A stretch of DNA of 64,000 nucleotides, from positions 72,624,797-72,688,796 of the forward strand of contig NC_090386.1 in assembly GCF_036365525.1 (NCBI RefSeq), given 5' to 3'. Of this stretch, positions 1 through 64,000 are shown piece after piece; positions within the stretch are counted from its first letter, which is position 1, and each line of letters opens with the position of its first letter. Source of the stretch: Heterodontus francisci (taxonomy: Eukaryota). The notes under the pieces were generated by a model that saw only the letters and a program-made list of their open reading frames with translations, made no database searches and was not told the DNA's origin. Made by a program: the position numbers and the translations under genes.

Positions 1-455
1 TCATTGCAGTGAAAAAGGGACCAATTTTCAAGCCTATCTTTAAAAGTATAACCTCTTATTCCTGGTACCATTTGAGTGATTCTTCACTGCTCACTTTCCA
101 TGGCACAAATATCCTTTGTATAGTGAGATGACCAGAGCTGCTATATTCCAACTTTGGCCAGACCAGAGTCTTAATAAAAATTTAATACGATTTTCTTGCT
201 TGTACTTTCAGTTCCCCGAAGTATAGAACCTAGAAACGCATTTACTTTTTTAAGCCCTTGAAAGATGTACTGCTGCAATTTCAACTTGTGATAAGAATCA
301 GGCAGGAGAGGTCACAACCTCCACACTGCCCCTGCCCCCACCATGTCACCAGCATTCCGCTGAGGGGCTCATTGAGGCCTATTTAAAGCAGGAATGCAGC
401 TGTTAAAGTGAGGTTGCATTAGCTTCATGCTGCAGACACAATTCTGTGGGCAATA

Positions 456-2060
456 ATGTCCCTGAAGCCTGCCCCTAGATATCCTGATTTCACCCTGCAG
501 CCTGGTGGAGGAGGTAGTGAGAGACAGACTGTTCCCCAGCGCCTGCAGGAGAATACTAAGGGCAAATACCTGAGGGTTGGACAGAGGTGGCTGAAAGGGT
601 CACTGCCAGCAGTATTATCCCCAGAACCTGGGCTCGAAGTAAGAAAAGGATCTTATTAAAACAGCAAGGATGAGTACAGCTCTTCATCTCTCTCTCTACA
701 TCTGCGAACACTCCTATCATTCTCAATAATTCCCTCCTTTCCATAACATCCTTCAGCATATAATCACAAGGACATACTATAATACCTCTCTTTCTAATTC
801 TACACACACCTCTTCCTGTGCTATATTCTCACATCCCAGCATTTAGAGGACCAGCAGCAATTTCCAGGGCTGCCTCCTTATTTCACATTCCATACTCTTG
901 GCTTTCTAATCATCACCTTCCCATCCTGATTTCAGCACTCAAGCACATGCACTATCTGTACATCTCCACTTTCCTTTACAGGAACCACTCACTAACTCTC
1001 ATCCTCTCTTTCTGCAGAACAAAACAGCACACGTTTCCAGGGAGAGAACCAAGACAGGAGGAGTATCTGACATCATAGCCTGTCTCCAACTGCAACAAGA
1101 AGCCCTGGGGATTATTGGACCAGATAAAGCCATGAGCATTGGGAAAGGTGAGGTTGGTAGCTTATCTGAGCAGGAAGTCTGCACATTACTTGTAACATTT
1201 CCTTTACTTCAGCAAATATTCAGCTAGCTTCACAACCTCAAGCTGCATTCTGAAGACTGTCACCTGCTAATCTTAGGGCGGCACAGTGGCGCAGTGGTTA
1301 GCACCGCAGCCTCACAGCTCCAGCGACCCGGGTTCAATTCTGGGGGCTGCCTGTGTGGAGTTTGCAAGTTCTCCCTGTGTCTGCGTGGGTTTTCTCCGGG
1401 TGCTCCGGTTTCCTCCCACATGCCAAAGACTTGCAGGTTGGTAAGTAAATTGGCCATTATAAATTGCCCCTAGTATAGGTAGGTGGTAGGGAAATATAGG
1501 GACAGGTGGGGATGTGGTAGGAATATGGAATTAGTGTAGGATTAGTATAAATGGGTGGTTGATGGTCGGCACAGACTCGGTGGGCCGAAGGGCCTGTTTC
1601 AGTGCTGTATCTCTAAACTAAACTAAACTAATCTCCTGCCGCTTAGTTGTTCTTCTCAGCACTTGGACCCTGCAGAAGAACACACCTCAGAGGAGAACAA
1701 TCCTCTTGAGGATGTACCATCATGTGCTTCACCCATTTCATGTACCAGCACAGAGATTGAAACTCCATGTGAGTGAGACAGTAAACTAGAAGTGTCTACA
1801 TTTGATGAAACACTCAACACCAGCGAGAATTGGCAGGAACAGCCCAAGAGACAGCTCTGGAGGATGAAGTCTACTCCCTTTGCCAACCCCTCAACCATTA
1901 CACACCATGGTTCCAGGAAGTCAGCTGAGCTAGTCTACCATGGCGGAAGCTGATGTGTAACAGTCAACAGCCAGGTTTTGTCAGATGAACACTTATGAGT
2001 CACTGGCCAGAAGCATCTCATGGGTCTTATTTGAGCATCAGCAACCTTTCATCAACTTTG
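456..2060 (+). pseudogene. Highly decayed Harbinger-type Myb/SANT-like DNA-binding gene remnant, interrupted by an HE1 SINE
   Basis: Across frameshifts, 470-660 reads PR(Y)PD..LVEEVV..LFP..WTEVAERVTASSIIPRTWARSKKR. This resembles the Myb/SANT exon at 15135-15374. Acceptor-like TTTCTGCAG at ~1010-1018; downstream EDVPS-like segment near 1700. Confidence 0.5.
1274..1627 (+). mobile_element. Full-length HE1-type tRNA-derived V-SINE
   Basis: A box TGGCGCAGTGG, B box GGGTTCAATTC, V-domain GTGTGGAGTTTGCAAGTTCTCCCTGTGTCTGCGTGGGTTT, LINE-like tail with (CTAAA)n. TSD CTAATCT at 1267-1273 and 1628-1634. Confidence 0.9.
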
Positions 2061-3659
2061 CTGAGGCTACTAGGGAAGCACCTCATGGGAGTACTAGACT
2101 TAATAAATCTTCTTACAAGAAAGGCACCATGGGTTGACAATTGAATTCAAGGCAATTATTGTGTTTGGCTTTAAATTCAACTCCTTTATCACCTTTGGTA
2201 GTTTGGTCTGGAAATAGTTAATACATGATTTGCCTAGGCATGTTATCTGAATACTTGCATGATCTCTTTAGGAATTCCAACCTACACACAAATTAAATAA
2301 TGCTTTCATTATTCAAGGTGTAAGATACAATAATGCACAGCTACTGCTGTCCATTAATAGCCAGCTTAATATACAAAATGTGGCTGCCTCAGATTTAAGG
2401 AAATAATATGACTACATTATGAAAGCAGACAAGGTGAGTTTGATATTCTGCTGTAACTGTTTCTCCTCACATCCCAACGTGGCTACGAAGAAATCACACT
2501 GCTTCTAACTTCCATTGAATGATAGTATCACTGTCTATACTCTTGTTCTCTTAGTGGTTATGAACAAGCTGCCCTTGTGATTCAGGTTTGTTTTTGCATT
2601 TCCAGTTTTATTTGTGTTGGCTGGTGTTGCTGCAGGTCAAACAGATATGGTGATTGCAGTAGCTGGCAACACGTTGTGTGCAACATAAGATTGATTGTTA
2701 TTGATTTTATTTCTCTCTGTAGCGCTTGCAGAGTGTGTCTTATTTGCAGCAAATTACCAGAGTGCTTATAAACTGCATGGTGTGCCAATTCCAGGAAATG
2801 TTCTATCGGAATGATCTATTGCTTTGAAACTTTGGAAGTCAGTCTGTTTAATTTATGTAAAAATGTAATGTTATATTTACGCATGCTTAAAATGCCCAGG
2901 GATTTTCCATGACTGACATTTCTAGGTGATAATTATCCTTGTTATTTCCAGTATTGGCAGTGCCTCTACTGACCTTTATCTTCAACATGATCCGTCAAAG
3001 GTTCTAATACCGAAGTGTTGATACTCAACTATGAACCGTGAGTCCGAATGTTACTAATGAACTGTACTAATAACAGATTTGCTTGAATATGATTAACTGC
3101 TTTCAAGTAGATCTCCTCTGGCATTGCTCATCGGTAGTCCAGAAGCTAAGATGCAGATTGAAATGTATACTGTGATCTCACTGCAAACCAAGCACAACAG
3201 TGGTTTACCTATTGTTGTAGTACAGCAAACAGACAAGCAATATATCTGATATAATCATTTGGTGTATTTTCTATCATTAATGTTTTAGAAAAGCCTAGTG
3301 TTAGGAATACCATTACTTGTGGAGGCAGAGGAGAGGAATTAAAATTTAGCAGTCAGCTTAGCCTCGGTAAAAGAAATTGTTTACATTATAGACTCTGCCA
3401 GTCTCACCAGCAGCACTATGCTGTAACAAGTGCCACAGTGATTTGGCTTCCCTATACACTAAATGGACTATCCATGGGAACTGGGAATAATGCTAGAGTG
3501 TGTCACAATTATAAAAATTAGCCTGATCCTGGAAGAACTGTTGGAGTCAAGGTGTAGTGCAATGGGTGGATGCAAAGCTCACTGCCACCGATCCACCAAG
3601 ATTCTCTCAGGTATGGGATTTTGCATGTGTGGAAACCAAGGCTCCATCTGCCTTCTCAG

Positions 3660-3935
3660 GTAGAGATTAAAGATCCCCTGGCACTATTTTGAAGAAGAGC
3701 AAGGGAGTTATCCCTAGGGCATTGGCCAATATTTATCACTCAATCAACATCACAAAAACAGATTATCTCATCTTTATCACACTGCAGTTTGTGGGAGTTT
3801 GCTGTGCGCACATTGGTTGTCGTGGTTCCTGCATTACAACAGTGACTAGACTCCAAAAGTACTTAATTGCTTGTAAAGTGCTTTGGGACATCCTGTGGTT
3901 GTGAAAGGTGCTATATAAATGCAAGTCTTTTTTTT
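3660..3935 (+). mobile_element. Deu-domain SINE (SacSINE1-like), 3' part
   Basis: Matches the minus-strand copy at 55430-55863; ends AAAGGTGCTATATAAATGCAAGTCTTTTTTT. Confidence 0.7.
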
Positions 3936-3939
3936 CACT

Positions 3940-5400
3940 TTCCCGTCGGATCCCCATGTTCCTTGATTCCCTTAGAGTTAAAAAGAAACTATCAATCTCA
4001 GCTTTGCATATACTCAATGACTGAGCAGTCACAGCCCTCTGGACTAGAGAATTCCAAAGACCCACAATGCTCTGAGTGAAGAAATGTCTCCTCATTTCAG
4101 TCCTAAATTATCAACCCCTTATTCTGGGCCTATGCTTCCTAGTTCTAGACTCTCCAGCCAGGTAAACAGCCTCTCAGCATCTACTCTGTCAAGCCCTGTC
4201 AATGAGATCCTTCCTTAGGTATGGAGTCCAAAACTGTGCACAGTACTCCAGGTGTGGTCTCATCAAAGTCCTGAACAATTGCAGCAAGACTTCCTTATTC
4301 TTGTATCCCAACCCCATTACACTAAATGCCAACATACCATTTGCCTTCCTAATTGTTTGCGGTACCTGTGTGTTAACTTTCTGGCCAAATTTTACATTCC
4401 TTCGGGAGTGGGCTAGGAGACGGCAGGGGTGTAAAATCCGGTGGGATGGTGGGGGTACCGTGCCTGTTGCTATTTTACCAGCCATGGGGGAGATGGCAGG
4501 CGACCTGCCTGTCCTTAGGACAATTGAGGTCCTTAAGTGGCCAATTAATGGCCAAATAGACTCTTTCTGCTGCTGCTGGTATTTTACCAGCGGCGATGGG
4601 CACTTCGGCACCTCAGGAAGCCACCTAGTAGTACCTGGCAGCCTCCTGGTGGACCGGGGGGGCCCCTTCTGATCAGGTTCCCCCCAACCCTTGCGGGGGC
4701 CTAGCCGATTGTCCCCATCGAGGCCTAGCCCCATTTACTTTCTCAAAGGCCAACGTCCACGTTCTTCCTCTCACTGGGTGCAGTCCCAGCAGTGGCCACC
4801 ACACCTGGTGGCGCTGCCGGGACTGAAGAGCTGCCAGACCTCTCATTGTCCAGCAGCTCTTGGAGGCAGGATTTCCTGCCTCAGAGGGGTGGAAGGCACA
4901 ACTGCAGGGACTTAAGTACCTGAGCCTTGCAAAATAGCAGTGTGGCTTGCAGGCCTGGCAGAAGTGGACTCGCACTGCCCACCACCCCCCCGCCCCCCAC
5001 CACTCCTTCGTTCCAGCCGGTGGCAGGGCCAGCGCCTCATCATTAAATTTGGCCTCTGTGTTTAATGTACAGGACACCCAAATAGAGCCATTTAGAGTCA
5101 TTTACGACATGGAAGGAGGCCATTCAGCCCATCAAGTCCCTCTAAATACCAATATTTAGTAATATCTCACCATTTACAAATATTCTGTTTTTCTATTCTT
5201 CCCACCAAAGTAAATAACCTCACATTTCCCAACATTATACTCCATCCGCCACCTTCTTGCTCACTCATTTAACCTATCTATATCCCTTTGCAGGCTCATT
5301 GTATCTTGCTGACAGCTTACTTTTCCACTCAGCTTTGTATCATCAGCAAACATAGATACATTACATTCAGTCCTTTCACCTAAGTCATTAATGTTGATCG
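3940..5400 (-). mobile_element. CR1 LINE 3' fragment, interrupted by a MITE
   Basis: ORF pieces KANGMLAF..EVLLQLFRTLMRPHLEYCAQFWTPYLRKD and MRRHFFTQSIVGLWNSL; FADD region near 5340. Confidence 0.85.
4383..5054. mobile_element. Non-autonomous Harbinger-type MITE
   Basis: TIRs GGCCAAATTT at 4383 and AAATTTGGCC ending 5054; 3-bp TSD TCT (4380-4382, 5055-5057). Removing it restores the CR1 sequence TTAACTTTCTGTGTTT. Confidence 0.85.
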
Positions 5401-6132
5401 TATATGATTTAAGAAGGAGGGTTGAAGGGCATCTTAATTACATTTTAAGCACTTTTAGTGTTGCTTTATTTATTGTGAAAGGCTAAGGACTTGATCTGTT
5501 GAAAGCGTCAAACTGTCCTTATAATACTGAGCAGCTGTCATTTTCAAGTGGTTCAGATTGTTAACTGATAAGTACTCAATAAAACAGAACAGGTTTAATA
5601 TTCACAGGCATTTCGACATTACCTCTACTAGTAGCCATAATTTGATTTACTGAAGAACTGCTTAACTGAGGAGTTTAACTTGCAGTCTGAGCACACAAAC
5701 ATGTACACATGATGGTACGATCTCGAAGGCCATATCAGCCTCTCATTGGAACCTTCACTCAGGCGCTGATCATTGTCACCTAAAATACTCTAACAGATTT
5801 CTAGGTGATAAGTGACACATGACAAGCTGCTGAAAGTGCGAGCTGATAATACAGAGAGGGGAGCAGAGCATCTGGGATCTGAATGAACAGGACAAGTAAC
5901 CGTGTACCTCCTCAGCTGATCAGATTGAAAGATTGTGCAAGGATTGAGAAGGAAGTGTAAATCTGAGTGGCTGTATTCAATGTAAAATTAGGTGCAGAAA
6001 AATAAATTAGGAGAGGGAAAGGAAGATTAAATTAAAAGAGAGAGGAAAAAGAAACATAAAGGAAAAGTAGAAAAATATAAAAGTAAAAATTTTAAAAATT
6101 GTAAAAATCTGCAACAGCAATCAATACTGAAG

Positions 6133-7532
6133 TAAAAACCCATGGGATACAGGGGAATATGGCGAGTTGGATCCAAAATTGGCTCAGCGACAAGCAACAA
6201 AGGGTAATGGTCGATGGGTGTTTTTGCGAATGGAAGGCGGTTTCCAGTGGAGTTCTACAGGGCTCACTGTTGGCTCTCTTTCTGTTTGTGGTTATATATT
6301 AATGATTTGGACTTTAATGTGGGAGGCATGATTGGGAAATTTGCAGATGACAAAAATTTGGCCGTGTAGTAGATCGTGAAGAGGATAGCCGTAGACTCCA
6401 GAATGATATTTATTTAATTTTTATTTAGAGACACAGCACTGAAACAGGCCCTTCGGCCCACCGAGTCTGTGCCGACCAACAACCACCCATTTATACTAAC
6501 CCTACAGTAATCCCATATTCCCTACCACCTACCTACACTAGGGGCAATTTACAATGGCCAATTTACCTATCAACCTGCAAGTCTTTGGCTGTGGGAGGAA
6601 ACCGGAGCACCCGGTGAAAACCCACGCGGTCACAGGGAGAACTTGCAAACTCCGCACAGGCAGTACCCAGAATCGATATCAATGGTTTGGTTGAGTGGGC
6701 GGAATAGTGGCAAATGGAATTCAATCCAGAGAAGTGTGAGGTAATGCATTTGGGGAGGGCAAATAAAGCAAGGGAATACAAAATAAACGGGAGGATATTG
6801 AGAGGGGTAGAGGAAGTGAGAGACCTTGGAGTGCATGTCCACAGGTCCCTGAAGGTGGCAGGACAGGTAGATAAAGTGGTGAAGAAGGCATATAGAATGC
6901 TTTCCTTTATTGGCTGAGATATAGAATACAAAAGCAGGGCTGTAATGCTGGAACTGTATAAAATGCTGGTTAGGCCACAACTGGAGTATTGTGCACAGTT
7001 CTGGTCACAACATTTACAGGAAGGACACAATTGCTGTGGAGAGAGTACAGGGGAGATTTACAAGAATGTTGCCAGGGCTGGAAAATTTCAGCTATGAGGA
7101 AAGATTGGATAGGGTAAGGTTGTTTTCCTTAGAACAGAGGAGGCTGAGTGGTGACTTAATTGAGGTGTACAAAATTATGAGGGGCCTAGATAGAGTAGAG
7201 GGGAAGGATCTGTTTCCCCTAGTGGAGAGGTCAATTACCAGGGGGCTCAGATTTAAGGTGATTGGTAGAAGGAAAAGACGGGACATGAGGAAAAACTTCT
7301 TCACCCAGAGGGTGGTGGGTGTCTGGAATTCGCTGCCTGGATCAGTGGTGGAGGCAGAAACTCTCAACTCATTTAAAAGGCATCTGGAACTGCACCCGAA
7401 GTGCTGTAACCCGCAAGGCTACAGACCAGGTGCTGGAAGGTGGGATTAGATTGGGCGGCTAGTTTTTTCAGCCGGCGCAGACATGATGGGCTGAATGGCC
7501 TCTTTCTGTGTTGTAACTTTTCTATGGTTCTG
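6133..7532 (+). mobile_element. 5'-truncated CR1 LINE (RT C-terminus and 3' tail)
   Basis: KFADD at ~6340, MEFNPEKCEVMHLG, VQGRFTRMLPGL, FFTQRVVGVWNSLP, tail TTTCTATGGTTCTG. Confidence 0.9.
6410..6674 (-). mobile_element. 5'-truncated HE1 SINE inserted in CR1
   Basis: Reverse complement of the 1274-1627 element; TSD GATAT (6405-6409, 6675-6679). Confidence 0.9.
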
Positions 7533-7837
7533 TGACTGAGACTCCATACTTGCAATAGTATTTATTAAGGAAGATCTGAGATTGTGTGATGTGCTAGGTA
7601 ATCTCTGATATTAAGTCGTCGGGACACTATAACTGGCCCCAGTATCACTGTGTTGGATAAAAGAAAATCACATTGGGTTCAAGTTCCAGATTGACATTCA
7701 GTTGTTATTGGTGGCAAGTGCAAAAACCAAATTCATTGGCTTTTCAATACTTTTCTTTTTGTAGAAACTTACTGCATGCAAATTGGCTGCCACGTTCATC
7801 TACATAACAACTGTTGCTTCACTTCAAAGTAGTTATT

Positions 7838-8385
7838 GGCTGAATTTTACGAGCATGCCGCATTTCACGACAGCACGCTCTCATCTTGGCGGTCCGCTCA
7901 CGTGGATGCGCCGTCGCTGAGCCCCCGTGATATTTCGCACAGGGGCTCATTTAAATGGAGGGGACGGAGCGGTCGCCCCCCCCACCCCCCCAATGACGTA
8001 AAGCGGATGGCCGCTCTACCCCCACAATGACGTCCGGTGTCACCGCGCAGGCGCCAGTGCCATTTTTAAAGAGCTTCAAGCCCTTCGATCTCATTTCAAT
8101 AATTAAAGGTGCTGTTTCACCAGAACCTGCTGAACACTTTTATTTCAACTTAGATGCCCCTCTCCCACACCCACCCCCCACACTGAGTCCTCATGTATTG
8201 CAGTGGCATATCCCCCAAAAAAGCACCGCTTGACGGTGGGGCGGGGGCGCCTCATCGAGGCTTCACCGCTGCCGGTAAAATGTGGCAAGTCCTTCTTGCC
8301 ATTGGGGGTCGTTGCAGGACGCTCCCGCAAGTATTTTATGGGCCCCCCCCCCGCCCCCACGACCCCGGACGTCGAGGGTCTGGTA
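7838..8385. mobile_element. Harbinger-type MITE (right TIR lost) inserted into a Deu-SINE tail spanning ~7765-8452
   Basis: Left TIR GGCTGAATTTTA, CpG-rich body, motifs GGCTCATTTAAAT and GCCATTTTTAAAG shared with the 33769 MITE; SINE sequence resumes at ~8386. Confidence 0.7.
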
Positions 8386-10560
8386 TGTGAAACACTTGCA
8401 GATGTTGTGGGCGACATTATAAAGTGCTGTATAAATGTAGGTCTTTTCTTTTTGTGTCGATATCAGGTTTAGGATTCAGGTGTGATGCATGCCATGGTGG
8501 AATAACCTGTGTTGACATTCACTGTTTGGACTTGCACAGGGAAGAGGTGCTTTTACGTTGGTGCTTATTTAGCTTGGATCATGGGAGACCATCATCGGTA
8601 CACTTGCTCCCAGCAATAGCTTTGCTAAATCCTGCTCTTATCCCACAGGCAGTATCCTAAGTTTTTGATTCTGTTGCCATATTAAGGGAGTTGATTTTGA
8701 CAGGGTATATGCAGGGAGTCAACATATGAACAATGCAAAAATGCCTAAGAGAGACCACTTGGGTGAGACATTAGGGGGCTGCAGGTGCGAAGGATTCTTA
8801 CTCTAGCATACGTCTGTGCCTTTGGATAGCAGGGGTGGAAACTGAAAAAGGAAAATATACCCAAAAGTGCACAAAGCGACCTGTTGGTTTACTGAAAAAT
8901 GAAACTCCTGAGTGATAGTGTCTTGTACAAGATGAACTTGTTGAATGGTCTAGTTTTCACTGAGTCTCTGAAGCAGCTTTTAAATCATTGCTTGGGTCAT
9001 GGAGGTGTGAGTTAACCGTGCCACTATTCTGCATTTATCTTTCAATTGTGAGGGCAATCTTCCTTTAGATCAGCCACATTGTGTAGGCATGTCATTTTAT
9101 GTATGCATGGACTGGCAATGACGTCCTGGCCAGTGTGAATACGGAGATATCATAATGTAGTGTTATGACATTATAGAGAAAATGATAGCAGATGTGCATG
9201 TTGAGGTCATAATCTCGTCCCCTGTATAGCTGCTGCCAAGGCAGCATATTTACCTGCCCAGGAAGACCAGCTGCAGTCACAATGATCCAGTAAGAAATGA
9301 GACTTCCTTCTCCATGCTCTTAAAAAAATTGACAATTTTACATTCATATGACTGTCAGGTAACAGGAGGCCTGTGCTGCAACAAGCAATGGCCAAAGATC
9401 AGCATAAAAACTGTTTGAGTCTTTCTGTATATCTTGTTTATGCAGCATATTGAGGTAAACAGTGAAAAATACATTTGTTACACAAACATATTGCTCATTG
9501 TCAGCAGATTTAACATCAAAGCAAACTGCTATGCTGTGGTCACATGACAGTTGGTACTTGCCTGTTGTTATGGTGATGGAGAGCAAGAGATTTGTTCAGC
9601 TGGTGCTGGGGGATGGGGCGTTGAAATGCAATGTTGGTGTCTTAAGCTGCCTTATAAATCTCAGGTGATTCTTTGCAAGACTGTCGCTGCTTGAAAATGG
9701 TATCAGTTCATGGGCAAACTGCCAGCCTAGAGTCTACACCCGCAGCACAAATTGTCCTTAAAATGCAAAGCAATTCACATTCAAATATCTCAATTTTTTT
9801 TTCAAATTCAGATAAAGCTTTGTGCTGAGTCACTCCTGTTTTGATACCCCAAATTATTACTCAGATGTGCGTTAGCACCACTTGCCTGTCCTGTCTCTCT
9901 CATTCTGTGTTTCACCATGGCAACAGATAACTGATGTTGTAAATGTGTTAAGTTAGGATGAAACCTAAGCGCCTTCTCAGTAATAGATGTGCCCATTTAC
10001 CCACCAGTGTGAGGATGTTACCATGGTGATGGAACAAGGATAAGCCATATTCTGGCACATACACAGAAGCAGGTTTACATACCAATCAGCACAACCTTTA
10101 AACACAGATTTTTCTTATGTAAATACAATTAATTACAAACATGTTGCTTGCTTTCTTTCTCATGTTTCTGGTGGGCAGGTCAATTTGATTGAGTCACAAA
10201 ATAATAGCATTTTTTGCTGATTTATGCCTCAAAACATTACTCCACAAAAACTGTGTAAACATATTCTATTAGGATAACTAAATTGGAACATATTTCACTG
10301 AATACAGACTAGATAACCAAATAAAGCATTTGGCACTAATATATAAAATTGTGACAACAATGTGGAATATATGAGACTTTAGGTTTAATAGCTAGTCTTT
10401 TATTTTTAACATGTTTGGTCACTCTGAGCAAACCTTCTGGATTACAGGAAATAGTGTATTTTAATTAGCAAATAAAGAGTATACCCTAACCCAGGGAAAT
10501 GCATTGAAGAATTTAGAGATAAATTTTACAATTTAGTGCTACCTCTGAAAACGTTTATAT

Positions 10561-10719
10561 CTCTTTCTCTTTTGGGCCTCCTTATCTCGAGAGACAATGG
10601 ATACGCGCCTGGAGGTGGTCAGTGGTTTGTGAAGCAGCGCCTGGAGTGGCTATAAAGGCCAATTCTGGAGTGACAGGCTCTTCCACAGGTGCTGCAGAGA
10701 AATTTGTTTGTTGGGGCTG
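10561..10719 (-). mobile_element. Short 3' end of an RTE LINE with a 36-bp TSD
   Basis: Same terminus as the RTE copies at 18452, 25378 and 43435 (IGLYSHSRRCFTNH). Identical flanks TTTACAATTTAGTGCTACCTCTGAAAACGTTTATAT at 10525-10560 and 10720-10755. Confidence 0.9.
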
Positions 10720-12429
10720 TTTACAATTTAGTGCTACCTCTGAAAACGTTTATATGATAGAAATGTATACTGGGATTTTGGGCTCAAAGGCCAGTGGGGC
10801 TGATTTGAATCCACAGTTTTCTGTAATTTTAATAGATGTAAAGTCTTAGGGCCACGAATTTCATGCGCTGACCTTTGCACTCGAATTCCTGATATACCTT
10901 CCTGTTAGCATCAAGGTCGGCAATACGAGTGTTACTTGTAAAAATGTACCTTTGGTGCTTAACTGAACCACAAGCTAAAAGTAAACTGGAAGGAAATATT
11001 GTTTGACAGGAATGCAGGCAAATTTGACACTTTACTGTATTTTCTATTTCCTGGTGCACAGTTTCTGTATTGTTTACCAATGCTTGAAAGAGATGTTTGA
11101 ATTCAACAAAATGCGTTGAACTTCAAAAAGTGTCTCACTGAAAGGACTGTCATTCTGCCCTGGGTTAATAGCTACTTTTACACCAACTTATTTTTTCAGC
11201 CCTGACTGTGAGTTCTGTAATAAAGGTCACGTGGCTGATTCCTGATGAATGAAAGGTTATAGTTACGAAGAGAGATTTGTGAAGTTCGGATTTTTCATGA
11301 CTATAAACAGCTGTATCAAATCTCCTCTTAGCCTTCTCTGCTCTAATGAGAACAACTTTGTGTTCTGGATTAATTTTGTCAGCACCATTTACTATCTTGT
11401 ATGTTTGTATGAGATCATCTCCATTGATCACAACTCCCTCTGACTTGTAGACCACTGTTTTGGTTAGGTTATTCAACATTTGTTGATTGCTGCTCTGCAC
11501 TGGTTAGACATAATTGGGTTGATTTTAGCTCTCACTGCCAAGCAAAAAATTGTCGTTTGGCAGTTGGATGCCAGTCGTACACCCTGCCTGATTTTCATTT
11601 CCACCGAAGTCGATGGAAAAAAAATTAGGCTGCTGGAGGTGGTTGGTGGATTGTGTTGCCACCCTTTTTGAATATGTGTACCGACTTTCAATCTACTGGT
11701 ACCTCTCCATTGCCCATTGATTCTCTCATTATGATTACTAATGCCTCACAAATCTCTTTAATAGTTCCTCTTAACACTTTGGGGATAAATAACATCTAAA
11801 CCTGGGAATTTATTTGATTTACATTTTCCTAATGAAAGCCTCTGTGTCTCTGGGAAATTATGTGATCAAATTTGGGACATATGTTTGAGCTTGGCATCAT
11901 GCAAATCTGGATCAAATTCTTTCTAAAGGCGCTTTTATGCTGACACTTATTGAGGTCAGAATTTGGGAGACCATCATCCATGCACTTGCTCCACTCATTT
12001 ATAATGCTAAATCAAGCTCTCTCACCCTGGTGGTAGACTTGTGAATGGAGTTTTACCCGAGTCTCAAGACATTTTTTATATTGTATGAGCTCCACACTAG
12101 TGTTGCTGGGTTATTCCACATGCAGGTCTGCAGCAACTGGCTGCGGACAAATGCAAAACTGCCAGGACTTGCTAAAGCCAATTGTTGGGAAGAACTGTTT
12201 CAACTAGGGCTTCCAAGCTGTCAATGTTAGCAAGTCCCAGCAGCTTAATAATCGATTTGCAGCTCGCTGTGCATGAACTATGTTTGTGGAAGTTGGCAGC
12301 ATTAAGATATTCAGCTGTCAGTTTTTCCTTTATCCTCTTCTAAAGGGAAGCCAATGTTGAGTTATGCTGCATACTGCAAGTTAAGCTGCAGATCAACCCC
12401 GGAGCAGCCACCACACAATCACAGAGGGC

Positions 12430-13060
12430 CCACCATGCAATCAGTGGCTGTAAAGGTAACCAATGTACTGAATTTCATCGCCACAGGCTCATTTCAAGCT
12501 GCTTTAAGGGATACTTCAGAAAGTTGACCATTCACAGGTGCATGAGTAAACAACTGATGCCACGTTTGCTCAGCATCAGCATGAAACGGCTGTGCAATTC
12601 TTTAGAATGGCAAAGGGGACATAAGTGGAGCCCATGTGGTCATAGGTTCTCCCTTAACCGATTCTGTGTCTTAGATCAATATGAATGGCTACTGCCCCAC
12701 AATGTGCAGCTACTCCGAGAGCACTAACACCGTATCATGTATTTGCATACTCATTTATTTGGGAACTGTTAAGGCAGACCATGATGTTAGCATTGTCCTC
12801 AAATAAAAGATGTATCTAATTGAATCCTGGTTGATAAACCCTGGCTGATGGCACTTGTATCAGTCCCCAGTGGCTCAGTAGAATTACAATGTAGCATGGT
12901 CCATTCTGCCACCAGGCTTCTAATAGAGTAGACACTGGAATGTTAAAGGCTTCAGGTGCCTCAATAAGTCTGATGGTGCACTGCAGTACCATCGTGCATA
13001 AGTGTTAAGACTAGTGGTGGTTTGCAACATGCTGCATAACTTTGCTTTGGAAAAAGGGCT
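12430..13060 (+). pseudogene. Decayed Harbinger (HARBI1-like DDE) transposase remnant
   Basis: SVAVKVTNVLNFIATGSFQAA at ~12440-12500; PWLM, HSATRLLIE, FRCLNKSDGALQY, VVVCNMLHNFAL at 12840-13050. Confidence 0.7.
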
Positions 13061-13444
13061 CCTGAAGTCGGGCACAGAAAAGAAAGGGAGAAATATGACT
13101 AGCGTGAAAAGGTACCATGGAGGACACTCTGTTTGCAGCCAGAGATGTTCATATACAACTCATTGTGGATCCCTTCTGAGAAACTGGAAAAACAGTTCAA
13201 TATGCATTATTCCCCTGCCTGTCTCTGAGAATTTACCATGCCCACAGTCTTGTGTGTTGCCATCAATGTGCACATCTCCTGTTCATCACATATCATTCAG
13301 CTCCTTCCAAACTATCAATGCCTGATGAAGTGACGCTTGATTTGCAGCAATTTACAAAATTGGATTTACTGCCCTTATTAGCTGTGTTCGTTATCATAGC
13401 TTATCACAACCGTATTTCCCCTTGGTTGGCATCCTCCATCTACG

Positions 13445-14632
13445 AAAGATGATGGATATGCAACAAACAGTACATTTAGATGGGGTGTCTTCTCTTGGTG
13501 CACCTTTGCTGATGGCTGTGAAGGCCAATCCTTGAGAGGCAGATTCTGCCACAAGTGCTGCATGTGAAGCTGCCAAGGGACGCTGTGAGTTGTTGTTTTC
13601 GGCATTGGTGCCTGTTGCCAAGCTGCTGTAGCAGTCCACAGGATGTGTCACCATTTTCCTCTTTTGCCAGCTAGTGACTCCCAGGTGCGATAGTCGACAT
13701 TTAGGGCCTTCATGTCACGCTTACAAGCATCCTTGAAGCGGAGCTTTGGGAACCCCGCTGGTCATCTGGCCCCAGCTACCTCACCATACAGAAGGTCCTT
13801 GGGTATGCGACCATCTTCCATCCTGTGGACATGTCCAATCCATCGAAGCCGCCTCTGTTTGATTAGTGCCAACACACTTGGGAGCTCTGTCTTTGAGAGG
13901 ACTGCCACATTTGTGATTTTGTCCTGCCAGGATATACCCATAATGCGCCACAGACAACAAAGATGGAAATCATTGAGCTTTTTTTCCTGATAGCTGTAAG
14001 TCGCCCATCTTTCACAGCCATACAGTAAGGTTCTGAGAACACCGGCCTTATAAATCATCAGCTTGGTCCTAAGGGTCAGCTTGGTGTTATCCCATGTGCA
14101 TTTCGCAAGTCAGCCAAAGGTGGTCGCTGCTTTCCAATGCATGTAACGAGCTCTGCATCAAGGGACAGATTGTCTGTCACCGTGGACCCAAGGTAGTAGA
14201 ATTTGCTAACTACTTCCAGTGAGGTGTTATTTAGTGTGATCAGGGACAGAGATGCAACACCTTGTCTCATGACCATGGTTTTTTGATGCTCATAGTCAAG
14301 GTGAACAAGTTACAGGCACAGGAGAGACAGTCCATGAGTCTTTGTAGTTGAATTTCTGTGTGAGCTACTAGCACAGCATCATCAACGTAGAGGTGTTCTC
14401 TGATCAGGGTGTGATGTGTTTTTGTCTTTGATTTCAGCCTTGATAGATTGTAAAGCTTGCTGTCTGATCTAGTGTGCAAGTAGACTCCTTCCATATCTAC
14501 AGGGAAGGCAAAGGTCAGGAGCATGGAGAAGAAGATGCCAAACAGCGTGGGGGCTAGGACACAACCCTGTTTCACTCCATTCTTCACTCCTAAACTGTTG
14601 GAAGTGGAGTCGTCAAACTGTACAGTGCATGT
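13445..14632 (-). mobile_element. 5'-truncated RTE-clade LINE, distinct subfamily
   Basis: GVKQGCVLAPTLF, LYVDD, TLLYGCERW, RRLRWIGHVHRMEDGRIPKDLLYGE. Confidence 0.9.
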
Positions 14633-15134
14633 TTTCCCTTGATGTCACTGTTTATTATTTTGTTGCAATCTAATCTAATCTAGTACTCTTCATAAATATT
14701 GCTTGAGAGGCTGGATATTATGAGGTAGCTGGCAGTTGTTTTCTGTATGTCTAACTTGGGATTGTGGTGCCCTGCTTCTCCTTGCACTCAGGTCCTGACA
14801 GTGAGCTGAATGTAATTGGCCCAGCACTGGTCCCGTCGCTGGCAGTGGTCCCATGTGTCGCGTGTGTGGCCGCACCACCACGATTATGTGGCGGGCGGCC
14901 ATTTATCATAATGGAGGCGGCGGTGACCCCAATCACGTGACAGGGGCGACAGGCAAGATGCCAATCACGACGTTATCTGTCATCAGATCAAGTGCTGGCA
15001 CCATCTTTAAAAGCCTGCCAGCCCTGCCTTCACTCCTTCCTTGCATTCTACAGAAGGTCATTTAGCTGTTATGCTTAGAAGTTCACATCACTGTCAACTT
15101 TAACGATCAGCACCCCTAAGAAGACTGGAGAGGA

Positions 15135-17450
15135 TGTCAGAGGTCTGACCAAGGGTGGCCCCATGGTTCAGTGATGCCTCTGTGCTGATTCTCCTCCAGG
15201 CTGCAAGGGAAACTCAGGAGGTTCTCTTCCCCACCGATGACAAAAAGAGGTCTTCCCGTCTGACCAAGCAAGCCTGGATGGAAATTGCAGAGAAGGTCAG
15301 CAACCATGGGGGTCACCTGATGCAACTGGGTGCAGTGCAGGAAGAGGGTCAATGACCTCCTGCATTCAGCCAAGGTGAGTGCTATGTTCCAAAGTTTCTT
15401 TCTGGGGTTTGTGTATCACTGCAGGGTGTTTGACATGATGAGGATGCTACTGCCATCCCAAAGACAGGGAGGTTATAACATCATCAAGACAGATGCATGG
15501 CTGCATCTAGGAAACAAGCCAGTCTTGTTCATAGCTCAGCCCCAGTAAATCCCATGACAGCATGAGTCACTGTGAGATACATCATATCCCTCAGTTGGTG
15601 ACAAGTGGCCCATTTTAGCAGAACAATCATGGTGAAATATATGCCAATTTATAATTTCAACATCCCTCCTCTTGCAGGAGAAGAGGGCCCATAACAGGAT
15701 GGCGGCGGCCAGAACTGATGGCGAAGTTCTGGACATACATCCTCTCAGCCTGGTGAAAGAAGAGGCCTTAGAACTAGGGGGGAGCCAGAGCAGACGTGTT
15801 ATAGGTAACGGGGAGACCGGGGTCCCTGCGCAAGAGAGTGTTTATTGTTGATCATCAAAAAATTCATTAATGATGGACAGCCCCTCAGGCATGTTTGACA
15901 TAATAGGATATGTGCAGCCTAACGGGAGTAAAGATGTCTTGCTGCAATTGCACAAAGCCATGGTGAGACCACACCTGGAGTATTGTGTACCGTTTTTGTC
16001 TCCTTATCTAAGAAAGGATATACTTGCCATAGAGGGAGTGCAACAGAGGTTCACCAGACTAATTCCTGGGATGGCGGGATTGTCTTATGAGGAGAGATTG
16101 CAGAAACTGGGCTTCTATTCTCTAGATTTTCGAAGAATGAGAGGTGATCTCATTGAAACTTACAAAATTCTTAGAGTGTGACAGGGTAGATGTGGATAGG
16201 ATGTTTCCTCTGGCTGGTGAGAATAGAACCAGGGAACACAATCTCAGAATATGGGGCAAGCCATTTAAGACTGTGATAAGGAGCAATTTCTTTACTCAGA
16301 GGGTGTGAATATTTGGAATTCTCTGCCCCAGAGGGCTGTGGAAGCGTGTTCAAGACAGAAATAAATAGATTTCTAGATACTAATGACATCAGGGGATATG
16401 GGGATAGTGGAGAAAAATGGTGCAGAAGTAGATGATCAGCCATGATCTGTTTGAACGGCAGAACAGGCAAGTCGGGCCGAATGGCCTACCCCTGCTCCTA
16501 TTTCCTATGTTCCTAACCCACACATGTTTTTGTTCTATCATTCAGGTTGCCGTTCGCAAGTGACTGAAGCCCCAGTGACACCCCTCAACATCTGAGGAGG
16601 AGGACCACTCAGAGGATGCACCATCCCATGACTCTCCACCAGTGAAGAGATTTTCACCACGGTGGGCAGTTGATTGGCATTAGAACAGGGTCACTAGCTG
16701 GTGAGAGCACGGCACACGCGCCCGAGCAGCTGGCTGAAGCTGAAACAGCCGAGGCCTCTGACAGTCGGAGGGCTGTGGGTGGCCAGACCCATGCTGAGCC
16801 CCAGACGTATGACTAGCCTCTGTTGTCAACAGCACAGGGCATGTTGGAGTTGGGAGAAGTAAGGCAACATCTGGTGGAGATGCCCCAGGCCATGTGTACC
16901 CATGAGCGGACAGTGGGACAGTCCATCCATGCCATGACTGCTGCCATGTCCCAGGCATACGAGTGCATGGCTTCCTCCATCGAGAGGTTGGTACCCCTCA
17001 TGGAGAGCCAGATTCCATAGATGCACCAGGACCTGCACACCATTGCCTTGGCCATGAGCTCAGATCAGCAGTGGCAAGGTGAGAGAAGGACCAGGAGCCT
17101 GGAGACTTTTCCCACTCCTAGTCCTTCTCTTGCGCGTAAGAGGTTCAATTGAACCATGAGAGGGAAGAGGCGAGGCTGCGCTCCACAGCTGGGAGCTCCC
17201 GAGTATGGACACAAGCTCCTCAGCCCCTCCGCCAGTGAGCCCAGCTCCAGCAGCCATGACATCTGGGGAGAGTCCTGCATCCATGCAAAAGATTCTTAGG
17301 CAGCTGGGGCCCTCCAGGCCTCAAGCACCCAAAGGACAGCTGTCAAAGTCATTTCAGGCCAAGGGGCAGCTATTAAGCAGCAAGCCGCCCCAGCACAGCT
17401 GCTAGTGCGGGGCTCACACCGCGTAGGAGCACCCACAAAATGTATTAAGA
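15135..17450 (+). pseudogene. Harbinger Myb/SANT-like DNA-binding protein gene, 3 exons (~15135-15374, 15678-~15836, 16546-~17450)
   Basis: APWFSDASVLILLQAARETQEVLFP..QAWMEIAEKV..QCRKRVNDL. Donor AAG|GTGAGT at 15374, acceptors CTTGCAG|GAG at 15677 and TCATTCAG|G at 16545. Frameshifts and stops present. Confidence 0.75.
15918..16515 (+). mobile_element. CR1 LINE 3' fragment within intron 2 of the Harbinger Myb gene
   Basis: VRPHLEYCVPFLSPYLRKD, RGDLIETYKIL, tail ATTTCCTATGTTCCTA. Confidence 0.9.
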
Positions 17451-17522
17451 AAATCAGCTTGCCACACATGGATATTCACAGGTGACACCAATATGTTATG
17501 TGGAATGTAATTAAACTCTCTT

Positions 17523-19104
17523 TTAGAGTCATAGAGTTATACAGCACAGAAACAGTCCCTTCGTCCCATCGCATCTGTGCCGGCCATCAAGCACTTATCT
17601 ATTCTAATCCCATTTTCCAGCACTTGACCCATAGCCTTGTATGCTATGGCATTTCAAGTGTACATCTAAATACTTCTTAAATGTTGTGAGGGTTCCTGCT
17701 TCTACCATCCCTTCAGGTAGTTTGTTCCAGATTCCAACCACCCTCTAAGTGAAAATGTTTTTTCTCAAATCCCCTCTAAACTCCTGCCCCTTACCTTAAA
17801 TCTATGCCCCCTGGTTATTGACACCTCTGCTAAGGGAAAAAGTTTCTTCCTATCTATCCTATCAATGCCCCTCATAATTTTGTATACCTCAATCAGGTCC
17901 TCCCTCAGCCTTCTCTGCTCTAAGGAAAACAACCCTAGCTTATCCAGTCCCTCTTCATAGCTGAAATGCTCCAGTCCAGGCAACATCCTGATGAATCTCG
18001 TCTGCACCCTCTCCAGTGCTATCACATCCTTCCTACAGTGTGGTGCCCAGAACTGTGGCACCCCAGCTGAGGTCTAACTAGTGTTTTATACAGCTCCATC
18101 ATAACCTCCCTGCTGTAATATTCTATGCTTTGGCTAATAAAGGCAAGTATCCCATATGCCTTCCTGACCATCTTATCTACCTGTGCTGCTGCCTTCAGTG
18201 ATCTATGGACAAGTACACCAAGTCCCTCTGTATTTCCTAGAGCCCTACCATCCATTGTATATTCTCTTGCTTTGTTAGTCCTCCCAAAATGCATCACCTC
18301 ACACTTCTCAGGAGTAAAATTCCATTTGCCACTGCTCCGCCCATCTTACCCACCCATCTATATCGTCCTGTAATCTAAGGCTTTCCCCCTCACTATTTAC
18401 GACACCACCAATTTTCATGTCATCTGCCAACTTACTGATCATATCTCCTATCTTCTTTCTTCTTCTTCTTCTTCTTTGGCCTCCTTGTCTCGAGAGACAA
18501 TGGGTAAGCGCCTGGAGGTGGTCAGTGGTTTGTGAAGCAGCGCCTGGAGTGGCTATAAAGGCCAATTCTAGAGTGACAGACTCTTCCACAGGCGCTGCAG
18601 ATAAAATTAGTTGTCGGGGCTGTTACACAGTTGGCTCTCTCCTTGCACTTCTGTCTTTTTTCCTGCCAACTGCTAAGTCTCTTCGACTCGCCATTCTTTA
18701 GCCCCGCCTTTATGGCTGTCCGCCAGCTCTGGCGATCACTGGCAACTGACTCCCACAACTTGCGGTCAACCTCCTATATTCAGGTCTAAATCATTAACGT
18801 ACACTACAAACAGCAAGGGTCCCATCACCGATCCCTGCCGTACACCGCTGGTCACAGGCTTCCACTCGCAAAAATAATCCTCGACCATCACCCACTGCCT
18901 CCTGCCACTAAGCCAATTTTGGATCCACTTTGCCAAATTGCCCTGGATCCCATGGGCTCTTACCTTCTTAACCAATCTCCCATGCGGGACCTTATCAAAA
19001 ACCTTACCGACTATATCAACTGCCTTACCCTCATCTACACATCTAGTCACCTCCTCGAAAAGTTCAATCAAGTTTGTTAGACACGATCTCCCCCTGACAA
19101 AGCC
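17523..19104 (-). mobile_element. CR1 LINE 3' part inserted between the two Harbinger genes
   Basis: FDKVPHGRL, SGVRQGSVMGPLLF, KLADD, QFWAPHCRKD; tail at ~17523. Confidence 0.9.
18452..18770 (-). mobile_element. RTE LINE 3' end nested in CR1
   Basis: (AAG)n tail, C-terminal CSACGRVC..HSRRC zinc-knuckle-like end; TSD CTCCTAT (18445-18451, 18771-18777). Confidence 0.9.
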
Positions 19105-19390
19105 AACGCCATGCTTACTATTTTGTGCTAATCATTAGCCATCATTGTGTGAAAACCATGTTTGCCTTAATTCTGAGCCTCTGAATTCCACCCTTCCCCT
19201 TAGTGCAGTGCCAATGTGACCACAGCCCTCATTATCATGGCAATGTGACTGCCAATCTAATTAACATATGTTCTTCCATGGGCACGAGCACACAATGCAG
19301 CTGGTCAGCATTTAGGTAACACAGATAGAATGGAGCTGGAAGACTACATGCATGAAGGTCAGTCTTTATTGGATTCTCATTGAGTAGACA

Positions 19391-20518
19391 TCAGAGTGAC
19401 TGAAAGTGGGTCATTATGAGGTTGTCTTTTGCCTCCTTTACATGACACTCACCATGTCTAGCCTCCATCGCTGTGTTGTCTTCTTCCATAGCTGCTTGGT
19501 CCTGTCTCTCCTCTGCATCCTCTTCATCGGAGGATGTTTGTTGCTCACGCATGTCTTTCTCATGTAAGCCTCCCCTCTCTGTAGTGCTAGATTGTGCGGA
19601 GCACAGCTGACCACCATGATATGTGAGACCCTCATTGGGGCAAACTGCAGAGCTCCACCGTTCAATCAAGGCAGCGGAATCTTGTCTCCAGGAGCCCCAT
19701 GGCCTGCTTGATGGTCGCTTGAGTGGAGTCGTGGCAAGTGTTGTACCTCTCCTCCGCTGCATTGCGAGGGTTCCTCACAGGTGTCAGAAACCATGTCTTC
19801 AATGGGTAGCCCTTGTCCCCGAGAATCCATCCCTGAAGGCTGCTTCCTAGGAAACACAAGCTACACCTGTAGGAAATGCTTTCGGTGGTCACAGACCAGT
19901 TGAACGTTTATTGAATGGAAGCCCTTCCAGTTGATGAAGGTGGCTGGCTGGTCCATGGGAACCTTGATGGCCACATGCATGCAATCTAGCACACATTGCA
20001 CGTGGGAATTCAGCCATGTCCCCAGAACTGATGGTCCTCTTGGCCTGACTGTCAGGGTCAGGTTGGTAGTGCACATAGTCTCTGGCCTTCTTGAACAGGG
20101 CACTGATCACCTCCTTGATGCAGCAGTGTGCTGCAGTCTGGGAGACCTCACACATGTTCCCGGTGGATCCCTGGAAAGATGCAGATGCGTAGAAGTTTAG
20201 TGCCATGATAATCTTTAGGGCCACTGGCATTGGGTGACCCCCCCCCATCCCATAAATCACAAATTGTCTGCATAAGCATGTTATGGCCTCCCTGAAGAGC
20301 CATAGTCTTCGCTGACAGTGTAGCTCGGACATCTGGAGGTAGGTGATGCAAGTCCTGTAAAATCTTTGGGGTACTTGGGTCCTTCTTGGTTTGGCTGGCT
20401 GCTGTTGTTCTCGTCGTGGAGCTTCAGGGTCAGGCACAGCTGCCTCTTGGGCCTGCCTTTGTAGAAGCTGCCTCAACATGCCAAGGGGATCCAAAAACAC
20501 AGGGTGTATGAGACCCAT
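19391..20518 (-). pseudogene. Harbinger DDE transposase (HARBI1-like), frameshifted
   Basis: [72 protein letters not shown], acidic tail; spread over several frames. Confidence 0.9.
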
Positions 20519-20717
20519 AGCAGGTGTCCTGGGGCCTTCAGATCGCTTCAGATGCAGAGAAGAGCCTGCCTTGGCAACTATACTTATCAATCCTTTCTCG
20601 TCTGGATGCCTGATGTGCCTCAAGACTAAAGGTTACTGTTGGGCTACTGTCTTTTTCAGCTGTGTAAGACATCACACACATTACAACATCATTTGTGATA
20701 CCATTTAATGGCCCCCC

Positions 20718-21086
20718 AATACACACAACCAGAGCCTTGTAAAGCCCCCGATACACACAACCCCCTTGCAAAGCCTCCCAATACTCACAAATTCATTGCA
20801 GAACCCTCCCCCCCCCAGTACACACAGCCCCCTTGCAGAGCCCCCGATACACACAGCCCCCTTGCAGAGCCGCCCGATAGATGCAGCCCCATTGCAGAGC
20901 CCCCCGGGACACACAATCCCCTTGCAGAGCCCCCAGTACATACAGCCCCCTTGCAGAGCACCCTGGTACACACAGCCCCCTTGATGAGCACCCCCCCCGG
21001 GACACACAATCCCCTTGCAGAGCCCCCAGTACACACAGCCCCCTTGATGAGCACCCCCCCGATACACACAGACCCCTTGCAGAGCC
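20718..21086. repeat. ~30-bp minisatellite, about 12 units, consensus ~TACACACAGCCCCCTTGCAGAGCCCCC(G/A)
   Basis: Units visible directly; explains the six overlapping low-complexity ORFs here. Confidence 0.9.
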
Positions 21087-24000
21087 TAAATCAGCAGAGC
21101 AGCAACGGCCACAGAAGAATCCCCCCCCCTCCACACCCCATGCTGCAATGGTCTGGATACCTCGCCGTCGCGGACGAGACCTCTCACTTCGGTGCCTCCA
21201 GCTTTTAACAGTCACAAAGCTGCAGAGACATGAGTGCCGCACGCCATCCATAAAATCACAGTCCGGTCATTAAATCGCAAATAATTACATTTAAAATAAT
21301 TTTAAACAGCATTTCACCAATTTTAATTAGTTTGGTGTCGTGTCAGGGTGTCAATATCGCCATGGTATTTCCCCGCCTCTGACGATATCAGAACACTGAT
21401 TTACAGCGCCGGCCTTTGGGGTGGCCAGCTCCACAGTGATTCTCTGTCCCCTCACACTACCAAACCCGCCTTAAATGGGAGCACAAAATTCAGCCAGCAT
21501 CTCCAGTGCTGTTGCCTGGATAGTCTGGTTCTGCTGCCACCTGAAAGATATTTGACCTACTAACATGAGGTAGTATCATGTGAGTGCCTACCTGTCAGAC
21601 CACTAGCAGTGGGCATTCACTCTGCAAGGTCTTTGATTATCAGAGATGCAAGACTGAATGATACAAATGAGATCCATGAAGCCATCTCCAAATGGCCACT
21701 CAAGAGCTTCAGGTAGCAGTGTGAGTTGTCAGGGAGGTACTATGTCCCTTTTTTATGGGACGTCTGTGTTAGGAACATTGATGCACCTTGCCGAGACCTG
21801 TCACTTGTTCCAAGGTGGCCTGCTTTGCTGAGAAGCCAGCCTTGATGGTGCTAGTAGCTATGGATTCCTCAAATTAGCCATATAACTGCTACACATGCTG
21901 TGAAAGACCATCCCCAGTACCTACATGTGTACACATGATGCTCTGCAAGCGTCCTTTTTTAAAAAAGCAGTATCAGTCAGATCAGAATGCACAAGCTGTT
22001 CAGCTCACGAACATTAGGCTCCTCAGCCTCCAACTCCTCATTCTCCTGCCCATTCCTGCTACGTACATCACCCCATGTCATGCTTCTTTTTGACCTGATG
22101 TTTGGCAGGGAAGGGGTGAATAATGGGAGGAGGAATGCAAAGCCCGAAGCACAAATGGCCAAGCAAGAAAGCTCATTGTGCTGTGTCTCTTCATTGTTCT
22201 TATAATACACTGTAAAAGGCCTGTGCTTGCCAGACATGTAGTGCAACCTAGGAGTTGGCAGACAAAGAATGCAAAGGTAATGACAGGTGTTGCCACCAGA
22301 CTAAGAAAATTTGGTTCTGAACCCAGAAGATGCCCTTGCTGCTTGTTGTATTGCACTGTCTGAACTGCTGAAAGGATTTAAATTCTGCAGAAGCATGAGG
22401 TTTTCTGCACCCCACCCCCACAATTGGAAAGGTCAATCCTGGAGGAAATTCCAATATGAGCACACCCAATATTATTTAAGCTCAGCTGGGAAAATTGGCT
22501 GGAGTCAGTCATACATCAATTGGATGGCGGAAATCCTGGCCTGTTGCATTCTGCCAATGTTACGACGAGGCAGAATTTCTGGTCTCAGAATAATCTGCAT
22601 GATTCATGGGGCTCCAGGCATTATTTCTGCTTGTGCTTGGAAACTCCCTGTTAGGTGGGAGTGAGGGAGGCTGTGAAGCCTGTAGCCGCTAAACCGAGGA
22701 ACATCACTAAAGAATTGGTAAGGGAACAATGAGGAAATGTTCATCAATGACCGCTGGATCCAGTTGTGCCTTTTAAAGTCTGTTTGGTGCACTGCATCAC
22801 CTAATAACACTGGATGCCTGTTGAACTTGTGAATTCTTTGCCTCCAGTGTTGTTGAGGTTAGGATGATAGTGGAGAATGTGATACATGACACCACTATGT
22901 CATTATCATTTCAACTCCACTCCACCCACCTCATGCTGCTTCCGCCTATCACTTCCAGCAGAAAATACACTGGGCTGAAAAATGGGCAGTGACCTGTTAC
23001 TATGGGTTCCCACCTAATGCACCACCTCTGTGCAACAGCTGCTGCAAACAGTTTCAAGACAATGAGAAATCCTTCCCCTATTACTGTAGGTTATTGAGAC
23101 AATTTCTTTGCGGTGCAGTTTATGATTGCTATTATAATGCACCTCCATTTTTCCACTTGCTAATCAATCAAAATAATAACCAGCTGGAATGAAATCCGCA
23201 CATGAAGAATATATTTTGTCTCCTAGGAAATTCTTGTTATGTGCTCTCTCCGTGCAGACACACACAGGTTTGATAATTGAATTTATTTTGCTGATGCATA
23301 TGTTTATTGTGAAGATACTAAGCGTCTGAGATTCACTGCAGGGTGTGAATACTTACTAGTTTACTGATGCATTTCTATTAAAGTAGTTAACTAGGAGCCA
23401 CTGAGTCTTTGTTTTAAAACTAGGTTTCCCAGAAAATAACATGCAAAATAAATTGGTGGTCTGGTGTCGAAAACAGTCATGTTTTTGGCATAATGGTAAA
23501 GTTATTGTTACCGATGTACTGGAGTTATAGAGGCTCCCAGTAAAGTGACAAATTGTACTTGGCATTTGATTCTGATCTTTCCCTCCCCTTTCAGTTCATG
23601 ATTGCAGATTATATAATAGTCACTGACAGTAATATAATGATCAATCTCCACAGAAACCTGCTGAGGGTGATAAAGAGTCAAACCTCATACATCAGTAGAC
23701 ATGAATGAGTTTTTGCAGCTGTTTACCACTTTTGTTCTATGCCCTTTGTCCCACTTTACATTTAATTGCATCTGTCTTTTGCCCAGCTTCTAAGTAATTT
23801 TGAACAGGTTTTGGTCTTTGGGTCAGATATTTAGAACAAAGCAACATTTTTCATTAGCTTTTTATTGAGGGTCACAATTCCAAACTGTGTTTTGTTTGAA
23901 AGTTACTCTCTGGGATGGTCCAATGTGCCAAACCACAAATGTTGGATGCAATACCCCACATGGTGCGCTTTGGATGTCAAACATGGCAGCCTGGACAGTT

Positions 24001-24099
24001 GTCAAGTGAATGCAGGAAAGAAATCAACAGGTATTAAAGTTCTATTGCTTGGATTGAGCCCTCTACTTGCTGTACAGATACTGGGATAGTCCCATTCCT

Positions 24100-24342
24100 T
24101 CGAAGCTGTTCGTGAGTCTTTGGAATTCTCTTCCTCAAAAGGCAGTGGAAACAGAGTCTTTGAATATTTTCCAGGCAGAAGTAGATAGATTCTTGATAAG
24201 CAAGGGGATGGAAGATTATCGGGGGTATGTGGAAATGTGGAGTAATCAGTAAAGTCATGAACTTATTGAATGGCGGAGCAGGCTCGAGGGGCCAAGTGGC
24301 CTATTCCTACTCCTAATTCGTGCGTCCGTGTGTTCATATGTT
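24100..24342 (+). mobile_element. CR1 LINE 3' tail
   Basis: SLWNSLPQKAVE..IFQAEVDRFL; same tail as 39030-39245. Confidence 0.85.
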
Positions 24343-24841
24343 TACTTTGCTACACTGAATAGCAAAAAAAGAGTAAACAGAGCTGATTCTTGGTTCTGGA
24401 AAAACTGCACAGATAACTGGATATTGAATGGAATAACAGATGTACTGAGGGCTGTAGGTGAAAGAAAAATAAGGTGTTGGTGTCTTTTAGCTTACCAGAA
24501 ACATTGTTTTCTATATTATGATCTTTTGATCTTATTTGGTGAGCAGATTGCACAGAGGTTCTATTTCTGGTAAATACATATATCAAAATGTGAAAGACAG
24601 ATTAAAATAATGACTACATTTTATCTTAAGATGACTTTTTGGCTGTAAGAACATGAGGTAACATTGGACAAGGAAAGTCCATTCGAACCATCAGGTCCCA
24701 AAATGCTTTTGATGGAAACCACCCAACCAGATTCTTCTCCTAAGTAAAGATTCTGAAAAATATTGTTTTGCACCCAAATGCAGAGCTCTTAATCATATGT
24801 CTTTAACCAGTAGTATTTCTTGAAAGTGACTTGATCACCAA

Positions 24842-25070
24842 ATCATACAGCACAGAAGGAGGCCATCCAATGAGTCTGTGCTGGCTCTTTGAAAGAGCTG
24901 TCAAATTAGTTCCACTCCACTTCTCTTTCCCCATAGTCCTGCAACATGTTCCTTTTCAAGTATATGTCCAATTCTCTTTAGAAATCGACTACTGAATCTG
25001 TTTCCACTGGCCTTTCAGACAGTGCATTCCAAATCAGAAAACTCAAAATTCTCCTAATCTCCCCTCTTGT
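24842..25070 (-). mobile_element. Decayed CR1-type 3' tail
   Basis: CATACAGCACAGAAGGAGGCCAT... terminus and WNAL-like coding remnant on the minus strand. Confidence 0.6.
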
Positions 25071-25377
25071 TCAGGATATGATATGGTAACATGTGTAAAG
25101 CATGGTTAATTAGCAAGCCCATTCACTTAACCACTCTGTTGCTTAGTTGCTTATGTACTGTAAATTGAAATAAAATCCTTTTATCTCTGTGATCTAATTT
25201 GAAATCAACCCATGCAAAATAATATATCTGCTCTGATAGCTTTTGCATCTCTAAAATAAAATTGATTTAAATACTTTCAATTTTGTTCCCAACTGATGGA
25301 GTGACTGGCAGAAAGGCTGTCCCAAAATTTGACAATCTTTATCTCAGAAAAGTTATTTGATTAGGGAGCAGCAAGGT

Positions 25378-26288
25378 CTTCTTCTTTGGCCTCCTTGTCT
25401 CGTGAGACAATGGGTAAGCGCCTGGAGGTGGTCAGTGGTTTGTGGAGCAGCGCCTGGAGTGGCTATAAAGGCCAATTCTAAAGTGACAGACTCTTCCACA
25501 GGTGCTGCAGATAAAATTAGTTGTCGGGGCTGTTACACAGTTGGCTCTCTCCTTGTGCTTCTGTCTTTTTTCCTGCCGACTGCTAAGTCTCTTCGACTCG
25601 CCATGCTTTAGCCCCGCCTTTATTGTTGCTCGCCGGCTCTGGCGATCGCTGGCAACTGACTCCCACGACTTGTGATCAATGTCACAGGACTTCATGTTGC
25701 GTTTGCAGACGTCTTTAAAGCAGAGACAAGGACGGCTGGTGGGTCTGATCCCAGTGACGAGCTTGCTGTACAATGTGTCCTTGGCGATCCTGCCATCTTC
25801 CATGCGGCTCACATGGCCAAGCCATCTCATGCGCCGCTGGCTCAGTAGGGTGTATATGCTGGGGATGTTGGCCGCCTCGAGGACTTCTGTGTTGGAGATA
25901 CGGTCCTGCCACCTGATGCCAAGGATTCTCCGGAGGCAGCGAAGATGGAATGAATTGAGACATCGCTCTTGGCTGACGTATGTTGTCCAGGCCTCGCTGC
26001 CATAGAGCAAGGTACTGAGGACACAGGCTTAATACACTTGGACTTTCGTGTTCCGTGTCAGTGTGCCATTTTCCCACACTCTCTTGGCCAGTCTGGACAT
26101 AGCAGAGGAAGCCTTTCCCATGCGCTTGTTGAATTCTGCATCGAGAGACAGATTACTGGTGATAGTTGAGCCTAGGTAGGTGAACTCTTGAACCACTTCC
26201 AGAGTGTGGTCGCCGATATTTATGGATGGGGCATTTCTGACGTCCTGTCCCATGATGTTCATTTTCTTGAGGCTGATGGTTAGGCCGA
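25378..26288 (-). mobile_element. 5'-truncated RTE LINE
   Basis: LYGSEAW, LRWLGHVSRMEDGR-like, FTYLGSTI; TSD AGCAGCAAGGT (25367-25377, 26289-26299). Confidence 0.92.
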
Positions 26289-29200
26289 AGCAGCAAGGTA
26301 GCAATAAAGTATCATGTTTATGCAATAAGGCAAGTTGAGGTTGAAATATGTTTATGGGTCATTGAAATGAGACTTTGATATTGAACCTGCCTTTTATAAT
26401 ACTGAACCTGAGAGTACGTAATGCTGTCTTGAGTTCTTTTACTAGAGGGTACGGAACACATGTAAGTCGTTTCATTATTGTTGTTGCTGTTGCTGCTGTC
26501 ATCATCAGAATTAGCATTGACAACAACATTTATTTAATATGGAAACTCCCCAGAATGAACTAGTTTCATCAGAATGATTTGTGGAACATATGTCACTGTT
26601 AACCCTCCTCAACATCTACAGTTCTGAAAATATTAAGATTTGTGAACAATCCTGCCAATTCTTTGCAGTTTTCCAAAATACTACTGAATTAATTAGATAT
26701 TTGCATTATCGTGATTCTTGCTGGTAGAATGTCCCACTAGTGGCATTCCTATTACACACTGGTATAGCTTTGCATTCCAGACAGCCTAGCAAGAGTATTT
26801 CTTTTCATGGGTGATAGCCATCTGCTGAATTGAAGATAATTAAGAACCGGTAAAGTTATAATTAGAATCTGTCAAGCGCGAAATGAACCATGTCTATTTT
26901 TAATAAAGCTTTCACATTTAAATATATTTCTGAAACTCTCAGATGCTTTTGAATCCTATCCTGAATTGCTTAAATGGTGCATCATAGGTTCTATTTGGGA
27001 TATTGCAAGCCAAATGGGTGTATTCATTTCATTATGAAAATTGAACATTTCAACATAGTAATTGCTTTAGGATTCAGTGGAACAATGCACTGTACTGTAC
27101 ATTACATATTTATGGTAATTGAATGAAATAATGGCTCAGATGTGTGCTCATGCCAGAACAGCTAGTTCTAAAATCAAACAGATGAACAGGGACCTCATTT
27201 TAATGATTCCTTAATTATTGAGGTGAATGTTGGGTATCATTACAGTTCTTGTCCAATCACCAGTCTCCATTTATTAGTCATAACATTTGTTTAATTTGGA
27301 GTAAGAAAAAAATTATCTACAAGGTACTTGGGCATAAATCAGTTGAAAGTTCAGGACTGGGAAAATTGGGAAGATGGAGACGAGAACAGGATTTTTAAAA
27401 CAGTAAAGCCAATCAATTGCAGTTGACTGTATTTCCCTGTCTGCTATTTTAAGAAGTGTTGAACTACTTATGCTATCAGATATAAATATCAGATAGTGGA
27501 CAGAGCAATGTCATCAAAAACACTCTAATGGTTCATCCACTAATGTTGTCAACAGCAATCTGTAAGCTTTCCAATTCTTAACCTTAACAGATAAACTTAT
27601 GGACTCAAAAATGAGACTGAGATGGTTTTTGATTTCAATTAATATGAAAGTTAATGGTCATGCAGCAAATCTCAGTTTGGAAAACGATGGGGAAAATCTT
27701 TGAGATGTGAGAAGTGCTACACAGTCGTCACTTTGTCTTTCAGACATAGTTGAATTGTTGATTTAATAGTTGCTATAGTATCTGAGTGTGGCTGAATGTT
27801 TGCTGCCAAGGCAATTCCAGCATTAAGGATAAGCAGCTCTTGTGCTTACTTATTTGCAGCTGTGCTATAGAAGCTGCCTATGGAATGGAAAACATGTATG
27901 GTATCTATTTAACAGTGATGCCATTGAGTCAGCAATGCAGAACTTGGGAAGATCTTCATATTTATAATTAAAGGTAATGTTAAATTTTAGCTCTAAATGA
28001 AGGTCATCTTTGCAATGTATGCATCTCTTACAAGAAAAAGATTCCTCTCACTACCATTTTTAACATTTTCAAGAATAGATCAAAGTCAAGCACATTTCTA
28101 TGGGCATCAATTTCTGACATGCCAAATTACAATAATATGACTTCTCATATAAGCTGGAAGGAAAATGTGTATAGTAATGTGAGTGTGACTTTGTAGGAAT
28201 TTCTCCAAACCCATAACTATAAATAAATGAAGATTGGCTAAATTATGTTTGTTGAGAATCTGGTGTTTGAATTACAGGTATGCACTGTGTAATTTTTACC
28301 ATTGGTAAAAACGGAGTCTTCTTGTTCGTAAAATGCTCTTGACTTTTGATTGGCCTATTTGTTTTTGTGTGTAGGCAATGCAATAGAGCTAGTAAAGCCA
28401 ATGTCTTAAGCACCAGCAAACACCTACATATCTCCATACATCATCCCAGCTGCTACCTCAAGCTAAGCTCAGAGGTGCAGAAAATTGGAGTTCTCCAACA
28501 GCTGAGCCATCTCTTCTTTCAATTCTGAAATATCGACCACGTCTGCCTCACCTCTCTCCTTGCTAACTTGCCCCTTTCCGCCTCCATAATTTCCTCCAAC
28601 TTTATGCCCTTGTGTGCACACATCCTCTACACTTCATCGTGAGTGGCTCCTCTTTCAGCCACTATGTCATCTTGATCTCCATGCCTTTTCACCTTTCGGC
28701 CTTCAAAAGATGTCTCCTGGCCCTCATCCCTTTCTCTGACCACTTCCAGTCTATTTACTATCCACTGCTGTGTAAAGCACACTGAGATATCTTCCTGTAC
28801 ATAACTAGTGCTACAGAATTTCAGAGAAGCTGTATGCACCCATCAGTTAACATGTGGAATCATCCAGGCCTTACCAGAAAATTATTCTGGTGAAGTCTCC
28901 TACCACTTGAATACTCCAATGGATTTCTTTGTCCCTGAAACTGCACCAATGCACATGAGACAACGACAAGAGTATGGTACTGCACTTATGTATATAAAGA
29001 CAAAAGATTGAACAAGCCTAAGTTTTATTGTACATCTCAAAATGCCTTACTCTGCCAATTATTATTGCCTGTGTATCTGCCTATCTGTACAATGGTATTC
29101 TCTTTCTGATACACAACTATGTGTTTACTTTTCAAATGAAATGAACCACAGAAGTAAATTATAATATCAAGCCTGGAACTTGCTTATTCCCCAGGATAGC

Positions 29201-31294
29201 TCTAAGTGTACAGTTTCCAAGCACTTTCCAGCAAGTGGGTCCCTGGACCAGATGTGAGTCCCCAACCCTGGCAATCCGTCCAGGCAACTCAGATCTATTT
29301 GATTTTAGGTTTCTTTGTTGTTTGGTCCTGTTTGAATTTTGCAGGATTGGTGGTTTAGAAAGGGATGTTCTTAGTGCTATTGCCTCATTGGTGGAAAAAT
29401 CCTAAATCAAAACACATGACCCGTTAGTATCGGCAACTTAAGACGTATGACGATTGCTACGAACATGGATTTAAGCCTTACTTGTAGTTCCTAAGGCTCA
29501 TTAAGGCAAACACCTTGGAGGCTCTGTTTTACACCACTAGTAACACACCAATGGCAGCTATGTAGAATGTGAATTGTGGTGGTGGTTTGTTTTCCATACA
29601 GCAAATAATTAATTGCATTTTGTATCTAGTAACAGAGTTAATATTCACACTAAATCCACTGGTAAAAAAAAATCTCTAGGTCTGAGAAACAACCTCATTA
29701 TTTTATTAGTATCTAATCTGTATTTAAAGGCTTTGCAATATGGGTAACCAGTCTCTTTTGTAGAAAGATGGGAGACAGCTTGTATGACATGATGGAGAGA
29801 ATTAAAGAAGTCTCTGTGCTTATAACAATCCCCACTCTAATTAATTAATAGATCAGACTTAAAGTAATTATTCTATTAAGAAATCAGGCCAACATATTGT
29901 TTAACTTTGGAATGCAAAGAAAAACAGTGGAATACTCAGTCAATTTGACTTGTGGCAAGGATTTTCATACTCTTAAGTGTTCCTTGCGAATTATCAGGGT
30001 TTTCTCACTTGTTGAATAATCTGGTTATTTAACTATTCCCAACTGTATGTTAATGTGTGTATTTCTTTTCATTCTGTACATTTGTGGATAACTTGATGGC
30101 TACATAACTTATACTTAATTTTAAAACTTGTATATGTTTTATGCCACTGTATCTTTATATGCTGTGGAATATTATCAGTAAATGTTATAGAACTGGATCA
30201 AAAATATTTCCCATGTTTCACAGTGTGATGCAACAGACTTCTTGTTCAGTGTTCTGCTACAATACAATAATAACACAACTAGTATTTATACTGTACCTTT
30301 AATGTGTGCCTTTGACCATCATCCATAATATAACTGACCACTGCTCCAACTCCATAGTTTGAAGAGTCACATGCTAGCTTCAGGTCACAATTTGTGTCGT
30401 AATGAATGAGTAATGCGTTACTGGTTACGCTTCTCTTACATGCATCACAAGCGTCTTCTGCTTTAGGCCATCTGCATTTCACATCTTTCTTCAACAACTC
30501 ATGTAATGGGGTTAATACCATTGCAAGCTCAGGCAGAAATTGTGAGTAGTATTGAATCATGCCTAGAAATGATCTAAACTCAGATGTATCTTTTAGCTTT
30601 GGGGCTTTGACTATTGCCTCTATCTTTTCTTTTACTGGCTGTACTCCTTTTTCATTGATTTTCAAGCCAAGGTACAATACCTCAGATTGCACAAAAGTAC
30701 AATTGCTCCTTTTTAACTTCACATTGTGATCATTGAGCCTGTTTAACACTTCATCCAACACTTGAAGATTCTCCTCCTCAGTTGTGGTCGCGATTAACGC
30801 ATCATCCTGATTACACAAGCAATGCAGCACTCCTTGCAAAATCTTATCAATTGTAGCTTGAAAGATTTTTGGAGAAAACTTCACACCATAGGGCAGCTTC
30901 GTGTAGGAGTATAAACCCATGTGTGCATTTATCGTGAGATACTGTTGACTCTCGATCCACATTGAGCTGTGCATCAGCATGGGACAAATACAATTTTTTG
31001 AATAGCTTGGATCCCATTAACTCCACATACAAATCTTGAGAGGTCAGTCGTGGATACTGTTCATCATCCACTGCCTGGTTGATTGTAACTTTGTAGCCCC
31101 TGCATAGTCTTATGGTTTTGTCTGATTTGGGCACTATCACGATTGGGGTTGCCCAATCACTGTGATCAGTTTTCACTGGCACACCATTCCTTTCTAACTT
31201 GTTTAGTTCCTCTTCAGTCTGGGTTTTGAGAGTATAGGGAACCGGCCTCGCCTTGTGATATATTGGTTTTACATCAGGCCTAATTCAGATGTGC

Positions 31295-32282
31295 AGTCTC
31301 ACATTAATTATACTGGCACGCCAATGTGCTTTGTTGAATGATAATTTTCTTTAATCCGCTGACAGGAGATCTAAATTATATATTTTTTAAAGACATTTAA
31401 AACAGAACAGCTAAAAGGATGACTCTGCTGAACGCTTAGAATGGCCACCTGATTTGCAACATCGTATCCAACATTGCAAAGGCTTGTGAGGAGGGAGACA
31501 AAATGTCTGCTCATTTCCCAGCAAGAACCATGACCCAGGAAGTTTAAGGGAGCTATCTGTTATTTTGGCAACTGCTTTGTTTGAATCACTGAGTGACTGT
31601 CATGTGACAAGCCCCTCCCCATCTGTGGTATAAACTTGTGTTTGTCTGCAGCCAAAAGGAGAAGCTTCTGGACTCTGGCACATGCAGACCCTGAGTGGAT
31701 GTCCCTCTCTCTTTCTCTCTCTCTCTCCATTTCAGCTTACAAGCTTCGAACTCTGCTTGTTGGCTGACCACCTTTGCATACTCTGGCAACAATCAGAAAC
31801 CCTGTTGGGGGAAATTACCTGCATCATTGGCTCCAAGAGACCCACTGAACCAGTCATCTAATTCTTTAAGCTAAAAGCCTCAGGACCACCGGATTCAGCT
31901 AGAAGCCAACCGAATCACCAAACGCCACAGACTGTACATCATTTTTCTATCGACTGTAACTCAGCCACTTAACCTTTCCCCACTCTGTAACCTATTTGTG
32001 TGTGTATAAACCTCTTTTGTGTGTGTGTGTGTGAGTGAAAGTTGTTGTGTAGTTTGTTATTTTTATTAGTTCGGTTTAGGTACAATAAAGTTAACCTCTT
32101 TCTTTGTTAAACTCAAGAAAACCTGCCCGATTGGTTTTCGTTATGATCATAGCAAGTAAGTAATCAAACATCTACTAAATTGGCCAGTACATCCACTTTA
32201 AGAAGGAATTAAACCTGTTGTGATCAAACAAGGAGAGGAAAAAGAGAGAAACCCTTTGATCCCTCCTCAGTTGACCGTAACA
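31295..32282 (+). mobile_element. Solo-LTR-like insertion splitting the Gypsy pol gene
   Basis: Non-coding ~1 kb between pol segments FEDSYEGI and IRPDVKPIYHKAR. AATAAA at 32084-32089; ends ..GACCGTAACA at 32282; 5' TG end and TSD not identified. Confidence 0.55.
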
Positions 32283-33768
32283 ATACCTTCATAGCTATCC
32301 TCAAATGTTCCTGTAACTATTCGATAGCTGATCAAGCTCCTTGGTTGTCTCAACTTGGAAAACTTGCTTCCAACCTAACCAGCTTACGAAGCCAGTTTTT
32401 GCCCATTAACATTGGTTTATTGACATATCTTGCCACAACAATGGGTAACTTGAGGGACACCCTTATATTGGACATTGCACTCCGTTTGTCCACATATTTC
32501 TAACAGCTCACCAGAGTGGGTTTTCAACTGAACTCTGCTCTCAAATTGAGGTGTGAATTTGCTCTCATACATGTCTCTACTCATTATGGAGCAATCTGCA
32601 GATGTATCAATGCACATGTTGATGTACTGTTGATTTACCAACACTTTTGTACAGTAGTCTCTGCCATTTGAGTGATTGTTAATGGCATAAATGCTGATCA
32701 ACCCTAAGTCCTCTTTGCTCAAGCACTCTGGATTCACTTCAAGATTGGATCTCCACCCTTGTGACACTGCTGCTTTCCATTATTACTAGAAAGAGTTCTC
32801 TTTCCTGCTTTGGTCTTCACTTGGCAAGCAGTTACAATATGGTCTTTCTTTTGGCAATTAAACCATCTGGCATTTCTGTACTGACATGCCCATGTCGTAT
32901 GGTTTCTATTACAGCGATAACAAGACACTAAACTTTTATCAACAGCACTCTTCTGATCAGGTCTCCCCGATTTAGACTTGTCAGAAGCCTTCTGACAGTG
33001 GACAGAAGCTGTACTAGTCATTTGCATAGGATGAAATTCCCGAGCATTCTTTGATGCCATCTCCATCTCTTACATGCCAGCTCAAATGTAAGATTTTGTA
33101 TGTTTAGTAACTTCAACTGGCTTTGTCCACCAATCCACACATGAATTTGTCTTGTAATGCACAATCTAAGAATGTACCAAAATTGCAATGTAATGATAAA
33201 TTCTTCAGTGCCACAATGTGCTCGCCAACTGTTTTGCTACTTCTCAGTTTCTGGTTCCAAATTTGTAGCTTTCCACTATCTCTTGTGGCTTAAGATTAAA
33301 ATGTTCCTACAACTTGTTGATGATTATTTTGAATAGCACACCTTTTGCCTTGTTGGGAGCATGAAGATTTGTTTGTATGGTTTAAACTTCGGGGACAATC
33401 TGCATTGGAAAAATTGCTTTCTTGTGCTCAAGAATTGCCTTATTCTGAGACTGGGCCTCTTCACTTTCACCTTCAAGTTCTAATATATTATACTATATAT
33501 GTCCATTCATTCAATGTATGAACTAAATGGTTCTTGAGCTCTAACATACATTCCTAACCTTCCAATGTATCCTGTGGGCACAGCCATTTTGTCCCATTTT
33601 CAAATGTAAAGTGACCCAGTAAACACATTTTACTGTGTCTGTCTGGAACAGTGATACAGAATCAGAACAAACTCACAAAGCCTGTGTAGTTGGTAGTTGT
33701 ATCAGATGGATACTAGGATCCGGTAGAATCCATTCAACTGAGTGTAGCCACACATTTTCAGAAACAAT

Positions 33769-34543
33769 GGGCTGGATTTTATATCGGCGGTGAGCTTTAA
33801 AATTGGCAGCCCTCCCTTGCGGGCTGCACACCAAAGAGCCACTGTGATCTCAAGCGCAGCGGCTCATTTAAATAGCTGGGGTGGGCTGACCCACCCCCCG
33901 CGATCACATGGAGGGGACGGGCTGTCCGTCCCTGGCAATAGCGCATCTGCCTATGCGCAGGCCCTGACGCCATTTTTAAAGGGCTGTCAGCCCCACCAAC
34001 TTTTTAAAATATTTAAAGGTACATGGCATAAAATTAAATGAATACATATATTTTGCTCCTCTCCCACCCCCTCAAAAACAATTAATTATTTCTCCTTCCC
34101 CACCCCCCCCCAAACTGCACAAAGTTTAAACGGCAACTCTTCCCACCATCCTCTACACCTATGACGTTAATTTGACCCCCCCGCCCCCACAACCACCCGG
34201 GCACTGATAAACTTACCTCCTCCCCCCTTCCCACCAGTGTTGTGCCTCGTTTCCCCTGACAGGGATCCGAAGGCGCAAAAGTGCTGGCTGCTGCTCTGAA
34301 GATTGCAGCCGGCCAGAACATCCCAGCTAAGTACATGTTAATTTATTAATTTTATTCATTTACATATGTTAATTCAGATCCTGTTGCTCAGTGACAGGGA
34401 GGCCGCAGCGTGCCTCGCCACCGCCCGGAGGATCAGGCTGGGCCCTGCCGGCATTGAGGTCCATGGCAGGCTTCATCCGGGGCCACCGTCAGGCACCCCC
34501 CTGCCCTGGATCCCAATGTCAAGGTCTCCTTAAAATCCAGCAC
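33769..34543. mobile_element. Non-autonomous Harbinger-type MITE in the Gypsy 5' leader
   Basis: TIRs GGGCTGGATTTTA / TAAAATCCAGCAC (12/13 match); TSD AAT (33766-33768, 34544-34546). Confidence 0.88.
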
Positions 34544-36022
34544 AATAAGGCTCAACACAAGCTCGTCGAAAATCTTCGCCATTCTAGCAAGTAGGTTACT
34601 GGGAGCGGGCCTATTTTGTTCATCATGGTCTCTACTGCTGTTTTCTGTAATAATTTTTGCATTTTCATCCCATTTTATCGCCAGTAAAGCAAGACCGACA
34701 CAAAGATAGCCAGATCGCATGTTTAATGATGTCATCACGCACTGGACATGCTCATAACATAGGAATACATCAAGGTTGTGAACAGTCTGGTTCAGCCTCA
34801 GGCCGTTGCCAAGGAGAGAGATGGAGTCAGTTGCTAAGGAATGGAGTTTGTCATGGGGACCAAAGACAATGGCTTTGGTCTTCCCAATATTTGATCGGAG
34901 GAAATTTCTACAGATCCTGCACTGGATGTCGGGAAGCAATCTGACAATTTAGAGATGGTGGTGGGACCGAGAGAGGTGGTGGTGAGGTAGAGCTGAATGT
35001 CATCAGCGTGCATTTGGAAACTGACTCTGTGTTTTTGGATGATGTCACCGAGCGACAGCATGTAGATGAGAAATAGGAGGAGACTAATAATAGATCATTG
35101 GAGGGGCACCAGAGGTAACGGTACAGAATCGGGAAGAAAAGCCATTGCAGGTGATTCTCTGGCTACGATTAGATAGATAAGAATGGAACCAGGCGTTGCA
35201 GTCCCAACCAGCTGGACGATGGTGGAGAGGTGTTGGAGGAGGATGGTATGGTCAACTGTGTCAAAGGCTGCAGACAGGTCAAGCAGGACGAGGAGGGATA
35301 GTTTACCTTTGTCACAGTTAATAGAATGTCATTTATGATTTTGATAAGAGCCATGTAGCAAGAACGCAAATCTAATTGGAGGGATTCAAATATGGTGTTC
35401 CAAGAAAGATGGGCATGAATCTGGGAGGTGCCAACATTATCAAGGACTTGGGAGATCAAAGGGAAGTTAGAGATGGGGTGGTGGTTTGCAAAGACGGAAG
35501 GATCAAGGGTTGTTTTTTTTTGAGGGCAAGAGGTGGTGACGGCAGGTTTGAAGGAGAGGGCGACAGTACCTGAGGAGGGAGAACCATTAACAATATCAGC
35601 TAACATGGGAGCCAGGAAGGGAAGTTGGGTGGTCAGCAATTTAGTGAAAATAGGTTTGAGGGAGCAGGAGGTGGGTCTCATGGTCAAGATGAAGTCAGAG
35701 AGGGGATGAGGAGAGATAAGAGAGAAACTAGAGCAGGGGGGAGCCTTATTAGAAGTTTGGCCTGGTGTGCGAGGGGAAGGGAGGGAAATGGCAGAGGCAG
35801 CTGATCAGATGTTCTCAATTTAGTGACAAAGATGTCCATGAGCCCCTCACATTTTTTGTTGAAGGTGAGGGTGGAGGAGACAGGGAAGAGAGGTTTTAGA
35901 AGACCGTTTGCAGTCAAAAGAAGCCGGGGGCTATCTTTGCATTCCAGGATGATCCTAGAAAAGTGAGCAGTTTTGGCAGACGAGAGGAGGAACCAATAGT
36001 GCTTTATGTGTTCCAGCCATAT

Positions 36023-36150
36023 TATTTTATTTTATTTTATTTAGAGATACAGCACTGAAACAGGCCCTTCGGCCCACCGGGTCTGTGCCGACCAACAACC
36101 ACCCATTTATACTAACCCTGCAGAAATCCCATATTCCCTACCACATCCCC
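36023..36150 (-). mobile_element. HE1 SINE 3' fragment
   Basis: (TAAAA)n tail plus AGATACAGCACTGAAACAGGCCCTTCGGCCCACC as in the other copies. Confidence 0.85.
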
Positions 36151-39100
36151 TGTGGTGGTGAATGACTAAACTCGTTGTCTGTCATATCCATTCAAGTGAA
36201 TATCCCTTGGAATTAAGGGAGTGAAGATGAGGGCCTTACCTGGACAATGTCCAGGGTTGCAGAGAGTAATGGTTTTATTGGGGATGAGGACATAAAAAGT
36301 GGATATAGTAGTAGTGAAGTTTATTAGTATTGGCAAAGCTTTATTATTATTGGTAACGTCTATTAGACTCATGGAGTGCCGATTAAAAGCCGAGTGTGGA
36401 GATTCGAGTTTGGTGAGTGGCAAGTTTGGTGAAAGGGGCAGAGCTGCTCCATTTTTCCTTTTTTTTGTACTCTTTTAACCCTCTAGTATTTGGTTCTTGC
36501 TTCGGTGCAGTGGACGGAGCTGTTCGGTGAGTACCTGGTAAGCTGTGACATCACAGGCAAGCACGTAGGTGATTGGTTTGGGAAGAAGCTACCTTTTTGG
36601 TGAGTATCTGGTCAGTGATTAAGGCCCATTCTAACCCTAACGTTTAAAATAGTAAATGAACTAATGGTAAACTTAATAAAATATATAAAAAAAGGAAAAT
36701 AAAATAAATAATTGAATAAAATAATTAAGTAGTTAATTAAAACACATTAAGGATGGCAGGACAGGTGACATGTTATGACTGCACCATGTGGGAGCTCCTG
36801 GATGCCAGTGTGATCCAGGGCAAACACGTCTGCAGTCAGTGTTTGCAGCTCGAAGTGCTTCAGCTCAGAGTCATTGAACTGGAGTCCGAGCTGCAGACAC
36901 TGTGACATATCAGGGAGGGGGTAAGTTACCTGGTAACTTTGTACCAGGAGGCGGTCACACCCCTTAGGTTGGGGTCTTCTGATTTGGTCAGTAGTCAGGG
37001 ACAGGAGAGTGTGGCTGCAGCTGAGGCAGGTAAGGGGACCCAGAGGGCAGGAGTGCCGGAGCCTCAGCCTTTGTGATTGTCCAACAGGTTCTTTCAGCTT
37101 GTTTGGATGAGAGTGGGGCTACAGGGTGGATGAGCAACCTGACCATAGCACAATGGTACAGGAAGCCATTCAAGTGGAGGGAGAAAAAAGGAATGTAGTG
37201 GTAGTCGGGGACAGTATAGTTAGGGGGATTGATACTGTTCTGTGCAGCAAAGAGCGAGAGTCTAGACGCCTATGTTGCCTGCCTGGTGCCAGGGTTCGGA
37301 ACATCTGCTCAGGGCTGGAGAGGAACTTACAGTGGGAGGGGGAGGATCCAGTCGTCGTGGTCCATGTAGGTACTAACAACATAGGCAGGACAAGGAAAGA
37401 GGTTCTGCATAGTCAGTATGAGGAACTAGGCACCAAATTAAGAAGCAGAACCTCAAAGGTAATAATCTCTGTATTATTACCTGAACCACGTGCAAATTGG
37501 CATCGGGCAAATAATATTAGAGAAAAGCAGATATTTTGCATTAGTCTTCACTATTGAGGATACAAGTAACATCCCACTATTAGCTGTAAGTCAATGGAAG
37601 GGAGGGAGGAACTCAATAAAATTACAATCACCAGGGAAGTAGTACTGAACAAATTGTTGGAGCTGGGGGCTGACAAGTCCCCAGGTCCTAATGGACTTCG
37701 TCCTAGGGTGTTAAAAGAAGTGGCTAGTGAGATAGTTGATGCATTAGTTTTAATTTTCCAAAATTATCTAGATTTGGGGAAGGTTCCATTAGATTGGAAA
37801 ATAGCGAATGTAACTCCTTTATTCAAAAAGGGAGACAGAAAAGCAGGAAACTACAGGCCAGTTAGCTTAACATCTGTCTTAGGGAAAATGTTAGAAGCTA
37901 TTATTAAAGACTTTATAGCAGGGCATTTAGAAAAATTCAAGGTAATCAGGCAGAGTCAACATGGTTTTGTGAAAGGTAAATCATGTGTAACCAATTCATT
38001 GGAGTTCTTTGAGGGAGTTACATGTGCTGTGGATAAAGGGGAACCGCTGGATGTATTGTACTTAGATTTCCAGAAGGCATTTGATAAGGTGCCACATCAA
38101 AGGTTATTGCAGAAAATAAAAGCTCATGGTGTGGGGGTAACATATTGGCATGGATAGAAGATTGGCTAGCTAACGGGAAACAGAGAGTAGGCATAAATGG
38201 GTCATTTTCTGGTTGGCAAGATGTAACGAGTGGTGTGCCATAGGGATCTGTGCTGGGGCCTTAACTTTTTACAATTTATTATAAATGACTTAGATGAAGG
38301 GACCGAAGGTATGGTTGCTAAATTTGCTGATGACACAAAGATAGTTAGGAAAGTAACATGTGAAGAGGAATAACTTGTGAATAAGGGGGCTACAAAGGGA
38401 TATAGAAAGGCTAAGTGAGTAGGCAAAGACCTGGCAAATGGAGTGTAAGTGGGAAAGTGGGAAATTGTCCACTTTGGCAGGAAGAATGAAAAAGAAGCAT
38501 ATTATCTAAATGGTGAGAGGTTGCAGAGCTCTGAGATGCAGAGGGATCTGAGTGTCCTAGTGCGTGAATCGCAAAAGGTTAGTATGCAGGTGCAGCACAT
38601 AATTAGGAAAGCTAATAGAATGTTATTGTTTATTTCGAGGGGAGTTAAATACAAAAGTAGGGAAGTTATGCTTCAGCTATACAGGACATTGGTGAGACCA
38701 CATCTGGAGTACTATCTGCAGTTCTGGTCTCCTTATTTAAGGAAGGATGTAAATGCATTGGAGGCAGTACAGAGAAGGTTTACTAGACTAATACCAGGAA
38801 TGGGCAGGCTGTTTTATGAGGAAAGATTGGACAGGCTAGGCTTGTATCCACTGGAGTTTAGAAGAGTAAGAGATGACGTGATTGAAACATATAAGATCCT
38901 GAAGGGTCTTGACAGGGTGGATGTGGAAAGGATGTTTCCTCTTGTGGGAGAATCTTGAACTAGGGGTCACTGTTTAAAAATAAGGGGTTGCCCATTTAAG
39001 ACAGAGATGAGGAGAAATTTGTTCTCGCAGAGTCTTTGGAATTCTCTTCCTCAAAAGACGGTGGAAGCAGAGTCTTAAAATATTTTTAAGGCAGAGGCAG

Positions 39101-39245
39101 ATAGATTCTTGATAAGAAAGGGGGTGGAAGGTTATCGGGGGTAGGTGGAAACGTGGAATAATCAATTCAGCCATGAACGTATTGAATGGCGGAGTAGGTT
39201 TGAAGGGCCAAGTGGCCTACTCCTGCTCCTAATTCATATATTCGT
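36151..39245 (+). mobile_element. CR1 LINE with 5' UTR, ORF1 (Zn-finger plus SGNH esterase), internal deletion of the endonuclease, RT and 3' tail
   Basis: ORF1 MAGQVTCYDC..HVCSQC from ~36753; VVVVGDSIVRG and VVVHVGTNN; ORF2 KSPGPNG, GNYRPVSLTS, YLDFQKAFDKVPH, KFADD, RPHLEY; tail CCTAATTCATATATTCGTA. Confidence 0.92.
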
Positions 39246-40539
39246 AATGTGGAGGAGAGGGTCCAATTGAGCAAATAAATAGGTGGGAAATATTGTGGTG
39301 AACGGAAAGCCAAAGGCTAGACAGTTGGGATTTTGAAAATATATTAGTAAGTGAATTGGGAGAGAGAATTCTCTAGGGGTGGACATAGATGGAGGGAAGG
39401 GAAAGGGGGTTGTGGGGGGAGAGCGATACAAGGAAGTGGTCAGAGATGGCCGTATCTGTGATTGAATAGATGGGAGCAGCGAGGCCACGTGAGATGGCAA
39501 GGTTAAAGGTGTGGCCATGACTATGAGTTGGGGAGTTTATATGGAGCGAAAGATTAAGGGGGGATAGGAGAACAGTGAACTCAGCAGAGAGGGAACATGA
39601 TAAATTGTGATGTAGATTGAAATTACTGAGGATGAGAAGTTGTTCATTTCAAAGACTGAGAGAGGAACGTGGTGAAGATATCTCGGTGAGCAAATTTTTA
39701 TGGTACTTGAGTTTGTGGTAGAGAACAAGGATTTTAAATGAATGAGAGATGAGAAGTGTGGAACAATGTGAGATGCTCAAAGGAGGAGAAAGTGCCAGAT
39801 GAGCAGTGGGATAGACCAAGATGTGATTTGGTTGATAAGAGTCACACCACCATTGTGATAGTCTGGTCAGGGCAAGTGGTGGAAGGTGGAAGGTTCTTTC
39901 TCAGCCAGGCTTAGTATAGTATTTGAAATATGTGTTGCTATGTTTTGAAGACAATTGTAGTAAATTAGGTGCAGTACAGTATTGAAAATAGTATGGATTT
40001 TGCAATAGTTTGTATTGTGCAGAATTAAACAAGAATTCAAATGTAAGTTGGTATAGATGGTGGAGCAGCACAAGATACGACTCAAGATTCCAGTCATGTT
40101 AATATTTGTGTGAGAGGCAGGGTTGAATCAGACTGCTAACTCAGGTATGGGTGACTTTTGAAATAAAAAGAAACATAGCATAGTACTAGATATCCAAAAG
40201 GTTCTGTGATTGCCACAGGGAGAAGAACCCTTTTTGTAACAACATAGGAGTCAGCACGGGATCTGCAAAACTGATCTTGTATTAAGCTTTTGTTGTCCAC
40301 TGACAAAGAACAGGAACAGCTGGCTTCAGTACAATGTTTTTGCTTGATCTGGATTACCAGGCAGTGAATTGTCCCACATTACATTTGACCCTGGAGCACT
40401 AAAAAGGAGATTGATATCACAGTCGTTGACTGGTACATATTATTCTGCTGAGATAGAAGACTATAAAGTATGATTTTTTTTTAAATACTGCTAAATTCCC
40501 CAAATCAATTCATCGACATATGTTAAACTGTGGCCTAGT

Positions 40540-40800
40540 CCTGGTGATTCAGAGGGATTTAAAAACTATTCGAAGATCAAGGAGATTTCTACTGTCCTGG
40601 ACAACATTCCTCTTTTAACCACTGCCATCAAAAAGGGTTAACTGTGATCCTTCATTTCAGTGAAGTTTGTGGAATATTGCTGCTGCAGAATGGCTGCCAC
40701 ATTTGCTGATGTAATAACAGTCACTGTGCTTTGAATTAATTATTGTGTGGAACACATTGAGATAGTCTGATGTGCTATGGTGCTGTTTAAATGCAAGCAT
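40540..40800 (+). mobile_element. Decayed Deu-domain SINE fragment
   Basis: Similar to 3660-3935 (GTTTGTGGAATATTGCTG..TGGCTGCCACATTT..TAAATGCAAG). Confidence 0.55.
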
Positions 40801-43434
40801 TAGAATATTATACGGAATGAAGAATGGGGTGAAGGGATTTTGCTCTATTCCACTTTGCTAATTGCAGTAATTTACTACTGGAATTAGATAGTGTCCTAAC
40901 CCTTTAATCAACAGCACTACATGTGGGGAATCAGTGATTTCCTATTGTCAATACAGAATGACCTTTGCTGTGAACACTAAAAGATCACCTCTAAGGTAAC
41001 CATTAATATTTAAATTATCAATACATCACCTTTCCTCAAATTTAGACCGTTGTTGCATCTTACTGAAATAAACAAGGTGTAGTTGGTTCATTAAACACAG
41101 CATGTTGCTTCTCGTCAATGGAGAACAGTAGACTGGAAAAGGAATGTGGGTTTGATTTTTATGAGGGTAAAAAAAGCAACATATTTGCATACTTCATAAT
41201 CTTAAGTATTAAAATTTATGTGTGTTGTTAAAAATGTTTGCATTCTGCTCCCTGTTGATAAGATACCAATGTTGCTATAAATAGGAAGAGCCAGTGCAAA
41301 ATGACTGTGTTGTAATATATTAATTAGTTTAAAACTGGAAAAGTAACAAGGATGTGGTTGCTGGTTGTGTTGAACACTGGAATCATCAACGAACATACAC
41401 TTTCAAACAATCATATGACATTCCTGCTGTTTTAACAGCATTGTTTAACCCATCCAGTAGAGAACGGCATACAAACATATGGAGCAATCTTCACGATCAT
41501 CATTAAGGGTAATTTCTAGCCTACATGCAGGGAGGTCAATTTCTCAGCATATTTTTGGTCATGTTTTTCTTTCGATAGCACATCAGCTTATATTCTGAAA
41601 CAGAAGTTATCATTTAACATTTTAAAATGCACTGACCACATTTAAATGGCTGTATGTTGATTTTTTAGGCCCATGGATAAATAAAGGAACTGGTGAATTG
41701 TCGAGAATAAGCCATTTAAGTGATATGGTATTGCAGAAACAATCAGGACCATTTGTAGAAGTTAGGTGACGGTGTCGCAGGTTAGAGTTTTAGCCGTTTA
41801 GAGCTTTTTACATACCCTACTTGCATCTCACCCCCAGTTTGAGTAATCAATTTACTAATATAGTCCTGCATTTTCATTCTCTAATGCCTAAAATTTTCAG
41901 TTGACAATATTAACACTGAACACTTAATGTGTTTTGTATTTTTATGGCAGTGTCAGCCATTTAGGATAAATAGGTTAACATCTGTATTCAAATAGTGGAC
42001 AGAGGAATGTTGTAGGCAAGCACAGTAATGGATAAGACTCTGTAGTCTATCTGACTGGTCTCACAAAGTAATGCTCTCAATGACTCCCTCCTTCAAATAT
42101 CCATCTTATTCTCTAATAACTTTCTCCACACTTTCAGCCTTCACTGCCTCTCAGAGCAGCCTATTCCACAGATTCATCATCCTCTGCATAAAGTCATGAA
42201 ATTGATACTGCCAGTGCATCTTCCCTCTTCTAAGCTTGAGCCTATGTCTCCTAGTTCTAGAGTTTGTGGCAATCTCAAATATACTTACAAGGCTCAATTT
42301 ATGTATTTCTTTAAGGATCTTGAGTACTTAAATAATACCTTCTCTGAGCCTCCTCTGCTCCAGAGTCATGTTAAGCACAGGTTCGCTAATATTGCCAACA
42401 GAAAAATCGAGGCTTATAATGCCAGGACCGTAGAAAATGAGAGGAAGAGATAAGGGAAGTGACCCAGAGAAAATAGCCTCCTAGTAAGCATGCTGTTAAA
42501 GAGTATTAATTATATCAACAACTTGCATTTATATAGCATCTTTAGCATAGTAAAATGTTCCAAGGTGCTGAAAGGAGGAAAAGGAGTTAAAAACAAATCT
42601 CCTGAAATGACAAAGAATCATAGGCCATTGCTTATAAACCACATGATTGCAAACACTGCTGATTATCTCCTTTTGCTGGACGCAGGTGTTTTACTGATAA
42701 TGAAATGTTCCAGCCTTGAAATGAATCAGAATTTCAAATGAAAATTGCTCCATAAATCTATGTATGAAAATGTGATCCTTTAACCACTTTGATCCCTTAT
42801 TCCTGCACAATAATAAACCACTGTCAGAATGACAGCTATTTTCTTGCATGTGAGAATTCTGATAACCTGGCTTGCTGTCTTTCCTTAAAATGATCCCATT
42901 AGCACAGACAGGACACGGCAGGATTTTTTTTGTGATTGTAAAGTAAGAATATAACAGATCTTCAGAGTTTTGTAATCAACAATCCGTCCTGACTATGGGG
43001 AACATATGACAGAATAATTCATAAAACCAGAAAACTTAAAAAATGTAGTTAGATATAAGATCACAACTAACTGTGATTCATGATCATAGGGTTGATATCA
43101 CGTGACTTCTTTCAGTGTCTGTACATTTCCAAAATCTTGCTGGCCAAGTCCTTTTTTCCTCTCAATCTCCCCAACAGCTTTCTCCCATTACTGCTCTGCT
43201 CCAGAATGCAGAAGCTCATTAATGGCAACTAATTCCACAGGGGCTGCTGTCTCTCTCTAGAGCATTACAGAATTCATGCGTGACAAAGTCACAAGAGAGC
43301 TTTGTCAGTTTCCTTCACAGTTTGCTAAATGTTGTCAGTTCAATTTTTTCAAAAAGCAAATAGATTTTGCTCTCGTTTTCCTTTGGCCATTAGCAGTTCT
43401 GTCACAGGTGATAAGGTGAGGCAGAAATTCTGAC

Positions 43435-46143
43435 CTTTCTTTCTTTCTTTGGCCTCCTTGTCTTGAGAGACAATGGGTAAGCGCCTAGAAGTGGTCAGTG
43501 GTTTGTGAAGCAGCGCCTGGAGTGGCTATAAAGGCCAATTGTAGAGTGACAGACTCTTCCACAGGCGCTGCAGATAAAATTGGCTGTCAGGGCTGTTTCG
43601 CAGTTGGCTCTCTCCTTGCGCTTCTGGCTTTCCTGCCAACTGCTAAGTCTCTTCGAATGCCCACTCTTTAGCCCCGCCTTTATGGCTGTCCGCCAGCTCT
43701 GGCGATCACTGGCAACTGACTCCCACGACTTGTGGTCAATGTCACAGGACTTCATGTCGTGTTTGCAGACGTCTTTAAAGCGGAGACATGGGCGGCTGGT
43801 GGGTCTGATACCAGTGACAAGCTCGCTGTACAATGCGTCCATGGGGATCCTGCCATCTTCCATGCGGCTCACATGGCCAAGCCATCTCAAGCGCCGTTGG
43901 CTCAGTAGGGTGTATATGCTGGGGATGTTGGCCGCCTTGAGGACATCTGCGTTGGAGATACTGCCCTGCCACCTGATGCCAAGGATTCTCCGGAGGCAGC
44001 GAGATGGAATGAATTGAGACATTGCTCTTGGCTGGCATACGTTTTCCAGGCCTCGCTGCTGTCGAGCAAGGTACTGAGGACACAGGCTTAATACACTTGG
44101 ACTTTCGTGTTCCGTGTCAGTGCGTCATTTTTCCACAGTCTCTTGGCCAGTCTGGACATAGCAGCGGACGCCTTTCCCATGCGCTTGTTGATTTCTGCAT
44201 CGAGAGACAGGTTACTGGTGATAGTTGAGCCTAGGTAGGTGAACACTTGAACCACTTCCAGAGCGTGATCGCTGATATTGATAGATGGAGCATTTTTGAC
44301 GTCCTGTCCCATGATGTTCATTTTCTTGAGGCTGATGGTTAGGCCAAATTTGTTGCAGGCAGCCGCAGTCCTGTCGATGAGTCTCTGCAGACACTCTTCT
44401 GTGTGGGATGTTCATGCAGCATCGTCAGCAAAGAGGAGTTCCCTGATGAGGACCTTCCGTACTTTGGTCTTCGCTCCAAGACGGGCAAGGTTGAACAACC
44501 TGTCATCTGATCTTGTGTGGAGAAAAATTCCTTCGTCTGAAGACTTGAACGCATGTGAGAGCAGCAGGGAGAAGAAGATCCCAAACAGTGTAGGTGCGAG
44601 AACACAGCCCTGTTTCACGCCACTCAGGATAAGAAAGGGGTCTGATGAGGCACTGCTATGCTGAGTTGTGCCTTTCATATTGTCATGGAATGTGATGATG
44701 ATACTTAGTAGCTTTGGTGGACATCCGATCTTTGCTAGTAGTCTGAAGAGACCACGTCTGCTGACGAGGTCAAAGGCTTTGGTGAGATCTATGAAAGCAA
44801 CATAGAGGGGCATCTGTTGTTCATGGCATTTCTTCTGCAGCTGGCGAAGGGAGAACAGCATGTCAATGGTGGATCTCTCTGCTCGAAAGCCACACTGTGC
44901 CTCAGGGTTGACACGCTCAGCCAGCTTCTGGAGTCTGTTGAAAACGACTCGCACAAAGACTTTCCCCACTTTGCTGAGCAGGGAGATTCCACGGTAGTTG
45001 TTGCAGTCACCGCGGTCACCCTTGTTCTTATAAAGGGTGATAATATTGGCATCGCGCATATCCTGTGGTACTGCTCCCTCGTCCCAGCACAGGCAAAGCA
45101 GTTCGTAGAGTGCTGAGAGTATAGCAGGCTTGGCACTCTTGATTATTTCAGGGGTAATGCCGTCCTTCCCAGGGGCATTTCCACTGGCTAGAGAATCAAT
45201 GGCATTACTGAGTTTCGATTTTGTTGGCTGTTCGGCCAGCTCATCCATGACTGGCAGAGACTGGGCTGCATTGAGGGTGGTCTCAGTGGCAACATTTTCC
45301 CTGGAGTACAATTCTAGGTAGTGCTGCACCCAGCAGTCCATTTGCTTGCGTTGGTCAGTGATTGTGTCCCCTGATTTAGATTTGAGGGGGGCGATCTTCT
45401 TGATGTTTGGCCCAAAAGCTCTCTTAATGCCATCATACATTCCTCTGATGTTTCTGGTGTCTGAGGCCAGCTGAATATGACTGCATAGGTGTTGCCAGTA
45501 GTCATTAGCACAGCGCCTGGCTGTTCTTTGTGCAGCGCTTCTGGATACTTTAAGTACTACAGATGTTAACTCATGAGGGGCTTTCTGATAGTTCAACAGT
45601 GCAATGCGCTTAGCAGCTATGACAGGTTCCAGCTGTTCAAAGTGAGATTGAAACCAGTCTGTATTCTGCTTCTCACATTTGCCATAGGTGGTCATTGCTG
45701 AGTCATAGGTGGCGTCTCTGATGTGGGCCCAATTGGTCTCTGCATCCCCTGTGGGAGTGTTTTGAAGGGCTTTTTCAAGTGAATTTAGAAACTTATGTAA
45801 CAGCTGTGGATAAGAAATTCTGTTAGTGTTGATGCGCGGGCGTCCCTCCTGCTTGGAGTGATGTAGCTTCTTTGGTTTGAGTCTAACTTTTCTGCACACC
45901 AGGGAGTGGTCGGTGTCGCAGTCTGCACTGTGGAAGCTGCGTGTGATTTGGACACTGTTTTTCCGAGGCTCGCCTTGTGATGATGAGGTCCAGCTGGTGC
46001 CAACGACGTGATCTTGGGTGCCTCCATGAAACATGGTGACAGGGTTTAGTATAAAAGAACGTGTTGGTGATGCAGAGGTTGAGATCGGTACATAACTCCA
46101 GCAGTCTCTGTCCAGTCTCATTCATCCTTCCAATGCCATAGCA
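43435..46143 (-). mobile_element. RTE LINE, ~2.7 kb, 5'-truncated within the endonuclease; 569-aa open stretch
   Basis: NTFF..SWRHPRSRRWHQLD, DTDHSLV, NNYRGISLL, QCGFR, FIDLTKAFD, GVKQGCVLAPTLF, LFADD; (AAAG)n tail. Confidence 0.95.
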
Positions 46144-48394
46144 TATTATGAACATTTTATTGTGCCTGTACTATGCTCATGTGTGTGCTATTTTTGTGCA
46201 GGTGTTAAGAGGATGTGGTACAACCACAGTAAGTGGTCATACATGAAACTGGTCAATTGGATTTGCAACTCAGGTACAAATTTTTATGCACTATATTAAT
46301 TATGGATAGTGGCATAATTTACTCAGATTTTTAAGAACATTAATACAAAACATAAAATGTCAAATTGTTTTTCTTTTATGTGCAATTATATAATGGCAAT
46401 TCCAGGAATTTGCACTCCCATGTAGAGCTTTGACTGCTGGGAACACACATCAGGAATTCAGGCACATGGACCCCAAACCTTCATCAATTAAAATTAATGG
46501 ACAAAAAAGTGTGCGTATGCATGTGTGAGGAAGGGGGTGGTTTGATACATAATTACAGACATGCAATCTCAGCATTTCCACATTGAAGGTCGGCCTAGAT
46601 TTTATGTACAAGACTCCAGAATGGGACTCGAACTCACAACCTTCTGATTCTGTGACAAGAGTGAGCTCACACCCTTTTTTCCAATTCATTTTACAAAATT
46701 ATTTTCTATTTGCATCAGTTTGCTGTAACTCCCATTTCCTTTCCTGTAATTTACTTCCTTTTTTTGACCATTAGGGTTATTATACTCATGTGAACGTTGC
46801 CAGTGCGTATGAACAGGCTATTTGCCACTGGGGCAACGTTATCAAGCCTGATTCAGCTCTCACTCCACATCCACATTTCAAATGATCTGTAGCTCAAAAT
46901 GCTGGCTGTTTTACCTTCTGTACTGCTATAGATGCACTGATGTAAGAGAGAAAACTAGATTACAAGCAGCATCTCAGAACTTGTAGAGTCAGTCACATAA
47001 TGCCTTTAGTTTCTTAATTAAAGGCTCAGATTTTGTCAGTAAATCTGTCTGATGTGCTCGTTACATTGTAAACAATAACAATTAATGTTTGTTAGAAAAT
47101 AAATGAACACAGACTAGGAGATGCAATGAGTTAACAATTTGGTCTTTCATTTCTGGGACCTGGCTTGAAACCAGCCCACAATGAGTGGACAGAAGTTCTT
47201 TCTCTTGGCTGGCTGTCAGGACTGTGTGCTAAAGGAACAACCTTCACAACTCTGAAGTCTCAATCAAAAGGCCTGTAAGGATGCCTGGCACAGAAAAAAG
47301 AAAAATCACATATCTGAGGTGCACCAAGTTGGAGCAAAGAAGAAACTTTATTTTGCACTCAACCAGGGAATGCTTGACTCTGACATCAGGTGTCCCAAGT
47401 GGAATAACATTCCTTTTCCCAACACTGGAATTCCACACAAGTACAAAGTGTCATAGTGCAAAAAAAAAGTGCTGCAACAGACTGTAGAGTTGATTTTATG
47501 ACCGTGGCATGATCATTGATTCGCATTGCGTGGGGACATGTTGACTGAGAAATTAGTTTGTGCAGTGCCCATTTATAAGGCGGGCAGGAAGCGTGTGCAT
47601 ATTTCTGTCTGAAACGGGCATTAAGCCTCTTTTTTGCAGACACAAGGGGCCTGGTGCCTGTTTGAGGCTCCCCTCTTGGAAGATTGCACTTGGAAACCAG
47701 GCTGAGGGATTGCCTGCTAGACTGCACCAAGAAGGTAAGTAACTTAGCTCCTCCCGACTGCACATTAGAACCACTCACCACAGCACCCAGCCCCGATCTT
47801 AACCATTCTGGCCCCCACTTCTCCTGGAACCCTGATCCTGGATCTGATCTCATTTACTTGAGGGTCACTGTGATACTAGCAGCACCCCCATTTTGAACTC
47901 CTCTTCACTGATGGGCTCCCATTGCTGCACTGGCTTGATTATAATGAGGTCAGAGGCCCACTATCTGTGGAGCTACAGGCCTCATCATTCAGGCACCCTT
48001 GAATTTCTGGGCTCTTGAGAGCTAAGGCACTTTATAAATGCATGTTTCTTTGCTTTTGGACCAGCTACTATTATTACATCCTCAACTTTAACCTCACTAA
48101 TAAAACTACCTTTCCATCAGTCTTACAGGGAATCTTGTGCTGCCAATTTCCAATTCTTGAGTCTTATGCATTTGAGGCAACTCCACTGTAACTTTCTCAG
48201 ATTCACTAAGGCCACCTCTTGTTTAAAAGAAGTCTTCCTGCCTGCCAGCCTTAAAAAAATCTGGTCAATTGACCACTGGATGCATAGGACTCATGGTCAG
48301 GGAGCCAGTACCAGAAGACCATCATAAAGGCACCTTAAATGCGGAGATGTTTTTCTCCCCCCATTAATCACACCTTGCTCCTCCCTAGCACACA

Positions 48395-48610
48395 AGGAAA
48401 ATACTGCACATGCTGGAAATCTGAAATAAAAACAGGAAATGCTGGAAATCCTCAGCAGGTCTGACAGCTTCAGTGGAGAGAGGAGCAGAGTTAATGTTTC
48501 AGGTCATTGATCTCCGACGAACTCTGAAGTTCATCGACGTAAAACGTTAACACTTTTTTTTTGCTCCACAGTTGCTGCGAGGTCTGCTGAGCATTTCCAG
48601 TTTTTATTTT
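48395..48610. mobile_element. Decayed Penelope-type fold-back terminal-repeat element
   Basis: Imperfect inverted arms homologous to 50881-51078; remnant AAAACGTTAAC. Confidence 0.7.
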
Positions 48611-50254
48611 CTCCTCTCTAGCTTGCGTTTCGTAGCAACTTTACTGAATTATGAATGAAGAAAATAATTTCAATATGTTTTTACATAAGGGCATATATTT
48701 AAGATACTAGTTAACTAAAATGGTCTAACTGCTCTGTTTATAATTACATTACTCGGCAGTTTTTAACCAATGATAAAATGCAACTGTTTCAAGTCAAGAT
48801 TCTAAATAAGTAAATTGGATTACTTTTTTTTTATACACTTGTTCCATTTCTTAATTTGTTGTTTGAACTGCTAAAAACAAGGTATTGCCAACTGGGGATC
48901 TTTACAGCTGACTCGCATTAAAAAAAATGCACATAAGAAGTCAGTAAAATAAAGATGTATTTTAGGAAACTTTGCTAAGCTGCCTACTGATTAACTGGCA
49001 TGTGTGTCAGACACAGGAATACTTAACACAAACAACTTATTTTAACTCCTTAAAAATGATTTTATGCTAAGTTGATATATTTAAACAAAATACTACTTGG
49101 AGTCCCAAACCCATTACCAAAATAACAGGAAGCAACACCGAACTATTTAGAAGAGGCAGCTTGTGGTTGCTATGGCAACATAATCTGGATGAGTTCATTT
49201 CCTAAGGAAAGACTCAGCTGTATCTTTGCCATTATTTCTGTTTTTTCAGTTGAACAACACTTTGGATTGTGTTCAGAAATGTGCTGAAGCCCTGTGATTG
49301 TTGATTGAGGCACATTAAATAATCCCTTTGTTGTAAAACTCCATTTGCAACGGCAGCAGCAATTGCATCATGCACAACACACAAGCATCCTTCATTCATT
49401 CTTTATTCTGAGATTTCTGAAAGCATTTCAGTTACATGGCACTTAACATTTCAAATCACAAGATCCATGGCCACAGAGTGAAACCAGAGTCAAATTCTGC
49501 TTTTATTACACAGAATTGCCTAGTTTTCGCTGGTGTGCTCAGGGATCTTATTCCACAATAATGTTTGAATGTAGGCCCATTGGTTTGTGTTGACGAAACA
49601 AGTCACCACATTTTTATTACACAGGATTAGGAGATTTTCTGGGATTGTTTTCATCAGCATTTTGCCTGATTGTTATTTATCTATCAAATAAAAGAATCTG
49701 GGTGAGGAGTAATGGCTTCCCTTTGAACTAAAATCGGTGGTTTCATCGTGCTGCATTTATGATTACATTTCTTGGCAGATTTTCATTAAAAGTTGATAAA
49801 AATCAATTGCTGTAAGTGAATATTCCACACAATAGATTGGCTCATGGGTGAAAAGGCACTTCCGATGGACTCTCTATTGGTTTTGGTGTAACCGAAGAAA
49901 GCGCAATGCTCAATCACTTGTGTTAAAACAAACCTGCACTCAATTAGCTAAATTTCCTGGCTCTGCTTTTAGCCTACTGAATAAGTGAACCGTGGTGGTG
50001 TTGAACAGGACATTGCTTAGACCCCAGTTGATTTTTGACTCCCATGATCCACAATTCATTTAAATAATGGTGACTAAAAAGAAAATCAGCCTGCCACTGC
50101 AATGAGAAATATGGGAATTGAAAATGGTGCAAGACTAATTAAAATTACACGTTCTGCATACTTACAGTATTCAAATTTTTAATAGGATAGCTACAAATTA
50201 AGGGTAAGCAAAAAGTTTGTCATTTAAAAATCCCCCTTTAATAGGGTATTTCTT

Positions 50255-51795
50255 GCTTTTTTTATTCATTCATGAGATGTGGGTGGCACTGGCTAGGCCA
50301 GCATTTAAAACCCTAATTGCCCTTGAGAAGGTGGTGGTGAGCTACCTTCTTAAACTGCTGCAGTCCATGTGAGGTAGGTACACTCACAGTGCTGTTAGGA
50401 AGTGAGTGCCAGGACTTTGACCCAGCGACAGTGAAGGAATGGCAATATAGTTCCAAGTCAGGATGGTGTGTGACTTGGAGGGGAACTTGTAGGTGGTGGC
50501 GTTCCCATGCATATGGTGCCCTTGTCCTTCTAGTTGCTTTAGGTCGTGGGTTTGGAAGGTGCTGTCTAAGGAGCCTTGGTGCATTGCTGCAGTGCATCTT
50601 GTAGATGGTACACACTGCTGCCACTGTGCGTCGGTGGTGAAGGGAGTGAATGTTTGTAGATGGGGTGCCAATCAAGCGGGCTGCTTTGTCCTGGATGGTG
50701 TCGAGCTTCTTGAGTGTTGTTGGAGCTGCACCCATCCAGGCAAGTGGAGAGTATTCCATCACAGTCCTGACTTGTGCCTTGTATATGGTGGACAGGCTTT
50801 GGGGAATCAGGAGTTGAGTTACTCGCTGCAGGATTCCTAGACTCTGACCTGCTCTTGCAGCCAGGGTATTTATATGGCTAATCTGGCAGCATCTGTGGAA
50901 AGAGAAGCAGAGTTAACGTTTCGGGTCAGTGACCCTTCTTCGGACCCTTCCGAAGAAGGGTCACTGACCCGAAACTTTAACTCTGTTTCTCTTTCCACAG
51001 AGGCTGCCAGACCTGCTGAGTGATTCCAGCATTTCTTGTTTTTATTTCAGATTTCCAGCATCCGCAGTATTTTGCTTTTATTTATATGGCTATTCCAGTT
51101 CAGTTTCTAGTCAATGGTACCCCCTAGGATGTTGATAGTGGGGGATTCAGTGATGGTAATGCCATTGAATGTCAAGGGGAGATGGTTATTGCAGATGGTC
51201 ATTGCCTGGCACTTGTATGGCGCGAATGTTACTTGCCACTTACCAGACCACGCCTGGATCTTGTGCAGGTCTTGCTGCATTTCTACACGGACTGTTTCAG
51301 TATCTGAAGAGTCACGAATTGTGTTGAACATTATGCAATTATGAGGATGCAAACATCCTCACTTCTGACTTTATGATTGAAGGAAGGTCATTGATGAAGC
51401 AGCTGAAGATGGTAGGGCCTAGGACACTACCGTGAGGAACTCCTGCAGTGATGTCCTGGAGCTGAGATAATTGACCTCCAACAACCACAACCATCTTCCT
51501 TTGCTCTAGATATGACTCCAACCAGCAGAGAGTTTTCCCCGATTCCCATTGACTTCAGTTTTGCTAGGGCTCCTTGATGCCCTACTCGGTCAAATGCTGC
51601 CTTGATGTCACCTCACTTTCACCTCACCTTTCGAGTTCAGCTCTTTTGTCCATGTTTGAACCAAGGCTGTAATGAGGTCAGGGGCTGAGTGGCCCTGGCA
51701 GAACCCAAAGTGAGCTTCACTGAGCAGGTTATTGCTAAGCAAGTGCCGCTTGATAGCGCTGTTGATGACACCTTCCATCACTTGACTGATGACAG
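50255..51795 (-). mobile_element. CR1-group LINE 3' part, interrupted at 50881-51078
   Basis: AGVPHGSVLGPTIFSCFINDL, WQVTFAPYKCQAM, MEYSPLAW..LDTIQDKAARLI, WHSLP. Confidence 0.85.
50881..51078. mobile_element. Penelope-type fold-back element with hammerhead-like cores on both strands
   Basis: 63-bp inverted arms 50882-50944 / 50949-51011 (60/63 identical), 4-nt loop; TSD TATTTATATGGCTA (50867-50880, 51079-51092); core CCGAAGA-A-GGGTC-ACT-GACCC-GAAAC. Confidence 0.85.
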
Positions 51796-51874
51796 ATTTA
51801 CCGAGACTAGTAATTTCTGGAAGAGAAACTGCAGCAAGAACCAACCACATCTTGCTGACAAAACACATACTCCA

Positions 51875-51976
51875 TAAATAAAAACAAGAAATGCTGTAAA
51901 TACTCAGCAGGTCTGGCAGCATCTGTGGAGAGAAACAGAGTCAATGTTTCAGGTCAGTGACCCTTCATCAGAACTC
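51875..51976 (-). mobile_element. Single Penelope-type terminal-repeat unit
   Basis: Homologous to the arms at 50881-51078. Confidence 0.8.
51938..51976 (-). ncRNA. Minimal type I hammerhead ribozyme motif
   Basis: Minus strand reads GAGUU-CUGAUGA-A-GGGUC-ACU-GACCU-GAAA-CA-UU-GACUC: stem I GAGUU/GACUC, canonical CUGANGA and GAAA, 5-bp stem II, minimal stem III. Confidence 0.65.
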
Positions 51977-52009
51977 CATAAACATGTGGAGAAACGATTC
52001 CAGCATTCC

Positions 52010-52067
52010 TAATTGTAAAAAAAAAAAGTTCATAAAAATACCTGATTTTCAACAGAATTATTTTATT
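52010..52067 (-). promoter_or_regulatory. Probable distal poly(A) site of SOGA1/MTCL2
   Basis: Minus-strand AATAAA (52067-52062), CA at 52044-52043, then a GU/U-rich tract GGTATTTTTATGAACTTTTTTTTT; lies at the end of a ~2-kb repeat-free AU-rich block. Confidence 0.6.
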
Positions 52068-54053
52068 AAGAAAACACATTTTACCAGTATAAGTTCTTGT
52101 ACTGTGAACTCCTTGAATTTTGCAACCGTTTCTTTACATGAGCAGAAATATCTATGGCTATAAAGCAGCTGCCTTCAAATTCTACTCCAAAATACCCGGA
52201 TTAAAAATTTACTTTCCTTTTTAAAGAATACTTCTTCAATGTTTTTCCAAGACATTAAAATAACATTAACCACAAACTTCACGAAGAGAATACAACAATT
52301 AATACATATTAAACAAATTGTAAAAACATTTTTTTGAAATTACAGCAAAATGTTAAATTAGTTCTAACTTGTTTCTGCAAACAAGCTTCATTTTGTTTAA
52401 AATTTACAGGCAGTTTAAATAATTTACCACAAATGTCTTGGAAATCACTTCAACAACAGCTTCGAATTAACCATACTGTTTGGTTCAATGTTGTTTCAAA
52501 GAGATGGCAGGGTTTAGGTACTGTGAACATGTGTGCAAGCAAAAACATGCAGGTGAAGTATTATGCTGTCATACAAAGACTGTTAAACTCTGGCATGGCC
52601 AGAATGACCTTTGGGTGGGTCTTTAATTGAATTTCAGGTACTATTTATAAAAATGCCAAAAAAATACAATAAAACCAATTATAGTAATGACTTGTCCACT
52701 TCACACACATTATTTGCCCTTTTGAGGTAAGCACAACTACAAACCAGAAGTCCTTACAAACTTTCTACTCAGTTTCTTATTTCAACATACACAAGGATAT
52801 TAAGCTGTTAAAATGGTCCCTATTGCAGATTAAAAGTCACAGTTTGAACTATACAGTTTCAAAAAAATACAAAATTTTGTGCATAGAATGTAAACTCAAA
52901 AATGTATAGAAGAGCATTTTGTAATATTTTAAATTCCCCAGTAAATGCTACACAAAAAATAATTGGTACATATTTCTATAATGGCTTCCAATTATTTAGT
53001 CTGAAAACAGTCCACCCAAAAGCCATTGTGTCTATGCCAAGGTCCTTTATCTCTCCTGCATTCTCTAATGCATAAACTAAGTACAAATACCTAGATATAT
53101 GTTTTTCTTCAGTTATTATACACAATTTATTTTCTATGAACAGTATAAATAATTAAAAGGCATTTTTACAAACATATGTAGAACTTTTATATTAAAAGGT
53201 CACCTAAAAACAAACATTTAAAAAACTAGTTCTACATTACAAAAATTAAAAAATACTAATGTTAAAAAAAACTTAAATATATCAAGAATTGAAAATGACC
53301 ATCAGATATTTTGGAGTTTAAATAGTTTTCATATATACACACGACAAAGACATAGAAAACGATGAAGCTTATAAAACTGATATACATTAATAACTTTTTA
53401 AGCATGAAAAGAGCAGGTAACTCAATATTGTCTCATTGCTTTGAGAAGAGCATTTGTACTACACTCTCTCGCATTTTAGTCACATAAATCACAGTTCTAT
53501 AATCCAACAATATTCTTGACTACATGCAGTCACTAGTCAATTAAAATATAATCTAAAACAGATACATAGTATATGCAAAATTAGTCAGAATGATTGGTAA
53601 AGATAGTTGGATTATTAACCCTGATTTAACCAGGTGAAATTATCTGAAAATGCAGTGGTTAACTGCCCTTTTTTCCTTAATGTAGAACCCATAGGTCCTT
53701 AAAATTTATCCAAAACTCTAAAATAAAGTTTGAATATAATGGAACCCTTCCCCATGTGAATGTGTGGAAAATTTTTTTTAAATGGATGCAGCAACATCCA
53801 ACTGAAACAATGGCTTTTGATTTATTAGAGAACATCTGTGAACAACTTATGAACAGTGGTTAAGTCCATGTTCTCCTCATGCATGATATTTTAAATATCT
53901 AATGTATTGACTGCAAGTAGACTAGATTATGCAGAGTCTCTCAAGTTATGTGAAATTACACATAATTAAATCACTTCTCTCAGAAGACTATGATGTAGAA
54001 AACAAACAGTGAAGGGTATGTTTACAAAAACAGTGAAGAGCACATTTACCACC

Positions 54054-54358
54054 AGAGTGCTGCAGTGGTTAGCATGGCAGCCTCACAGCTCCAGCGACCT
54101 GGGTTCGGTTCTGGGTATTGCCTGCGTGGGTTTCCACCGGGTGCTCTGGTTTCCTCCCACAGCCAAAGACTTGCAGGTTTATAGGTAAATTGTCCACTGT
54201 AAATTGCCCCTAGTGTAGGTAGGTGGTAGGAGAATTGAGGGAGGTAGGGAATATGGGAATAATGTAGGATTAGTATAAATGGGTGGTTGATAGTCAGCAC
54301 AGACTCGGTGGGCCAAAGGACCTGTTTCAGTGCTGTATCTCTTTATGACTCTATGACA
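54054..54358 (+). mobile_element. HE1 SINE with internal deletion
   Basis: GCAGTGGTTAGC..GGGTTCGGTTC head; tail CCTGTTTCAGTGCTGTATCTCT plus (ATGACTCT)-like end. Confidence 0.85.
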
Positions 54359-54379
54359 GTTATAGACATGCATTAAAAA

Positions 54380-57300
54380 AAATCTGGGCATTAATTACTT
54401 ACGCTGGAAGGTAGATAACTGAAACAGATATATTGGGGTGGGTAAGAGTGAGATGGAGACAGATTAGGATTGGAAGCATAATGAGAGACAGGCATATCGA
54501 AATGGAAAATGAAAGAGAAGCCAGATAAGGTAATGGAAATAGGTGTCAGATTGACATGGATAACGGCAAGTGCAGCCATACTGGAGGAGAAAGGAAATGG
54601 AAAGTGAATCAAGGAAGGGCCAGATTGGGAAGGATAATGATATAAGGATAGTCAAACTAGAAGGCAGCGTAGAAAGCATGTTAGGAGGGGAAAAGGGAGG
54701 AAGCAGAGACAGAAGCCTTGATATTAACTTGGGGCAGCAGTTGAGCAGGAAGAGGCCAAGGCAGGTGGCAAATCATCCTACCTGAGCAGCATGAGGCCTG
54801 GGAGATTTCAACTCCCTGGTCTCATCAACTAGCCAGAAGCAGCAGCTAATCTCCGGCTTTCAGGCAAGTCACAGGGAGGTACTTTGGGAGGGCCTCAAAT
54901 TTGGGGAGGGGTAGTGTCGGGGAGCCTAAACTTTCCATGTTAAACCTGGAGGAGCAATCCTGCTTCTCCTAGGCCACAAGAAAAGTCATAAAAAGAAAAA
55001 GCACTGACTTTTTGGCCCTGACTGCTCCTCCCATTAGTTTATCCTGATTGGAAGGCTTGTGGTTAAAATAGAAGTTGAACCCTGATGATGTCATTAGAAC
55101 CCAATCTGCATAGTTAAAGGATGAGACTGTCAATTTCCATTAGGTGTCCCTCTGTCTACTCAGAACAGGTTAAAATCAGAACCTGTGAGATGTCAGTGGG
55201 CAAGTCCCATGGGCAAATTTAACTACCTGCCGGTTTCCTCTAAATGGTTGAGGTTAGAATTGCTCCCAGACCAGTGGAGGTAAGTATCTAAGAAAGCCAG
55301 ATTGGGAATGTTAAAGGGAAACGGTGAAGACAAATTGGGAGAAGAAAGGAGAAAGGGAGCCCCAGGGAAAGAAGCAATGAGTCAGATTGGGAGATGTAAT
55401 GGAGAGCGCGCTTGGGGCAACATAGGGATAAAAATTTGCATTTATATAGTGCCTTTCATGGCCCCTGAATGTCCCAAAAAGTTTCAGAGGACAAAACACC
55501 TTTGACGTGTAATCATTGCTGTAAGGTATGGAAACATGAAGCCAATTTACACAGCAAGGTCCTACAAATAGCAATGAGATAAATTACTTTTTAGTGCTTT
55601 GATTGAGAGGCAGATGTGGGCAAGAACACAGGGAGAACCCTTGGGCAATTCCAAAAGAATGTCAAGATCATGTCCACCTGAGAGTGAAGTTGGAGTCTCA
55701 GTTTAACATCTTATCTGAAAGATGGCACATCTGATAATTCAGTGCAGTACGAAAGGAGCACTGAACTGTCAGCCTAGCTCTTGTGTTGATGTTTCTGGAA
55801 TGGAACTGGAATACACGACCTTCTGACTTGGTGAGAGTGCTACCACTGTGCCAAAGCTGACACCTGAAGAAAAAAAGAGAAAGGGAAATAGAAAAAATAG
55901 CACAGCAAGATAGACTGGTGGAAGTAAGCATTGTGGAGAGCCAGGGGAAGTCAAATTGGGAAGCAAACTAATTGGGGAGATGCAATTGCAAGAGAAGCCA
56001 GAATAAAGCAGATTGGGATGAGAAACTGGAATAATGAGCCAGATTGAGAGGGGTGGGCATAATGAAAAACTGGACAGAGAATTATAACAGCAAGGCAAGT
56101 CAGTAGGGGGCAGAGTGGGAGGAGTAATAGCAAGGGAAGACAGATTTAAAGAGGTCATGCAAAGGGAAGCCAGTGGAAGATGGATTGGTGGGAGTATGTA
56201 TCATGGAAAGCTGGGGGGAATAGACTGGTAGGATGGACATCATGGGGAGCCACAAAAGGTCACACTGAAAGGGGTAATGCTAAAGTGAGCCAGATTTGTA
56301 AGAGAAGGATCAAGAGAAAGCAGACTGAATGGAGTAAGCATCATGGGAATGCTAAAATGAGAGAGGCCATGACAAGAAGTCCCAGAGGGAGCTGGAATGG
56401 AAGGGATAGCAACAAGGAGGCCAAATTGGGTGGGGTAATTGGATGGACAAAGGAAAACAAATTGGGAATGGCAACGACAAAGGAAACCAGCAGAAAACAA
56501 AACTGGGAGGGGAAATAGTCAGGAAAGCTGGATTTGCTAGGTTAATAATAAGGAAGTCAATGGAAGAGGTAAGGGGAAGGAAAGCCATATTGGGTTGGGC
56601 AATGGAAGGGGAGCCAAATTGAAGAGGCCAAGATATGGAGAAAGAGTGAGTAGAGGTGACAGACTAGGAACCAGAGCTACATTGCAAGAAGTAATGGGAA
56701 GGAGGGCTAGGTAGAACAGGGAAATGGGAAGGATCGCCTGACTGCAAGGGTAGGAGAAACAAATTGGGAGGGAGGCAAGAGCCTAAAACCTCCGCTCAGT
56801 GAAGAACTCTCATTGGTTGGGTGGGGCAAGGGTTGCAATTCCATTCCACCAGGTTTCCACTCCTCTTAGTTTCCTCCTGATGCAGAAAAAGTACGTAGTT
56901 CTGCCTGCACAGTCACAACATCCAGCAGTTTAGAACTGCTTCTGCAGCTGTTTCAGGGCTACCCCAAGAATTCTGCCTGAAATGTCTCCAATGGGCCTAG
57001 CAGAACCTATGTCTGCTGAGAGCAGCTGTAGGTCCTATTCTGAGCCTACAGGGGAGAAAGCAATTGGCAAACAATCCCAGCAGGAAGCCACTCCTAGTTT
57101 CCTATGGTAAAGTGGAGCAGACACCTCTGTTGGTACAGAGTACCTATCCAAAAAGAATTAGTTGATTCCACTCCTGGTATTTGGGATCAGATCATGAGGG
57201 AGCCAAAGTGCCGGGTGGAAATCTTGCTCTGTTGCACTATTGCCAGGGTCCACGGAAGTTTTAGGCTGAGTTGCGCTGTCATAATGGGATAAAAAAAAAA

Positions 57301-57900
57301 ATGAAGCTGATGGAAAAAGTTTGCAATGAGGTGTGTGGAAGGGAGACAAATTACGAGGAGAAATGGGAAGCCAGATTGAGATAGACAATGGAAAAGATCC
57401 AAGGTTGGGAGTAACAAGATGGGAAGCCAAACAGAAAGGCAAGGGTAACAGAAGCTAGACTGGGTGGGGAAGTGAGCCAACTCAGTACATGAACTAGATT
57501 GGGAGAAGTAAGAGGAAGAAAGGCAAATGAGAGACAGATTGAGAAGGAAAATTGGCAGCGGAACTAAAACAGAAGGGCTATGGTAGAACACAAGAAAAAT
57601 GTGCTGGATGACAATGTGGAAGGGGCCAGGGTGGGGTGTGTGTGTGGGGGGGGGGGGCGGGGTAGAAAATTTAGCAAGGACAATAACAAAGGGAGTGAGG
57701 AGGATAGGGAGAAGAGACATGCACATTCAAACAAAGACTTAGAGTGACTGGGTAAATGGGAATGGATGCAAGAGGAAGACATAATAGGAGAGGCAGTCAG
57801 GAGACTGGATAGACTGAAAATGAGAAATCGACTGGGAAGGGAAGGAAAACAGAGATAGACTAGGAGAAATTAAAAGCTAAAAGGTTATGTTGAAAAGAAC
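54380..57900 (+). repeat. Purine-rich degenerate repeat tract with recurrent CA(G/A)ATTGGGA core
   Basis: Cores at 54621, 55298, 55331, 55383, 55952, 56009 and 57496, plus many variants. Confidence 0.55.
55430..55863 (-). mobile_element. Near full-length Deu-domain tRNA-derived SINE (SacSINE1-like)
   Basis: Minus-strand head GGTGTCAGCTTTGGCACAGTGGTAGCAC with a degenerate B box, Deu-like body, tail AAAGGCACTATATAAATGCAAA. Confidence 0.75.
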
Positions 57901-58609
57901 GATGGAAATGCAAACCAGTCTGGGAGGGCGCAAGATTAGAAGGGGTAATGAGGGGAGGGCAGTGGGCAGGGTGGGCCGCACATGGTGTGGCAGCAGGCTG
58001 AAGTATTTTCACGAGGACAGGAGGAGCATTCCTGCTTCTTCTGACTGCACAAAAATAAATGATGAGAAGGGCTTTGAGCAATTTTATGAATGAACACCGG
58101 TAGCTGCTTTATGGTCTACTGGCCAACCACTCACTGCATCAGGTGAGCACTGGGCATCTAATGGTAGGTAGTGGTGCACTCCCCCACCCAGACAGACAGT
58201 CAACTGCTGGCAGCTGGTTTTTCAGGTGAGAAATGGGCTGGCAGCAGCTGAAAATCATCCCTCGGCTGTGGCACCCATCTGTTACGACAATCAGGAAAAT
58301 GAAGCCCCCTCCCCCTCATTCAGATGGTTATACCGGGACTAGGCCTACTCCAGGCACAGGCCTATCTGGGATGCTGAGGAAATCCGTGCACTGCATAATG
58401 TGAGAGGTCATCTGATGCCACAAGCCTCTACCCCTTTTCTTTCATTTTCAGCATTCTGCAGGTATAATTTCCCTCCTAATTTAACAATGCTGAAATTCAG
58501 CATTCTATACTATCTATTCAAAGCAGTGTGCAATAATCTGCTTCAGAATTTATTTTTTAAGACTACATTCAGGGTAATACAAAATGAGAGGAAAACAAAA
58601 CAGTAAAAT

Positions 58610-59225
58610 GGTCTGGAAATTCTAGTGTGCCCATAAACAGCCAAACAATCCCACTAGTGAACACAGAGGTCTGAGGCACACGTTATAGTGTGCCTCAGAC
58701 CTCGTGATTGTCGAGACAGTGAGCTGTGGAGACCAAACGAGTGTTCTCAGGCAGCTCTTCAGCAAAGAGAATGCAGAGTGGTGGCCAGGAGTGACCCCCG
58801 TGGTTTTCATGTAGGGTACAGGGGAGCACTCCTGATCCTCCTGGTTCCACATACAGGTTAAGTATGTTTGAAACATTTACTTTTTTTAATTACAGCCTGC
58901 AGCAGTCGCTTTAAGATTTACCTATTAGGCCGCATACAGGCCTGGTTTTCCTGAACATAGCTGGCCCGACGCTGGCTGCGTTCAGGGCAACCCAAAATTG
59001 CAGAGGGGCTCTCAAACAGGCAGTCGGCCACTTATTTGAATAAGCAAAGTGTCTGACACCTGTTTTCGGTGTGGGTCCTTGCTGCCTTTTTTTTTTGCTT
59101 ACACCAATATGGCAGGGTGAACACTTCTGGCTCATTAAGTGTTTGCTTCATGGCCGCTATATTGTAGGCTTATGAGGCTGTTTAGCGCTTGAAAAGCAGG
59201 CGCTGTGCAGTCAAATTTCTAGATC
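58610..59225. mobile_element. Old MITE-like element
   Basis: Imperfect TIRs GGTCTGGAAATT / AATTTCTAGATC (10/12) and GC-richer body; TSD not clear. Confidence 0.4.
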
Positions 59226-60822
59226 ATAGTCTTCACTGGCCATCTTTTCCTCCAGCGGCCCAAAGTACTTTTATGCCAGTAATCTGATTATTGTACAACC
59301 TACAATGCAATTCATTTGGAACATACTTACAACCCACAATATACAGTGTGTCACAAAGCAACAACATGCGAAACAGCTCAGACATTGTAAATTATGAAAG
59401 TGAAGCTCAAGTGCTTTCTTTACATGAATTCAATTTTAAAAGGTGTTCCTGCTTTGTAACACACAGCTGACTGTTTCATTCTTTATCATATATAGAAAAC
59501 TGATTTCTTCTTTTTCAGTGTCGTGGTTTCCCTTTAAATGTTTTTCTTTTAAATGATGGAGTGCATCATTTGGAATAGTAATGAATGACTGGTCCTATCT
59601 GTGTACACGTAGGCCAGATGTAATGTGGGGATTTATTACACTACCACAATAAATTTATTACCCACCAGACAAAATGCTTTGTTACAAATGCAAAACAATG
59701 CTGAAAATGAGACAGAAAGCTAATCAATGGCCTGCAGCCTGCAACTTACAAATAGTTTCCAATCTGCAAAGCACTCTATTGAGCCAGGATTGCACCGATG
59801 TTTAATTAACACTTACAAGCACTGCTCCTTATAGAATGCATGCAGTTGCAAAGCAACCTGGAAAAGCTACTCACAAGTTGTCTCCCTTAAGACACCGAGC
59901 ATGTATGTGTTGCCGTGCAAAGAAAATTAAAGGAACCGTACATTCAAATGAACAGGCTGTGCAAAATGGAAAACAATTTAGAGGGGAAATTGCTTACAAG
60001 TCTCTTTCCTTAAAGGGAACCACCTTTAGCTTATAAAATTGCCTTGAGCAGTGGTACAAAACAGGTGTTATCGAACTGACTGTTATACTTACTCCCCAAT
60101 ATTCAGTCCCATTGACTTCAATAAAACTGAATATCAAGCAGGGAATCTAACAGGCAGCCCATGCAATACCACCCTGTTTAGCTTCCCCACCCAAGTCGAA
60201 TTTCATCCTCCATGCTCTCTGACTCACTGATAGCAGTGCCACAGGAGCTCTGTTTGTTCACATGTATGAAAATTATAATAAACCAAGTGTAGCTAAATTT
60301 AAGATGAATGGTAAGCGGAATCTCTCCATGCTTCCAAACGTGCAGTTTGAAATGTGTGTTGCAAGTATTTATTCCTTCTTAAATATATTTGTGGAGTGTG
60401 GCGATAGTGATGATAGTGCCCCAGACACATTTATAGATCACAAATGAGAGTCGGAAGAAAGCAGCACAGAGACGGGAGGACATGTTTGCCAGATGAAGTA
60501 GAGACTGTCAGATGTCATAATCTAGCTTAACAGTCTTGCTGTTGTATGAATATCTATGCACTGCTATTACAGAAATGACTCAACCATCTATGCAATATAA
60601 CCTAGATCACTCAGATTCTCTTGATAAAAGTCACTCAATAGTTTGCTTTCCCTCCACAGTTTGTACTTTGCAATTTACAGTGACCACAACAATAAAACCT
60701 GAACATCTTTTCTAAACGTCTCCAAGAATTTCACTTATGCTGTCAGATAAAGCGAAAGTTGCAGAGATTATTTTAGCACACAAAGTTGTCTCCTTGCTCC
60801 GGTACGTGGCACTGTTCACTAC

Positions 60823-60960
60823 TCAGCCTGATTTTTCATCTGACGTGTTGGGATCTGAAGGCAAAGAACGCGATTTACACTGCGATAATGAATGGCGAAC
60901 TGATGATCTGGACGGAAAGCAGGAGGTGAGTGACTGAGATGTACAATCACATGATGTTTC
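60823..60960 (-). CDS. SOGA1: SOGA1/MTCL2 last coding exon (ETSCDCTSQSLTSCFPSRSSVRHSLSQCKSRSLPSDPNTSDEKSG*)
   Basis: Acceptor TCTTGTGCAG| at 60961, phase 0 matching the upstream donor; CDC-x-x-QSLTSCF motif recalled from the SOGA1 C-terminus; TGA at 60825-60823. Not in the supplied ORF track. Confidence 0.88.
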   Translation of the reverse strand, partial: ETSCDCTSQSLTSCFPSRSSVRHSLSQCKSRSLPSDPNTSDEKSG

Positions 60961-62214
60961 CTGCACAAGAACATGAATGAAATTCAATGTCAATATTTAC
61001 ATGCTAAGTAAAACAAATCTTGCTCAATAGTTTTAGAATTGGGATAGAAATTTCTTAAATGTAAATTCAAATTGTAAACATAGAAACGACCATTGGGGAT
61101 GGCAGAATAAGCACTTTAACAAGATGACATGATTTTTCTACGGCTACTATTTTAGCAGAGGCACTAACCCATTTAAAATAAATGTGTTCTTGCTTGTATT
61201 AAACTAGTAGATAAACCCTGTACAAGAAATGCTAATATCACCCGCCATAACTTCATCAGAAAAAAAGTGGTGCTCATTATGATGAGGAATGTTAGTGCTG
61301 GGGAAAGGAATGCCTTCCATTTCAGGCATTCAGTGTCAGCATCATACATCTCCAGGTGAGAAACAGCCCCCACTCTGCTTCTACAACATACCTCAACCAT
61401 GGAAGAATACATCCCAGAACTGTGACTTTTCCGTACCCCACCGCCCCCTGCCACACCAGCCATCCCATGTTCTCTCGGTGATATAGTCAATTAGCTGATA
61501 TAGGGACAATTTCTCTGTTATAGTCTCATAGTCCATTTGGAATGGAATTCAGATCACCCAAACTCATAAGATTGACTCATTGCCCATAATATTCTTACAG
61601 TCATCAGACAGAGGAGCCTTTCGTCACATCAGTTTGGGCTTAATTTCTACCCAAGCTCCAGAGGGGAGAGGGCACCAATCTACCACAATATAAAATTAAA
61701 TTCTGTGAGACGAGGTTCCCAGTAATGGGATTACAGAGATCATTGTCTCTGAATCACAGAGCTCCTGATTTTCTCCATTAGATCCACACTTGTGAGCAAG
61801 GTTCCACCTCTGTAGCTTTGACTCGCTAAATTTGCCCTTTAATGTTTTTACCCCTCCCAAACTGGTTTGAATTTCCATTGTTCCATTCAATATAGCACTA
61901 TTAGCTTTTCATTTAATCTGTATAGTAACAAACATGCAGTTTGTTTACAACCTTTATGCATTAAAATATATATGCAGATAGCTTATTTTACTTGTAGGTA
62001 ATAGCAAATTAAAATTGATGTCTTGACATTTATAAATCTCAAAAGTACTGATTGGCTAGCTCTCTAAAAGAGCTGGCACAGGCCTCCTTCTATGCTGTGA
62101 CAGTCTATGATTTTATACTAGTCCAGAAATCTCATATTAACATTAGTTGTAGAGAGTTTCAAAATAATTTAATGACATATTTTAATGAGATGGTACTCCT
62201 ACTAAAGCAGTTAC

Positions 62215-63664
62215 CTCAAGTAGACCAGAAGTTCCACAAGCATCCCGGGTGTCTGGATCTTTAGCTCCCTGGGCTGGGCAGGATGTTGCTTTTTGGTCCT
62301 CCTTGTTCAGTTGCTTGGGAAGTCTTTTGTTTACAATTCGGCAAACACTGTCTCCCTGTGTATGGCCTGGTGGAGCAGACAAATCTGTTTTTCTGACACT
62401 TTCTTCAGACACTGGATCTTTTAATGGTTTGTCAGCTCCATTTGGTGGACTCTGGGATCTGCCACACACATTCCTAAAAAACTCCTGAACAATCCCATAT
62501 CTTGAAGTATCGCCTTTTGTTTTTGTTTCATGTTGGCTTGATTTCCAAACTGAGTCGACACTTCCAGATGTGTGCTCAACAACATTAAACAAACTGGACA
62601 GTCCATCATTGATTGAACTAAGCACTGGACTATCCCTTGTAGTAGTTGACCTAGCCCAAGCTGACTCATTTTGTCCTCGATGAGACATAGCCCAAGGACT
62701 TCGCTCTCTTGTATGATCTATTTTTGATGAGCTTCTTCTCTGCAACTTTGGTGAACCATATTTGGGTGAACAGCAAGGACGCTCAAATTTAGTCGGCACC
62801 TTTTCCAAAGATGAAGAGAGTTGTTTACTACGGGAACTCTGGGTTGGCATCAGTAAGGAGCCTCTCGATGCCCATGACCGGTGCAGACTACTAGAGATTG
62901 ATCTTGGACTTTCAGTCTGCAGCCCAACACTAATACTTCGGGTAGTCTGAGTACCCACACTAACAACTCCAACTGTCTGGCTTGCAGTATTAACCTTCCT
63001 TTCCAATGAACTTGTACAAATAACATTTCTGACACAATTGGCTACCTCTTTCATGTCATCACTCATGTTACCTGATATCTGCAGATCATGGAGGGCAGAT
63101 GGAAACCCAGCGGTAGCAGCAGTAGCAGAAACAGGATGTTCTCCAGTGCCACTTTCCAGCAGATCCCGGTGCTTGGAAAGATTATTAAACCACTTGTTAC
63201 ACATGTTCTCTGAATGGAGCTCTGAATCCCCAGTTTGTTTGGGTTTCGCCATGGTGAACAAGAAGCCTGGTTCAATCATAATCTTTCCTTCATTGTTTTG
63301 AACCAAAGAACCATCCATCCTGCGCACTACTGGTGGACTGTAGTAAATCCGAATGCCAGTTCTGTCTGGTGCTGTGTAACTCCTCTGTATTTGTTTTGTG
63401 TTGAGATGTGGGTTAACTAGATTCGCTGCCATGGTGAAGTCCCAAGATGAAATTACAGGTACTTCCACATTTGACTGCTCAATTAATGTGCTTTCTGTCT
63501 TCTCACGTAACAATTCACCATCATTATTCATGTGCTTCCAATTTTTCTTGTTCAGCTCCTCAAGATCCTTTAAACTATTTGGCAAGGGTGCAGAGGTGGG
63601 AGGTATATATGGAGATGTATCCAACAAGCTCTCAAACTCAGACATGGAAGAAACTGATTTGGCC
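62215..63664 (-). CDS. SOGA1: SOGA1/MTCL2 (microtubule cross-linking factor 2) penultimate coding exon
   Basis: Acceptor TTATTTTTAG|GGCC at 63665 gives AKSVSSMSEFESLLD. Motifs GIRIYYSPPV, GKIMIEPGFLF, SGNMSDDMKE, RPCCSPKYGSPKLQRR, SAWARSTTTRDSPV, YGIVQEFFRNVCGR fit SOGA1 rather than MTCL1. Donor GAG|GTAACT at 62215. Confidence 0.92.
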
Positions 63665-64000
63665 CTAAAAATAATGCATTTGAAAATGAGTTATTTTTCC
63701 CCTTTGTGAAATATAAATGGGCAAAGGCCACATCACCCACTGGAACAAGCTAGATTGTCATCCCTACTTATTTTCTAGTTGGGATGGTAAAGCTTTCACC
63801 TAACGTTTTAGTATACCAGGAGAGTTCAGACATTTACAGCTTTGGGAAAATGCAAATCCACTGCCTCAATTACTGAGGCGCTTCTTGGCCAATGATCAAT
63901 CATGGATCACAAATTGTTCCGTTCTCATTGAGGGGAAATGCCGTGTGCATCTGGGGAGTAGAGAACCAATTACAGGGAGAAGCAAATCTCATCTATATCT

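What the first reader, a model, noticed from the sequence alone, without database searches (positions are those of the whole stretch)
51938..52067. Foldable hammerhead ribozyme on the sense strand ~70 nt downstream of the predicted SOGA1 poly(A) site
Seen: the minus strand has AATAAA (52067-52062), CA (52044-43) and a U-rich tract, then GAGUU-CUGAUGA-A-GGGUC-ACU-GACCU-GAAA-CA-UU-GACUC at 51976-51938. This has an intact CUGAUGA/GAAA core and paired stems I and II. Established: Penelope-like elements carry minimal type I hammerheads with a tiny stem III, thought to cleave as dimers via a palindrome, and an extra A after A9 is a known natural core variant. Inference: a retroelement-derived ribozyme here could cut nascent read-through RNA and aid termination or 3'-end choice, i.e. 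a co-opted self-cleaving terminator. Caveats: the ACGU palindrome of sister copies has decayed to ACAU here, and the family is abundant (3 copies in 4 kb), so the position may be chance.
Basis: partly seen in the sequence, partly recalled or inferred. Interest (0 to 1): 0.7.

Follow-up and report, generated by a model that had tools for sequence, protein, structure and literature searches.

The report
Decayed Penelope ribozyme stub behind gene
This is a 94-base scrap of a very abundant jumping gene (Penelope-like) that landed just past the likely end of a SOGA-family gene; its small self-cutting RNA motif has lost the pairing it would need to cut, so it is most likely an inert relic and not a transcription terminator.

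Summary
The sequence is as described, and the poly(A) site is probably real. RNA-type contigs from four studies stop at 52052-52091, while DNA contigs run on. The motif is the front of a 94-nt stub (51972-51879, minus strand) between 10-bp target-site duplications. It comes from the end of a Penelope-like element whose longer copies carry RT and GIY-YIG frames.

It is a minimal type I hammerhead, a known kind that is inactive as a monomer and weak as a dimer (PMC4209133). In this copy the ACGU dimer palindrome is ACAU. That is ordinary CpG decay: 11,163 ACGT, 3,065 ACAT and 2,893 ATGT copies. No stem III can form, and no same-strand partner lies within 1 kb.

About 98,000 copies are at least as intact, so about 33 of 20,000 genes would have a sense copy within 200 nt of their end by chance. 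In a relative's DNA, similarity stops at 52035 and no ribozyme piece was listed.

Verdict: an ordinary relic; co-option is not supported. This scan has noted the family many times before on other DNA.

The parts
52043..60822 (-). About 8.8-kb 3' UTR of a SOGA-family gene (stop codon of the probable last coding exon at 60825-60823)
   Evidence: frame and stop; SOGA Pfam hits upstream, same strand; X5 contigs 54322-60962 and 52083-54099 with no letter differences; X18 record 12 bridges 54055 to 55233. RNA status of the runs is the tool's guess.
52062..52067 (-). AATAAA poly(A) signal, the last of 7 between 60900 and 51800
   Evidence: inside the block that aligns in organism D DNA (52648-52035)
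52043..52044 (-). Predicted cleavage/polyadenylation site (CA)
   Evidence: Sequence; RNA-type contigs end at 52083 (X5), 52084 (X13), 52052 (X18), 52091 (X9), 52062 (X16); weak hint only
52017..52040 (-). U-rich downstream element
51973..51982 (-). Left copy of the 10-bp target-site duplication; it supplies 5 of the 6 bases of the stem I 5' strand, 3 of which also match the element (microhomology)
   Evidence: the 10-mer occurs exactly twice in the window
51879..51972 (-). 94-nt 5'-truncated stub of a Penelope-like element end (hammerhead plus tail)
51937..51977 (-). Decayed minimal type I hammerhead: stem I 6 bp, CUGAUGA, extra A, stem II 5 bp, GAAA, ACAU in place of the ACGU palindrome, AUU triplet, U-G pair next to the cut site
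51869..51878 (-). Right copy of the target-site duplication
50881..51083 (.). Sister insertion: inverted pair of the same element end, both arms with CCGAAGA core; forms a long hairpin; sits inside a LINE fragment
   Evidence: (z -13.8)
48392..48608 (.). More decayed sister inverted pair

Best explanation
A 94-nt truncated end of an abundant Penelope-like retrotransposon sits between target-site duplications 70 nt past the likely poly(A) site of a SOGA-family gene; it likely landed there by chance and likely no longer cuts RNA. Mechanism: the element's RT/GIY-YIG protein would have copied the short terminal module into an AT-rich site, duplicating 10 bp (footprint shown, enzymology inferred from PMC11167929). 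The methylated CpG of the ACGU palindrome then deaminated (change shown, cause inferred from the symmetric counts), and a second change put a U-G wobble beside the cut site. Read-through RNA would contain the motif briefly but could form stem III neither alone nor with an identical partner. The gene's 3' end would be made by the conserved AATAAA/CA/U-rich signal that predates the insertion.
For: TSD. Longer copies continue upstream into RT (RVT_1 E 1.2e-5) and GIY-YIG (E 0.0026 and 0.037) frames on the same strand, all below Pfam's curated cut-offs. Whole-genome exact counts: ACGT 11,163, ACAT 3,065, ATGT 2,893. The intact 37-mer occurs 2,915 times against 9 for this copy's 37-mer. In 100 blind stretches (982,861 bases): 61 hits, 24 with strict core, 16 with core and both stems, 9 also with ACGT; this gives about 33 (19-53) chance cases per 20,000 genes. 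The active homodimer is predicted 14.8 kcal/mol worse than two folded monomers, against 3.3-11.1 for 5 of 6 natural ACGU copies. Organism D's DNA contig aligns 52648-52035, then runs 368 letters with no listed piece on 51950-52034 and no joint. Literature: a single min-HHR showed no cleavage and dimers low activity (PMC4209133); the anole PLE hammerhead does not cut without the element's protein, and no RNA-seq ends were found at its site (PMC11167929).
Against: The core is letter-perfect, and stem I is 6 bp where the family has 4 (1 of 28 unbiased copies reaches 6). As an isolated 41-mer, stems I and II form with probability 0.92 and 0.98. One of 6 ACGU comparison copies scored worse than this one (23.7; broken stem II), so the energy comparison is only indicative. 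An efficient engineered hammerhead downstream of a poly(A) site does release pre-mRNA (PMC2288634), so the proposed mechanism is possible in principle. The empty site was not seen: the organism D table was cut (153 pieces and 11 loose ends not shown) and the flank itself does not align. Whether organism B or C has the stub is unknown. The chance estimate assumes uniform insertion and 20,000 genes (assumed, not counted). No cleavage assay and no true enrichment test were run.
Confidence: 0.88

Rival explanations
1. Incidental slow cutter: the stub is unselected but is occasionally cut in read-through RNA, by pairing in trans with an intact ACGU copy (3 of 4 stem III pairs) or with help from the element's own protein, without effect on the gene.
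For: Intact core, 6-bp stem I. Family sequence is very abundant in RNA-type contigs. The PLE hammerhead is protein-assisted in vitro (PMC11167929).
Against: Even intact dimers are slow (PMC4209133). RNA downstream of a poly(A) site is short-lived (general knowledge). The nearest same-strand copy is about 1 kb further on, has a CCGAAGA core and is predicted to be locked in a long hairpin with its inverted arm.
Confidence: 0.07
2. Co-opted self-cleaving terminator: the ribozyme cuts nascent RNA 100 nt past the poly(A) site, releases pre-mRNA from Pol II and aids termination, like beta-globin CoTC.
For: Sense orientation, 67 nt from a probably real poly(A) site. Host bases lengthen stem I. An engineered ribozyme plus a pause element mimics the beta-globin terminator (PMC2288634 section 5).
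Against: Stem III is impossible. Both substitutions within the motif weaken it. About 33 chance cases are expected. Conservation stops at 52035 in organism D. In the engineered case the run-on termination profile and 3' processing were unchanged by the ribozyme (PMC2288634).
Confidence: 0.03
3. Non-catalytic side effect: the stub adds a hairpin and a pyrimidine/U-rich stretch that slightly alters poly(A) site strength or Pol II pausing.
For: It lies within 200 nt of the site; stem II forms with probability 0.3-0.6 in context.
Against: The native U-rich element lies upstream of the stub. Organism C's RNA-type contigs end at the same signal, and organism D (which shares most of C's differences) seems to lack the stub.
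Confidence: 0.02

Closest known systems
Minimal hammerheads (min-HHR) of metazoan Penelope-like elements (Cervera & De la Pena 2014, PMC4209133; read parts 1-2 of 4 of the whole text)
   Same: [quoted passage not shown]
   Different: This copy has lost the palindrome. Stem II is 5 bp, against 7-8 bp in the Schistosoma example. Copy number (about 98,000 with core and stems) is far above the 4,000-9,000 reported there for coelacanth and Xenopus, counted by another method.
Poseidon element PAc of Anolis carolinensis (Frangieh et al. 2024, PMC11167929; passages and section 3 part 2)
   Same: RT followed by C-terminal GIY-YIG, hammerhead in the terminal repeat, two alternative 3' ends about 30 nt apart (here near +100 and +132 from C3), AT-rich targets.
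   Different: PAc's ORF starts at stem II; here the ATG in the core is closed by a stop after 4 codons. The clade of this element was not determined.
EN+ PLE insertion structure (Craig et al. 2021, PMC8557442; passages)
   Same: Heavy 5' truncation, adjacent inverted truncated copies, optional 30-40-bp tail.
   Different: Nothing material; this is a tail-less solo stub.
Clec2 3' UTR hammerhead of mammals and engineered RZ-MAZ4 terminator (review PMC6765202, passages; PMC2288634, section 5 and passages)
   Same: A hammerhead near a gene's 3' end that affects 3'-end fate.
   Different: Those ribozymes were shown to cleave. Clec2's cuts upstream of the poly(A) signal, and RZ-MAZ4 is artificial. 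This one lacks stem III and shows no conservation.

Membership tests
PLE minimal type I hammerhead | Core CUGANGA and GAAA around stem II | tested here: met
   51971-51965 and 51950-51947; C3, G5, A6, G8, A9 and GAAA are invariant among 29 aligned copies, but these were selected for the core, so this is circular
PLE minimal type I hammerhead | Stem I (4-5 bp) closing the ends, stem II with G10.1-type pair, one extra nucleotide after A9 | tested here: met
   Stem I 6 bp, stem II 5 bp, extra A at 51964
PLE minimal type I hammerhead | Palindromic 15.1-16.1 allowing a dimeric stem III | tested here: not met
   ACAU: only 2 of 4 pairs in a homodimer; the family majority is ACGU (15 of 28 CGTT)
PLE minimal type I hammerhead | Covariation in stems across the family | tested here: inconclusive
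   89.3% of cells paired; 2 of 9 pairs change on both sides; 72 of 500 shuffles reach the covariation score, 18 of 500 the compensatory cell count; slid controls much lower (0.002-0.085 against 0.160)
PLE minimal type I hammerhead | Self-cleavage after NUH | not testable with these tools
   No assay; contigs cannot show RNA ends
Rfam hammerhead families | Match to a hammerhead covariance model | tested here: not met
   0 gathering hits in the window; no hammerhead among 12 matches at E<=10. Intact sister-type motifs may also be missed by these models; not checked separately.
EN+ Penelope-like element | RT followed by GIY-YIG upstream of the terminal module, same strand | tested here: met
   In longer copies L008 (RVT_1), L024 and L013 (GIY-YIG), all weak and below curated cut-offs; 3 of 4 fragments sent gave these matches. 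The stub itself has no coding part.
EN+ Penelope-like element | 5' truncation, inverted pairs, optional tail | tested here: met
   of 64 hits, 24 long, 16 inverted arms, 12 solo starts at the hammerhead edge, 9 other, 3 cut by the stretch end
Non-LTR retrozyme | Tandem 150-400-nt repeats, each with a hammerhead, giving circular RNA (size range recalled) | tested here: not met
   Solo 94-nt TSD-flanked stub with no tandem copy
Co-opted ribozyme / CoTC-type terminator | Lies downstream of a used poly(A) site on the sense strand | tested here: met
   Weak hint from contig ends in four studies
Co-opted ribozyme / CoTC-type terminator | Conserved at the orthologous locus | tested here: inconclusive
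   Points against: organism D contig stops aligning at 52035 and runs on 368 letters unbroken. Tables were cut, and no DNA run of the closer organism B was listed.
Co-opted ribozyme / CoTC-type terminator | Position exceeds chance, or enrichment after poly(A) sites | tested here: not met
   About 33 (19-53) expected per 20,000 genes at this level of intactness; a real enrichment test needs annotation
Co-opted ribozyme / CoTC-type terminator | Cleavage of nascent RNA and effect on termination | not testable with these tools
   Needs a bench test

The most novel reading that the evidence does not exclude
With about 100,000 near-intact minimal hammerheads in this genome, a subset in sense orientation just past poly(A) sites, this one included, is cut in trans (heterodimer with intact copies, or help from the element's protein) and serves as a transposon-supplied co-transcriptional cleavage terminator.
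Probability: 0.03. Interest if true: 0.75.

Novelty: new member of a known kind. Interest (0 to 1): 0.12.

Why it matters
As found, little: it is one decayed copy among roughly 100,000. It serves as a calibration: in this genome a hammerhead-like motif near any gene feature is expected by chance. If the co-option reading held, it would be a natural retroelement-supplied ribozyme terminator for Pol II; my searches found none in print (open-access library only, listings seen). A by-product of some use is weak evidence for a conserved, roughly 8.8-kb 3' UTR and distal poly(A) site of a SOGA-family gene.

Tried and rejected
Rfam scans: no hammerhead; the mir-3202 and mir-350 matches at 50892-51002 are the inverted-pair hairpin, far below gathering score. 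Pfam on the 502-aa exon frame and the 199-aa LINE frame: 0 families. Pfam MIS13 (DSN1) search for synteny: nothing rang anywhere, so it is uninformative and the paralogue stays open. Sequencing runs: no holder on record as RNA and no RNA raw reads listed, so no poly(A) tails or cut ends could be seen; 8 of 24 listed runs were laid. Context folding does not distinguish this copy from ACGU copies. A pattern-based enrichment test (AATAAA upstream of the core) was considered and not run: the element's inverted arms carry their own AATAAA about 95 nt upstream, and true poly(A) sites are a tiny share of all hexamers. The idea that the AATAAA belongs to a decayed inverted arm was rejected: only a 14-nt resemblance at 52010-51997 remains, and the hexamer lies in the block that aligns in organism D. 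Lunse et al. (dimer cleavage paper) is not held; it is known here only through the review PMC6765202. bioRxiv 10.64898/2026.07.22.740005 (passages; supplements closed) reports retrozymes in one chondrichthyan; its supplements may describe this family. Look-ups of earlier findings by sequence and by poly(A) words returned nothing.

Full report
Observation. All quoted letters and coordinates are correct on the minus strand. The hexamer is at 52067-52062, the CA 17 nt later, the U-rich tract at 52040-52017, the core at 51971-51965, GAAA at 51950-51947 and the predicted cut after 51943. Rfam reports no hammerhead, either at gathering score in the window or among 12 matches at E<=10 in 48000-53000.

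The gene and its 3' end. SOGA (PF11365) and SOGA1-2-like_CC (PF14818) match above cut-off on the same contig and strand, about 42 and 6.5 kb beyond the window end; the genome has three such loci. The name SOGA1 for this one was not settled (one search was uninformative). A probable last coding exon stops at 60825-60823. Contigs of runs guessed to be RNA cover the region below it. X5 covers 54322-60962 in one record and 52083-54099 in another, with the break at a repeat; X18 bridges that break. Their lower ends cluster at 52083 (X5), 52084 (X13), 52052 (X18), 52091 (X9, kind unknown) and 52062 (X16). DNA run X1, possibly the source of the assembly, continues to 51951, and DNA run X17 of another organism aligns to 52035. 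The four RNA-type runs come from four studies and three organisms; X6 was fragmentary. This is a weak hint by the tool's own standard, and contigs give no strand, but it fits a roughly 8.8-kb 3' UTR ending at the predicted site.

What the motif is. A 10-bp direct repeat occurs exactly twice in the window, at 51982-51973 and 51878-51869, and encloses 94 nt. A genome search with this stretch gave 1,583 candidates, of which 40 were scored. Many of the 29 other fetched copies continue upstream into a shared sequence. Its frames match RVT_1 (E 1.2e-5) and GIY-YIG (E 0.0026, 0.037), below the curated cut-offs, in the order RT, endonuclease, hammerhead, tail (3 of 4 fragments). Of 64 family hits in blind stretches, 24 were long, 16 inverted arms, 12 solo stubs starting within -15 to +5 nt of C3, 9 other and 3 cut by a stretch end; 3' ends fall near +100 or +132. 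This matches the described structure of endonuclease-bearing Penelope-like elements (PMC8557442, passages; PMC11167929, passages and section 3 part 2) and their minimal hammerheads (PMC4209133, parts 1-2 of 4). The finding is a solo, tail-less stub. Five of the six bases of its stem I 5' strand lie in the duplicated host sequence; three of these also match the element.

Can it cut? Minimal hammerheads have no loop 3 and form stem III only between two molecules through a palindrome. A single motif showed no cleavage, and dimers showed low activity (PMC4209133; review PMC6765202, passages). The anole element's ribozyme did not cut without the element's protein, and no RNA-seq ends were found at its site (PMC11167929). 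Against natural ACGU copies, this stub has two changes next to the cut site: ACGU to ACAU, and A to G at position 1.1. A homodimer keeps 2 of 4 stem III pairs. The active dimer is predicted 14.8 kcal/mol above two folded monomers, against 3.3, 3.9, 6.5, 7.7 and 11.1 for five ACGU copies and 23.7 for a sixth with a broken stem II. The new CAUU pairs with the core in the predicted fold. In longer context stem I falls to 0.00-0.02, but most ACGU copies behave similarly. The nearest same-strand copy is about 1 kb further on, has a CCGAAGA core and is predicted to pair with its own inverted arm.

Is the decay ordinary? Whole-genome exact counts for one subfamily pattern are 11,163 with ACGT, 3,065 with ACAT and 2,893 with ATGT. 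The two products of CpG deamination are about equally common, although ATGT could still pair by wobble and ACAT cannot. This is what neutral decay after insertion predicts (inference). Covariation among 26 distinct copies was inconclusive.

Is the position special? I took 100 stretches of 10 kb at round coordinates on contigs C1-C32 (982,861 bases without N). They held 61 family hits: 24 with a strict core, 16 with core and both stems (as good as this copy or better) and 9 also with the palindrome. This scales to about 98,000 (56,000-159,000) copies at this copy's level. About 33 (19-53) of an assumed 20,000 genes would then have a sense copy starting within 200 nt after the poly(A) site, if insertion is uniform. 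One such case is unremarkable. In organism D, a DNA contig aligns from 52648 to 52035, through the hexamer and the CA, then runs on for 368 letters. No piece of it was listed on 51950-52034 and no joint was reported, whereas the own-species contig breaks inside the repeat. I infer that D lacks the stub. The tables were cut and the empty site was not seen, and nothing is known for organisms B and C.

Mechanism in principle. An efficient engineered hammerhead placed after a poly(A) site and before a pause element releases pre-mRNA and mimics the beta-globin terminator. It left the run-on profile and 3' processing unchanged (PMC2288634, section 5). The idea is therefore coherent but needs a fast monomeric ribozyme, which this is not. 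Searches for a natural transposon-derived hammerhead terminator found none in the listings. A search for hammerhead, Penelope and shark together listed one review.

Earlier notes. This scan holds 2,337 notes with the words hammerhead, Penelope and shark, and 62 on hammerheads in this genome. Several describe the same stubs, and the pile-up of 5' ends at the front of the motif that I counted before reading them. They read it as run-off copies of the start of the element's RNA; I did not test that reading.

Verdict. Shown: sequence, TSD, family, palindrome loss, copy counts. Weakly supported: the poly(A) site, and absence of the stub in a relative. Inferred: inactivity and chance position. It is an ordinary decayed member of a known kind; interest 0.12; co-option probability about 0.03.

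Noticed in passing
L031-L130 (blind genome stretches): 5' ends of solo stubs (12 of 64 hits) and the centres of many inverted pairs lie at the front edge of the hammerhead, not at its predicted cut site; 3' ends fall near +100 or +132 from C3.
   Followed up: partly
window 52035-54050: AT-rich distal 3' UTR that aligns in organisms B, C and D in blocks, at roughly 92-97% by substitutions, while much of 54300-59700 is poorly covered in organism C; may hold conserved regulatory elements.
   Followed up: no
window 50881-51083: Inverted pair with CCGAAGA (U4C) cores forming a near-perfect hairpin (z -13.8), inserted in a LINE fragment; 4 of 28 blind copies share this core.
   Followed up: partly
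window 51924-51879 (minus): The tail after the hammerhead reads as a pyrimidine tract, CAG and then an ATG with a frame open to the end of the element, resembling a splice acceptor before the element's start codon. Not tested.
   Followed up: no
window 52010-51984 (minus): Host flank just upstream of the stub has two short stretches (14 and about 13 nt) resembling parts of the element, one of them the inverted arm; chance, or a trace of an older insertion.
   Followed up: no
window 62182-63690 (minus): Large SOGA-family exon frame (502 aa stop to stop) without a Pfam match.
   Followed up: partly
window 50270-51840, 54053-54342, 44412-46121: Other repeats: a LINE fragment right behind the stub, a SINE-like repeat inside the 3' UTR, and a 569-aa RT-like frame; class names are recalled, not from a call.
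   Followed up: no
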